DNA from: Amphiscolops sp. MND2022
Lineage: Eukaryota
DNA length: 64,000 nt
Direction: 5' to 3'
Assembly: GCA_964187785.1 (NCBI GenBank)
Contig: OZ076412.1
Location: forward strand, 9,982,001-10,046,000
Shown: piece by piece, positions 1 to 64,000 of the stretch
How positions within the stretch are numbered: position 1 is the stretch's first letter
Layout: each line of letters opens with the position of its first letter
The notes under the pieces: generated by a model
Seen by the model: only the letters and a program-made list of their open reading frames with translations
The model's database searches: none
What the model was told of the DNA's origin: nothing
Made by a program: the position numbers and the translations under genes

Positions 1-481
1 ATCTGTTTTCTTAACCTGCTACGTTAATACTCCGTTTAAAAACCATATTTCTTTGAAGAATTCGAGTTTTCCAAAGAACAATTTTCCTTCTCTTCTAAAA
101 TGACTACTAGAAGCCAGAAAAGAAAAGCTATCGAGGAATTAGTTTCCACTGAAATCGAGACTCCGATACATGAGGCTAACCAAAACCTAAATCCCGTAGC
201 GGGAACGAGCAAATCTCCTAGAATACTCACCGAAAACCTAGAAGAAATTAGATCTTCCCTGAGACGAGAGATAATGTCCGATCTCACTAAAATTCTAGCT
301 GAGAACCAAAAGGAAATGTTAAAACTAATAGCCCCAGTAACTAAAAAACATGCTGAAGCCAGAGCATCCGAAGAAATTGATTCTGATCCCGAGAACATCC
401 CGGAAAATGCGACATCAACACCAATAAAAACCAAAACCACTGCGACTACTCGTAAAATCACACCGGTAAGCAGTCGTAACA
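1..481 (+). repeat. 5' LTR (3' portion only); contains the first ~127 codons of gag
   Basis: Identity to 13491-13971 stops exactly at ...CGTAACA, followed by TGG of the PBS. Confidence 0.93.
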
Positions 482-1512
482 TGGTGACAGGAGTCCTCAA
501 TGACTCAACGAACCTCGGAAAGAAGAAAACACGACCGCATCGCCCACAAAGTTTGCCACCCAACGAACGTCCTTCGACATCACGACTACTCTTCGCTCCC
601 CAACCGGAAATACACCAGCCGCCCCACCTACCCTCAATGCCCAAAGCACTCACTGCATCATTGCCTGTATTCGATGGTAAGTCAGAAAAATTCGAACTTT
701 TCGAGGACTTATTCCGGAACAACATAAAAATGTACCCACATCTAACAGAAATCCAAAAAATCAACTACTTCCACTCGCTACTACGAGGCAATGCACTACA
801 AGCATATTGCAACTTAGACGATGCCAAAAAAGATAACTTAGAGGAGGTAATTACGGCGTTTAAACGGCGCTTCGGAGTTTTTCAATCTTCTGCCAAAGCG
901 AGATGCGAATGGGACTCGCTACATTTTGACCCAACCAAACAAAAATTACATGAATTTTTGGATACACTGCAAAAAACGGCTAAAGAAGCGTTCGGCTCTG
1001 AAGCACAAAAATTTATAGACAAGGCCATATACGCCAAAATGCCGGACCACGTCAAAAAGATTCTTAACCGAGCCTACCTCGAGGACAAACCCTATAATGA
1101 TATTGTCCTACATCTCGAACGAGAGATGCGCCTTAAAGGCCTGGGAACCCCAGACGAAACCACACTAGTACCACTAAATACGGTCGACGTCGTCCCACCG
1201 GAACCAAAAAAGGAACTCACCCATCGAGGAAGTTGCTTCCACTGTGGCAAACAGGGGCATTATAAAGCACAATGCCGCAAATTACGAAAAGATCGTTACT
1301 ACGAAACTAAAGCACAGAACGGTGTCCCCAACACCATTGAACCACCCAAACCAAAGTGTGACACTTGCGGAAAGCTCCACAAAACCGAGAACTGCTGGTA
1401 CGGAGCTAACGCAGCGAATGACCCCAGGAAGAAACGTCACGAATTCACAATCCCCACCAGCCAAATCAGCGAACAACCAATCCCCACTGTTGAAATCCAG
1501 TCAAAAAACTAA
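100..1512 (+). CDS. gag: Gag polyprotein (470 aa)
   Basis: Capsid-like LPVFDGKSEKFELFEDLF region; zinc knuckles CFHCGKQGHYKAQC and CDTCGKLHKTENC; lies immediately upstream of pol. Confidence 0.92.
   Translation: MTTRSQKRKAIEELVSTEIETPIHEANQNLNPVAGTSKSPRILTENLEEIRSSLRREIMSDLTKILAENQKEMLKLIAPVTKKHAEARASEEIDSDPENIPENATSTPIKTKTTATTRKITPVSSRNMVTGVLNDSTNLGKKKTRPHRPQSLPPNERPSTSRLLFAPQPEIHQPPHLPSMPKALTASLPVFDGKSEKFELFEDLFRNNIKMYPHLTEIQKINYFHSLLRGNALQAYCNLDDAKKDNLEEVITAFKRRFGVFQSSAKARCEWDSLHFDPTKQKLHEFLDTLQKTAKEAFGSEAQKFIDKAIYAKMPDHVKKILNRAYLEDKPYNDIVLHLEREMRLKGLGTPDETTLVPLNTVDVVPPEPKKELTHRGSCFHCGKQGHYKAQCRKLRKDRYYETKAQNGVPNTIEPPKPKCDTCGKLHKTENCWYGANAANDPRKKRHEFTIPTSQISEQPIPTVEIQSKN
482..493 (+). promoter_or_regulatory. 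Primer binding site TGGTGACAGGAG (possibly tRNA-Leu type)
   Basis: TGG directly after the LTR-terminal CA; same motif at 20558 and TGGTGCCAGGAG at 17074 (minus strand). tRNA identity is inferred. Confidence 0.8.
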
Positions 1513-1556
1513 AAACGCCGCGCCTCCGCTTCGGGGAAACGGTAGACGCGAGGGCG
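1503..1556 (+). promoter_or_regulatory. Programmed -1 ribosomal frameshift signal
   Basis: Slippery heptamer A AAA AAC (1503-1509) directly before the gag TAA; the -1 frame is open into pol; a GC-rich hairpin (CGCC-GCG..CCG/CGG..CGC..GGCG) follows 6 nt later. Confidence 0.8.
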
Positions 1557-1598
1557 TACACAATAGAAGACCCCCCAAATCGCTACGAAGAAGACTTC

Positions 1599-4500
1599 AT
1601 GACCGAATGCAACGAAGAACCGACACAGGATTGGCAACGTCGTTGGAACGTAGGCATGATACTTAGACACAATGCACGACACCCAGAAGACCCAACACCA
1701 CTACCCCAATGGATAACAGAATCACCCGATAACTACGCGACACTAAAAAGACCCTTACCAGAATCAAAGACAGAACGCATTTACATATATGATAGAGACT
1801 ATAGATGTGATCCCTGGGATGAACCAACCATCTATGACACAAACAAACTCTCTTTTAAGATCCAAGTTTCAAATCCTCAGGCTCAAGTCACCGAGAGTAC
1901 AACCCTACCAACACCTTTGTCACCAATCCTAAAAAAGACAACACAGTCCTCGCCAACACCCGCCACTACCACGTCCACACCAATAGATGCAGAGAACATC
2001 ATCTGCATCGAGGATAAAACAATATGGACACAACAGGCAAACGAACAACGCGGGGTAGATGATCAAACAGTATCACCACCAACAATAGCATCCGAATTGC
2101 CAACTCAGGAAAACAATCATGCAGACGACGAAGTAACGGAATGCCCACAACAACTGCCATATGATCTCAACATCATAAAAGAATTCATACAACATGATAA
2201 AGACGACGACTACATTCCGTTAATGTCGGCAATTACCCTCAAAAAGAAGAAAAGAATGCTCTTTATTCCTCTCGACTTTGAAAACACTAGAATTGATGCA
2301 TTAGTCGACTCGGGAGCCTACATCAACGTCATCAGTGAAAGAGATGCAGACAAGATACAAACTGAAGCCAACGCAACCATAATCGCGAAAGCACCTCCAC
2401 CCCCTTTCAAGATACAATATGCCAACACAGAACTCGAAAAAGCCCGTGCAACATACACAATGCAATTCAAAATCGGGGACTACGCGTTCGAAGAAACTTT
2501 CATCATCATGACCAAAACATCTTACCCAATCATTGGCCTGGCATTCCTCCGGAAGCATTCCGCAATCCTAGACACTGCACAAGGAACAATAGACTTTCCT
2601 AAAATACAAATCACTCTAGCCCTAAAAGATGAAAGACAAAAGTGCAACCCCAAACCCATCACTATCAAGACGGAAGAAAAACACACCATACCAGCCCAAG
2701 CCACGCGGATCATCCACGCTTCCATCACCACAAGCAATGACCACTCAATAACTGGGACAGTCCAACCTTTGCCACAGTTCGACGAAAATGCAAAACTCAT
2801 AGTAGCCCCAGCAATAACAACAGCCCGAGACAAACGAGTCGCGATAAAAATAGCGAACACCACAGACTTCCCCTATACAGTAACGCCACATACGAAACTA
2901 GCAGAATTACAAATACTGAAACCCGAAGAAACGAAATTGATACGAGCAGTAGACATAGCAGCCCTCAATCTACTCACCGAACACGACGATGTTGTTGCGT
3001 ACGTTAATGCACTGATGCAAGTTGATTCGTCAGAACAAACAGAAGAGAAATTCTGGTTCCCAACTCCCGAAAATCCCGGAGATGAATCGGAACACACACC
3101 CATCCAACAACGCATTCTACGAGAACTACGCGAACTACAAAGATTAGAAGAACTGGACCCCAAACAAGACGAAAAATCCACAACACAATTCCTCTCGCTA
3201 TTCAAATGGAATGATTCACTAATAACGGGAGAAGAACGTGAAAACCTAGAGTCCACCCTAGTCGAATTCAATGACATTTTTGCACGTCACCGACTGGACA
3301 TCGGAATGAACAACCAGTTCAAGGTATGCCTAACTCCCAAAAACGACAAACCGGTATATACACAGAGTCTCCTCGTACCCATCAACCTCAAAGACGACCT
3401 CACAGTAGAATTGGCACTGATGCACAAATACGGGATCATCACAACCCTCCCATTCTCGAAATATGACAGCCCCATCTTCGCGCAACGCAAACCCAACGGC
3501 AAACTACGGCTCCTAGTGGACTTACGGAAGATCAACGCCCTCATCTCAGATGACTACATAAACAACAACCACCCCATCAGCACCCTCTCAGATGCCGCAC
3601 AACACCTAGCGGGGAAGCAGCTGTTCTGCAAACTAGATTGCTCACAAGCCTATCACTGCCTCCAAATGGCAGATCAAAGGTCAGTAGAACTCCTTGCATT
3701 TAATTTTGCTAGTAGAACGTTTGCCTATCGTAGGCTAGCCCAAGGACTTAGTAGAGCCTTGTCAGCCTTTTCGAGCTTCATGCGGGAATACCTTGACACC
3801 GTCATCAAAGCAGACCAGTGTGCCCAATATGTGGACGACATTGGAATCGCCGCCAACACAACGGAACAACTCATTAAGAACATAAGAGCAGTCTTCAAAT
3901 GCATCCGCAAGGCAGGACTAAAACTCACAATTGAAAAATGCCACTTCGGTGTCACCCAAATCGAATTCCTGGGAAGAACCATCACACCCCACGGAGTAGC
4001 ACCGCAAGACCACAAAATCATCAGTTTCTTGTCAAAAATCAGATTTCCCCGGTCAAAGAAACAAGTCCAGAAATACATTGGATTCATCAACTACTACAGA
4101 AACTACATACCAAGACTGTCCGAAAAAATGATTGGAATGTACGAACTCCTAAAAGCAGATGCCAAAATCACCATATCAGAAGAATTAGTCGACAACTTCA
4201 AAGCCATCAACGCAAGCCTAGCGGAAGCATGTGGGCTAGCCCTCAGACAACCAGTTGCGGGAAAACAATACGTACTAATGACGGACGCAAGCTTCCGGGC
4301 ATCAGGTTATGCCCTAATGATAGAAGAAAACGACGATAAAAAGCTACTCTCCAAACGGAAAACTTTCGCACCGGTCGCTTTTGGTTCCTGTGTATTCTCG
4401 CCGTCACAGCTGAAAATGTCATTATACTGTAAGGAGTTCCTTGCCATCTACCACGCATTCCTAGAGTACAGCCACATCTTATGGGAAACGACGCTACCAA

Positions 4501-6719
4501 CCCTAGTTTTAACGGACAATAGATCGGTAACAAGGTTTTTCCAAACAAAGACAACGCCACCTGCGCTCTGGAATGCTTGTGACTACGTACTACAATTCAA
4601 ATTCCGTATCATGCACGTAGCAGGGTCACAAAACACAGCTGCCGATTTCCTGTCTCGCCTAGAATTAACGCCAAAAGAAAAAGTTCAGCTCAAGCTACGA
4701 GACGACATTATAACGGCACCCATTGAAATCAACCTACAGTCCACAGATGTTGCCGATGAGGAACAACTTTTTTTCCTACCAGATGAGGAAGAAGAATCAG
4801 AACAGGAAGTTCTTGCAAGAAAAACCCTTAGCAAACAACGAGCAATAGACGAAACAGAACAGCGAAATCTATCCACCGAAATAACAGAAGCAGTCCACAT
4901 ACCGCTCAACACAGCAGTCTACGCATTCGGAGCAATCAAGGAAAACGCACGAATACGCAACGAACAGGATGCCGATCCAATCCTGAAAGCACTAAAGCTC
5001 CGCCTACTCCACGAAGAATACGACAAACACCTCCTCAAAACTGAACCTAGAGGACGAAACCTCCTGCGCCATGAAGAGAGAATAATAGTCAAAGACGGAG
5101 TCCTCATGCGCAAATATTACGGAGAGGACGGCACGGTCACGCATCACCAAATCTTCATACCGAAACACATAGTCCCTGAACTCCTATCAACACTGCACGG
5201 AAAAACCAACAAACACCCTGGCATAACAAAGATGATTCAAGAAAGCCGAACAAAATACTACTACCCGGGACTTGCACGGAAAATTAGAGCCTGGGTAATC
5301 AACTGCCCTGATTGCATAGCCAACAAACGAATAGACTCGCGACAAATACGTCCAAAAATGCTGAGCAATACAGAATTCACATTTGGACCAGAAGATTGTC
5401 TAGAAGTCGATATTTTACCCAACTTACCCTCATCGAATGGTTACAAACACATCATAACAATGATGGACGTGTTCTCCCGCTACCTCTTCGCATATCCTAC
5501 ACAAGACATGACCGCCAGAACGGTAGGCCGATGTATAATCGACGTAATGACGCGCCACTGCTACTTACCTACAGTCATTCTCACTGACAAAGGATCACAA
5601 TTCCGATCAGATGTAGTAAATCAAATTGCACAGACACTTGACATCCGGATCAGCCACGCGTCAACAAAGCATGCACAAACAATCGGCATACTCGAAAGAA
5701 CGCATGCATCTCTAAAGACTTCCCTCAAGATATCAACGGGAGAACGCCGTTCAATGTGGCACAAATACGTACAAATTGCAGTCATGAATTACAACACTAG
5801 CTACCACGAGAGCCTAGGATGTGAACCAACAGCCGTATTTCACGGACGCATCCCGTACAACATTCTGGACATCAAGCTGGGACTCAAGCCAGAATGGAAA
5901 AAAGACGCCAACGAAGACCTAACGGACGAACTACAAAAACAAATAGCTGAAATCCATCAATCAGCAAAGGACAACCTTATGCAATCATATTTGAAATATA
6001 AGCGATATTACGATAAAAAAGCGACAGCAACGCCATTGAAAGTCAATGACTATTGCTACGTCCTGAATCCGAAGGCTGATAACCAGTCAATGAAATTCGC
6101 TTTCAAAGATTGCATTTGGACAGGACCATACATAGTGGTCAAAGTCCTTTCCAATAACAATTACGTCGTAAGACGAACGGGAACAAGATACACGCAAACT
6201 CTCCATAGAATTCGCCTAAGGCTATATGCGCCCAATCAACGAGTACCTGACGTAACAGTCAAAGTGGAAGATCAACTTCCAGATCCCGAGGTTAAAACAA
6301 CCCATGATGATTGGTACGCGCAAGCTTGGGAAACCGAATTCGGAGAAGTTCTGTTCGGGAACGCCACGGAAAAAGAAAATAACGAAGCTACCATTATAGA
6401 AGTGCCAACTGAAGACGGAGATACAACGGAGCGAGAACCAGTTATAACAACTGCGAACGAAAAGTCAACGGAAGAAAAAACTTACTCTGGAAATAACACG
6501 TCATTCAATTTGGACGTCAGCGATAATCCCTACATAACAACCCCACCGCCTATGGAAAGCCCCCCAATACCGCCTACAATACCACCTATAGTTGTTGGAT
6601 ATAATCCGAGAAAAACAGGAAGATACAACTTACGGCCTAATCCTAAACCTAACGCGCATCCTGACTTCCGGATGCTCGACGCAATCGTCACGGAAGAAAG
6701 CTCTCAAGCCTCAAACTAG
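1599..6719 (+). CDS. pol: Pol polyprotein (protease, dUTPase-like spacer, RT, RNase H, integrase), uninterrupted
   Basis: LVDSGA at 2307; YVDD at 3828; MTDAS..DNR..ADFLSR (RNase H); H-x6-H..CPDC zinc finger; EVDIL..TDKGSQF..GILER (integrase DDE). Confidence 0.97.
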   Translation: MTECNEEPTQDWQRRWNVGMILRHNARHPEDPTPLPQWITESPDNYATLKRPLPESKTERIYIYDRDYRCDPWDEPTIYDTNKLSFKIQVSNPQAQVTESTTLPTPLSPILKKTTQSSPTPATTTSTPIDAENIICIEDKTIWTQQANEQRGVDDQTVSPPTIASELPTQENNHADDEVTECPQQLPYDLNIIKEFIQHDKDDDYIPLMSAITLKKKKRMLFIPLDFENTRIDALVDSGAYINVISERDADKIQTEANATIIAKAPPPPFKIQYANTELEKARATYTMQFKIGDYAFEETFIIMTKTSYPIIGLAFLRKHSAILDTAQGTIDFPKIQITLALKDERQKCNPKPITIKTEEKHTIPAQATRIIHASITTSNDHSITGTVQPLPQFDENAKLIVAPAITTARDKRVAIKIANTTDFPYTVTPHTKLAELQILKPEETKLIRAVDIAALNLLTEHDDVVAYVNALMQVDSSEQTEEKFWFPTPENPGDESEHTPIQQRILRELRELQRLEELDPKQDEKSTTQFLSLFKWNDSLITGEERENLESTLVEFNDIFARHRLDIGMNNQFKVCLTPKNDKPVYTQSLLVPINLKDDLTVELALMHKYGIITTLPFSKYDSPIFAQRKPNGKLRLLVDLRKINALISDDYINNNHPISTLSDAAQHLAGKQLFCKLDCSQAYHCLQMADQRSVELLAFNFASRTFAYRRLAQGLSRALSAFSSFMREYLDTVIKADQCAQYVDDIGIAANTTEQLIKNIRAVFKCIRKAGLKLTIEKCHFGVTQIEFLGRTITPHGVAPQDHKIISFLSKIRFPRSKKQVQKYIGFINYYRNYIPRLSEKMIGMYELLKADAKITISEELVDNFKAINASLAEACGLALRQPVAGKQYVLMTDASFRASGYALMIEENDDKKLLSKRKTFAPVAFGSCVFSPSQLKMSLYCKEFLAIYHAFLEYSHILWETTLPTLVLTDNRSVTRFFQTKTTPPALWNACDYVLQFKFRIMHVAGSQNTAADFLSRLELTPKEKVQLKLRDDIITAPIEINLQSTDVADEEQLFFLPDEEEESEQEVLARKTLSKQRAIDETEQRNLSTEITEAVHIPLNTAVYAFGAIKENARIRNEQDADPILKALKLRLLHEEYDKHLLKTEPRGRNLLRHEERIIVKDGVLMRKYYGEDGTVTHHQIFIPKHIVPELLSTLHGKTNKHPGITKMIQESRTKYYYPGLARKIRAWVINCPDCIANKRIDSRQIRPKMLSNTEFTFGPEDCLEVDILPNLPSSNGYKHIITMMDVFSRYLFAYPTQDMTARTVGRCIIDVMTRHCYLPTVILTDKGSQFRSDVVNQIAQTLDIRISHASTKHAQTIGILERTHASLKTSLKISTGERRSMWHKYVQIAVMNYNTSYHESLGCEPTAVFHGRIPYNILDIKLGLKPEWKKDANEDLTDELQKQIAEIHQSAKDNLMQSYLKYKRYYDKKATATPLKVNDYCYVLNPKADNQSMKFAFKDCIWTGPYIVVKVLSNNNYVVRRTGTRYTQTLHRIRLRLYAPNQRVPDVTVKVEDQLPDPEVKTTHDDWYAQAWETEFGEVLFGNATEKENNEATIIEVPTEDGDTTEREPVITTANEKSTEEKTYSGNNTSFNLDVSDNPYITTPPPMESPPIPPTIPPIVVGYNPRKTGRYNLRPNPKPNAHPDFRMLDAIVTEESSQASN

Positions 6720-6979
6720 ATAAAAACAAATAACGAACCAAACCGAACCGGAATGGCAACGTCAATTTTTCTCTCCACTAAAATAATCACTACGGAACAA
6801 ACTAAATAAAATAGATATAGAATACTGGCCAAAGAAAACAAGAAAAATAACAATAGATACATAAAGTTATTTCGGAAGACCACACAGGGCTTCTTTATTC
6901 TATGACGAACATCAGGATCTTCGTTCGCCTTTGTCTTGCTCCCTTTAGACTTCTTCGAAGCACTCTCGCTGCCACTTTT

Positions 6980-9900
6980 TTAAATCACGGCCACATCTGC
7001 ACTCACAACGCTCTTCTTTGACTTCGAACCACCAGTAACTGTTCCCACCGCCGTGCCTTGTCCGCGGATCTCCACTGCCTTCTTGCCTTTCACAGCAGAA
7101 CTAGAAGTACTGCCAGTATCACTGACGACTGATCCTTGTCTCGAACGTGCCTCACGGTTAGCCTTGTTCAGCCCAATATAATAGATCTCACAGGATTTCC
7201 GACGCTCCAATAAAAAATCACGATATAGCGATCTATAACGAGTGATGAACGCATCCAGATCCTCTCCGCATATGCCACGCCACAAATCAAAATCAGCTGC
7301 AACATAGAAAGCTCCAGCATTTGCGATAGCCTCCCGTACTACATCCAGAGTACGATCCACAAAGAAAGTTTTGTGAGCATAACCCCAACTGAGTACATAC
7401 GACTGAACTAACAGCAAACAATCACGAACAATCGCCGTACTAAAGGCACAACCACTCAAGTCGAGCGTCACAACAGGGGGAACAGCTTCGGGCACCCCAA
7501 TCACCAAACAACAGAGCTTGAACACACGAAAGAGATGCACTCGAGCCTGGAAACTAAAATCCCGGATAAGGTACCGGATAACATCCGGAATGTCACTTGC
7601 AGCATGTTTTTCACCCGCGTGTTGTCTCCGCTTCTCAATGATGTAACTGTGGTACTCCTCCACTGCAGCTGCCGACTCGTCCGCCTTCAACACTCCACAG
7701 GATTTCAACAGATCACACAAAGACGCAAACAACCCAAACACAGTGTGGTCATCGCCCTCTAGCATAATCTCAGGGCAAAAACTGTAGAGACCCTGAGATA
7801 GTTTCAAAGTTACAGCCATGTTCCGCAACAAAACCACCACCAGATGATCCAGGAAAGAACGACACTTTGAGCGAAAATCGCGAACCTCACTTGTCTTCCC
7901 TGCAGCCAGCTCTTTCCCATAGGCATAGTTTGCAGGGAATTCCTCGATTGGCACTGCTGCAAAAGAACTCAGTTTGCTCTCGTCCATATACGACTCCCAA
8001 TCGTGAATCCCAGGAAGATCAGAAGAACTACGGGTCTTTAACAGCAGGCAGTAAACAAAGTTGCAGATCTCACCATAACTGTGAAACCCGTAATCAGCCC
8101 GGCCCTGTCGCAGCTTCTCGAAGTTGAAATCAACCAAAACACCCACGATATATCAGAAATTGGAATACAATAGAAACCTCAGTCGGAATCAAGACGATAG
8201 ATCTATTTTTACTCTCAATCTGTACAATCAGAAAACATAATACAAAACAAAAACAAAAGACCATACTTACAAAGATCGAGCACCTGACGGAGTAATCCGA
8301 ACCGATAAACCATAAGGTTATCAGAGATTATCTCAAAATCAGTGCCCTTCAGCTAAAAAGCAACAACCAGTTAACCTACACAGTTCAACCACTGAAGACG
8401 ACAGAGATGTACAAAACCAAAGAAAAAAAAACAACAACAATAACCCACCCTGTCCATAACGTCTTTCAGGTGGGGATGACCAGTATATCGAATATACGGA
8501 CGAATGGAAGGCCACAGTTCTATGAGGTCCGTCAGCACAGCGCGGAGATCACTGAAGTCAACGGAACCTGCGCGTACTGCCTTCTTTAGAATTGGTTTGT
8601 CCTCCACCCAATCCTCATGCACGACACTTTTCAATCGGAGGACCACATATTCCACCGCAGTCATCACTTCCAGCATTCCAAAAATGTCCTGGTGCGCTTG
8701 GCGAAAACACTGCATAAACATGTCCTCATTGAATCGTTGCACCTGTAGAAACTCCCGACCATCGCCACGATTGTCGCCAAGAACGCGGAGTAAAGACGGG
8801 CTACCACCCACAATTGACACCGGTAACTGCTGTGAACCAACACTACTAACAACACGTGCCAAGGGAACAAGCTCCGCGTCCGGAACCGGAAGATCCAGTG
8901 ACTGACATCCCACACAGACTTTCTTTAAGTAGTTGCCCTCCAACAGAGCACGTAGCACCGCTCTTCAATCGTCGTCCTCTCATACTGAATGGCATACTCC
9001 TTAAAGCTCGCAATGCTCTTTAGTGTCAAACGCAAGACCCGCGGCGCAAGGCCCTGACACAAAAAAGACTAAAACACACAAGAACAATATCATAACGGCG
9101 CCACCTAACAACCTACAAAAAATACATATATATATCACACTACCAACCACAGTCTCTGACCGACTCCAACCCAAAGCGTACTGAGGTGCTTGCGTCTCCA
9201 AAGTAGCACGGAAATGACCCCACAGGCGCCGCAGCAACGTATAATCACCTCCACTACTCAGAAGATCGCAGAAGCGTGACACCAGGGTCATAAATGGCAC
9301 TCGAGACGTCACTTGGGCATGTTTGGGCACTCGATCTTCCGGGAATGGAAAGCCCTCCGCAAAGTCTACGAAAGCACGAGCATTGAAATTGGCTAACTGG
9401 TTGGCGGACAGGACCATGGGCTCCATTAAACGATTCAACACAGGAAGCCCCATGTGGACACGATACGTGACATCACGAAACCAATGACCATCACTCCGGA
9501 AATGCCGCGCAAACTCACCAGCTCCTTGCGCTTTCATTCCAACGTCCCGATGACACACGCGACAAAAGAAAAATTTTTCGGAGCCACACTTGGAGCCAGA
9601 TACGAAGACTTCATAGGCAGGATTTAGAGTCAGCATATCACGCCGCAACCGGTTCCGGCTGCTGTACTTCTTCACCTTCTTCACGCTACTCAATCGCTCT
9701 TCCATCCTTGCAGCAAGATCTTGGAGACCTACAACACCAAACAAACCCTCAGCGGAAAACAAAATAGACATACTGACGACGAACTCATGACAGCATTTCA
9801 GGACAATATAACAAAAATACCCCACCCAAAATTATAAACAAAAGTATACGTACCGTTCTGAATAGTTTGTGAGGCTCTAGTTCTAACTTCATCCACAAGC

Positions 9901-10853
9901 TGTCTTCTCAACAGAGCCACATCCTGAGGGCTTAACGCTAACCCACCGGGACCACTCAGGGGATCTTCCTCTTGACCTAAAACATCAACCCCCTGGCTAA
10001 AACCTGACGAATAAAATACAAGATCACCCTCCCTTCCCCAGTTTGAACATAAAAATACCTCACAATTAACCCAAATAACGACCCTACCCAAAATATATAA
10101 ATAATACTAACTACTCAAAGGATTAGCTGCAACGGTACCCGGAGGAGGAGACGACGAAGAATCCCTTGAATTCCGACTGCGTTTGCTGGGGGTCACGATT
10201 TTCACGGAAGTCTTCCGTGACCTGCTCAGTTTTGAACCTACAACAATCACACCCCCTTTTTGACTCACCCGTATACAACGCGGAAAACGTCCCCAACAAA
10301 TAACAACAAAACTGCCAAGTAACCTTTCAGAACTCCGGGGCGGGGATCAGCCTCACCTTCGTGAGACTCTTCGCTAGTGTCCAAACGTTGTTGTGAGTCA
10401 GCTATTAACCCAGAAAGCCCAGGTCCACTAACTCCAACTGCAGTGCCACCCGGATCTGCGGCGGAACAACTGACTGCTTCAGTCGTTGGAAGGTCAAACT
10501 CTGAGACTTTAGACAACACTGTAGTCAGCATCTCGCTAACAGTAAGCAATGGAGCCGTCGACAAAACGGAAGACACAGGTGGCAGTTTGGAAAAGGACTC
10601 AGGTAACCCTCCGTCACCCCCAAAGGAAGAACTGGCCGGGACAGTCCCGGGAACAACAGAGGAGGAAGCAGGTTGAGTTACTGAAAATCAAGATCTGGTT
10701 TGACGCGTCAGAGTTACGGGTAAGACTGGAAAAGGCTGATCACCAAAACAACAGTCCAATTACCCAAGTGAGTCAGAAAGATTTTTACCAACCTGGAACA
10801 TGACACACAGGATCGCCTTCTGAATGCAGAACATCATCGTCGTCCTTATCCAT
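6980..10853 (-). pseudogene. Antisense multi-exon gene resembling a hAT transposase without recognisable catalytic residues; this copy has frameshifts
   Basis: ATG at 10853; GT-AG introns at 10792-10681, 9147-9069 and 8270-8220 (others probable); Zn finger CRVC..H..SDGH; WSRSETV|SFLCQGLAP; LIELWPSIRPY; FRSKCRSFL..L; covers ORF-track ORFs 10265-10576, 9798-10091, 9001-9825, 8371-8958 and 6980-8146. Confidence 0.65.
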
Positions 10854-11009
10854 AAGTAGAAAGAATCTGAAACAAAAAAATTACAATCAAAAGTGAACAA
10901 AGAAAAGAAAAATGACGGAGCTACCCCGGAATAATAATGTCATGAGAAGAACTAAATCCAGAAAAATCAAGGAGGAAAACCTAAAAGAAAAAAGGCATTT
11001 TCAAAATCA

Positions 11010-11167
11010 TGACGTCACGCGAATTATTCCCAGAAAAGGAATTGATGACGTCATGATGTAGCTCAAAATTGGAAACTCATTTCACGGTTCAGCCAATCAC
11101 AGCGCAGATGGAAACGAAACGCTTCCGAAGAAAAACGAACTTGAATAAAAGAAAAATAACAGCCAAT
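11010..11167. promoter_or_regulatory. Putative bidirectional internal promoter
   Basis: TGACGTCA (CRE) at 11010 and 11046; AGCCAAT at 11091 and 11161; sits between the divergent ATGs at 10853(-) and 11268(+). Confidence 0.55.
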
Positions 11168-11267
11168 AGGAATGCAGGAAAAACACGAACGAAAAGAGAG
11201 TTGACCTCTACATTTGCCGCATTCTAAACGTAAAGATAAGTCAGTTTGTAATAATCTCAAATTCAAA

Positions 11268-12002
11268 ATGAGCAACTACGACTTGGTTATTGACATCTCT
11301 TCCGACGAAGAAGAACGAGATAACGGCGTACGACAAAGTACCCCCATTAAAGTACTCCCGCTTAACGTGATAACAACGTTGGATCTTTCCGGATCTTCGT
11401 TGGAAGCTACAAAAGGCAGCACGGAGGAGATGATGTCGTCCGTTAACGACCTCAACTTATCAGACATCTCCGCTTCTACCTTTGAAACAATCGGCACTCC
11501 GAAGAAGATCACATTTAGTACCGCAAGCCCTGGAGAGGAATTCATAGTAGAAAACCAAAGTGCAATTTCGTCCGACGAAAGTTATTTCGAAGAGCCGGAC
11601 ACTCCCCGTCAGTTGCCCCCACTACAGCATGCACCTGTTTTACGAGACGTGACGAACAAAGAGCTCCCGTACAACGGACCGCCCCCGAAAATTGACAGAC
11701 TCGACGACTTAACGGAACCGTCAGTAGAAGAGGTCGAAAACGCCTATGGCATAGATCTACAAAGCAGCCGAGAGTACAGCCCGTTGTGCGGACGGGGAAC
11801 GCGCTATACTTCTACAAAACTGGCAAGAGCACGAAAACAACCAGTACTGATCACCAGAGAGATTCCCCATTGCCCCAGACCGTGGTCAACAGGCTATAGA
11901 GGCGCCCTGTCACGACCCGCTCCCGGTCGGGACTTCACTTGCTGTGGAGGAATACCGCAATTCACGCGAGGAAAAGGACACGGCAGAGCTACACAACATT
12001 GA
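11268..12002 (+). CDS. Extra sense ORF of unknown function (S/T/E/P-rich, probably disordered)
   Basis: First ATG (AAAATGAGC) inside ORF 11214-12002; no transmembrane segment or signal peptide; 3' end may be frameshifted. Confidence 0.55.
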   Translation: MSNYDLVIDISSDEEERDNGVRQSTPIKVLPLNVITTLDLSGSSLEATKGSTEEMMSSVNDLNLSDISASTFETIGTPKKITFSTASPGEEFIVENQSAISSDESYFEEPDTPRQLPPLQHAPVLRDVTNKELPYNGPPPKIDRLDDLTEPSVEEVENAYGIDLQSSREYSPLCGRGTRYTSTKLARARKQPVLITREIPHCPRPWSTGYRGALSRPAPGRDFTCCGGIPQFTRGKGHGRATQH

Positions 12003-13490
12003 GTAAACTCTATTTAATGCCTTACCTTTTATCCAAACAGTAGCACGAATTAAGTTTAACGGAAGCTCAACGTAAATTATTCAAAAATGATTTAGACAAA
12101 AAGAAAACTTCCGGTTTAATGATTTCACATGCAATCGTTTCATCACTTCCGGTTTCGACTGATGAAAATTCCATGCCAATCTAAATACTAAAAAGGAAAC
12201 ATTCCTAACACTGGGATCAATTTTTCTTTTCTCCACACTAAAATGAAAACACTAAAACAATATTTAATTCCGTGATCCCAACGGAACGCATACGATCTAA
12301 AATGAAAAGAACATAGAAATAGTTTAGTACAGTTGTTTCCAAAACCAGAAGTAGTCGTAAAAAGCCACTCAAATCACAGTCAAGTAATTTGAATAAACTT
12401 TTACAAAGCTATGGCAGCGTCACTCAAATAAACAAGCTAATAGTATTCCTAATTTTACGGACCAATAGCGTCACAGCTAAAAGCCGGTATGTTTGCGCTC
12501 AAGCTAGTAAGGACCATCCTAGTGACGTCATTAAGAATTTAAAGATGGCGAATTACTCCGCTTTAGCTCCACTAGCAGTTAAGAAAGTTATAGCTAATCT
12601 TAATACGTACGGAGCGCTTACGGGGCAAATTGTAAATCGACGAAGTTATACCTAATGTTAATACATGTAAGACGACAATGGAAAAACCTAAAACCTGGGA
12701 ACTACTCTAATACATCAAAACATTCTTAAGAAAATGTAGAATTACATCAGAATGCCTAAAACGTCACTATGTCTAATTATTACCTCTCCGAACCTTTTCC
12801 GTTTTAGTGATTGATTAAAAAGTTCGTGCTGTTAATTAGGATAAAAGTGAATCCTTACAAAAGGGTGCTTCTTCCTATTCTGTAGAAGAATATTTTGTGT
12901 ATTAATTACGTTGTAGAAACGTTGCTTTCGTGCATATGCTATTTAATTGTTGCATTTGTCAGTGTTAACTGACTCAATTCATGTAAAGTTAGATAGATTA
13001 TTGTTGGTTGTTTTCTGATTTACAATAATCAGGTTTTTTAGTTCGTATTCATCACTTTTCCAGCATCATTTGTTCCTTCTCAAATATCTCAGTTTATCAA
13101 TCCAAAATTCGCCCGAGATATCTCCGTAACAAATTTCGCTTGTCATTCTTTTATCGCAAGCTGAAAGTTTGCCACTCGTAAAGTGAATCATCGTTCATGC
13201 CCGCGTGCTTTCCGCGATAAAGTTTCAACTAGACATTTGTTTTGCCGCCTTTTTCCGCGATCAAACCGGAAATGATGTTAATGAACAAAAATGATTTCAA
13301 CAAGTACTCCGTAAGGGAACCGTGACTAGGAATTTTAAATCATGAACAATTAATAAAAGGGTTGAAATAATAAGGATGATTAAGCCTTTTTGTTGAACAA
13401 AACCGATTTTAAGGATTCCTAGGAATTTTTAGGTGAGGAACAAATGATGCTGTGAAAGTATATATACCTAGGGATTTGTAAAATAAGTGA

Positions 13491-13971
13491 ATCTGTTTTC
13501 TTAACCTGCTACGTTAATACTCCGTTTAAAAACCATATTTCTTTGAAGAATTCGAGTTTTCCAAAGAACAATTTTCCTTCTCTTCTAAAATGACTACTAG
13601 AAGCCAGAAAAGAAAAACTATCGAGGAATTAGTTTCCACTGAAATCGAGACTCCGATACCTGAGGCTAACCAAAACCTAAATCCCGTAGCGGGAACGAGC
13701 AAATCTCCTAGAATACTCACCGAAAACCTAGAAGAAATTAGATCTTCCCTGAGAAGAGAGATAATGTCCGATCTCACTAAAATTCTAGCTGAGAACCAAA
13801 AGGAAATGTTAAAACTAATAGCCCCAGTAACTAAAAAACATGCTGAAGCCAGAGCATCCGAAGAAACTGATTCTGATCCCGAGAACATCCCGGAAAATGC
13901 GACATCAACACCAATAGAAACCAAAACCACTGCGACTACTCGTAAAATCACACCGGTAAGCAGTCGTAACA
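13491..13971 (+). repeat. 3' LTR (minimum extent; true start upstream, candidate TGTAA at 12631)
   Basis: About 99% identical to 1-481; followed by unrelated GGCAT... instead of a PBS. Confidence 0.93.
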
Positions 13972-14199
13972 GGCATAATTTCTCTTCACTTTCGATGACT
14001 GATCAATCACCCTTCTTCACTTCTTTTAGGCAGAAAACAACGAGGGATCAAATCAACAATGCAAACTCTTCTATGACAACGATGTAATCGAAAAAAAAAG
14101 AAAATATTGTTTTGCAATGGAACTAGACGCTATGTTTTCACCCTCCTTCCACAAATCACACTATACATTTTGAGACATGAATGTACATGCAGAACCCAC

Positions 14200-14530
14200 T
14201 AAACTAATTTTTCAAACATTTTCTTAGAAAATTGTGTCTCGAAATGTTTGCCAATGAATTATTTTCCAGATGAATACTCTTTTTCATGGAAATCAAACGT
14301 TGTTGGATGTAAATGCCACTGTCGAGTTTGAAATGAATGAAATTAAACTGCCAAAACTGCTGAAAAATTGTCGAAAACCCAAATCGTCGAAGACGAGCAG
14401 TTTTTGAGAACAAGAAGAGTTGTTTCCATTTAAAAAAAAAAACAAAAAAGAGATTCAAACTTATCAACTTGAAGCATACTACGGCGTTCTTCTTTAACAA
14501 CGTTTGCAAACACACTCACTCTAAAGACTA
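14200..14530. repeat. Diverged dispersed repeat, second copy at ~18660-19030
   Basis: Shared collinear blocks TTTTTCATGGAAATCA, GTAAATGC.ACTG.CGAGTTTG, AAGAGTTGTTTCCAT and TACGGCGT. Confidence 0.6.
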
Positions 14531-15299
14531 AAAACCACGTGCTCTCTTGGGACACATTTATTCCCGCGATGACGCGCAAAGATAATTGTAACAATTATAA
14601 TTTTTTAGCATTGAAAACTCTTTAGATTTTTTTAACGAAAGGCAGGGCCAGCCAAAACTACAACAGCTAACTAGCGAACTCCAAAACCGTTTTTGAATAA
14701 ATGAATTGATTTCATACTTGCTGGACATACAATGTTTTTGGGCGATAGGTTTTTGGTACTCTTGTATAATAATTTGTTTGAAGTTGACAACGGGTCCGTC
14801 GCTGTTATACGAAGGTACCAAAAACGTTGCGACCAGAAACATTTTCTTTCCAGCAATTTTAGATTCAGTTTAGTACTTTAAAAACGGTTTTGAAGGTTGC
14901 TAACTAGCCGCTGTGTTTTTCGGTGGCCGTGGTTAACTTTATTATTATTGACATCTTTTGCATTCCAATTTGATGACATGTGCTTAGTACTAATTCTGAT
15001 AAATGGCAAAAAAACCTTCAAAAAAAGCAGCGCTTTGAAAAATTGATATCAATATTGCAAAATTTTGTTTCACAAAGTTAGAATTGAAATGATGGAGGAT
15101 AATGTAATACAAAACCCAAACACTTTTTTTTATCGTTTTGATATCAAAGTAGCTGGCGCTATTACTCTGTGAATTTGACGTTTGTAGTAGTTTATCAACT
15201 TTCAATTGCCATATTGTTAACCGGCTTCCATTTGAAATAGCGAAAATTTATCTAAGGAGAATACAAACAATATATTGAATTAGAGCTCTTTAACAAATT

Positions 15300-18200
15300 T
15301 AGATACTCCTATTCGCTATAAGGACTTTTAAGTCTGGGGCTGGGTACTCTTCCATTTGGGCTGCTGGGTGTGCTTGGAGTATTCGCCGCAGTTTATTCTC
15401 AGATATGCACTGCAAAACAGGATATGCCTACAAAACAGGATGCACTACGTACCATTGCATTTTCGAGGATGTGAGAACTAAAAACTGCTGGACGCGGGAG
15501 CTCTTCAAAGTGGCACTTTGAAGAGCTCCCGCGTCCAGCAGTGTTTAGTTCTCATATCCTCGAAAATGCAGTGGGACGTAGTGCATCCTGTTTTGTCGGT
15601 AGAGCTGTAGAGTGGGCCTCAATTGTCTGATATTCGTCGTTTTCGGTTGGTTATTTTGCTGTTGTTGGGCAGAATTTAGTTGCTGCCTCGTTACAGTTGC
15701 ATAGTCGGAGGTTCTGTCAGAGTAGTGCAGTCTGTCGTACAACAACCATAGGACTTGGAAGTTGTTGGATTAAACTTTGCCTACGTAGAATTTGGTAGAA
15801 GACTTTGTTTGTTTGCCAGAATGCTGCCGACATTATGGCGTCTGGTTCTGCAAGTTGTCGTGAGTTGTTGGTTTAAGTATATTGCGTGAACTTTTGATCT
15901 GGTTTGGTATTGGATAATGTGACTTTACAATTTTTCACTTGGACTCGAATGCTTCGTTGTATTCCACGTCGTAGCAATCAATGTGGTCATCATTCGTAGC
16001 GGGTAAGCTTTTTTCCGGTGTGATGGGGGTCACTGCTTCACGGTTGTTTTGGGACTGCTTGAAGTCCCGACGGAATTCTCGATTTTCCGCTGTTGACTGC
16101 TGATTGTATGGGCATTTCGGTAAGCGGAAGTTTCTTGTCTCTGCAGTCCCGTAGGGAATGTCCAACTTTACCACAGATTTGATAAACTTGCATAAAGTTG
16201 TACATCAATTGTCCGGTTGATGTTGGCTATTGTTGTCCGATTGGGGACGTTCTTGAGGTTTGATGTTGATTCCTTTTGCTTCATCTCTCAGACATTTGCG
16301 TCATTGTGGCCTACTATGATGCAGTATCGGCAATTGCTTTTGAATTTGTGCTCGACTTCCTTGCTGGTTGTTGGTTTGCCAGTGTTGTTAGTGGCTGAAG
16401 TTGGTTGAGTCCCGCGTTGCCGTTCCTGGTGGTTGTAAATTTGGTTTAACGGTTGTATACCAGAAGTACCAGAGAGCAGTTGTGCGTTTTGCATAGTCGT
16501 TGCACGAACGTTGTTTTTCCTCCCTCTGATGTTGCATCATGTTTCCCTGCCAATGGCGAGTTCGTTGTGAATCTGGAGTGGGAGTTTTGCGAATAGAAAT
16601 TTTTCAGCAATTTCACTTGTCTTCTCGTCCTAAGCCTATTTGGTTGTTTTCTTGAATTTCTGCAAGAAATCCGTGAGTTACTCTGTTGTCGAGTCATACC
16701 TCGTTTGGTCTAATTTGTATTTTGACACTTGCTTGAGGTCTTCTTTTACGTATTCTTTGTTGAACAATTCCAAGGTGTCTATCAGGAGGCGTCACCCATG
16801 AGTTTTGCTCTTGTCAATTTATGCATATGAGGACTGAGGTGATTTTTGAGGAGATGCTCCATATCGTTGTATTTCTCACGATTTCTTCGGAATAGCAGAA
16901 CTTCGGTTTGTAGTATTTTGGGTTGAAACAACCCATCGGTCCTTGTTGACCGCAGTTTCTGGATTTCTGTCATGACATATTGCATGTGTAGTTCGTGGCA
17001 TAGTTGGGGAGTTCTTCGTGGCTGGTTTGTTTTGGGTGTCGGATTTGGTGGATTCTCCGAGACTCCTGGCACCATGTCAGAGAGACTTGACGCCTTATCT
17101 TTGTGGACGTTTTGGGCACTCTCTTCTCTATTGCTAAAGGCATTTTTTTCTGCGAGCGCTCTAACCATGCTTGTCAATTCCAGAATTTGATGGTTCATAT
17201 CCATTAATCGCTGTTCCATGCTGATTCTCTCACAATCTCTTTCATGAGCTTGGACTGTTTCCTCATTAGGCTCACAAAGGTGGTTTCTCGAACAAAGATC
17301 AGAGAAATTGGTATTACTTCCATTGTCACTAAATGTTTCTACTTGTTCAGCTTGATTCCTTTCGAGAGTTCGTGATCTCGTGATTACCATAGAAAGGAGG
17401 TTGTATGGTTTGAGGAGTGATTTTTGTAGAGTTCAAATCAAATTTTACGTTTCAGTTTATTATCAGTTTTACAATGCAGAATTACTGCTGATGAATAGCA
17501 CGTCTCTACGTCGAGGTTACAAGTTTTTCAGTGAACAATTTCCATTGCGCAATTGTTACTTCAATTTGTTGTTTGCGCGTTGGTATCACATGACTAAATG
17601 CGTACTTTCGGTTGGTTCGTACTTAAGGTGCTAAATATTATATCATGGTATTATGTACGACTGGTTACTGCAGTTGTTGTTTATCATCATAATTGCATCT
17701 TCGCAGCTGTTATTGCCTGCTCTGGTATAAATATATGTTGTTAAATCTCACAGCAAGTGCTAATAACTACTAATGATTGCAGTTTTAACCATGGTTACAT
17801 GTACTTTTGCAAAGGACTGTTTATAAACTTCCACTTGTTTAAAACGATACTTCGTATACTGATGACGACTGAAGGTTGTGGTCGTTATCATGATTTCACT
17901 TTTTTTTACAAATGATGGGTACTATGGCTAGTAAATGCACAAATCGGCGCATTAATAACTACATGATCAGGGAAATGAAGTATTTTGAACTCCATTCAAA
18001 ATGCTTAAATGGTGACGACTGGTTAGGTCAGTCGTTGTTTCTTCGAAATCATTTTTGAAATACTAGTTCACTTGAAACTGAGTTTCAAGTTCTTGACGAC
18101 TGGGTATGTTGTCCTTCAATCACTTCATGCTATTGGGTAGGACATTCACTCAAAGAAAGCAATAACCCTGATTGGCCAATCAAAACGCTTCTGTACGTTG

Positions 18201-18534
18201 AAGATGAAATTGCATTGATTCAATAAACGTGAAGAGCAGTTCACAAACTAACTTTGGTCGAACTGTAAGACCAGTGTCTGATGGAATAGAAACGAGCCGA
18301 GATGTTGTTGTAAAAGAAGTTACAGCTCTTAGACACGAGTTACGGGACTGCATGGGCCTATAAATGACTTGATCCTTAAACTCGTTATCTGCCCTAGTCG
18401 AGACTGCTGAAACTTTTTACAATAAAAAAAACACTCTTTTCCAAATAAAACTTGGAAATTTCAATCAGCGTCTTGTAAAAGTACATTGCATTAAAACAGA
18501 ATTACCACAACTAGACGTGATTACCAGTATGACA
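15300..18534 (-). mobile_element. Degenerate, 3'-truncated Ty3/gypsy element (LTR ~18534-17075, PBS, gag remnant, start of protease)
   Basis: MVITRSR.. ORF starts in the LTR; TCTGACA|TGGTGCCAGGAG junction at 17075/17074; TGTCA..TGACA ends; RMHYVPLHF..LLDAGALQSA..RRILQAHP protease remnant. Confidence 0.8.
15430..15596. repeat. Inverted duplication (~83 bp arms, almost no spacer) inside the protease remnant
   Basis: ACAAAACAGGATGCACTACG...CTTCAAAGTG followed by its reverse complement CACTTTGAAG...CATCCTGTTTTGT, with few mismatches. Confidence 0.95.
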
Positions 18535-19346
18535 GAAAATGTGAAATTGGGAAAATTATGCAAGACATTATGCAAGTATATTGCACAATGTAGCTGACGT
18601 TTCAACCACTTGTTAATTTAACGTTTCTCATTGCAGAACTCATTCAATCGTTTTTCAAAATTTTTCTAAAAAACATGTAACTTGAAGTTTTTTGCCAGTG
18701 ACTATTTTTCTGGATGAAATATATTTTTTTTCATGGAAATCAGTCGCTGCTCTCAGTAAATGCTACTGCCGAGTTTGTAACGAGCCAAAAGAAAAACCCA
18801 AACTGCCGAAAAGTTGTCGAAAACACAAACCAACCTCTTTTACCCAAGATGATCAACTGACTGTACCACATTCGTCGAATCCCATGTCAAAGGTGAGCGT
18901 TCGTTGAAAACAGTAAGAGTTGTTTCCATAAAAAGAAACAATAACGAGATTCCAACCTCTCAACTTGATACAAATTACGGCGTCCATCTTCAACAATTTC
19001 TGCAAAACCATTCACTCAGTGAGACTCAAACTCTGGTTGCAACAGCTAGAAATGTTTTACGAATTTTTGTAGGTTACTGTCGCAACCCAGAAGTTGCGTG
19101 GAACCCGTGGAGCAACACTGATTGAAGGAAACAGAGCACTCCCCCTGCGTTTTTAAACTGTGAAACTTTCACTTAGAAAACTCGGTCTGCTTTCATTTGT
19201 TTTTTCTTCTTTGGAGGTCTTGTAAATATTTTATACAATTCAACTTGAAAAGGGTCTAGTTTTATATACTTTTGAGAGCTCATGATTGTCTAAAACCAGG
19301 TTTAAAGTAGAGCAAACAAGTGCTGATGAGTAATAAGTTACGTAAT

Positions 19347-22300
19347 TGTGACTTTTGTTAACCCCAATTTCACTTAGTTACCATTTTGTGCTAATGACCA
19401 TGCGGCATTATACGGTTTGAGCATTATCGCATTCTCACCATTATGCGTTTTTATCAAGTTCACTATGCGGCATCCTACGTTTGGATGTGTGACGAGTAAT
19501 CGTCATTTAATGTCACAACACTATACGTCACCCTGCGGTTCGAAAAGTGACGTATACTCGTCACTATGCCTTTTCAGCAGTGTCAGCTATAAAAGATCAG
19601 TATTATTAGAGCGATCAAAATCGCGTTCAAAGTAATCATTTTGTACGATGTAATTTATTGATGTCTAGGGTCCTAGCGCTCTATATTTCTTGAGATATAA
19701 ATAGTATGACGTTTTTGACGTAATTCTCTTTTTGAAAATCCTAGTATGACTCCCACAAAAAAGAGCGTCATGGTCTTCTTTTTTCCTGGATTAGCAGAGC
19801 AGTAAATAACGAGATTCAGTTGGAATACATTCTTCATAACGCTCAGTTTTGCAAAATTGATCCCCAAACCAGCTTTGTTAAGGCAGTCTATTCACCAATT
19901 GTTCCATCTCTTTTCTTTTGAATTTGAAAGTACAACAGCATGATTCAAATCTTTTACCCACCAAAACATCATTTTCAACTAAAAAAAATGGACAACAAGA
20001 GAAACAGAAGGTCAAGGAGACTAGAAACACCATCTCCAGAGAGAGAATTAGAGAGAACGCAAGTAGATACGTCTGTTAAAGGTAATGAGACTTTAACTAA
20101 TTTTATTACGATTGTTCAAGAAAACCTAGGTGAAAAAAACTCTGAAAATTAGTTGAATGAACCCAGTCAGCTCAGTAGTGAAATCCAAGTATGGCCACAA
20201 TTTATGGAACGAAAGAATGATGATAAAATTGAACGAATGAGAGAAGAAATGGACAATAAACTAGAGGCTATCTTGAGGAGAGAAGTTAAGTCTAACAAAA
20301 CTACATCAACAGTAACAAGCCCAAGATCGGAAATCAATGAAACACAAGATCCACAACAGTCGGGATCCAAAACCAATAAGTCTATTGGAGTTGGCGCATC
20401 TAATATTGAAAACACAGATTCAGAAAACGACGATTATCCCCCAAGAGCTTCAAAACTGAAAGACTTGAAACATCCTGCAAAACCATTATTTCAAAACGAA
20501 TCCGATGAGATGTATCTATACTTTCAAACGAAGAACCCGAGGTAGAGGATTATCACATGGTGACAGGAGCCAATCGACAAATCCATAGACAAAATTCCCA
20601 AAACCCAAACAATACAATAGGATCCCACGTAGACCAAACAAAATCTGTTGAATCCGCCAACAAGACCACTCGATCCAGTCAATCAGATTGCACTAGAAAT
20701 TGACAAACTGGAAAACAAAAATTCCCCACAATCATTATTTCATCCCAAAATTACGCTCACTTTCAATGGAAAAAACGAGAAGAAGGAGAAATTTGATTAT
20801 TTTGAAGACCCGTTTCACAAAACACTTCGAATGCAACCAAACCTAACAGAGGACATGAAGATTAACCATTTTCACGGACAGCTCAGGTGTTTGCCACTCA
20901 AGACATTCAAAAACATACAGAGAACTCCAACCACTACATTAGAAGACATTCTCAAAGTCTTCAGACGAAAATATGTAAAACTGGAATCCAGTGCATCAGC
21001 AAAGCACAGATTCAATAGACTCGCATTTGATACGGAAAATCAAAAACTTCCAGATTTCTTAGAAGAACTCCAAGAGAGCGCTGAGAAAGCGTTTAGGGAG
21101 AACACATAACAAATGATAGAAAATCTACTCTACGCCAAAATGCCACCCCACCTCAAAAAGTCCATTAATCAAGCCTACATTGAAAATGGAACCTATGGCC
21201 AAATAGTCAAACATCTCGAAAAAGAGATGGACTTGAACGATTTGGAAGCTGACCAACCTTTAGTAAAAACACAGATGACGGTCACTAAAAAAGAACAAAA
21301 CGCTAAAAAAACCACCAAAAAACAACAAAATGAAAAAAACCAAAACACAAACGACAAAAACAGTACCAAACAAAACCCTCAAAAATGACCACTGCCGTTA
21401 CAGCAAAGAGACAGTTCACATGATGGCCGACTGTCCCAAATTGGCCAAACGGCGCAAACTTGAAGAAGATCCAGACGACGAAAATCGCCAAAATTGCAAC
21501 ACACCCGGCCATGAAGTAGAAAATTGTTACTTCGGCGCGAATATGGAAAATCGTCCACCTAAATGGACCCTCACCAAAGCCCAGAAAAAGGTTATTGAAA
21601 ACTATAGACAAGCCAAAAAAACCAATAAAACCAAAAATAGAACTACAACAACAATCCTCTTCCAAGGATTTAAACTAGAAACGCACGCCCTTATACAAAA
21701 TCTCCACAGGAACAAAACTCAGCAGATGACTGGCAGCATCAACTTAACCCAAAACCTACAAAAACCAACAATTTGCGAAACTAAATCAACAACACAAAAC
21801 TCTCAACAATCAACACTGGAAACTCAACCTGAAGACTTATACGAACTCTTACATGATGTTCCAGACAACTACTTCCCACAAGAACCAACCCACCCTGAAA
21901 CCGACTCAAACTCAGTTATCCAACACACAACAAAACACCACGTAACAAAAAGAAAGTCTTGCAATGATTAAAAAGAACCCCTTTTAGATGAAGATCTCAC
22001 CGAATACATACAATTTGACAAGGAACGAAGCTTCTCATATCTCCCAATCTCATTGTCCTTTACATTAAAGCGAAAACGCCACATGTATTACATACCGATG
22101 GACTTCGGAAAACTCAATGAGGATGGTCTTATTGATACCGGAGCGCTTACAAGCGCAATCTCTGACCAAGACCTCAATAAGGTGAAGCTGTTGGCAAACG
22201 AAGCCATTACAGAAACTGGTCCTCCAACAAACTTCCAAATTATGGTGGCGAATGGACAACTAGAAGTCCCTATTGGTACTGTACTACTAGAATTTGAAGC

Positions 22301-25300
22301 TAAAGGCTAATTTTGGCTGATTTCATGTTAAAGGAAAACTTCATCATCATGAAAACTCTACCAAACCCGCTAATCGAATTGTGTTTCCTTCGCAGAAATA
22401 ACGCCATTTTTGATGTCACTCAAGGCATCTTAACTTTTCCCTATCTCTCAATGCAACTCAAACCCGACACCCAAACATCGAAACGACAAGCAACACCATT
22501 GTTTGCTGAAAATACCTACACTTTACAACCAGGCGAAACTCTCGCCATTGCAAGCAAAATGCCCCATCTGATGGACCATAACGCAACTGAAATAGTCACC
22601 CCATCACAACAATATGAAAACCTTGATAGCATGTTCATCACTGCACCACTCAGTACTGTCAACAACGATGCTATCGGATATCAAATCATCAACGTTTTCG
22701 AACTACCATACACAATCACAATGGACACCCATCTAGCGGATTTCAAAATATTAACCCCAGAACAATTCAAATATATACAACCAGTAGACACAGCATTACT
22801 ATCTTTTATGAGACAACATGAGTAAAGAACAGAAGTCTAGATAAATGAACTTCTCAAAGTACCACATCAAAATTCAGAGCAGGAAACATACTGGTTTACC
22901 ACTGAAGAACCAGGTGATCCCGCAACATATACTCCATTTCAGCAACGTGTCTACAATGTGCTTCTCGGACTGAAAGAATTCGAATGGCCCAACAAAACGC
23001 TCAGCCCAGACGAACGACAAGAAATTAAAGAGATCCTCATTGAATTCCACGATCTTTTTGCCAGACATCGTTTCGATATAGGCATAAACCGTGAATTCAA
23101 GGTGAAACTAACGCCGAATGAGGACAGACCTGCTTACAGTTAAAATCTGCCGACTCCTATCAACCTCAAAGATGATATCACAGTAGAACTCGCACTTCTA
23201 CACAAGTACGGCATCATTACAACTTTACCTCTTCGCCAAATGTGCAAGCCCAATTTTTGCGCAACGTAAACCCAATGGGCGCTTCAGACTTTTAGTAGAC
23301 CTCACGAAGATTACTAACCTCATCACTGAATATTACACCAATAACAACCACCCGTAAGCACTTCATCGGATGCAGCCCAACACATGGCAGGGAAAAGAAC
23401 ATTTCTGCATATTGGATTACTCACAGGCTTACCACTGCCTTCCGATGGCAGATTACCAATTCCTTCAGATGCTCGTTTTCAATTTTGCAAGTAGAAGATT
23501 TGCTTATCGTAGCCTTGCTCAAGGTCTCAGCCGATCTTTTTCTGCGTTTTCAAGCTCTATGAGAGAGTACCTAAATAGAGCAATTAAAGCAGACCAAAAT
23601 GGCCAATATGTCGACGACATTGTTATAGCGGCAAATTACGCAAAACAATTGTGTGTAAATGTCAAATCTGTCTTTGAATGCATACGCAATGCAGGATTAA
23701 AACTCTCCATGTCAAAATGCCACTTGGAGTCAAACAAGTCGACTTTCTGAGACGCACAATAACACCAAACGGAATCACACCTCAACCCGACAAAGTGAAA
23801 ACTTCCTCTCAAAACTTCGCTATCCCAAGTCAAAAAAGGCGTTATAGAGGTATATTGACTTTTCAAACTATTACCGAAATTACATACCACGCTTTTCGGC
23901 TCTCTCCGTTCTTCAAACTCCTCAAAAAACCTCCAATTTCTACGTACGAACAAATTTGGTAGAAGCCTTCACAAACCTCAACAAACTCCTAGAAATTTTC
24001 TGCCAGTTAGTTTTAAAACAACCACTGAAAAACAAGCAACTCATAGTAATGTCCGATGCAAGTTTCACAGCAGCAGGATATGCTATCATGATCGAAGACG
24101 ACCCGAACCAGAAACTTCAGTCCAAACGAAAAACATATGCACCAATAGTATTTGGTTGAAAAACATTTAATCCAACACAGACAAAAATCTCAATTTGTGC
24201 AAAGGAATTTCTTTCCATATACTTTGCATTTGTCGAATTCGGACACCTCATGTGGGGTAGTACCTTCCCAGTAAACGTGTTCACAATTAATCGTTTTGTA
24301 ACCCAATTTTTCCAAACGAAAATTTTCCCTCCAGCACTCTGGAATGCCTGCGATTATGTCTTTCAATACAGTTTCGTGCTCGCCCATGTTGCCGGATCAA
24401 TGAACACCGCTGCCAACTTCTTATCTGTAACGGAAGTTGATCCAACCCAAAAACTGGAAATGGCCAATCGTAATGATGTTCACTGGAAAGCGATTGAAAT
24501 GAACATTCAATCATCTGGCATTGTCGAAGAAGAACAAATTTATGTTCTACCAGATGACGAAATTCATGAAAATCAATTATTTGAAGAAAAACAAAACATA
24601 AGGAATCAAGCGCCAACCGATACACACAATGACCCAGAAAACACTGTTTCTGAACTACAACAATTTCGCAAACCACATTAAGACTGATCTCCTGCTTATA
24701 GCGCGCGGATCGGCCTTGAGCAGAACAATGACATATTCCTTAGAAACTTGAGAGAAAAAATCGAAGGAAACCCAGTTGACGAAAATGAACTCGCATCAGA
24801 ATATAGATACCAGCACTACTTACAAAACAACGCGAATAGAGATAAAACAGGAAGTTCTCACACGCAAATACTACACGGACACCGGAACCATATCTCACCA
24901 CCAAATTCTTCTACCAATCCAACTCCTAGAAGAATTTCTTCAGGCCCTCCATGGTCAAGGAGGAGCTAGAAATCCTATCTCCAGAGAGAGAATTAGAGAG
25001 AACGCAAGTAGATACGTTTGGTACAGGTAATGAGACTTTAACTAATTTTATTGCGGTTGTTCAAGAAAACTTAGGTGAAAATAACTCGGAAGATCAGTTG
25101 ACTGAACCCAGTCTGCTCAGTAATGAAATCCAAGTATGGACACAAATTATGCAACGAAAGAATGATGATAAAATTTAAAGAATGAGAGAAGAAATGGACA
25201 ATAAACTAGAGGCTATGTTGAGAGAAGATAAGTTTTACAAAACTATATCAACAGTAACAAACCCAAGATCGGAAATCAATGAATCACAAGATCCACAACC

Positions 25301-25500
25301 GTCGGGATCCAAAACAAATAAGTCTATTGGAGTTCGCGCATCTAATATTGAAAACTCAGATTCAGAAAACGACGATTATCCTCTAAGAGCTTCAAAAATG
25401 AAAGACTTGAAACATCCTGCAAAACAATTATTTCAAAACGAATCCGATATAGATGTATCTATACTTTCAAACAAAGAACCCAAAGTAGAGGATTATCACA
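19347..25500 (+). mobile_element. Degenerate Ty3/gypsy element with internal deletion removing most of integrase and the 5' part of the 3' LTR
   Basis: 5' LTR 19347-20557 (TGTGA..TCACA); PBS TGGTGACAGGAG; fragmented gag/PR (IDTGA)/RT (YVDD)/RH (MSDAS); partial 3' LTR ~24955-25500; flanks GTAAT/GTTAT (probable TSD with one mismatch). Confidence 0.88.
19988..24950 (+). pseudogene. gag-pol pseudogene of element 2
   Basis: Many stops and frameshifts, but collinear with the intact gag-pol at 100-6719; slippery T TTA AAC before TAG at 21669-21678. Confidence 0.9.
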
Positions 25501-25689
25501 GTTATTAAGTAATTTTTTAGGATTTTATAAAATTCCCAAGGAAGCTTCAACGCATTGACAATTCGCTGATTTTCTGAAAACCTGTCTATAAAATGCATCC
25601 TGAATTTGGCAGCGATTCCGAGCTGCGAAGTTTTGCATTCTTCATTAGGAAGCAGTTCTAATACCTCATAATTTCTGCCGCGATTTCAG

Positions 25690-25960
25690 GAAGCGTCATA
25701 TTCAACGTGCTATTTGACTAACGGTGGCTACAAACGTTACTTACTTGAGAAACGTAAGCGTGAAATCAAAGTGATCGCGACGGTGAAGATGTGGAGATGT
25801 TTTTAGTTTTACTTTAAATAGTGGAAGCTGCATTCTAATCCTGCAAAATTTGTCCATGTTTGCTCCCTGAATTTTCCATGTTTTGTAGAAAAAATACCTG
25901 CATGTTTCCATGAAGCATTTAAAAAGCTCAAGCATTCTCGACTAGGGAAATGCTCTTTTG
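25690..25960. repeat. Dispersed repeat, second copy at ~38170-38400
   Basis: Shared GTGCTATTTGACTAACGGT..TACTTACTTG.GAAAC..AGCGTGAAA.CAAAGTGATCG..AGTGGAAGCTGCAT. Confidence 0.75.
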
Positions 25961-28951
25961 GGACACATATATTCCTGCGATCACAACGCAAAGTTGATTT
26001 TATAGCAATTGTTAGTTTTTAGTATCAAAAATTTTGAAGTTTGCAAGTTAGCTGTTGTATTTTCTACTGGCCCTAGTTTACCTTATCATCATTGACATCT
26101 TCTGTTTACTACGTTGAAGACATGGGTTTAGTCGACGCTTTTCTAGTGAAAAGTGCCCGACTATTAGTGTGGATAGTATTTTTCTTTTTTTTTTCGTCAC
26201 ACGACAGACCTCACCCTGTAAGTACCACTTTTTATGCACCGTGCACTGCTACCAAAAGTACTCGATACTTAATTTTGAACGCATCCAAAGCCTCTAACAT
26301 GAAATACAAAGCCATTGCAGAGCAGACGGGCACCTTTTCAATTGTTCAGAACTGAGACTGTAAAAAAATGTCATTTTTTTCGAAAGTTTTTTATTATCTC
26401 CAAATCGTTCACCTTTTACAATTTTCGGCATTGTGAGTTTTTCCAAAAAAAATAGTTTTGGTCTTAAATTTCGGTTTTCTCAGTAGACCGGCACGCTTCA
26501 TCCGAATTTTTTATGACCGTCGTTTTTCAGCACTATGCTACTTTTTAAAATCGAAGCCCCTCAATTTTTCCAAAAAACGCAATGTTTTGCGGGCATAGAG
26601 AACTCCTTAGGGTTTCGACAAAATGCGACATTTCCCGACAAAAAATCGAGTTTTTCACTGACATTTTTTTGTTTCCAGTTGGGGAAAAGTGGTTTCCGAG
26701 TTTTATCTAGCATGAATGGCACCCTTTGGGTGTTTCGGAACTGTTTTCTGCGTTTTTCATAAAAACGTCGTAGCCATTTATCAAAAACTCCGCCCTTTTT
26801 GAGCCTTAGATAAAGCGCCGACTTTAAACGTTCCCAACTTGTTTGTACTAATACTAATAAAAGACGAAAATGCCTTTGAGAAATAAACAGCGCTAAACAA
26901 TAATTGAAATCAATAATGCAAAACTTTGTTTCTCAGAATTGGAACTGAAATGAAGGAAAAACAAGGCGGGAACGTCTAAAGTCGGCGCTATACCTAAGGC
27001 TCAACAGCGCAAAGTTTTGAAAAAATGCTGAGGACGTTTATGAAAAACCCACAAAATCTTCGAAACACCAAAAGGGTGCCTTCCGTGCTCGGGAAACACT
27101 TCAGACCTTCGAATATAGCGTGTTGAGACAAATCGGTGCTGAGACAATATTTTCGAACCTTCACCTCCAGAATTTGGACAGTTCTGAAAAAATTATACAG
27201 TCTCATACTGTCAAAATATGTGGATGGAGGGACCCTTTGAGATTTTTACCATCTCGAAATAGCTGGCGCTTCTACTTCTTGTGAATTTGACGTTTGTATG
27301 GAGCGTCCAGCAAAACGAGTACATTTTACAGCTGGGACAATGCCTAGATTGCCTGAACAGGAGACCCTGGTTTATCTACAAGACTACAGATCAACTTTCC
27401 TCTCGAAAGTCATCTCCAATGGGACTTTTTTAACGTCGAGAGTACTCTTCATTTTGAAGCTCTGAGACAATGTGCTGGCTCACTCAATGTCCCAACACGT
27501 TCCCCAAGCGCGCAAAAACAGTTTCTAGCCTACCTGAGACCTCCTACATACTTCCGAGGTCTGAAAAAGGCAACAATGCATTTTATTACCGAATTCAAGT
27601 AAGTCACTCATTCTCAAACTCCTGAAATACTGCAATTTTGTACAGAATTGTTCCGAACATGGAGTCAAAGGCTCATTGAGAATTTGTTTTGGGGGGCATT
27701 CCATACCGAAAGTGGTACCTTGCATAGGTTTGGAGTTTTCGGACAAAAATGGGCAATTTCGGCAGTTTCGGTTGTATCCGCTGGTGATGTCACTGTTCTG
27801 GACGTCTATGTACGTTTGTAGTACTGAGTTGGCACAACACGGGTGTGTGAGGTTCCTGTTGTGTTGGGTATTGATGGGTGTCTCTGTGTGTGTTCTGTCT
27901 GGGTGTTCTTGATGCGTCTTGCAGACTGATTTTGTGTACATGCTGTAATATTCATAGATAGCATTGCATAAAACAACTAATAGATAAGAAATATTTTTTT
28001 CTAAAAGTGTATGGCCCGTTAGTCTCATGTCTAGCTAAGCGTATTTTTGAATGATGACACGATAATATGAAACACAAAAGATCATTTACAAATATATTTC
28101 TAATATAAAAAACATAAATGTCATTTGATTACAGCTAGTCTAAAACTATCGGAGTTTTGATTGGCACGTTGTCCGAATATTTCGGTTCGGTATTTGACAT
28201 CGTAAAACACCTGCCAGGTCGGCCATTTTTGTTTTGTGTGGTACTTAGAAATTTCGGTAAATTTCTGGCAGCTATTATTTCACCAAACTGGTAGTCGTTA
28301 CAGTAGTTTCTCAGCTTTCAATTGTCAAATTGGTAACCGGATTCTATTTGGAACAGCGAAAATTTGTTTAAAGAGAAACACAAATGCCATGTTGATTTGA
28401 TTTTACATTTTACATATTTCTACTGAAACAGGTAACAGTGTGCCCAGATGAAATCCGGGACAAACGTGGAGTCAGATCGGATCCAGGCCATTCCAACTTT
28501 TTCAAGATTTCGAACGAATTCGCTGTTTCCACACATTATTCCAGATTAAACTTTCTCTGGACTCATGTGCATTCTCAGATTGATCATTTATCATTGCAAA
28601 ACCAAATCAAAGCATAAACCCGTAGTCTCAATGCCCAATTATTTGGGTTCAAACAACTGAAGAAAGCCTTTTTGAATTTCATCGAATTTTTTCGGGAAAA
28701 GCGATTTTCAACTGGAGGTTGTGTGATTGTTTCTTGACGCCGAATTGATAATGTAAAGACTGATATTGGAACTTTATCTGACTAAAGTTTTCGAATAAAC
28801 CTGTCGAAACGGCTTGAGTTTTCAGGACGATTTCGGGCGGAACAGCAAAATTTTAAGCATGGTGCTAACACTTGGTTCAAGTTTTGATTTTTCTCACTCC
28901 AACTGTGATACATTTAGAAGCAAAGAAAGATGATAATAAAAATTGAATAAG

Positions 28952-29322
28952 AACAAGACGCCCTCTAAGCATCGGGATATTTTCCGCCCTGTTCGCCTTT
29001 ACCAACTGAGCCATAGCTATTTTGGGAGGGGGAATAGAATCTAAAAAATAAGATCTAAAATTTAGTGATTTTAGATCTTATTCCTTTTAGATCTTATTCC
29101 CGTCCTGAAATTTAGATATTATTCCCGCTGTCAGCTATTTTAGCTACTTGACTAGTACCTCAAATAGTCAAGTAACTTGACTAGTAACATAAATGGTCAA
29201 GTAACTAAATGCAAAATAGTCAAGTGGATTAGGTGAAATTTTGGTAGAATTTGTTTAAAAAACGCATCACAGATCACAATTTTCTTTCCCCATTCAAAAA
29301 ATGTGGGGTCAGAAAATAATGA
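28952..29322 (+). mobile_element. Non-autonomous Helentron/DINE-1-like element (copy 1)
   Basis: 5' AACAAGACGCCC..GGGATATTTTCCGCC; 3' CCCCA..TGGGG hairpin plus CAGAAAATAA, as in the copies at 32349 and 52880. Confidence 0.5.
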
Positions 29323-30480
29323 AAAAAGGCCCTGGTTTAGATGGTTTAGATGTGTTCCTGATTTTGCTGGCCTGAGGAATTGAATCATCAGCAATGGACA
29401 ATTATTTTACTCAACATTTGTAGAAAGAAAAGTTTTCATTCAAAGCATTCATCGCGGATCCAAATCAAAACTAAATGTGTCGCAGGCCGCCGCCTGTGAT
29501 GGCACACACTATTCTACAACAGCACTGTGACAGGAAATTGTCCAGGAACGCTTCCTACCTATTAAATCTTTTATTATGTTAGTAAGAATTGATTTAATTT
29601 CTGGAGGTAATACAATCTGTTACCATCTGTAAAACTGTTGAAATTAAAAACTTATATTAGTCTGTTAACATAGGTGATTGAGTTGCTCAAACTATGAATA
29701 GAAAGGTGTTGATTACGTGATAAATTGTAGGTAAACTTAACGACGTAAAGGAAATGAAAGTGTACTAAAGTACTCTCTACGTCGTCGCTCGAAATTAGGA
29801 AATTAGCCAATCAGACCTAATCATTCATTGTGCTGTCATTGTACTTTGGTATAATGGCCGGATTAGCCTATTTGACTAAACTACGCTGCTATAATATTAA
29901 AATCAGGCAAGTGGCCGGTTCAGGCCAATTCAATCACCCGTTAGTACCAGCGTGCTAATGATACCTTTCCTTTCACTTGTGTTAAATGTAGAAGTGCTTA
30001 TTTTTACCCCTAAATGTTTGCTGTTGCTCTATATGTTGAGTGATGTTTCTTAACATGAAAGACCAAGTACCTGTCCATGAGCAGGTTCGGGCCATGCGAC
30101 GCGTGCATTCTATTAATCAGATATCAGTCCTATCAGTTCTATTAATCAGTTCTATTATTATCAGTTCTATTAATCAGTCCCGTTAGACCACAGTAATTAT
30201 AATTTGTTTACGCAAGTTTTGTAAAGTACTACCCTCACATGACCACTGAGGCACGGCGTAGGCACGTGCTTAGATGGAACGTTCAGTTTGATGCAATATT
30301 TAATTTCCTCCGACACTTTGATGTAAAATATTAAAATTGGTCGGAGCCGTTCAAACAAATCTAGTACTAAAAAGATGTCAAACTTGTTGACACAATGAAC
30401 CCGAACTACATTAGCGTTCAAACCTCACTAAATACAAGTTTTTCGATTGGAATTCAAACATTTGAAATTGATCATTTTCA

Positions 30481-31063
30481 AATGCTTACTACAAGAAAGC
30501 ACAAAGTAAAGCTAGAAAATTCAGAGAAGCTGAGATGCTATCTGACTTAGAAAATATGGATATAATGCTTGGTAGTAACCACTTTAGAAGAGAAGCGAGC
30601 GAGTTTGGAAATTCGGCTAGAAGGCCTGAAAGTCTTAGTTACGATGCTTTAGTAGACCACAATACCAACTCTCACTCTAATGTTGGTGAGAATGAAATCA
30701 GGAGGTTTGCCGGAAATGACCATGATTCAAGGGAAGTTGATTCTAGTAGCGAGATAAATAGGCTGTCAGGAGTGCTTAATCAAAGAATTACTCAAAGAAT
30801 GAATGATCTGATGAATAGCGTGAGTTCTCAAATTCAAAGGCTATAAGTGAAACAATTATTGAACAAGTGCTGCCGCAAATTCAAATCTGACTTAGGTCCG
30901 GTTCCGGACAAATGCCCCAAAAGGGATGGAACGTTCCAACTGAGAGACAGGAAGATAGATCCGAAGGAAATCCAACCGCAAAGCTAGAAGCAGGTCGAGA
31001 GATAACTTCATAACTTCCCCCGTAATCTGACTGGACATGAGGATGAGGAGGATACTCATTACG
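30481..31063 (+). mobile_element. Remnant of another gypsy LTR (solo-LTR-like) with frameshifted gag N-terminus
   Basis: MLTTRK../MLSDLENMDIML.. reading ends ..EDEEDTHY at GATACTCATTAC, the same LTR-embedded gag arrangement as other families here; no PBS follows; 5' boundary not found. Confidence 0.5.
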
Positions 31064-31532
31064 GAATGTCTGATGAAGAATCATCCATCAGAATATTTTA
31101 CTTTTCATTAGAGTTTTTCTTCAAAAGATGGTTTCATTATAAAGACAAAGATCAACATTCCAAGTCTTTTTAGGTTTTTATATGGAGCCATAAGGTCGTT
31201 TTCGAAAGTTCTACAAAGGTAAATGAAAAACTCTCAAGAAAGAGTTGAGCAAGATTCAGCTTTCATGTTAATTGAAGTCTTTTTAATGATGGAAACAGGA
31301 AAAGGGCATCGAATGAAAACATTCGATTCCAGTAAATACTGTGAGACAGTTTTGCTTAGTAATAGCTGCAACTTTTCTTAATTTACATGAAAGCAGTTTG
31401 GGAAACAAATTTTAAAATCTCACTTTTAAATTCAACATTTGGGAAATTGATTCAATAAGTATTAAAGAAATTAGTTGACAGCAAATGGCATGATATACAA
31501 CTACAAAATATGCAATTCTACAAAAAACACGA

Positions 31533-32345
31533 TCATACATAAAACTTGTTATAAGAGTTATCAAAATGACCGCCCGGCAAGGAACAGGGCTCTGATAAAT
31601 CATCGTGGATTGTTGTAATCTGTGGCGAAAACATGACAGTTGGCTGTTTGTAAGACCCGTTTCCCTGGGGGAATGAGTAATGTATGTGGCTATGTACCCC
31701 TGAACAGGTGTTACTGTGGTGGGTGCTAGAGGTCTTCAGGGCCGAGGCTTTGGGCAGAGGCGCCATGGGGCGATGTCCTGTTCTGGCTAGGTACATGCTA
31801 TCCCCGTCACCCTGCTCATACAACGGTTGACTGGTTATCGCAATATTGTCGCCTTGCGCTACCACTTGTTTCGCCATCAAGCGGCTGTTTTGTTTCTTCT
31901 TCCGAGTCATGTACACTGCGAGAATGAAACATGACAGCATGAAAGCCATTGAGATTATTGCCAGAATCGGCGCAATAGGGGCGCTTATGTTGACCTTGTG
32001 ACTCCAGTTTTTGGAGTTAGTTGCCAAGTTTTGGTCGTCGGTTGTCACCGTGTCAGAGTTTGCCGAGTCGATCAGAGGCAATCCAGTGACTGGCAAGATA
32101 TTCAGAAGACTGCTGGTCTTGAAAATTGCGTTTCCTCCGGAACCAATGGAGTTGCTACTTCCATGCATGGATGATTGACTCAAAATCGAAGTTTGCGTGT
32201 CCTTCACAGTGAAGAAAACGTGAATCATCCAAACATTAGATGAGTTTTGCGCAAACAAAGGTTCTGTAGAGAACGACACTTTCTTCGGCCCGTCGAACTT
32301 CATGTCGAAATATTTTGTATCCACTTGGGCTGAATCGTCGTTTTT
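31533..32345 (-). CDS. FREM-like terminal exon (TM helix + ~124 aa tail)
   Basis: ..FSTEPLF..WMIHVFFTV..ILAIISMAFMLSCFILAVYM RKKK..FYV*. Confidence 0.85.
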   Translation of the reverse strand, partial: KNDDSAQVDTKYFDMKFDGPKKVSFSTEPLFAQNSSNVWMIHVFFTVKDTQTSILSQSSMHGSSNSIGSGGNAIFKTSSLLNILPVTGLPLIDSANSDTVTTDDQNLATNSKNWSHKVNISAPIAPILAIISMAFMLSCFILAVYMTRKKKQNSRLMAKQVVAQGDNIAITSQPLYEQGDGDSMYLARTGHRPMAPLPKASALKTSSTHHSNTCSGVHSHIHYSFPQGNGSYKQPTVMFSPQITTIHDDLSEPCSLPGGHFDNSYNKFYV

Positions 32346-35300
32346 CTAAACAAGACGCCCGCGGACCAGCGGGATATTTTCCGCCTCAAATCTCTTCGAA
32401 AAAGACTACTGGACAACAAATTTGTTCCTTGTTGACTCTTTTCAACATTCCAATCTACGAAGTCTGTCGAAAATTTGACAAAAATTGCATAAAAAACTTT
32501 GAAAATTGGAAAATTTTGGGTTTTATGTCATTTTCGGTTTCAATTTGATATATTTTTCATTTAGAAAACAGTCATTATCTCTTCGGAAAAGCATACTGGA
32601 CAACGAATTCCTGCCATTCCTGTCACGTTAAGCGTTTTCAACATTCTAATCCACGAAGTCTATCGAAAATTTGACAAAAATTGCATAAAAACGTTAAAAA
32701 TCGAAAAATTTTGGAATTTTTTAATCATTTTTTTGGTAATTTTTCTTTTAAAAAACCGCATTTATCTCTTCAGAATACTATTGGACAACGAATTCGTGCC
32801 TTGTTGAACGTTTTCAACATTCTAATCCACGATGTTTATCGAAAAAATGACAAAAATTGCATTAAAACGTTAAAAGTCGAAAAATTTTGGAATTTTTGTC
32901 ATTTTTTTGGTAATTTTTCTTTTAAAAAACCGCATTTATCTCTTCAGAATACTATTGGACAACGAATTCGTGCCTTGTTGAACCTTTTCAACATTCTAAT
33001 CGACGATGTTTATCGAAAAAATGGCAAAAAATGCATGAAAACGGTGAAAATTGGGAAAGTTTTGAATTTTTGTCATTTTCGGGGTCATTATGGGGTCATT
33101 TCCGTCATTCCCAAAAAAGTCCAAAAGTCTTTACAAATACATATCGCATGGAACTAAATTTATGTCAGTTGAATTCTGTGAATGTACTTCTTCATATTAC
33201 GTAAACAATAATTCTTGGCAAATTTTGTAAAAAAAAACCGTTTGATTTAAATATTTTCCTTTCCCATATGAAATATGGGCGGAAAATAACAAAGTTTCTC
33301 ATTTTTTTATTCAGACATCTTCTAAGGTTCTAAAATTCATCAAAACATACGGTTGAACTCAATATTCGTAGAACATACGCTCTTATCAAAATCAACTTGT
33401 AGTTTTTGATGCATAATGATCTGTTAATGGGATTTCTGATCATCGCGAACCACAAATCAAAATGTTGTTCCAACTTCAGTACCGTTGTAAAAACATCGCA
33501 ACTCCCCCAACACTCCCTCCTGTCACAAATACAAAAAACTGTCAGCCACAAACGTTTCTTAGAATTTTATCCAGTTTACAAAAATGTTTGTTCAAAATTT
33601 CTACGACCCATATTGAAGATTTTCATATTCCTGGCAGTTTTCAAGATATTTGGATTTCGAATTTGCAATTTTAAACAATGGAGTTGCGATGTTTTAGAAC
33701 GTTACTGTAGCTCTGAGGTCATGATCACAGTTCTGTGACTATTTCGCGCGCTTACCATGAGAACGAATCGAGTCTGTTTGAGCAGTTTATCCTCCCACTT
33801 GCAGCCAAAAAGCATTTTGTTGGGGTCGTGTTGAGGGACGTACCCGTTTTGACCTCTACAGATGTAGATCTCTGTCAACGCTTCCACGCTTGACCCCACA
33901 ACTTCCATTAGCACACGGTCTCCTGAATCATCAATGTTTTATTCATTAAGTGGTTTGCAAAGAATAAATCTAGCAGCAAAGATACGTTATCTAGCTTTAA
34001 GGTTGGGCGACAATTCGTCCCAAAATCCAAAAAGCGACAATTCGCCCCAAGCGGCAGTTCCTCCCATTTCGAAAAGGCGACAATTCGTTCCATTTGTAAA
34101 AAGAGACAATTCGTCACAAATTGTTCAATTGTTCAGCTAATTAACAACCTTTTGAAGATTGAAATCGAAGAATTGAAAAAATAGTTCTAAAAGTAGAAAT
34201 GATTTAGTATTGCATTTTACGTACTAGACTTGAAATCCTGCAGAATGTGAAAGATTATCCAGTTTGCCGAAAAGAGATCCCATTAATGGCTCTTAATTTT
34301 TAGCACCTGCCTCTAAATGTAATATTTCCGGATTCATTATTACAAAGGTAACAAATGGCAATTAAATTGGTTACGAATTGCAGCTTTTAGTAATTGGGAC
34401 GAATTGTCGCCTTTTCAAAATAGAAGGAATGGACGCTTGGGGCGAATTGTTGGTTTTTGTAATTTGGGACGAAGTGTCGCTTTATGGTAGATAGACTTCT
34501 CGTTTGGGTCAATTAAACAAATTATACCTAACTCCGTAAATTATATTTCTTTGAACTGATTCATCCATAAATGGTCATGATTGAATCTTCCAGAAGAGTG
34601 AGGCTACTGCGAGAAAATAATTTTGAGTGGTTGAGAGTGGTTGAGTCACACTATAACCTTTATATGGCTAATGTTGTTTTTTTTCCAATTAGAGTTTTCA
34701 TCGAGTTTGACCCTAGATCACAGTATTTGATTTTAGTGGAGATTTTTAGTTTCACCCTATAGGAGTTTCACCCTATAGGAGTTTCACCCTATATATGAGA
34801 TGAAATTCTATGGTTGCGAGTTTTTGTGTAAAATAGCTCATCACTGTGCCAAATTGGGTAATTTTCGCAATTTTTTTAAATAATTCAGATTATGGTGCTA
34901 AATGGGGGTCTTTTTGTTTCATATATGGTACAAAATATGGTCCGTTTAGAATTATTTATGACAGATATAGTGATTTTAGTCTCAATTGCTAAATGTTCCG
35001 GGGTTGGCATACATTAGTGTGCATTAGTGTGCCAAAAGGGGAGGACATTTACTTTTGTTGATCTGCTAGAAAATTTGGCAAACATAGGTTTAGGCATGTA
35101 TTCGGCTCGACTAATTTTCAATAACTCTGCAAAAGCAAAAAAAATAGAATCGGCTTACATGATTTGCATGTATGTAGTGGGTTGTTTGCGGCGAAAGGCA
35201 GTCTTTTAGATACTAGCCAATAAGAAGACAAAATTTGGAATTCGGCGGCTTTGCATTCGATTCCACCAATGTGCAGAATCTAGGACTTCTTTGACTGACA

Positions 35301-38300
35301 AATCGACAGAACGTTCCCAATGTGATAAGAACTTACTAGTGAATTACACTGCTTGCAGAGAAATGAACCTAAGCGTGTAGTGGAATGCAGTGCAATGTTT
35401 TGAGCATTCGTTAGGGGGTTTCGTTGTTCAAGATGAAAAAATCCCGAGTTGGCCCTCCATGGTTATCTTCGTAAGATCTTGACAAGATCTTGGCAAGATC
35501 TTGGAACAATCTTGGCTAAGATCTTGTCATAATCTTGCCATGGTAAGATCTTATCAAGAGAGCTATGTTCCCAAGAAAAATTTTCTTGTAAAAACCTATT
35601 TGGCTAGAAAAAATGAACTGAACTAATTTTCTAAAAATTTTATGATAATTTCGATATCGAAATTTGATCCTGACGTCTTTTTCAGTTAGATTGGGGTCCT
35701 CCCCAGTTTCTGCCATGAACAATTCTCTAACGGAATTCACTTCAACTCATTTGCCACGTTTTCCGAGTCTAAAGATTTTTTCGACACCTGAAAAGCCCCC
35801 TTCGAAATATTCAGATATAGCAGTATATGAACGATATCGCAACGCCACTGCGCTTCGTGATGATTATAATACTCGGTTCCTTTTTCTCCATAAACAGTCG
35901 AGGCTGGAAGGTGTACTGAAGTCATTTTGTAACAGTCTACGAAAATATAGCAGTGCTACTGCGCTTCTTGAGCATTGTTTTCTCCAGTTTTGTGTTAAAT
36001 TACTCGGAACATTCTTCATTGGTTTTACTAATTGACCACGTTTTGCTAAAAAGCTATTTACAGATACCGCTGCCGCACGGGCTGAACAATAAATAGCTGT
36101 GCCTTTTCCATTATCAGCAGCATACTATGATTCATTTGGAATCATTTTGTGCTTTCATGGCGGATTAGTTTTGTCTGATTTTGTACGACAAGGAAATCCG
36201 GTAGGAAATAAGAACGCGTTTAGCAATAACATTGTCTAGAAAGCAGAAAGGATTGATTTTTCAATTTCCCATTCTTCTGCAGACGAAATGGTTGAATACC
36301 TTTATTGTCATTTTAACTGAGGTTTTAGAAAAGAGCAAGCTCATTTTGACTCGTAAAAACGTATTTGAAGACACGTAAACATTTTGTTCTTCATGAGTTA
36401 TTATCGATGTTCATCACGGAGTACAAAGATCATACTTTTTTTGCCCTGGTTGAGAATAAATGCATACCTTGCAAGGATCTTGCAAGATCCTTGCAAAAAA
36501 ACACACTACTTACAAGATCTTGTAAGGAAACTTTTTCCTTGAAAGATCTTGCAAGGAATTGTTTTCCTTGAAAGATCTTGCAAGGAAATGTTTTCCCTGC
36601 AATATTCTTGAATTCAATAAACTTCACACTGAGAAATTATGTTAACGTAGTCATGATTTGCGTATAATGTCAAAAACGTTAATAACTATTGTTTCAAAAG
36701 GGCAATTTAACAAATTGGAATATAATATAAATCAATGAAATCCTGCACGGCCTAATTTTAAATCATTAACCAGTAAATAACACTATTGATCTGAAAATAT
36801 TTTCAAAATACAATGAAACTATTTTTTAATTTTTCCGTCACTGAAATGTCTTGTTACTATTTTAATAACTTCACTAAGATCACACTTTTAGAGATAATTT
36901 CTGGAGTTTGCATCTTTTTGGTAGTTGAACCCTCGAGTAAATAAACGTTTGTGGCATCAATCTGATAGCCACGATGCAGCAGTCAATTTGAAGCTCAATA
37001 CACAATGAATATAGAAAACAAAAACAAAAACAAAAAGGAACTTTTCACGAAATTTTGTTCCTTGAAAGAATCTTGCCAGGAAATTTTTTTCCTCGCAAGA
37101 TACTTGCAAGATGTCTTTCAGAAAAATGCATTAACTTGTAAGATCTTGCAAGATCCTTGTAAGGAATTCATTGTTTTCAAACCAGGGTGGTTTTTACAGC
37201 AGCTAATCTTGCTAAGACACGAACTTTCGAAAGTTGAAAAATTGATATTTTTTCAGATACCTTTTTCTAGCTAATTAGCTAAATTTTTAGCGCTAAAAGA
37301 TCTCGGAAGGTGGTTTTGCATGTCATGGTAGCTCTTTAGTTAGATTGCTTCTGACAGTATGGTCATATAGGTAAGTATCTCTTCAAACACGATTACAAGC
37401 CAAGTACTGTTCGTCTTCCAACAATTTGAGCCTGCAAAAGTTTCTTCGAACCATGCTTCTTACCCCACCCGCCGACATCGTTTGCGTTGACTTTTTGGGC
37501 CAATAAAATAATTGCTTTCGAGTTGAGGGTGGGGGGGTGTTGAGGCTGAATTCGAAAGAAGGTGTACCTTTTTTGATTGGGGGGAATAAGAAACATGGTC
37601 CGTTTCTTCAACTCTCCAGTGACACCTTGATTGAGAAGCTTTTCCAAATTTAGAAAATTTTTCTCGCTTTGCTTTAAATTCGAATTTGAATCCCAAAGTC
37701 GATCCCAAATTCTGGATTAGCAGTTGAACTGAAATTTTTTCTTCCTGTAGCTGGTATTGGTAAATCAATTCTGGGAAGTTGGCATTTCGTGCACCAACAA
37801 ATAATTCTAATTACGTTCCGCTTATGTTAACCTTTATAATATGTGTAGGGCATTATGGTTTTGGAGTTTCGGACAGGAAAACCCAAACGAATGAAAGGCT
37901 CGTAAGGGGAGTTGAATTTGGCAGGTATCACTTTTATTTGCAGCTTTTGCAGTTGCAGCTGGAATGTGAACAAAACTTCATCCAGGGGGTCGCATTTGTC
38001 ATTTGGTTGCATAGACAGGCTCGCCTCCGAGAATCTACAGGCTATTAATGGCACAGACACTCTCCCATTGAACAATGGCGCTCTTTCTGGGCTCTGAAAC
38101 AACAAACAACTCGAAAATTAAATTCACTTTTTTGATTGCATAAACTTCTGGCACATTATAAGTTTCAAAGCAGCGACATATTCAGAGTGCTATTTGACTA
38201 ACGGTCATTACATAAGGTACTTACTTGGGAAACTTTAGCGTGAAAACAAAGTGATCGAGACTGTGAAGAAGTGGAAATGTTTTCAGTTTTAATGTTTTCA

Positions 38301-41300
38301 GTGGAAGCTGCATCGTAATCCTATAAAAAAATTTTCAAATTTCCCATTCATGATTCCTGAACTTTACATGTTTTGTAAAAATTAGCCTGATTTTTGAATG
38401 CAGTATGTAAAAAGTTGGTTTTGCATTCATTTGAAAACATCTGAAAATTGAAAGGATCTTTTCGTGGAACAAATGTTTTTGGCAAAAGTCGCATGATTTC
38501 AAAAACGAAAGGCGAATGCTAAAAATGAAAAGTGAAAAATGATTGCCTAATCATAATGATGTTGAAATATATAATAATTATCACTTAGATTCGTCTGAAA
38601 TGTAAGATACTTGCAAGATTCTTGCAGAAAATGTCTGATATATTCCACTTTTGCCAGATTCTTACTTTAGTTTGGGAAATCGAGAGCACCCACTGCTTGT
38701 CATGGATAGGTCCTATTTGTCCCTCCTTGAGTCCGAGCTGGAAGTCCTTTTCCATGGAAGCGAAATTCAGTTCAGAGAAAGTGGAAATGACAAGCTGGCC
38801 ATGGTCAAATAAAGCTTTCGTTGTGAAATGGACAAGCAGAGTTTCCATGTCTGTTGTCTGACGTAAGTCCAGCTTCGTTAGAAATAGGGAAGCTGAAACA
38901 AAACAGTACTAAAAATTCAGTGAAACAGCTAAATATACCTTAATTAACATCTAGATTCAGCAAAAAATAAGTTAATTTTCAAAAAAAAATTCATGGACAA
39001 GATCCTTTAGAGATAATATACAGATACATCTTGCCACAATTGTGAAGAAACGTGCAACCAATCTTGAAAAGCCATCTTTCCTTTCGTTCCATTTTTCGAA
39101 ATTTTCCCGTTTTTCTAAAAGCATTAGTCTTTTTTTCTTCATTTTTGTGGCCTTCAAACATAATTAAGAACAGCGTTGCTTCAATTTATGCTGCATTATG
39201 TTGAACAAGGATACCTGGGTACAAATCTTTGTCGCCTTGCCGCTCGCTCGAGATTCCATAGAACCAACCCGATCCTTTACTCTCCCTACTTGAAGCCGAG
39301 TAGGTGTAAATCAATTGCACTTCGGCTTTTGAGACTGCCACCTCGAAGTTATCATCCAAAGTCACGATATCCAGAGGCGATCTGGCTCTTTCGGGTGCTT
39401 TATATTGTATCTTGTGCATCCAAATTGGAATCGTGGCCTTCATTAGAGGCTGCTCCTCGCTTTCGGAAACCATGAAGTACCTTTCTTGAATAACCCCACA
39501 CTTTTTGAACAATTGCGGCAGAGAGAAATTCACATGATAGTTCCAGTTGCATGTTTTGTAATCCAGGTTTCCGTACAAACCAGCCATCAGTTCGCCTCGT
39601 ATCTTTTCATCGTGCTGATGAGGAAAAGAAGCAGTTGACTTCCAGCCCAGATATTCTGGGTTCACTCGGGTTAGAAGGTTGTTCGGGAACTGGCAAACAT
39701 TTTCCAGGCTTGTTCTCCTCACAGTTTCATCAGCCGCGATAGCTGATAAAGGGGACCCTGGTAAGGGTGAGCCGACGGTCACCAAAGTGTAGGTGTTAGG
39801 GGTGAGAGATAGGTGCAAGTCTAGTCGGAGAATGTTCGGGTCATCTAGAAGCGCAGCCGACACCACTGGGTCCGATGACGCATGTCGGTCACAGTCGTTT
39901 ATCATTCGGCTGCTAATGTACAACGGCTCACCCTCTATCGTGTCGCCTGAAAAAAAACAATTTCAAGGTGACAGTGCAATTGGCCGACCGCTCAACTGGC
40001 CGACTGTGCAGTTAGCCGACCCGGATGAATATGATTGGATATCAGTCAAAATACTCTCAACTTTTTCATGCAACAATAACTCTCATCGAATCAAAAGTTA
40101 GATGTTTATCGAATATTTGTTTGTGAATATGTTCGTATTTCTCATTTAAAAGAATACAAATAATTGAAATGATTTTGAATCAAGATCAGGTCTATTTCCG
40201 GATCTCTACAAAAACCCTATTTCATTTTCAAAGATTTATAAACCCCATTTCAGGTTATTATAAACCCCATTATAAACCCCCCCACCTTCATTATTCCGCA
40301 GTTGTGAAATTACTTAGTCAGCCAATTGCACAGTCGGCCAAAAGCGCCCTCGACCAATTCAAGTAGCACCAAATTCCTATACTTTTAAGTACGTTGCATA
40401 AGGATATTAGAAGATTGGCTCTAGCACAATTAGACGACCGTTCAAGTAAGCGATTGATCAAGTTGGAAACTATCAGCTGTTTCTAAAATATTATTGGTTG
40501 ATTCAGCTTCGCTGACATACTCCGATTATGTAACCATTACAAGTTGTGAGCGGAACTGAAAATGGAATACATGCAAAATCGATGATCAATTGCACAGTCG
40601 TCAACTGAGCGATTTTCCGATTGAACAGTTCCCTAGAAGGTTGCCATATTGTATAATCGATATAATTCGTGTTTCTCCCTCTAACTTCGCCTACTTTTGT
40701 TGAAACTTGAACATTATAATGTTCAAGTTTCAACAAATGAATTTGTTTTTTTTTCAAGTGATAACTGACTGAACAACGAAGCGATCAAAAACATTTTTTT
40801 TCTAATTATATTTAGTAAGAAATGTTTTTGATCACTTCGTTGTTCAAGCTGTTATCACTTGAAAAAAACAATATCATTCAAGAGAGCGACAAGTTCAGAA
40901 AGTATTGAAATTTTTGAAAGAGGGCCCTTTATGTTCTATTGTGCCCTTCTTGGTTTGTTTTGTTTTATTCTTCAAAAGCTCATTTTCATCCAAAAAGGGC
41001 TTAATAAAATAATACTGGTTGAAGCACAATAGGCCTGATTGAAGAAGAAAAAAACAAACCAGGAAGGGCCCAAGTCGGCGCCCCGGCCAAAGGCCATAAA
41101 GCGTTAAAATTCTTGCAACTTGCTCAGGAACTTATAATAAAACTGACTAACATTTTGAAATTTTGCTGAAATGTCCTTTTTGAACTCCAAAAGTCCCACA
41201 GTACGAAATAAATCCAGAAGTGAAGTAATTAGCCGGATTGCGCTTCTGTTACTTTGCCAATAAATTGAATTTCTTGCAGAGTATAGGTACAGACTTAATC

Positions 41301-44300
41301 ACTGAAGGCAAATGGTCACGTTTTTGGAGTTCAGTGAGAAACAAAATTGTTTTACTAAATTCACAAAGACTGCTAGACTTACAAAACGACAAAACGAATG
41401 TCGCTGCTCCTGTATGTTTATTAGAAACAATATTTTCCGGACCTACAGGTTGTTTTCAGCGCCGCTTTTCTGACGCTGTTCTCCTCGTTTTCGGCATAAT
41501 AAGAATTAAACAGAATTGTACCTAATGAATACTTTTATCAATATTTTCAGGTAGCATATTGGAGCGAAAGACATTCAGAAAAGAATGCAAAATTTATTCT
41601 TTTTAACGTCAATACTTTGACGAGGCGCAGAAGAATATAGTCCAGCTTCCATTGTATTTGAAATAAGTGTATCAACTCCAAAATTGGTATGCGCCAATGA
41701 ATAATCTCGGCAGTCGCCACTGAAAATCTAGCCTTCTATTTTAGCTTACAGCAACAACTCATATCAAGTGACAACTGATATCAGGAGACAACTCATATCG
41801 AATCGAAAAAGCGACAACTCATCAATCGACAGTTCATATCAACCAAAACTCACATCAAACAATTAATTCCTCCATCAAGAAAAATTCAAAGAATTCATTA
41901 CGAAGAATATAGAGTACTGTGATTGAGAAATCATCCCCCCGGGAAATTTTAGGCATTTAAGTTAGACATATAAGATTCCTAGAATTTCATCTAGTTTACA
42001 TTAGTATTTTTTAAAATTTCGGAGACAAAACTTAAGTTACAAATTGCGGATTTTGAGCAAATTTGGGACTTTTTTCCGTTTCTCTAATTTTTGACCGTTT
42101 CATCCACAGTTTGTTTTACAATTTTTATTAGTCAATTATATCGTGCAAATCTCCTGAATTTATGGATATTTTTAGATTTCAAAAATTATCAATTGTTTTC
42201 GAAACATCAGGCTCGAAAGGTGAAATTTCGTCGATTTACATGTATCAAAATAGGAAATAGAGAATTCGCCGTGAAAAAAATCAGTTTTTTTTTATGTAGA
42301 ATGTTTCTCAAACAAAAATTTTACCATTGAAATCTATACAATCTGCAGAATCCGATGAATTTAAAATTTTTAGGAGAAAGTTTTAAAAACCTGCTAAAAA
42401 CTGGGAAAAGAGTGAAGTATTCTTTTTGCGCCGAAGATCTCAGTTGATGCGCCAATCAAATTTGGAAGTGAGAGCAAATAGGCAGTTTTAATTGGTTGAC
42501 AACGACGCTCAGCGCATAGGGGGACAATCTCATTATCACATCTTGATCAAAATGTTCGGAAATAAAATAACCTTGAGTGGAAGACCATAGAATATGAAAT
42601 GATTTAGTAATTGCTACTAATTATAAAATGTTTTTGGAGTATAATTTAGGTATTTGTAACCCATTGAAAAACCTGATATGAGTTGTCGCTTTTTCCTAAT
42701 CGAGATGAGTTATCGCTTGATGTAATGTGTCGTCTTTTTGATTTGACATGAGTTGTCGCCTGATATGACTTGTCGCTTGATATGAGTTGTCGATATGTCT
42801 TATTTTATCTATTTTAGAAATTGTTCAAAGGCTCCCCCTTGCAGTGTTTGCCCTTGAATTGGTGTGTTTTCGGCCTTTTCACGCATATTTTCATGCCGAA
42901 AATTATTTTTCGTAAATGTTAATAATCACCAAATAACTTTGAGCTCTCCAAACAAAGTTTAAAAATGTATTTTTAAGGATAACCACACCTTGTTGGCCAT
43001 TGGTCCCCACAGCTGTAGTGGAGCACTGAATTTGGTCTCCGGGCTTGAAGAATATTGGTTCCAGTATCTTAGAAGAGGCACCGTTGGCATGAAAAACACT
43101 CTGGCCCTCTTTGATGGTGTAAAAGCGACTTCCAGAGTCAACTGGCTTTATACGCCAGATGTACATGGTGCGATCATTGTCCACATGCTTACATGCTTCT
43201 CGGAATCGATTGTAGTGGCTGTTATTTTGCCAGTTGTATTCAAACATATCGTCACAGCCCTGAACATTCACACACTTCGCATTTTCTTATATTGATTACA
43301 GCACATGGCTCCTTTCTGCAACCCCCCCCCACACCAAAATCCAAAATTGTTTTGAAAAATTAGTGATAAGATGAGAAAAAAACTTAGAATCAAATCAGAA
43401 ACCTTCAGTTTCAACTTTCTTCTCAGAATGACTGTTTAGAATTACAGATGAAAAGCTTTGTTCACGCTTTCTCTCCTTAGAAGGAAGAAAATCACTCATT
43501 CTTGACCACTCATTTTTGTCCACTCATTTTTGACCAGGAAATCAACAACTTCATTTTTTGAGTCTCAAAAACAGTTAATTTTCAACATATTCGCTGTCAA
43601 AACGTGTGAAAATAATTCTATTCCAACGAAAAACTGTTCCAATAGAAAATATCCTACGATAATGGAAAGGAATTTCACTTTTAATCCGACCTTTTGAAAA
43701 ATAACTGTAAATTTTCTCTAAAAAATTCTGATGGTGGGGGAAAACAGAAAAGAGCCCAGCCCATCAGAGAAACAAAGTAAATCCGCATAATCTATCGAGT
43801 ATCTTTTTAAAAGTTATTCGCTAAAAACTTTGAGTTTATTTGAAATTGTTTTTCGACAAAATGATTCTGAAGAACCTTTTGAGAGATAATTTATGATGCG
43901 CAAATGAGAATAATAAACAACTTGCTATATGATACAAGCTGGAATCCACGTGTTTAAAAAGTTCACGCGGTTACGTAATTCTTTAGTTCATGGAGTTTTG
44001 TTCATTGGAGGGCAACCACAGGTCAATAAAGTCAATTGAGTCAACCTTGTCAATTTTCGTGCGCTTTTCGCTGATTGGTCAACTTTTGCTTAGTTTTCAG
44101 GATTTATGTAATCGTACTTGAGGAATGAACAGCATCAAACAACGGACAAAAGCGCTGACATGGTGAGAAGTTTCTCAAAACTCAATAATCTAAAGGCGAT
44201 TGATCGAAGTTTTGTTATTAAGAACGTTGAAAAATGTCTGATTTTGTATTATAACAACTTTGTTGTTTAGTAATTAACCAGATATTTGCTCTGAACTATG

Positions 44301-47300
44301 AATTTTTGTTGAGTATAGGGTTAATTTGGTCAATTTTTGGTCAATCAAGTCAATTTTTACTGACAACTTTTCGATTTTTGCGGTAAATAGAGTCAAATTT
44401 TTGAGGACAAAAAAGAGGGATTTTAAGGTCATGGCAAAATTTCTTGCCTTAGAAAACCATCCATAATTTTCAGCCATGATTCATTCATAGTCTGCCAAGA
44501 GGTCTTTTATATGATTCTGATTATCTAATTTTACCGATGTACTGTTACCTCCAATTACCGGGGTAGCATTTTAGTCTATTTCCATACATTTTCGTCATGC
44601 GATTACAGTGATTTTAGATATGATTCCACCAAAATAGTAATTTTAGATATTTTTCCACGAATGAATCATGGCGCAAGCCATGGCCGGACAACTTAGGTAC
44701 TGTCTCGTACAGTGACAATTCCCAAATTTAGTTTCCTTTCGATTATGACTTTCATATTTGTAAAATTTCAAAAACGAAGTATTATTGAGGAAAGATTAAA
44801 TATAGGTACCGACCGAAAGACAAATGAGTGGAACCCCGTCTATCAAAGTTTTCTGGAAGTAATTGGGTCGTTCTCCATTCAAGATGTTGAGAGGAATGAC
44901 TCGCGGACTTTGTGGAAAAGTGAGTTCATGGGTTTCGTAGGACTTGTCTCGGATGAATATTTTGGATGTATTTTTCTGAAACAGGCAGACAGCATCAGTA
45001 TTTTTATTTGAGCAATGAGGTTCACTCAGCCGAAACATGACTTGAAGAAGCAGGAGTAAAAACCCATTTGAACATTTCTTAACAAATGGACATCAAAATT
45101 TGGCTCTTTACCGTTCCCCCCACCACCACAATTTTTTTAGGCAGTTAGTGAAAATTCTATTACAAAAAGACTTGAATACAAACCAGAAACGTTCGATTTT
45201 GAATTTATTTCCAGGGTGACAGTTTAGAATTCAGATACAAACTTTATATTCCCATTTTCTCTTTTTAGGAAGTCAAACATTCTTGATTAGGAGATGATTA
45301 GGAAACTTCCTGTTGTGACTGACAAAAGAGTTATTTTCTACATATTCACAGTCAAAATGTGTGAAAATATTTTGTTCAAACAAAAAATTGTTCTATGAAA
45401 TATTAACTTCCTGTTATGAAAGATGGTTTACCTTTCAATTAGGCTTTTAATAAAGATATTCACTTTCAAAAATTTTGGTGGTAGAGGGAACAGAAAAGAG
45501 CCCAAACTTTATGGACGTGGAGTATCGGAGTATGAATGCTTCCTCAATATGATTGGGCGAAGGGTATTGAGGACAATCGCTGAATTGCTGTTGCCACTTG
45601 AGTAATAAAAGTTACAGATAATTCCAAAATGGGAGAACGGGATAAGTCGGCGCCCCGCTTAAGGCTCAAAAACAGCAAAAGGACGTCAAAGCGACAAGTA
45701 TTATCTTCCACAGTACCCAAAAACCCCAAAAGTTGGACCGAACTGGCGCGCTGAAGGGAGACCGTTATGTGAATTTTCAACATCCATTCTCTTGCAAAAC
45801 ATCAAAAACACTGAAGGGGAAGCTTTGGAGACCTTTAAAAAAAATAAATAGTCACAGTAACAAAAACAATTGAAAGGGGTCTTTAGTCTCGTCCGGTTTA
45901 GTGAGTTATACTAAAAAAGGAACAACTATTATAGTTCAGTTCCTTGGCACCTATTATTTTTGTAGAACTTTTGGTAGAACTGTTTGGTCAGTTCGTGTGG
46001 ATTGAAAAAACCTGCCACTATTACAGTCGCGTTTCACTTCATGAAAATGCGCCGACTGAAAATGACAATCTAGTTAAAATCGTGCGAGCTATCTTGCAAG
46101 ATCTTCCGAGATAAAGGATTATTCTTGCAGAGCATATTGTAAATGGCTTGCGAGAAGCCACAACCCTTACATTTTTAATCAAAATCAGTCTTGAACAAAC
46201 AAGTGTCTTATGAGACGTCTCAATGAATTGTGCTTAATCTGATCAACCGACGGTGTTATGGACAAACCCTGACTCAGCATGTCTTGCAAGTCCTTTTACA
46301 GGATTTCTGGTCTCAGAACACGGCCGGTTATTCCATCAAGAATTCTTTCATTATGGAATAACTTGCACAAAATAGGCCCCTCCGGTGCTCAATACTATTT
46401 CTGCTTTAATCTTTCATTAATAATAGAATCATATCTGGAATACCAATACACTCCTGTTTAATCATTATTTAGCGCACAATTAATCACTGTACAAGTTTAC
46501 ACCGCCTTTAATTCTTCTCGGACTAAAGAAAATATGTATAACTACTAAGCGCAGACGAAGTTTCGCATTCGCATTTGAATGCAGGCGAAGCTCTCAACGA
46601 ACGAATGATTAACATTCATTCGCTTCATCTCAATGACGTCAGCATACGAATGCATAATTACCACTCGCTCTTTCCATCGCAAGAGTATTGAAAGGTCGTC
46701 GGCAGCTTGAGAAGTTTAATTCTCACGCTTACAGTCATTGCCGAACAAATATCTGAATTATTCAGTATCGTGCGAAAAATTGTACTGAAAAAAAGTAGAC
46801 ATGTTGAGATTTCAATAATATTCCTGCTACCGCAGAAAAAATGAAAACGCATAGGACTCGAAAACCACAATTCCACAACTGTGGAAGCAACAAAAAGACC
46901 ATTTTGAAAAATTGGGACTTTTTCTTTTGGAAAAAGTCTCATAGTGCCAGAAAACACCAAAGAAGACCCAATAAACCCAAACTTGATGGACGTATTCTCA
47001 TTTGATGCCACCCTATAGTTGAACTAGTTGATGGTGTCAGACAAAGTTTAGGTCTACTTGACAGGATCCCAATTATTATTGGTCGTCAGGAACCCAACTT
47101 TTATCTATAACTTGAAAACAAACAAGGCGAAAAAATGCACAAGGTCTATACCAGCCACAGGTTTGGAAGTTTCGAAACAAAGCGTGACTAGAATTGAACT
47201 TGAAAGTCAATTGCTGTTAAAAGTCCAGATTTTTGATTTCGAAGGGCTCGGGGAACTTTCGGCAATTTGTTTCGAGACGCGAGTTCTTGAGATATCATTC

Positions 47301-50300
47301 TGTCAGCTTAGAGATTGTTTACTGTAATCAGAGCAAGTACTTGCCATGCAATAAGAGTAATTAGACCGAAATTCAGATTTTTTCGTTTTCTACCCAAAAA
47401 AGGTATTTTTTGAAGTTTTATTCACCGAACTTTTTTTACTTTGTCTTCCCTACTGTCCTCAATGTTCTGCTGATAAAGAGAAGGACAAATGCTAGAAAAT
47501 GGGAAAACAGGAAAATAGGTTTTCTCGAGCTGTACGAATCGCAAATCGATTTTCCCAAAAGCTGCTAACTTGGGTCCACTAGCCGGTGTAGATGCGTTCA
47601 ATGTCATTTTGTTGGCAGTCGCTAACAACGTAGAAGGGCTATATTGTTGATACCCTAGATGAACTTCCATACATTTTATGCAAGAATCTGTCAGATATTT
47701 CACTTCCAAGACTTTCAAAATGTCTAATCTTGCAAGATCTTGCAAGAAATGTCTGAATCTGGGAAGTACCTTGGAACAAAATGCCTGATCTTGGATGTAA
47801 CTTGGAAGAAAATGCTTGATAGCATCTTATTAGCATAGAATTATTTAGTCCGTTCAAAACCTTCGAAACGAGTTGTGGTACAATTTACTGTTAGTCAACT
47901 TTGAGTATAGCCAATAGTATGTATCATTCAGTACTTATCCATGGACAAGGGCAGGTTCCCGATGTATTTGGTACGTCGATAGGAAAAGTGTGGTAAAAAC
48001 AACAATTTCCGAAAATCATGCCAACGCTAATAAAAGATGAACTGCCTCCGTTACTAAATTGATGTCGTTACCAACAAATTACTTACTCTACCGATCTGAA
48101 AAAAACTGAACTGCTTCAGTGAAAAAATAATCAAATATGTTTTTTTCGCAGTACTACTTGCAAAACGAATTTGATCTGAAAAGAAAGGCTCTTGATTGAA
48201 ACATTCAAAAACCAATGGAAGATGAAATAATCATTTGAAATTAACTTCAATCTAATGATTTTCACTGTATTGCTGACAATTCAACCAAAACAAATTCTGA
48301 TGAATGTATTTCAATTTGTATTGCATTGTATTTGATTGATTCATACCGTTTCGATTGTTTTTCAGGGCAAGGCGTTCCACAGAGCTATAGCTATCGTTAA
48401 AAAACTGTTTTTCATGACGGTGGTATCAGTGTCGCAATTGTAAATCAATATCAATGTTAGTTTTAATTATACTATATAGTTTTGTTTATTTAATATCTGC
48501 AACGGCATCAGATGGCGCCCCGCTTAAGGCTCAAAAACAGCAAAAGGACGTCAAAGCGACAAGGATTCTCTTCCACAGTACCCCCCGAAAAACCCAATGG
48601 GGGACCGAAAGGTCGCGCCAGGACCCGCGCTAGGTTTTTTGCGCGAAGTCTTCCTCTTTAGTGAAACGCTAATTATTTTTAGTATGTGAGCCCGGGTCGA
48701 CCTTCCATGGATATCTTAGTAAGATCTTGGCAAGATCTTGGAAAAATCTTAGCTAAGATCTTGCCAAGATATTGGCAAGAATTGCAAGATGTCATGGTAA
48801 GATCTTATCAGGAGAGCCATGTTTCCAAGAAAACTTTTATTGTAAAGTGCTATTTGGAAAGAAAAAAATCTGAAAAGAAGTCAACAAAAATCAACATTTC
48901 TGCAGATTTATATTGTTAGACATTAAAACTTCTGTTAGCAATGTATAAAATTTGATTGAAGAGATATTTATTTAGGAAGGCTGGTTAAATTGTTCTTTCA
49001 ATTGCAAAACTATAGCCAACAACGGCGTCAGAAAAGCATTGAGCTGAATCATTACCGAAATGACCGCCGTTTCTAGCAGTAATAATTTTTTCAGCAGGTT
49101 TAAGCATTTTGATTATGAAAACGAGCAGAAATAGTCGTTGTTGGGTGAAATGAGCCTTTAGATTGAGTCTCGGCTGCTTGTACCGAAGGTATAGTGCTTT
49201 TTTATAATCTTAAAAATTTGTCCATCGTGATAAGATACGATCTTGGAATAAGTTTTATCTTAGTAAGATCTTAATAAGAATCTTGCCATGGGATCCATGG
49301 CTGCCAAGATGTAGTAAGAATTTGGCAAGATCTTGCCAAGACAGCCAAGATGCTAGTAAGAGGGTCAACCCGGGAGGACATAACGTCAAAAATAAGGATA
49401 GTATTGAAAAAAAGTTTTTGGAAGAAATTTTCTGAGAGAACCTAATTTCAGACGAAAAATGAGAAATTTGAACTGGTCACACAATCCCGAAAAATGTAAA
49501 GGGGCCCTTTGGGCTTTTTTAACATCCAATTTGTTGCAAAATACCAAAAAATTGAAGGGGAACCTTTTGCAGACATTAGCAATTTTTCGAAAAACGTCTC
49601 CCAGTGCCGAAAAGATTGATAAGAAACCGTTTAGTCTCGTCCGGTATTGCATGTTACGCTAGAAAAGTAATAACGATTATAGTTCAGTTCCCTGGGCCGA
49701 ATGGTACAATTTGGAATCTTAAAATTTTGTAGAACTTTTGGTAGAACTATTTTGGTCAGTTCGTGTGGATTGAAAAAAAGCCATTATTATAGACACGTTT
49801 CACTTCATGGAGCGTCTACTAAAAATAGGTTCGCTTTCAATTCAAAGTGTCAACTTGGCAGAGCGACAATACAAAAAAAAATCAGATAATCCAGAAAAAG
49901 ATAATAAAAGAAGCATGATTATACTGGGAGTACATTACTTACCCTTGATTGAAGTTCTTTAGGCTCCAAAGGAATGATTTCCAGTATGAAACTCTCAAAT
50001 AGTTCCCAAATTGTGTCTGGTAAAATTATTACGGAAATTGTCTTCGAATTCTCTCCTGCAGCGAACGTGATACCTGCAAAGAAACACCAACTGAAAGAAA
50101 CACCAACTGAATTAATGCACTTGAAAGAAATTCAGCGGATTTTAAAAACAACAAGGGGCAGCCATTCCCATTTAATTCCGCTAAAATGTTTTCACAAATA
50201 GACTTACAGTTCTAATCACTCGAATGCAATGATTCGAACGTAATGATAAAACCAACATCTACAGCCATGATTCTAATGTAATGCCTTTAAAAAACATGAT

Positions 50301-53300
50301 CATGGATAAAAAGAGTCATGATGGTCAACCTGGGTAGAAATTTTTTGTTTGAAAGAATTGCTTTCGCTGACTTTTCCCGTTTTCATTCACAATAAAATAT
50401 TCTAGACTTGAAAAAAAGTTTGCGCCCTTGAAAATACATGTTTTTTTTCATGGAAATTTCGTACAAAAAGACATTAGAATATGGTAAATAAAAACTAAAA
50501 ATTCTAAGTGGAATTATAATAGTACACCTCCTCATATTTATGCAGCCAGACAGTATAAAATGTAAAAACGACGGTGGTTTATAATAGGGAAGGGTAACTA
50601 TTCATGAGAATACGTGCCAACGTTCCATTAAACTCAAATGAAGTATGATCCATATTTTAATTTTATGAACTGCTCGTTCATAAGAAGTCTCAAAAGACAG
50701 GAGAATACTTCCTCCCTCTGCGATAACGTTGGAAGAAAATCTGATACTTTCAGTTGAAACTCTATGACTTCGAAATATTAGCGAGAGGTAATGTGTTCAA
50801 CAATAACATTGGATGAAGAGAAAGTTAAATATGAACAAAATTCAAATATGTTCAAAAATTTAAAAAAACATAGGCACAACTGCCATTGCGCGACGGCTCC
50901 GAGCAGACGATCTCTTCGAGGCTTCAAATTATTCAGCAAGGAAAATTAGATTCCAGCTCGTGTCCTGGGATCATATGATCTTTCATTGTATTATGCCCAA
51001 GCATATACAAATAGCAATGTCAAAATACGCGTAAAATGTTTCTCGCAAAAACACCCAAAGAAATTCCATTTTAATCGCCATTTTTCAACGCCCAGTAATA
51101 AAACCTTCAGCCACTGAAATGAGGTCCTGATACGTCAGCTGACGCCTATGTTTGGCCGGGTTGATGTGGGTTATCAACCGAGAAAAAACAAAATCGGCAC
51201 AAAATTTTTAAATTTTATCAGAAATTCCACATTTCCGAAGCTTAAAAAATCGCTCCAGCGTAAAAAGCTTGGAAAACCTCCAAGAGGGCCCAGAAGTAAT
51301 GGGTTCTAGGGAAGTGCGCCCAAGCACCCCCATTTGCATGGGGTACGTCACAATACACTTTGTTTTGCAAAAAACCCAAAAATTTCCCGATTTTATTCGC
51401 CAATTTCTCAACGACCAATGATCGTATGATAATGAAACATTCATTAGCTTAGAGAAGATATCATCTTGCGTCGGTCGATACTAATTATAAGTCGGTTCGA
51501 TGTCGTTTAGGTTTTAAAATTGAGCAAAATCTAAATTTAGAAAGTTTGTTCCCAAAAAACCCCAAAAAATTTCCGATTTTAACTCGCCATTTTCTCAAGC
51601 CCAATAATTGTAAGATAATGAAACTTTCACGACCTTAAAGAAGACATCTTCTTGCGTCAATTGGTACCTATTTTGTGACCGTTCGATATGGTCCAAGTGG
51701 TAAAATTACGCACAATCGGAAAAAAATCCCTAAATGTTTTCGCAAAAATTGTGTTTTCGAAGCTAATAAAATCGCCCAGGCGGAAAATTTTCGGAACCTT
51801 CTTACATGGCCAGAAAGGGCATTCAGTTGCCGTTCTGTTTTTAAAATTTTGAATTATCTCGGGGAAATAGGCTTGGAGAAAAATAGCCGAAACTTTTACA
51901 TATGCAGATGGATGTCACGTTTTGGCGAAAAAAAACCAAACGCAAACAATAGGGCACCTCGCTTCGCTCGTCGCTTTAAAAACAAACCTGGAACTTGCCG
52001 AACAAGTCGTAAGTAGGCTCAAGAATAGCAAAAGCACTTCAAAGTATTCTTTTACAGTGCCTGAAAAATCCAAATGTTGTATCGAATTGGCGCATCGGGG
52101 GCCCGCTGGCGGGCCCGGCCCGCTAAAAGGGGGGACCTTTTTGGATTTTTTATCATTCATTGCTGCAAAACAAAAAAAATCAAGGGGGGACCCTTTCCGG
52201 AATTTTTTTTTCGAAATAGTCTCACAATGCCGAAAAAACTGTAAAGGGGACCCTTTAGTCTCGCCCGGTATTGTATTTTACGCGGAAAAAAAGTAAAACT
52301 TTCGATTTGACACAATAAAATTTTGTAGAACTTTTAAGAACTATTTTGGTCAGTTCGTGTGGATTGAAAAAAAGAGTCACTATAATAGTCGCATTTCACT
52401 CCATGAAGCGGCGACTAAAAATCGAAGGAGTCAAGTCAATCTTGCTACTTCTTTTTTAACTAGACAAAAAATTAGGGTTTTTTTGTTTTTTTTTTAAAAA
52501 AATTTTTGAACATTTTTGAGCCAGTCATTTTTTCATTTAGCCAGCCGTATCTTCCTCCAGTGTTATTGTTGAACACATTATCTCATCACGTTATATTAAT
52601 AACAAATAATAATAACAATAATAATAATCATTAAATTTGTCTTGGCTGGACAAAGTATACAAATCCGACATTGTTTCACGGAGGTCTGTTACGGCAAAAT
52701 TGACAACATTTTTCAAATTAAGTTTCATGAACAACAAGTGACTTAACTTCAGCTTTTTCCATACCAGCCGCAAGCTTCTGTTGTGTTGTTAAAACGTAAT
52801 AAAAGTTTACAAATTGTTAGAGGAGACTAATTTTTGAAACCTATTTTTTACCAATCTTTTGAATTTTCAGTTTATTTATAACAAGACGCCCGCTATGCAC
52901 TGGGATATTTTCCGCCTTCAATTGAAAGCGAAAATCGAAAATTCACCACCTCCTTGGTAAAACGTCAAAATTCGGATATAGCGTGCTGGGACAAATGGGA
53001 ATGCTTGTTTTCGAACCTCTGCCTCCTCCTTAGTAAAACGCAATAATAAATTTAAAATGGAGTAAAAGTGGATTTTTGGCAGAATTTGAAAAAAACGCAA
53101 CACAGATCATAATTTTCATCCCCCTACAGAATAAATTGTGGGGGCAGAAAATAACAATTTTTATCAGTCACAATATCGTTATAATCTAACGTCGATTGAT
53201 TGGCATGTAGTCAATGTTGGCGACAGCAGAGTCCAGGTCACGTGACACAATATTGACAGTGCAGGATTGGGAGAGGTCACCTGATCTAATCACGTGTAGT

Positions 53301-56300
53301 GTGGCCAGAGATTGGTCCCGATCCTGCTCTTCTATCTCTACTGATTCCTCCTCAAACTCAACGTTGGGAGCTGCAAACAAACACAGTCAAGTCCGGCTAA
53401 TTCGTATCCGGATAATTCGGATGTTTGTTTGATTCGCATGTATCCGAGACCTCCATTTTGCGATCACCAAAGTAAATTCATCCGGTCAAGTCGTATTTTT
53501 CATTATTCGTACCATTTTATTCGGTCCCTGGCGATGCGAACTAGGCGAATTCCACTGTACCTCTCTCTACTGAAATCTTGCAATAAAAGTTATCTCGAAG
53601 AAAGTGCACTTCCGTTGAAAAAGCATCTGAAAGATTGAAAAACTGAAGAAAAATAGATTTCACAACGGTCGAAATTTGAACCTAAGTTAGAAGCGAAATC
53701 ATTAGTAAAATGCATCGTTTTAAAATTTTCGTATACTGATCATAGAATATTCAAACAAAAATGTTTTTATTCAGCGTTAAAAAATTAATTAAGTTTTCAG
53801 TTTTACAGTTTTCATAAATACCATTTCCTAAGAAGGATTTGATCTCCTTTATTCAAGTCCAACTCATTTTTTTACAATCAGGGGTCCAATTCAATCATTA
53901 CAGGATTGTATCATCAAAAATTTCATTTTTGCATGAATAGCGAATGTTTCCGAAACTTTCTGCATTTAGTGAAGAATGTGTAAGAAGTTTGGTGTCAAGT
54001 CTGTTTAAATTTGAAAAATCGCGAGAAAATTCACAATCTACTGAATAACCAACATTATTTGGTTTCATATTTTTCCACCGAAGTAGCCAAGTGATACCCA
54101 GTGTAAAATATCTTGAAACTCTTGCCAAGAATTTTGCAAATTCCTGAAACCCTTGGTAAGAATCTTGGCAAGATTCTTACCAAGAGCGCCAAGAACATGT
54201 ACGATCTTGCAAGATCTTGCCAAGAACTTCAAGAAAAATGCCTAATTTTATCGACTCAAAAAACGCACAAAAAGGGTTTTAGTACACAAAATCTTTCAGG
54301 ACAAATCAAGAATCTTGTCAAGAAATCCAAGAAATGCCAAGAATCTTGTCAAGAAATCCAAGAAAAGCCAAGAATCTTGTCAAGAAATGCAAAAATCTTG
54401 CCAAGAAATCCGGGAGAACCCAAGAACAAGCGGGAAAAAGCAAGAAATTATTGGATGATCATGAATGAAAATTCATGAAAAGGCCCTAATTTTCTTTTAT
54501 AAGAGTGATGCTCCTAAGCACCTATAAAATAGAGTATTGGTGAACTGAAAATAGTATACTGTTTTAGTATACTACAGTTCCACGTCTAAAAAAGACGATA
54601 TGTCAATTGGTACCAAACTTTGCTTTGTATTATTACAACGTTATCAATCTGATTCAACAATTTGGCTCCAAAATCTTTTGAAAAGTTTCCTTGATTTCAT
54701 CTATGATAATTTTCTATATTTCCGCAGGAAAGTTTATTATAAACAAAATTCGTTCCATACGAACGCTTTTGGTTGGTGTTTGATGAAATGCATAAATTAT
54801 CACAGACTTTCTACGTGCAGTTTTCACCTCCCGGATTTCTTGACAAGAATCTTGGCAAGATTCTTGTCAAGAATTTCAAGATTTTTTAACGGTCCAAGAT
54901 AATTCAAGATCTTATCAAGGGTTTCAAGAGATAACGGGAATTTGCGGGAAAATCCAAGATCTTGGCAAGAGTTTCAAGATGTTTTACACTGGGTGTTTTA
55001 TTATCTCTGAGGCTACAGAATTTCTCAAAAACGTTTTGCATAAAGTGAAACCAAGTGAGTTGTATGGAAAATTCAGACGTCCCTTCAACAAAATTATTAC
55101 TTGACATGAGTGTTCAGTTTGAACTTGTTAGTAAAACTAGGTTTTTCTAGAAAATCTTGCAAGAAAATACATTATTCTTTCTTGCAAGAAGTGATATGAA
55201 ATTGCAAGGAGATATGCAAGGAAAGTATCAAACTTTCAAGATATTTGCATGCTTCGACTGAAAATTGTCGAGGTGTCCAAAAAACTTTCCTTGTGTTCGC
55301 TCCGATGAACATCGCCGAATGATCAACTCCGCTGGTCCTTATTCTCACTTACTATCAGAAAAGCGATTCCAGACTTTTAATTCAGATTCTTTTAAAATAG
55401 GATGTCAATAGACAGAAATCTTGCTTAAGTCACCTCGGTTTTGTCAATTTAGTTTTGACTTAATGGAGACAGCTAGAAAGGTACGAAGCTTCACTTATTA
55501 AATGTGAAGAACCCGAAAATGCAAACTCTATAAAGAATTTTAATCTCCAAAAGAGTGGTTTTAGTGATGCAGCCTCGAACTCTATTCTTTGTATGAAAGA
55601 ACCGACATCTGAATCAGTTTTGATGAAATTTGAAAAACAAATAACCCTCTTTTAATTTGCACACGATGAAGACTTTGAAATAAAGCCGAACGAGCCTAAT
55701 TTGATCGTAGGCGTACTTTGTCTTGGAAAAACCGTACAAAACTGGTGAAAATTATCATTTTTGACAATTGGTTGAGCTTTGATTACGTTATCATAACTGT
55801 GATGTCTTATTATGATCAAGATTCTAATTTATCATCTTGCAAGATTCGTGTAGTCTTGCAAGACTGACACCGGCTTGCAAGAAGCTTGCAAGAAACTTGC
55901 AAGAATAAAATACTTTATTTTTAGGAAACTTGCAAGACAAGTGCCAGATTCAATTTCTTCCAAACTAGGGTATGGTATCTAAACAAAGATCATCGTACTA
56001 ATGGATCAATCTATTCCAACATGAGGTTGTTAGTAAACATGGTAAACAAACAACAGGTTGAGTTTTGTCAGTTATGTCTCCTTAGACATTCCGAATAAAT
56101 CGGTTTCGGTTTGACACCGTATAACAATGAGGATTCAAAACTCGCAAAAATGTTAGGAAGACTGCTGTATAATTTTCAAAAATTTCAAAAAACACTGAAT
56201 TCCTTTTTTGTAGTTGCAATATTTAAAAAAGCAAACTTTCCATTAATACTACAGAAAAGGCAGTGTAGTTATTAATTGTTTAGGATTATTATTTAAAAAA

Positions 56301-57923
56301 TAGGCAATATTGCTCACTTAAACTGTAGGTGCTCCAAAATGTTTTTCCGAATTCAGGTCTGAATATTTCTTCCTGAAAACTTACCAGGAAATTCTTTTGA
56401 CCTTTTGCTTAGCAGTGACATAAGCGTACTTTTCTAAATTTTATTAAAAGCTTTTGGCAGGGTATTCCACAGTGCAATTGTTCTCTTGATAAAAAAAGTT
56501 GCAATTTGGTAAGATTCGGTAGATATTTGTGGAATTCAAAGGTCACATTGTCAGCTGACATGTTTGCGAGGAAATTCTTCTCCTTGGAAGAATCTTGGGA
56601 GCAAATGTGTTCCTTACAAGAATCTTTCAAGGAAATTTTTCTCCTTGAAAGAATCTTGCAATTAAAGATATCTCCTTGCAAGATACTTGCGAGATGTCTT
56701 GAAGAAAACTGCATTAACTTGCAAGGTCTTAAGAGAAAATCTTGCAAGATCCTTGTAAGAAATATATTTTTTTCCAGCCAAGGGAACCTAACATAAAGAA
56801 TCGAAGACAGAGAGTTGTTTGCTAACAAACTCTAGTTACTTAGGACTGTCTTTTTATGCTGTTAGATTATGTAATGTTGATTATTGTGATTTGAACAATA
56901 GAATTGAGTTGGAAATACTACTACATACATCTAGTTTAACCTAGATTTAGAGATCCTAGAAATATTAACCATCGTCGTCAAAAACGATGACTTTCATGAC
57001 GTTTGGCTCATCAATGACAGGTGTAGCTGGGTCGTCTTTTGATACTGGTTTGACCGTGGGTCTGAGTTGCACGGACGCAAGGTACTCTTTCTTCACAACT
57101 GTGTACACGTTGTCATCGTGTAGAGAGAAAGTGCAGTATGTCACAGTTTCACCTAGGCAAAAGTTAACATTGTTGGACAGAAGTTAAAACCAGCTAGTGA
57201 CGAATCAGCGGCCGTTTGTTTCAGCGCCCAATTAGTTTGAAAAAGGATTTTTGATAACTTCATAATAAATAACGAAAAATCATACGAATTTGTCGAAAAT
57301 TTTCTATAAATTAATTTCTCTTTAAATCAAAACTCTCCTTAACTTTTTCATTTCAACATAAGTTCCAATTAATCGATCAATGGAAAAACTGCAAGGATGG
57401 CATTCTTAAAATATCACACTGAGTCAAAAGAATGATGAGCCAACGCAACCCTAAATGGAGCTGACAGCTTTGATGTAGGACTGACTTTTCGGAAGAGAAG
57501 TCCGGCGACCTTTATCTCAAGAACAACCAATTCTCAAAACGGACAATGTGAACGCTTGTCATTTCTCGTTTTTCGCATTCACATTTCATTTGGAGTATTC
57601 AACCGTGAAGCAAACAAATATTATCAATTTTTACAAACTGTAAAACAAAACTGGCGGCGATTGGACTCTAAAAACTATTAAAATTTAATCATAGTTATCA
57701 AAATTATGGAAAAAGTAGCGTTACCAAGGATACAAGTTAGGATGTTCACCTGCTTCGATAACTTTGGTCGATGACTCACTGTCGCCCGTAGTTTCCAAGA
57801 AAGAAAGATGACAAACTACTTGCACACTGATCGACACATCTCCCCGTCGCAAAACCGGCAACCACAGAGTCCCGTTGCTTTCTTCAACATTTATATTGTT
57901 GTACGCGAAAGATATGCGGGTAC
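31533..57923 (-). CDS. FREM2: FRAS1/FREM2 (ECM3)-like extracellular matrix protein, 3' part (last two Calx-beta domains, conserved C-terminal domain, TM helix, cytoplasmic tail); 5' exons further right or outside the window
   Basis: 11 GT-AG exons with compatible phases: 57923-57750, 57152-56970, 53370-53191, 50073-49943, 44975-44814, 43259-42989, 39946-39215, 38892-38666, 38093-37832, 33922-33756, 32345-31533. Motifs LTFPQSPRV, IFFKPGDQIQC, YGNLDYKTCNW, IYICRGQNGYVP and STEPLF match the family. FREM2 versus FRAS1 orthology is tentative. Confidence 0.85.
32349..33292 (+). mobile_element. Non-autonomous Helentron/DINE-1-like element with internal ~180 bp tandem repeats (copy 2)
   Basis: subTIR TATTTTCCGCC (32375) / GGCGGAAAATA (33278); hairpin CCCATAT..ATATGGG (33263-33279); 3-4 tandem units starting near 32441, 32638, 32814 and 32989. 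Confidence 0.6.
33756..33922 (-). CDS. FREM-like exon
   Basis: TTCAG|GA DRVLMEV..IYICRGQNGYVPQHDP..FGC..RFVLM|GTAAGC. Confidence 0.88.
34005..34480. repeat. Foldback-type element with modular inverted arms
   Basis: Several GCGACAATTCGTCCC-type units on the left; GGGACGAATTGTCGC-type units on the right. Confidence 0.7.
34748..34793. repeat. 16-bp tandem repeat x~3
   Basis: (AGTTTCACCCTATAGG)n. Confidence 0.9.
36444..37187. mobile_element. CCC..GGG-terminated MITE (CMC/EnSpm-like)
   Basis: CCCTGGTT..AACCAGGG with imperfect ~45 bp TIR; CTTGCAAG subterminal repeats; flanking TG/TG 2-bp duplication. Confidence 0.7.
37832..38093 (-). CDS. FREM-like exon
   Basis: TTTCAG|SPERAPLFNGRVSVPLIAC..CDPLDEVLF..YYKG|GTTAAC. 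Confidence 0.85.
38666..38892 (-). CDS. FREM-like exon
   Basis: TTTCAG|..LLVHFTTKALF..KQWVLSISQTK|GTAAGA. Confidence 0.82.
39215..39946 (-). CDS. FREM-like exon (732 nt)
   Basis: TTTCAG|..YGNLDYKTCNWNY..QLFKKCG..LYP|GTATCC. Confidence 0.88.
40743..40871. repeat. Hairpin / small inverted repeat (~55 bp arms)
   Basis: TTCAAGTGATAAC..GAACAACGAAG.GATCAAAAACATTT / AAATGTTTTTGATC.CTTCGTTGTTC..GTTATCACTTGAA. Confidence 0.85.
41752..42792. repeat. Foldback-type element with modular inverted arms
   Basis: GACAACTCATATC units on the left; GATATGAGTTGTC units on the right. Confidence 0.7.
42989..43259 (-). CDS. FREM-like exon
   Basis: TTCAG|GCD..MYIWRI..LEPIFFKPGDQIQCSTTAVGTNGQQG|GTGTGG. Confidence 0.88.
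44814..44975 (-). CDS. FREM-like exon
   Basis: TTTCAG|KNTSKIFI..LTFPQSPRVIPL..GVPLICLS|GTCGGT. Confidence 0.82.
48691..49374 (+). mobile_element. CCCGGG-terminated MITE (CMC/EnSpm-like), copy 1
   Basis: CCCGGGTCGACC..GGTCAACCCGGG; CAAGATCTTG subterminal arrays; AG/AG 2-bp flanks; reverse-oriented copy at 61054-62045. Confidence 0.8.
49390..49830. repeat. Dispersed repeat family; other copies ~45830-46070, ~52100-52430, degenerate ~63050-63370
   Basis: Shared TTAGTCTCG.CCGGT..TTTTGTAGAACTTTT..AGAACT.TTTGGTCAGTTCGTGTGGATTGAAAAAA..CGC.TTTCACT.CATG. Confidence 0.8.
49943..50073 (-). CDS. FREM-like exon (Calx-beta second half)
   Basis: TTGCAG|ITFAAGENSKTISVIILPDTIWELFESFILEI..|GTAAGT. Confidence 0.85.
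52880..53153 (+). mobile_element. Non-autonomous Helentron/DINE-1-like element (copy 3)
   Basis: Same 5' and 3' termini as 28952-29322. Confidence 0.55.
53191..53370 (-). CDS. FREM-like exon (Calx-beta first half)
   Basis: TTGCAG|PNVEFEEESVEIEE..VIRSGDLSQSCTV..SAVANIDYMPI|GTTAGA. Confidence 0.88.
54097..54993. mobile_element. CCC..GGG-terminated MITE with CAAGAA(T/A)C arrays
   Basis: Perfect 12-bp TIR CCCAGTGTAAAA / TTTTACACTGGG; flanks TA/TG. Confidence 0.75.
56970..57152 (-). CDS. FREM-like exon (Calx-beta second half)
   Basis: CCTAG|GETVTYCTFSLHDDNVY..VIVFDDD|GTTAAT. Confidence 0.82.
57750..57923 (-). CDS. FREM-like exon (Calx-beta first half)
   Basis: TTTCAG|TRISFAYNNINVEESNGTLWLPVLRRGDVS..; donor at 57750 or alternative GTGAGT at 57780 (same phase). 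Confidence 0.82.
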
Positions 57924-58555
57924 CTGAAAAATCAGTTCACTGTCATTTCACCCCACATTCAATTCACCTCATGGTCGTATCACCCCACATTCATTTCACC
58001 CCATGGTCGTATCACCCCACAGTCATTTTACCCTAAGGTCGTATCACCTCACATTCATTTCGACCCACATTCTTTTCACCCCACGTTCATTTCACCCCAC
58101 ATCATTTCACCCCACATTCATTTCACACCACATTCATTTCACGCCACATTCATTTCACCAGAAACTATTTCACCCCATTTTCATTTCATTTTATGTTCAT
58201 TTCGTCCCATGTTTATTTCACCCCGAATTCATTTCAGTCCAAGTTCATTTCACCCTACATCATCAGATTAATCACTACTGTCACACAATTTAAAGCTTAG
58301 CGCCAAAAGAAGAGCGTCTTGAATGTAATTAGCAATTAGATAATCAAACTAAGATAATCAAATAAGATAATGCTATCATATTACCAGACGGTCAAACTAC
58401 CAGACGGTCAAATTACCAGACGGTTAAAACAAATACCAGTTGAATTAGTTCCATTTGATTTTATCACTAAAATGATTTCAGTGCTTTCAGAATCGAAAGT
58501 GTCGCAATAATTAGTTAATGATGAAACTCATGTGAAGAAAGGGACCATTTACTAG

Positions 58556-60672
58556 TGGCATGCCAGCATGATGGAAATATAGTTTACTAAATATCTGTAA
58601 TGTAAATACTATGTCTTATGTACTTAGATATGGGCAATATGAAGTCATATAATAAGAGCTATGGTTGTGAGCAACCCTACGTTACTTGTACTTGAATCCC
58701 TTTCCCCCCTGAGTGTAAGTTATATATATTTACTTGATACTGAACGCTCTAGTTCCAGTGTCCGCATAAATGATCTTGCCTATGGCTATAAAGTGCTATA
58801 TCTTTAAATGTTGGTTTGTCACAACAAGGGAGAGAAGTTTTCCGGTCAGACTGGACCGAGAGATATAAACGAAATGAAGTACGTAACTTCTACATGCTCC
58901 CCGCCTCAGGGCTAAAGTCGTGACGATACTTTTTCTAAAGTTCATCGTTAATCCATCAGCGGATTAACCGGTGAATTCAATTTATTTGAGATAACTCATC
59001 ATGAATCCATCAGCGGATTTACTGACGCCATTTTAACATAGTTCATCGCAATCTCATCCCCAGAGTTGCGAATGAACTAAATGTGGGACTTTTACTTATT
59101 TCATCATCAATCCATCAGCGGATTTTACGGGACTTTAATTTCACTAGTTCATCCCAAATTCATCGTCAAAGTAAACTTGGAAATTCCAAATGTGCTTCTC
59201 ATTTCTTAGGACAAGTAACTCATCGCTTATCCATCGCGAGAACTGCAGAGAGAGAGAGTGAGAGAGAGAGAGAGAAATGAGAAAGTACATCTTTAATTCA
59301 TCCTAAAAGAGTGACTGTGCTGGATTATCAGTTTTGTTGAGTAAATTCATCCCTAATTCCTCGCTACTATAATTCGTGCTGGAATTATCAGTTTTGTTGA
59401 GTAAATTCATCCCTAATTCATCGCTACTCTAGTTAGTGCTGGAATTATCTATTTTGTTGAGCGGATTCATTCCTAATTCATCGATACTTTAGTTCGTGCT
59501 TGAAAAAGCAAATAACAGAGGGAGTTCATCTGTTCGTCATCGTAATTTTAAATTGTGCTGATTTTTGAGCGAGAATGACTGCAATTCATCGCATTTTCAT
59601 CTTGAGCTAAACCAGACTTGGAATTAGCAAGTAATCCAATGTTTTCATCGCATTCTCATCTTCGTGTGCAAAACATCATCTATTAGCGCTGTTATCAGTC
59701 GGAAAACAACGTTTTCCCATCGCGCAATGTATTTTCTCTTAATTTGACCTGAAATTAGTGCAATAGTGAATGCACGTATCCTGTTTCCGTCTCTATAGCA
59801 ACCATTGTTATTGTGCAGGCAATTGCGACACTGTAAATGTGATGATTCACTGCTATTTGCATATATGTAGATTTACCATGATGCGCGGCCATCCTGCGGC
59901 GGTTCGCAACACCGTCACGTGACTTACCAATTAGCACCAACAGTCAGCAGCCAATGAGAGAAGGTTGGTAAGAGATTTAGCGTCTTACCCACCAGAAAAG
60001 ACACGTGAACTGCTGTAGTTTGAGCCGCCATTAGAGATTACTTAGAGAGAGATTGCGACTAGCTACCGTTCAGTTGGTCAATTCATGTCAAAATTAACTA
60101 GAAAATCATCTACAATTCATCTCCAGAAACCATAACGCAACCTTTCTGAAAAATCATTTTGGTAAGTCTTCATTACGATGAGAATTGGATGACTTCCTCG
60201 AATACTTTCCTCTGATTTATACTACGCGCTGAATACTCAACCTTCCTCTAAACTTCATCGATAAAACATCTCAGTTCAGAATTAGTGAATTTGAGATCTG
60301 ACATTGAACGATAAACAGCAAAATACATCCTTAAAACATCTCAATAATCCAGTCTTCACTCACAAATAGTTTTCACTCGGTTATATGAGTCTAAGTCAAG
60401 GTACAGTACTGTGAAACGGCAAAGTAATTGACTCTCCATCTGAAGTGAACGCTCCAGAAGAATTGAACATGGCAGAACCGAACCCGAACGACTCTGACAC
60501 CAATGACAGTTCTGATATCTCTTCTCAGTTATCTGAAATGAAGGAAAATTATGAACGCAAAATCAATGAATTACATTCACAATTTGGTCAACTGAAGGAT
60601 TTGATGATGCCAGTAATAAAAAAAACTAGTAATGATAGTCAGCCATCTAGCAGCCCCAAGTGGGGCGTGACA
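58556..60672 (+). mobile_element. Solo gypsy LTR (~2.1 kb) with embedded gag start (ATG 60469) and internal ~60 bp tandem repeats
   Basis: Perfect 5-bp TSD ACTAG (58551-58555 / 60673-60677); TGGCATGCC..GGCGTGACA imperfect inverted ends; MAEPNPNDS..YERKINEL coiled-coil ORF with no PBS after it. Confidence 0.7.
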
Positions 60673-61053
60673 ACTAGTTTGTATTTATCGAGTCGTAGAC
60701 AATAGTTGCACTAATTAAATAATTAGTGAATAATCTAGCTCTAAATGAGTCTTTTATTTACGGTATTAGAAAGAAATAATCATACTTTACGCGGTACTTT
60801 ACTTGGTTTCCTAATCCTCTGGAATTTTGACCGTCTGGTAATTTGTTTCTGTGGTTTTATGTACTATGGTCTTTCGACCTCTGGTATTTCGACTTGGGGT
60901 ATTTTGACCTGACACCATCATATCAACGCCGACTCAAATTAGACAGTAGGCATTAAAGTTTAGTCGTTAATTGGGTAATCCAGGCGAGATGCTTTTATAT
61001 GTATACTTACACAATGTGGGGTGAAATGAACGTGGGGCGAAATAATATGGGGT

Positions 61054-62045
61054 CCCGGGGTGACCCTCTTACTAGCATCTTGGCTGTCTTGGCAAGATCT
61101 TGCCGAATTCTTATTACATCTTGGCAACCATGGATCCCATGGCAAGATTCTTATTAAGATCTTACTAAGATAATACTTATTCCAAGATCGTATCTTATCA
61201 CGATGGACAAAACTTTAAGATTATAAAAAAACAATATACCTTCGGTACAAGCAGCCGAGACTCAATCTAAAGGCTCATTTCACCCAACAACGACTATTTC
61301 TACTCGTTTTCATATTCGAAATGCTTAAACCTGCTGAAAAACTTTTGCATGCAAAAATGAGTGAAAAATTACGATAACGTAGCCTGGCTTCCGAAATTTT
61401 GACAAGAATCCTAATAACTGCTCACCTGTTTAAGACTGAGAAATGCGAATGTGCCAAATGAAAGGTCATTTCAAGTGCTTTCCAAAACTTGTAATTTATC
61501 ACTCCTGTCGATTTCAGAGACGGAGAAATATGCTCTCAAACGTCCAGACCCACTATCGGAAAGTTACAAAGGAAAGACCTAAAATCCGGAAATTTTTGTA
61601 AAACTCATATTTTCAGCTTTCTTACAGCCTGTTTACTGCTAGAAACGGCGGTCATTGCACTAATTTGGGTAATGATTCAGCTCGAGGCTGTTCTGACGCC
61701 GTTGTTGGCGACAGTTTTGCAATTGAAAGAACAATTTAACCAGCGTCTTGCTAAATAAATATCTCTTCAATCAAATTTTATACATTGCTAGCAGAAGTTT
61801 TAATATCTAACAATATAAATCTGCAGAAATTTTGATTTTTGTTGACTTCCTTTCTGATTTTTTCTTTCTAAATAGGATTTTACAATAAAAGTTTTCTTGG
61901 AAACATGGCTCTCTTGATAAGATCTTACCATGGCATCTTGCAATTCTTGGCAATATCTTGTCACGATCTTAGCTAAGATTTTTCCAAGATCTTGGCAAGA
62001 TCTTGCCAACATCTTACCAAGATATCCATGGAGGGTCGACCCGGG
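61054..62045 (-). mobile_element. CCCGGG-terminated MITE, copy 2 (with ~300 bp extra internal segment)
   Basis: Reverse complement of 48691-49374; GT/GT 2-bp flanks. Confidence 0.8.
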
Positions 62046-63629
62046 GTGAAGTGAACGTACACCGAAAAATCGGCTCGGTAGTGAGCCCGATAAGTATGTA
62101 AATCAACGTTTGCAAAGTTCATATTCATTTTAGCAACAACAATCATCCTGATGATATCGAAAGTCTTGACGGATGTCACATGAAATGACTAATTCTAAAT
62201 ATTGAACCGCCATACATATCAAATAATAGGATGCTTTTCGAAATTTTTTGGTGATAATTTATCGCTGTCTTTTCGAGATAGGGGGACCGAAACGACCTAT
62301 TAACAAGCTGGAGCCGGCCCACGTCTGCGCCACGCACCTATGCACTCGTACCTTTTTATGACCTCTCCCGAGCTTTCAATGAAAATTGAAATTTCTCAAA
62401 AAGTGTCAACACAATTTTTAAAAATCTTGCATTCTACACCAAAAGGTGCTCCTGTCTGAGCAATGCCAGCAAAATCCTATGACTGGGATCTGAGAAACGA
62501 AGCCCCAAAAAAATCCAAAGTTAACCAAAAACGGCTGATTTTCGAAAAAAGGTTCATATTCTTCAAACGGAATTTTTCACAGTCATTCTACACCATATTA
62601 GCGTCCGATGTGGGCCCAATGATGTAAAATCATATGACTGAGATCTCAGGAACAGCGCCAAAATCCTGAAGAGAATCCTGCGACAATGAAGTTCGTTTTT
62701 ATTTCTCAATATTTTTTATGTTTTTGACTCTTTGACCGTACGTGAGTCTCTGGTTTTGAACTATTCGTCAAGAATAAGTCTCATAGTCAAGAAAGGGAGC
62801 TTTAAGCTCACAAAACGCTTTTTTTATGAAACCGAAGGGGGTAAACTTTGACCAAAAGAGTATCTTTTAGAGAAAAAGTTGCACAGTGCCTAAAAATACC
62901 GTAGGTCTTTCCCACAATTTTTGAGAAACTTCTCATCTATTCCACAGGACCAAAAACTGTCAATGAGGTTGCCCTCTGGACTCTGAAAAGTGCTTATTTC
63001 TCTAAAAACCTCGAAAAACTTTTTTCATCCAGAATGTTTCAAACCTTCGTTCAGTCGCATTGTGCCGAAAAACCAAACGTGGTCCTTCTTGCAAAACTCT
63101 TTTTTCCTGTTAAAATTTAAAAGCGGGTTAAAAATAAAATTTTTGATTCCTGCATAGTTCCGAAAAAATTCTGCTTTGCCCACACGAAAATTTTTTCTTA
63201 TAGTGCGAGACTCGAACTCCCGCCACCATGACAGAAAATCGGCCAAGTGACAGTGAGAAGTTACTAACTTTGCAATTGGAGAACTTGTAGAACTATTTTG
63301 ACTACTTCAGGTGTATCGAAAACAAAAATATAGAAAAGCAATGACTACAGTCGACTCTTTTTCAAAAAAATACGACGGCCTCATTGATTGTTTAGTATAA
63401 AATTGTTCTACAAATCTGGTTCACAGGGCGAATCGTTTTTCTCGAGCTTGCCAGCTTTCTTCGTTCGTCCTTTTTGTTTGTTAATTATAAAGTTGTATTT
63501 TTGTATCAACGAATATTTTAAAAAATAAGTTGTATTAAACTTTAACATGTATATGTTGTATGAAATACATGTGAACTACAGGGCCAAAGATGAAACATTA
63601 AAATCGCACGTTTGTATACACGTTTGTAA

Positions 63630-63721
63630 ACTGTAAAAAAATTCTAACACTTGAAAATATTTCTTTTAGGCTTTATAAAGCCTAAAAGAAATATTTTCAA
63701 GTGTTAGAATTTTTTTACAGT
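63630..63721. repeat. Perfect 92-bp palindrome with no spacer
   Basis: ACTGTAAAAAAATTCTAACACTTGAAAATATTTCTTTTAGGCTTTA followed by its exact reverse complement. Confidence 0.97.
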
Positions 63722-64000
63722 CATTGTACGCCATATTAGGGTCCTATGTGTGCAATGACATCAGAATCGTGAAACTGGGATCTGAGAAAAATCAGAGCCA
63801 AAATTAGTCCAAATGTAATCCGTTACCGACTCCTTTACCTCACTTTCAGCTCTGCTTGTTGCTTGAGATGAAATTCGTCGAACCTACGGAAATTGATTTT
63901 TTCCGACGATGAAAAATGGAGGAAAAGTGATTGAAAAATTTCATTTTTGAGATATTAGGCGGCTGCGTTAATGCCCCAGTACTTCAAAAGTAAAGTCTAA

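Follow-up and report, generated by a model that had tools for sequence, protein, structure and literature searches.

We identified the antisense gene of a Ty3/Gypsy retrotransposon, located at the start of the window (the whole 64,000-nucleotide stretch analysed here), as a relative of hAT transposases. The gene has lost its catalytic residues, is under purifying selection, sits at a fixed position and, as judged by tree comparison, is exchanged between elements. We consider its product to be a dead, hAT-derived accessory protein, with a probability of about 0.9. For its role, our analysis gives slightly less than even odds to a non-cutting, DNA-binding regulator that would keep its own element transcribed despite host silencing.

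The carrier element and its antisense gene

Positions 7400-9000 of the window lie in a full-length Ty3/Gypsy element, inside which the window starts. Its LTR pair, a direct repeat of 2073 nt, is 98.8% identical and has TG...CA ends; the TSD is 5 bp long. The two LTRs and the TSD, together with gag and a pol ordered PR-RT-RH-INT, identify the carrier as a Ty3/Gypsy LTR retrotransposon. Between pol and the 3' LTR are found the antisense gene and a short sense ORF3. The features, in window positions, are the following:

1..481, plus strand: 3' part of the 5' LTR; the LTR starts about 1590 nt before the window, and gag starts inside it
40..1512, plus strand: gag ORF (weak matches to Retrotrans_gag and zf-CCHC)
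1494..6719, plus strand: pol ORF, PR-RT-RH-INT, 1741 aa, open
6886 (about)..8133, minus strand: exon 8; predicted helical insertion domain, C-terminal catalytic helix in remodelled form, and a basic tail of low complexity
8271..8352, minus strand: exon 7, 82 nt
8449..9068, minus strand: exon 6; RNase H-like core (predicted) and the first part of the insertion domain, with a 1-nt frameshift near 8942 in the window copy
9148..9728, minus strand: exon 5; encodes the C2H2 (BED-like) zinc finger (9564-9484), followed by a segment that aligns with the part of hAT proteins just ahead of the catalytic core
9854..9976, minus strand: exon 4, predicted
10112..10237, minus strand: exon 3, predicted
10324..10680, minus strand: exon 2, predicted; Ser/Pro-rich, low complexity
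10669..10796, no strand: intron 1, a conserved non-coding island with 89-99% identity among 12 clade-1 elements that have divergent flanking exons
10793..10853, minus strand: exon 1, predicted, with a predicted ATG
10860..11260, no strand: predicted divergent promoter region of the antisense gene and ORF3 (putative function; TGACGTCA and CCAAT motif counts made without a shuffle control)
11268..12002, plus strand: ORF3, 244 aa, acidic, extending into the 3' LTR; dN/dS 0.13-0.16
11908..13971, plus strand: 3' LTR, with the TSD directly after it

Several observations accompany this layout. The gag frame starts within the LTR, and the 3' LTR thus repeats about 140 gag codons (window 1-481 and 13491-13971). 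Just past the pol stop, a short AAACCGAACCGG block at 6735-6765 is kept in 12 aligned elements and marks where the exchanged cassette has one of its borders. All 14 clade 1-2 copies of ORF3 that were read carry an N-terminal (L/I)IDISS-acidic motif, which we take to resemble a SUMO-interacting motif; in clade 3 a different-looking ORF occupies this place. The GACGCGTCA core of intron 1 also occurs in clade 2 and in one of three clade-3 elements, and the conservation of the island suggests that it is probably a cis element. A likeness of the island ends to the TIR of the resident hAT family was considered and rejected, as it is probably forced by splice signals (alifold structure only). Further along, window 20000-25500 holds a second, decayed pol-like stretch between two partial direct repeats (23478-23725 is 71% identical to 3699-3946). 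Dispersed GCAAGATCTT-rich repeats in both orientations, with several short palindromic MITE-like units, occupy 35443-62045, and a 16-nt tandem array lies at 57932-58263.

The antisense gene is predicted to have eight exons and seven introns, with GT/AG borders conserved in an alignment of diverged copies. Positions 7400-9000 cover part of exons 6-8, that is three exons and two introns. The stretch 8211-8146 was considered as coding sequence with a frameshift and rejected, being an intron in every aligned subfamily. In clade 3 (L144-L154), whose Pol is about 51-54% identical over long matches, exons 5-8 form one frame of 820-927 codons. By sequence comparison, three introns were either gained in clades 1-2 or lost in clade 3.

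The window copy is a decayed pseudogene copy of a domesticated gene, in which fixed replacement and later decay are both present. Three defects break it: the reading frame shifts near 8942, the splice acceptor at 8135-8134 is non-canonical, and a stop codon comes too early, at 6982-6980. The sequence-only reading had described amino-acid replacements across an otherwise readable frame. This fails for the window copy, with its introns, frameshift, bad acceptor and stop, and stands at the level of the family: exons 5-8 are open in nine of 19 close copies, the other ten having a break or an unread gap. These 19 copies are what is left of 23 matches at 95% identity or more once four partial ones are excluded. 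Given that the catalytic replacements are shared while the breaks differ between copies, the replacements are old and the breaks recent and private.

Homology to hAT transposases and loss of the catalytic residues

Neither Pfam, nor a PDB sequence search, nor the ESM Atlas gave a match for the exons of the antisense gene, and an initial homolog search with exon 8 found none. A DDE-bearing seed from the same genome led to 93 full-length reference relatives, numbered here after P0157. All of them have D283, D349, C380, H383, R438 and W439, and 92 have E717. No hAT family of Pfam matched any of 31 DDE-intact relatives scanned (0/31). Hermes was not recovered by the reference profile at the sequence level, only by a fold search, in which the P0157 model (pLDDT 86) matched it with a Foldseek E of 2.7e-9 (Z 23.1, rmsd 3.5, 405 aligned).

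Compared with the 93-reference profile, the exon 8 profile reaches a probability of 98% (E 1.9e-13) and the zinc finger an E of 1.7e-4. Exon 6 alone is weak (E 0.002; score 31 against a maximum of 26 in 60 shuffles). Exons 5, 6 and 8 of 29 elements taken together give an E of 5.5e-14 over 492 columns, with a score of 122, where 40 column shuffles reached at most 27. Moreover, the natural single-exon proteins of clade 3, for which no exon joining is needed, independently match the reference with a probability of 96% (E 5.5e-9, 501 columns) and belong to the same family as the exon-split gene (E 1e-29). When exon 6 was modelled from 28 sequences of the family and no others (pLDDT 80), helices and strands followed the order seen in the reference. 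The three best Foldseek matches of this model are Hermes, but with an E of only 0.011-0.014, and in a wide fold search Hermes ranks eighth (Z 5.4), tied with other RNase H-like folds (actin/Hsp70-like). Residues 1-184 of this model span Hermes 152-345; structure matches are given here as ranges and not as residue pairs, the inferred mapping to D180, D248 and E572 passing through the invariant residues of the reference.

On these profile and fold comparisons, the antisense-gene protein is homologous to hAT transposases, at about 13% identity to the DDE-intact relatives. The zinc finger survives, as had been claimed from the sequence, and lies at 9564-9484, outside 7400-9000. Its C-x2-C-x16-H-x5-H pattern has no Pfam BED match, 'BED-like' referring to spacing and position, and its ligands are retained in 33-36 of 37 copies, the remainder being mostly alignment gaps. 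The divergent homolog P0083 and two further homologs, P0145 and P0138, perhaps from other species, have best matches of 29-41% in this genome; a metagenome scan with P0083 gave no confirmed locus.

At the catalytic positions, the window copy reads as follows:

8979..8981, minus strand: Glu codon at the first catalytic Asp column, aligned with D283 of P0157
8806..8811, minus strand: Val-Gly where the second catalytic Asp would be, with the register uncertain by one
8722..8733, minus strand: F-N-E-D replacing CxxH; C380 is matched by F 8733 and H383 by D 8724
8554..8556, minus strand: Phe codon where the conserved Trp of the RW motif would stand in the gap-free register; hhalign favours another Trp 18 codons earlier
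7478..7480, minus strand: Pro codon at the catalytic Glu column, reference E717

The sequence-only reading had placed YAIQYERT at the first Asp, SIVGGSPS at the second, FNEDMF at the CxxH region and IGVPEAVPP in place of the C-terminal motif, and the profile alignments bear out all four. The Glu codon (8981-8979) falls on the invariant D283 column. At the second position hhalign places G (8808-8806) on D349 and the register of the sequence-only reading places V (8811-8809), with Asp in neither. F and D occupy the C380 and H383 columns, and P (7480-7478) the E717 column. An SHG.A or ERGFS-like motif is absent from the 150 best database relatives, except for one partial pattern match. The Arg of the RW motif (Hermes W319) is lost in either register, and its Trp column reads F in 37/37 (gap-free) or W in 37/37 (hhalign).

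These substitutions are not private to the window copy. All 19 close copies have them (18/19 for the Glu column), which is the sharing by other copies that had been proposed as a check. Across clades 1-2 the canonical residue is retained in 0/35 at the first Asp, 0/36 at the second, 0/37 at Cys, 0/37 at His and 0/35 at Glu. The second column is G in 36/36 or, in the other register, any of eight different residues without D. The Cys column reads F 36 and I 1, the His column E 26, D 9, R 1 and V 1, and the Glu column P 13, Y 7, L 4, M 4, F 4, S 2 and H 1, with two gaps. Among 11 clade-3 elements, the second column has G in nine and N in two (one D in the other register), CxxH is found in 0/11, and the third catalytic column is not acidic in the motifs displayed. 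An intact D/D/E at other positions, the result named as one that would overturn the claim, is not conserved in any of the core columns tested.

Could the protein still be an enzyme, with a cryptic nuclease or other activity that uses relocated acidic residues? The first column over the 37 elements of clades 1-2 (E 29, V 4, L 1, A 1, two gaps) is Glu in 29 of the 35 copies read, the CxxH His column is Asp or Glu in 35/37, an Asp at exon 6 residue 103 is invariant (37/37), and the Asp of the one clade-3 copy at the second position, in the alternative register, points the same way. Such acidic residues are nonetheless not a property of the family. The conservative D-to-E change belongs to the window type, with V, L, A, K, R or Q in other types; in clade 3 the first column is R in nine and Q in two, and residue 103 is D in only 5/11. 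Glu as a family-wide substitute for the first Asp was rejected on these counts. Moreover, a Pro-containing stretch stands in place of the Glu helix. In Hermes, substitutions of E572 abolish every step and changes of D180 or D248 affect activity (PMC2533014), and in Kat1 a CxxH mutant blocks hairpin formation (PMC4763223). We regard a cryptic enzyme as very unlikely.

Another possible function connects the protein to the DNA transposons of the host, as a dominant-negative brake on hAT elements that would benefit the host and so the carrier. In its favour, this genome has a resident DDE-bearing hAT-like family (L073/L074, L076-L079) with CAGGG termini and TIRs. Of four distinct insertions of this family, three have a TSD of 5 bp and one a TSD of 6 bp, and internal deletions mark the copies seen. 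Against this, about 13% identity to DDE-intact relatives is too low for mixed oligomers or shared ends to be expected, and the TIR of the resident family is not enriched in the window. We give this explanation very little weight. A 5-bp TSD defines hAT5 (PMC12730594), and the TSD length of the member of the FDE/MDGPNVN/SHG.A.VE.GFS group in this genome hints that the donor of the antisense gene may have been a hAT5 member.

Purifying selection, exchange and possible roles

Estimated with IQ-TREE (GY+F3X4), dN/dS of the antisense gene is 0.076 over 24 elements. Exon 5, with the zinc finger, has the lowest value (0.051), followed by exon 6 (0.078) and exon 8 (0.087). In the same 12 elements the gene has 0.062 against 0.018 for pol, and the clade-3 genes (n=8) have 0.064. 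Pairwise NG86 gave 0.05-0.22 in 15 of 20 comparisons; four were saturated, and values from pairs with saturated dS are not taken as estimates of dN/dS, while one near-identical pair is uninformative (0.45, interval 0-2). In young elements, with LTRs at least 99.7% identical, pol and exons 5, 6 and 8 are open (for example e010, e016, e032, e042 and e088). The whole core of about 760 residues is constrained.

Alternatively, the gene could be a nested hAT insertion that is carried along and decays neutrally, as the broken window copy and the breaks or gaps in ten of the close copies might suggest. Neutral dN/dS across copies, the second result that would have counted against the sequence-only reading, was not found: values of 0.06-0.08 persist while dS between types is saturated. 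The gene occupies the identical position in 71/71 loci examined, from three clades, and the breaks vary by copy whereas the catalytic replacements are shared. No TIRs or TSD bound it either, the 25 longest of 45 inverted pairs including no convincing terminal pair. Neutral decay is therefore highly improbable, and the earlier proposal of a change of function over random decay agrees with the shared substitutions, the low dN/dS and the conserved splice sites. The more specific form of that proposal, a protein that would only bind DNA or oligomerise, is tentative.

A search with exon 6 gave at least 150 scored matches at 62-100% identity among 6001 candidates. The loci fetched by the gene all adjoin pol in the same arrangement (20/20, 20/20 and 11/11), with Pol identity down to about 52%. 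Conversely, elements chosen by RT, for a 167-residue piece identical to that of the window, all have the gene (20/20); these 20 carry five gene types that are 49-59% alike and 52-56% identical to the window type. This presence in 20/20 RT-selected elements, together with dN/dS of 0.06-0.08, is in keeping with an antisense additional ORF (aORF-3R), to which an antisense promoter of its own, here predicted from promoter-like motifs, would also belong. At least nine gene types, alike at 49-77%, are found on elements with RT at 99-100% identity. Between e010 and L088, pol has a dS of 0.05 and the antisense gene a dS of about 2.4 (dN 0.39). The trees of pol and of the gene are mutually incompatible in AU tests (p 0.0007 and 0.0001), and between elements identity falls just past the pol stop and rises again near the predicted promoter. 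As read from these comparisons, the antisense gene is exchanged between elements. Part of the type diversity could reflect a sweep of gag-pol through older lineages, pol being mosaic as well.

We suggest that a hAT-type transposase gene was acquired by an ancestor of this clade and came to lie antisense in the interval between pol and the 3' LTR. The protein lacks D-D-E and CxxH and keeps its finger and predicted fold under purifying selection. An internal divergent promoter may transcribe the antisense gene (and ORF3), the transcript being spliced; the introns would survive copying, being on the strand opposite the genomic RNA. The finger would bind a motif in the element and counter silencing, and many old types may persist by recognising different sites or by escaping different host silencers. 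We propose the anti-silencing step because transposases have a precedent as activators of their own elements: they are sequence-specific activators, the Mutator transposase alone activating cognate copies, and domesticated transposases repeatedly lose DDE (10.64898/2026.08.24.746577). Some observations do not favour this regulator. Constraint across the whole core exceeds the needs of a regulator that uses only its finger. No binding site varying with the protein type was found, the intron-1 island being common to divergent types. A strict match of protein to LTR is contradicted by e088, in which a divergent gene (56-64% identical) is paired with an ORF3 and LTR much like those of the window type. 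Moreover, the window copy transposed (it has a TSD) but its gene is now broken, so that nothing in this copy points to a need for the gene in cis.

The dead transposase might instead be a protein-interaction scaffold, blocking a host defence factor or excluding competing elements, with its types held by frequency-dependent selection. The many types on a near-identical RT would fit such a role, as would constraint beyond the finger and the exchange of the gene in e088 independently of ORF3 and LTR. The zinc finger exon is, however, the most conserved part of the gene, and one gag-pol sweeping older lineages could also yield the diversity of types. We consider a scaffold unlikely, if worth keeping in mind.

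Less probable still is an accessory role in integration, in which the protein would bind cDNA ends or target chromatin and guide or import the integrase complex. Transposases in general bind both the ends of an element and its target DNA, the basic tail might serve as a nuclear signal, and the LTR termini are conserved across clades. On the other hand, an antisense message from a separate promoter would be uncoupled from particle assembly, the protein types differ widely while integrase is almost unchanged, and an informal look at the flanks of fetched elements revealed no evident target preference.

Known systems and wider meaning

Antisense additional ORFs between pol and the 3' LTR have been described in plant and fungal Ty3/Gypsy elements, including Retand (TRP28/PF04195), maize Grande (gene23), rice RIRE2 and Boty, and their origin is described as unknown, resembling no other TE (PMC7264820; PMC11963269). 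Gene23 of Grande is a nuclear protein made from its own antisense promoter (PMC7264820). The gene described here is comparable to these ORFs in position, orientation, presence in most copies, conservation and probable own promoter (here predicted). Unlike them, it has a recognisable donor, a near-full-length hAT transposase. It also lacks the PF04195 match of TRP28 and has seven predicted introns, whereas the word 'intron' is absent from the text of the Retand paper. With hAT transposases (Hermes and the FDE/MDGPNVN/SHG.A.VE.GFS group) it has in common a collinear finger and C-terminal region and, as predicted, the RNase H-like core and helical insertion; it differs from them in the loss of D-D-E and CxxH, the lack of TIRs or a TSD, the low identity and its residence in a class I element.

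DAYSLEEPER is a catalytically dead transposase domesticated by its host. So are MUSTANG and FAR1/FHY3 (10.64898/2026.08.24.746577). These resemble our case in that catalytic residues were lost and DNA-binding parts kept under purifying selection, but here the new owner is a mobile element present in at least hundreds of copies, as opposed to a single host locus. Element-encoded regulators or anti-silencing factors are known in VANC of VANDAL and TnpA of Spm (10.64898/2026.08.24.746577; PMC13547354). They too are transposon accessory genes, and the DNA-binding domain of TnpA is also transposase-derived; they belong to DNA transposons and act on their own ends, whereas here a class II protein, of putative activity, is found in a class I element. 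In animals, LTR retrotransposons of bdelloid rotifers have captured ORF3 enzymes, GDSL and DEDDy (PMC5408684), likewise modular extra ORFs shared between lineages. Those are catalytically intact, and 'transposase' does not appear in the text of that paper. The literature that we searched, with subscription papers, Repbase and supplements outside its scope, contained no report of a hAT- or transposase-derived ORF in an LTR element.

A broader picture, which we offer tentatively and consider possible rather than probable, is that the clade domesticated a DNA-transposon enzyme as a sequence-specific counter-defence factor. The gene for this factor would be a swappable cassette with many ancient alleles, in the manner of the accessory-gene hotspots of phages. 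Together with ORF3, which is SUMO-interaction-like and lies on the far side of one promoter, the gene might form a two-gene anti-silencing module in an animal, and its core may have gained introns inside a retroelement.

For the antisense extra ORFs of LTR retrotransposons, reviews treat both origin and function as open questions (PMC7264820; PMC11963269). In this case the donor is identifiable and the catalytic loss can be mapped residue by residue, in a gene family that is invisible to Pfam together with its DDE-intact relatives. There are many young elements with open frames and differing types on almost the same gag-pol, and natural types can thus be compared for function. Transposase domestication would then reach beyond host genes to co-option between elements of classes I and II.

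What the first reader, a model, noticed from the sequence alone, without database searches (positions are those of the whole stretch)
8220..10792. Spliceosomal introns retained inside a retroelement because they are antisense
Seen on the minus strand: intron 10792-10681 (GTTGGT..TTTTCAG) fuses MDKDDDD..VP in frame to the ORF 10265-10576 frame. Intron 9147-9069 (GTTGGT..TTTTAG) restores the exact RSE-x7-GLAP spacing. Intron 8270-8220 is GTAAGT..TGTACAG (51 nt). Further donors: GTGAGT (~10268), GTACGT (9853), GTGGGT (8448). Established: introns antisense to the genomic RNA survive reverse transcription. Inference: the cargo is expressed from its own spliced antisense transcript.
Basis: partly seen in the sequence, partly recalled or inferred. 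Interest (0 to 1): 0.72.

Follow-up and report, generated by a model that had tools for sequence, protein, structure and literature searches.

The report
Retrotransposon carries backwards split transposase gene
An animal retrotransposon carries, on its opposite strand, an eight-exon gene that looks like a disarmed DNA-transposon enzyme; relatives keep the same splice sites, so one jumping gene seems to have taken over another's protein, although this copy of the gene is broken.

Summary
The finding is real and larger than reported. A ~14 kb Ty3/Gypsy element (intact gag 100-1512 and pol to 6719; LTRs differ at 5 of 481 nt) carries a minus-strand gene of 8 exons and 7 introns (10853 to ~6884, ~1,050 codons). 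Read-through translations of relatives show the splice signals at the same positions: donor 9147 in 36 of 40, donor 8448 in 62 of 67, donor 8270 in 23 of 23. Intron-less relatives align without gaps across the junctions. Two consecutive parts of the protein map weakly onto consecutive stretches of Hermes (175-345, 343-565); a zinc finger is kept and the DDE triad apparently is not, so it is probably a dead hAT transposase. Its silent sites mirror the strand bias of pol, which suggests long co-replication. Introns were lost precisely at least three times. This copy is broken at three places. No RNA data and no DNA of relatives could be obtained. Antisense extra genes are known from plant and fungal elements; the hAT origin and seven introns were not found in print.

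The parts
1..481 (+). 5' LTR (cut by the window edge); ends in CA and holds the gag start codon
   Evidence: 99% identical to 13491-13971, 5 differences in 481 nt
482..493 (+). Primer binding site (starts TGG), inside the gag frame
   Evidence: sequence directly after the LTR end; same motif after the LTR of the neighbouring element
100..1512 (+). gag, 470 aa, intact
   Evidence: DUF1759 E 2e-9, Retrotrans_gag, zf-CCHC; cluster of 241 members
1494..6719 (+). pol (protease, RT, RNase H, integrase: Ty3/Gypsy order), intact
   Evidence: RVT_1 E 4e-23, RT_RNaseH, Integrase_H2C2, rve, aspartyl protease; cluster of 491 members
6884..8133 (-). Cargo exon 8: helical insertion-like region and basic, Lys/Ser-rich tail; premature stop at 6982-6980 in this copy
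   Evidence: 96 clusters, 917 sequences; close relatives read through 6980; model maps on Hermes 343-565
8134..8270 (-). Intron 7, phase 1, 137 nt; acceptor is non-canonical in this copy
   Evidence: donor signature 23 of 23, acceptor signature 24 of 30; relative P0203 reads through a 138 nt intron at this place; absent in P0187, P0199, P0248, P0102
8271..8352 (-). Cargo exon 7, 82 nt
   Evidence: conserved in 40 stored proteins of 8 clusters
8353..8448 (-). Intron 6, phase 0, 96 nt, GTGGGT..TTTTAG
   Evidence: 62 of 67 relatives read Val next; 53% T
8449..9068 (-). Cargo exon 6: RNase H-like strands and long helix; frame break near 8940 in this copy
   Evidence: 76 hits; close relatives are continuous across 8940; model maps on Hermes 175-345
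9069..9147 (-). Intron 5, phase 0, 79 nt, GTTGGT..TTTTAG
   Evidence: 36 of 40 read Val next; 6 of 6 relatives that extend upstream of exon 6 read Gln (CAG) at the acceptor; absent in 5 relatives
9148..9728 (-). Cargo exon 5: C2H2 (BED-like) zinc finger and following helical region
   Evidence: 232 hits; CCHH intact in 46 of 72 hits that cover it
9729..9853 (-). Intron 4, phase 1, 125 nt, GTACGT..TTGTAG
   Evidence: acceptor signature 26 of 32
9854..9976 (-). Cargo exon 4, 123 nt
   Evidence: similar stretch in 4 stored relatives; frame
9977..10111 (-). Intron 3, phase 1, 135 nt, GTTAGT..TTTTAG
   Evidence: frame and composition; acceptor-type read-through in the 4 relatives of exon 4
10112..10237 (-). 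Cargo exon 3, 126 nt, basic and Ser-rich
   Evidence: frame only
10238..10356 (-). Intron 2, phase 1, 119 nt, GTGAGG..TTGTAG (a weaker in-frame donor lies at 10323)
   Evidence: frame only; donor choice inferred
10357..10680 (-). Cargo exon 2, low complexity Ser/Pro/Gly
   Evidence: cluster of 17 members
10681..10792 (-). Intron 1, phase 1, 112 nt, GTTGGT..TTTCAG
   Evidence: frame and signals only
10793..10853 (-). Cargo exon 1 from the ATG; a strong unpaired acceptor lies 14 nt upstream at 10867
11010..11167 (.). Candidate internal two-way promoter: TGACGTCA at 11010 and 11046, CCAAT boxes at 11068, 11093, 11163
   Evidence: TGACGTCA 4 in the window vs 0.8 expected, 3 inside the element; function inferred
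11268..12002 (+). Second extra ORF, 244 aa, sense, head to head with the cargo, no known family
   Evidence: cluster of 27 members; on the same contigs as cargo exons in 6 of 13 other cases; no Pfam hit above cut-off
13445..13971 (+). 3' LTR; start at 13445 is a candidate (TG after a purine-rich tract), end is firm

Best explanation
A Ty3/Gypsy lineage long ago took in a hAT DNA-transposase gene, facing backwards, between pol and the 3' LTR, and has kept it as an accessory gene. The packaged genomic RNA reads the gene in reverse, so the spliceosome cannot remove its 7 introns and reverse transcription copies them (established logic). A separate minus-strand mRNA, probably from an internal promoter near 11010-11170 (inferred), is spliced to give a ~1,050 aa protein (splice sites shown by conservation for introns 4-7, inferred for 1-3). 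The protein keeps the zinc finger, the overall transposase layout and a basic tail, but not the catalytic triad, so it most likely acts in the nucleus as a DNA-binding regulator of the element itself, turning on or shielding its transcription (inferred, about 0.45 for this step alone). Now and then the spliced mRNA is copied back by the element's RT and replaces the genomic version, which removes an intron precisely (inferred). The copy in this window has a broken cargo and would depend on intact sister copies.
For: Splice signatures at fixed positions in relatives down to about 25-30% protein identity. Gap-free junctions against intron-less relatives; P0102, one 890 aa ORF, is colinear with exons 5-8 (tblastn E 8e-29 and 3e-20; hhalign probability 98.4 and 99.6). 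All 7 phases add up, except at the one copy-specific break. Introns 4-7 are 47-53% T against 28-37% in the exons around them. Fold: exon 6 model 62-233 = Hermes 175-345 (Z 4.5, rank 7 of 48,161; Foldseek rank 1, E 0.042); exon 7+8 model 1-237 = Hermes 343-565 (Z 6.0, rmsd 5.3, 167 aligned, rank 1); Atlas neighbours of P0102 are hAT-derived families in 8 of the 10 best named hits, at 0.79-0.82. Third codon positions of cargo exons (T 0.32-0.38, G 0.30-0.32, A 0.14-0.17) are the mirror of pol (A 0.40, C 0.31, T 0.15), while two host-like exons in the window are even. No terminal inverted repeats round the cargo. Multi-copy: own subfamily 17-30 members per exon. The intron-5-less rows form one nested clade (98/95) and intron 7 is missing in three separate places of the tree.
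Against: No RNA evidence. No DNA of relatives was seen: splice signals are read from amino-acid read-through of ORF calls, and near-copies inflate the counts. The link of relatives to gag-pol is only indirect: 2 of 14 gag and 2 of 14 pol cluster members share a contig length with own-subfamily cargo, and the two gag proteins are no closer to this gag (92.8%) than the others (90.6-93.2%, one fragment 76%). Each fold match alone is weak (Z below 8, Foldseek E above 0.001; Foldseek did not list Hermes for the second model); no Pfam hAT family was hit and profile searches of solved structures gave nothing. The zinc ligands are broken in 26 of 72 hits, many of which may be decayed copies. P0001 seems to lack intron 4 but keep intron 5, against a strict 3' order of loss. 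This copy's cargo has three breaks while gag and pol are intact.
Confidence: 0.7

Rival explanations
1. Same gene and origin, but the protein works late in the cycle: it helps the cDNA-integrase complex into the nucleus or tethers it to chosen DNA.
For: Zinc finger and basic tail kept; a role in nuclear entry is proposed for plant antisense ORFs (PMC7264820).
Against: No test here separates it from a role in transcription; expression from a separate mRNA means it is not packaged as part of Gag-Pol (inference).
Confidence: 0.15
2. The cargo is a nested hAT element or a hAT-derived host gene that sits in this one copy, or rides along without function; the relatives are mostly free genes.
For: hAT-like fold; linkage of relatives to gag-pol is only weakly shown; the neighbouring Gypsy element at ~20010-25550 shows no cargo.
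Against: No inverted ends; catalytic positions not kept, so it cannot spread by itself, yet 917 sequences in 96 clusters exist; LTRs 99% identical round it; silent sites mirror pol; exons conserved, introns not.
Confidence: 0.1
3. The dead transposase acts against other elements: it binds hAT ends or poisons hAT transposase multimers, or blocks rival retroelements, and so helps host and carrier.
For: Layout of a transposase without its catalytic triad is what a dominant-negative inhibitor would look like (own knowledge).
Against: No active hAT family close in sequence was found; divergence from known hAT proteins is too deep for sequence profiles.
Confidence: 0.04
4. The splice signals are chance matches in T-rich sequence and the ORFs are unrelated fragments.
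Against: Position-specific signatures with neighbouring-offset controls and gap-free intron-less relatives.
Confidence: 0.01

Closest known systems
Antisense additional ORFs between pol and 3' LTR of plant Ty3/Gypsy elements (maize Grande gene23, rice RIRE2, Silene Retand; PMC7264820, PMC11963269)
   Same: Same place and orientation; kept in most copies; Grande gene23 has its own promoter and a nuclear product; Retand ORFs carry a domain named Transposase_28 (57 of 104 antisense ORFs in PMC11963269).
   Different: Here the host is an animal-type genome, the gene has 7 introns, and the protein follows a hAT transposase over most of its length. The word 'intron' does not occur in PMC11963269, and PMC7264820 states that plant aORFs lack similarity to other elements and asks for a look at spliced antisense transcripts.
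brtn of Boty/BcGypsy1 elements (Botrytis cinerea, Sclerotinia; Zhao et al. 2011, seen only as cited in PMC7264820 and PMC8365987)
   Same: Antisense gene between pol and 3' LTR of a Gypsy element; earlier notes of this scan report intron-bearing versions in fungi.
   Different: Small cysteine-rich fungal proteins with few introns according to those unchecked notes; no transposase origin.
HBZ and APH-2/3/4 of deltaretroviruses (PMC3185765)
   Same: Protein-coding, spliced antisense mRNA in a reverse-transcribed genome; nuclear regulator of the element's own transcription.
   Different: Starts in the 3' LTR, about 206 aa, bZIP-like; here an ~1,050 aa transposase-like product, probably from an internal promoter, on sequence that does not overlap sense genes.
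hAT transposases (Hermes) and hAT-derived host proteins (ZBED5, FAM200, ZNF862/KIAA0543 types)
   Same: Zinc finger, then helical region, RNase H-like strands, long helical insertion, in the same order; consecutive match to Hermes 175-565.
   Different: Catalytic D180/D248/E572 and R318/W319 (numbering from PMC6027215) apparently not kept; no inverted ends; carried by a retroelement, not fixed in the host genome.
LTR-mediated retrocopies in animals (PMC5131818)
   Same: Foreign coding sequence captured between LTRs and re-amplified.
   Different: Those come from spliced mRNA by template switching and lack introns; this cargo has introns, so it entered as DNA or unspliced RNA, or gained introns in place.

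Membership tests
Ty3/Gypsy LTR retrotransposon | Two LTRs, PBS, gag, pol in the order PR-RT-RH-IN | tested here: met
Ty3/Gypsy LTR retrotransposon | Target site duplication and LTR 5' end | not testable with these tools
   the 5' LTR is cut by the window edge and no genome is held
Antisense accessory gene (aORF-3R type) | Coding gene between pol and 3' LTR, antisense to gag-pol | tested here: met
Antisense accessory gene (aORF-3R type) | Present in most copies of the family | tested here: inconclusive
   multi-copy clusters and contig co-occurrence only: 2 of 14 gag, 2 of 14 pol, 6 of 13 sense ORF
Antisense accessory gene (aORF-3R type) | Conserved at protein level | tested here: met
   exons conserved, conservation drops at the donors
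Antisense accessory gene (aORF-3R type) | Own antisense transcript | not testable with these tools
   no run could be laid on the stretch
Spliceosomal (U2) introns | GT..AG ends that restore the frame | tested here: met
   6 of 7 canonical in this copy; the seventh acceptor is non-canonical here and of canonical type in relatives
Spliceosomal (U2) introns | Position conserved, with precise absence in relatives | tested here: met
   introns 4-7; introns 1 and 2 not covered by relatives
hAT transposase (active) | N-terminal BED-type C2H2 zinc finger | tested here: met
   CCHH in the window and 46 of 72 hits; zf-BED only E 0.045 in one distant relative
hAT transposase (active) | RNase H-like core with helical insertion, Hermes-like fold | tested here: inconclusive
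   two weak but consecutive matches to Hermes (Z 4.5 and 6.0); pTM 0.42 and 0.55
hAT transposase (active) | Catalytic D, D, E and RW motif | tested here: not met
   register inferred from match ends: Glu-Lys at the end of strand 1 (Glu 36 of 38), Gly after strand 4 (52 of 55), Phe where Trp is expected (55 of 56), no conserved acid after the last matched helix
hAT transposon (element) | Terminal inverted repeats and 8 bp duplication round the gene | tested here: not met
   no inverted pair brackets the cargo among the 25 longest of 69 pairs shown
env-bearing errantivirus/retrovirus | env ORF in sense after pol | tested here: inconclusive
   the only sense extra ORF (244 aa) has no Pfam hit above cut-off; not folded

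The most novel reading that the evidence does not exclude
A whole clade of animal Gypsy elements has domesticated a DNA transposase for its own use, as hosts do, and keeps it as an eight-exon antisense gene that controls the element or shields it from silencing; because the gene sits inside an RT-encoding replicon, its introns are lost precisely and repeatedly, mostly from the 3' end, which makes the family a natural, many-copy test of RT-driven intron loss.
Probability: 0.4. Interest if true: 0.82.

Novelty: new variant of a known kind. Interest (0 to 1): 0.66.

Why it matters
Antisense extra genes of LTR elements are known but their origin and function are open (PMC7264820). Here the origin can be traced, probably to a class II transposase, which would be domestication of one mobile element by another. 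Seven introns inside a reverse-transcribed genome are the natural form of the antisense-intron reporter trick, and the families with and without single introns allow a direct test of how RT removes introns. Such genes are missed by ORF-based repeat annotation.

Tried and rejected
No genome is held for the window. No RNA holder was listed; this is no evidence on expression. Scans for DNA around relatives found nothing in metagenome, viral or genome contigs or phages. A search for full-length forms of 684-2000 aa with exon 8 gave no hit, although P0102 exists. Pfam scans of exons and of alignments A5 and A1 gave no hit above a curated cut-off; profile searches of solved structures gave nothing useful; the Atlas search with exon 8 gave RhoGAP-like leads at 0.79-0.84, below the level to trust; Foldseek on the second model gave nothing. 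Alignment A5 was poor (fragments stacked) and was used only for the member-wise Pfam scan. My first idea that 8448 joins 8220 directly and that 8352-8271 is no exon was rejected when relatives showed that exon. The test that gag on cargo-bearing contigs is closer to this gag failed. The one-clade tests for intron-7-less rows did not finish; the claim of three places rests on the best tree and its starred branches, and P0102 is a long branch. The motif ACCGGAAR is not enriched (7 vs 3.5 expected). Paper searches for the combination found no description: 5 papers, none on the topic; 4; 0; 1; 2; most subscription papers are not in the library, and the brtn paper is not held. Earlier notes of this scan on hAT cargo: none; no look-alike windows.
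Full report
Setting. The window begins inside the 5' LTR of a Ty3/Gypsy element. Bases 1-481 recur at 13491-13971 with 5 differences. The LTR ends in CA and is followed by a TGG-type primer site at 482. gag (100-1512) and pol (1494-6719; protease, RT, RNase H, integrase) are open and carry the expected Pfam families. Between pol and the 3' LTR lie about 6.7 kb with four long minus-strand ORFs and one sense ORF of 244 aa. No genome is held, so the host is not established; my guess of an acoel flatworm comes from recall and was not tested.

Gene model. Three-frame translation gives 8 exons from an ATG at 10853 to about 6884, with introns at 10792-10681, 10356-10238, 10111-9977, 9853-9729 (all phase 1), 9147-9069, 8448-8353 (phase 0) and 8270-8134 (phase 1). 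Exon lengths fit these phases, except for one base in exon 6. Introns 3-7 are 44-53% T and 32-37% GC; the large exons are 28-29% T and about 50% GC; introns 1 and 2 stand out less (37% and 34% T). The product would be about 1,050 aa.

Test of the splice sites. No DNA of relatives could be fetched, but the protein collection holds ORF calls made without splicing, which read from an exon into the next intron and so show the splice signal as amino acids. Exon 5 gave 232 hits, 150 listed; 46 reach the exon end. With 5 intron-less rows set aside, 36 of 40 read Val next and 32 read Val-[Ser/Arg/Gly], the translation of a phase-0 GT donor; at 24 neighbouring offsets the count is at most 2, and conservation falls at once. 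Four of the 5 intron-less rows also have Val there, so the second residue and the loss of conservation carry the test. Exon 6 gave 76 hits; 68 reach the end, 62 of 67 read Val, 58 Val-[S/R/G], at most 3 elsewhere except 14 at offset +12. All 6 hits that extend upstream of exon 6 read Gln (CAG) at the acceptor. The phase-1 acceptor at 9729 shows in 26 of 32 rows, against 15 and 14 at shifts -2 and -1 (rows include near-copies of the window). The 82 nt exon 7 is found in 40 stored proteins; 23 keep the intron and all 23 read Cys or Arg next, as a phase-1 GT requires; 17 lack it. The acceptor of intron 7 falls at 8134 in 24 of 30 exon-8 hits that reach it (96 hits in all); P0203 reads through 138 nt there, against 137 nt in the window. 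Introns 1 and 2 have no support from relatives; intron 3 has four rows.

Intron-less relatives. P0102 (890 aa) runs without a break through exons 5 to 8. Junctions align without gaps: SRSETV|SFLCQGLAPRVLR with SKTETL|TILGQTLYPRIVR, and RQVLDL|X-DFNFEKLRQGRAD with QLMLDT|F-HIHLPKLRQSRSD. P0102 lies on a 4 kb contig and could be a transcript, but P0082, P0248 and P0187 lie on contigs of 18, 96 and 416 kb, and P0187 stands for 95 sequences. In a tree of 37 exon-5 rows the five that lack intron 5 form one clade (98/95) inside intron-bearing rows, with midpoint root. In a tree of 43 exon-8 rows (chosen by me from 96, 20 of unknown state) intron 7 is missing in three places, forced by starred branches; P0102 is a long branch and the one-clade tests did not finish. 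P0102, P0082 and P0103 keep the read-through of intron 4, and P0248 that of intron 6, which fits loss from the 3' end; P0001 appears to lack intron 4 and keep intron 5, though not precisely.

What the protein is. Pfam gave nothing above cut-off. Exon 5 has a C-x2-C...H-x5-H finger, intact in 46 of 72 hits that cover it. A model of exon 6 (pLDDT 63, pTM 0.42) shows helix, three strands, helix, strand, helix, strand, long helix and matches Hermes 175-345 (Z 4.5, rmsd 12.5, 108 aligned, rank 7 of 48,161; Foldseek rank 1, E 0.042; three Hermes entries in the top ten). A model of exons 7+8 (pLDDT 73, pTM 0.55) matches Hermes 343-565 at rank 1 (Z 6.0, rmsd 5.3, 167 aligned), tied within 1 Z with unrelated helical chains; Foldseek did not list it. 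Each match is weak; that two separate models land on adjoining stretches of the same chain is the argument. The Atlas neighbours of P0102 with a family are mostly hAT-derived (ZBED5, FAM200, DUF4371, DUF659; 8 of the 10 best share a family or clan; scores 0.79-0.82, lead level). Hermes needs D180, D248, R318, W319 and E572 (PMC6027215, passages). By the register of the match ends, the relatives have Glu-Lys at the first place, Gly at the second, Phe for Trp, and no conserved acid after the last matched helix. This register is inferred, since the tool gives ranges only.

Is it part of the element? It lies between LTRs that are 99% identical and has no inverted ends. Its third codon positions are T/G-rich on its own strand, the mirror of the A/C-rich third positions of gag and pol, while two host-like exons further on are even and the flanks have no strand skew. 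That is what long replication through the plus-strand RNA would leave. The own subfamily has 17, 29 and 30 members for exons 2, 6 and 8 and 27 for the sense ORF; exon 8 relatives number 917 in 96 clusters. Shared contig lengths link exon 6 and exon 8 in 7 of 15 and the sense ORF with cargo in 6 of 13 other contigs; gag and pol members share one in 2 of 14 each. One such pol is the closest seen (98.6%), but the two gag proteins are no closer than the rest. Linkage of the wider family to gag-pol is therefore likely but not shown.

This copy. The cargo has a frame break near 8940, a non-canonical acceptor at 8134 and a premature stop at 6982-6980; close relatives are continuous at the first and third place. 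gag and pol are open. The copy could still have moved with protein from sister copies, or broke after insertion.

How it likely works. The genomic RNA holds the gene in reverse, so its introns cannot be spliced before packaging (established knowledge). A separate mRNA must be made; two TGACGTCA palindromes (4 in the window, 0.8 expected) and three CCAAT boxes lie between the cargo ATG and the head-to-head sense ORF, a likely two-way promoter (inference). An unpaired acceptor 14 nt before the ATG may take a 5' exon or a spliced leader; leader trans-splicing is common in at least one acoel (PMC9911081, passages), which matters only if the host guess is right. A DNA-binding, multimer-forming protein without catalysis and with a basic tail is best read as a nuclear regulator of the element (inference). 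Precise intron loss is best read as copying of the spliced mRNA by the element's RT and recombination into the element (inference; template switching onto packaged mRNA is described in PMC5131818, passages).

Comparison. Antisense genes at this place are known in plant elements and in Boty; their origin is called unknown and a look for spliced antisense transcripts is asked for (PMC7264820, parts 1 and 2 of 3 read, the whole main text). Retand ORFs carry a Transposase_28 domain (PMC11963269, passages). HTLV HBZ is a spliced antisense gene (PMC3185765, passages). brtn was seen only as cited (PMC8365987, passages). Earlier, unchecked notes of this scan report intron-bearing antisense genes in many fungal elements, which lowered my novelty rating for the layout. 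Searches found no report of a hAT-derived or seven-intron antisense gene in an LTR element; the library lacks most subscription papers, and repeat databases were not searched. No supplements were read.

Verdict. Observation partly confirmed (two sites corrected, four introns added or completed), interpretation supported by conservation but without RNA. New variant of a known kind; interest 0.66.

Noticed in passing
window 100-481 and 13590-13971: The gag start codon and the first 127 codons lie inside the LTR, and the frame runs through the primer site; the 3' LTR therefore ends in a gag-like ORF of 165 aa. The element at ~20010-20557 and a fragment at 16785-17432 (minus) show the same arrangement.
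   Followed up: partly
window 11268-12002: A 244 aa sense ORF of no known family, head to head with the cargo, intact and of the same length in most of 27 cluster members.
   Followed up: partly
window ~20010-25550: A second, decayed Gypsy element of the same clan (LTRs 91% identical, RT about 63% identical), deleted from within pol into the 3' LTR; no integrase core and no cargo seen.
   Followed up: partly
window 13054-13077 and 13436-13459: A 24 nt inverted pair, 92% complementary, 358 nt apart; the right arm covers the candidate purine tract and LTR start.
   Followed up: no
protein P0004: One relative joins the cargo's exon 5 directly to the end of the sense ORF, which implies an inversion inside that copy or a chimeric assembly.
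   Followed up: no
window 12545-12655: A short sense ORF (36 aa, MANYSALAPL...) next to a third TGACGTCA at 12523 in the AT-rich stretch before the 3' LTR; not in the protein collection.
   Followed up: no
window 31536-32345 and 39189-39962 (minus): Two long open exons that look like host genes, the first with a likely transmembrane stretch; no Pfam hit.
   Followed up: no
window 48713-49382 and 61046-62045; 57932-58263; 32347-33066: Inverted copies of an 11-mer-based repeat element (92-95%), a 16-mer tandem array and a 174-mer array.
   Followed up: no
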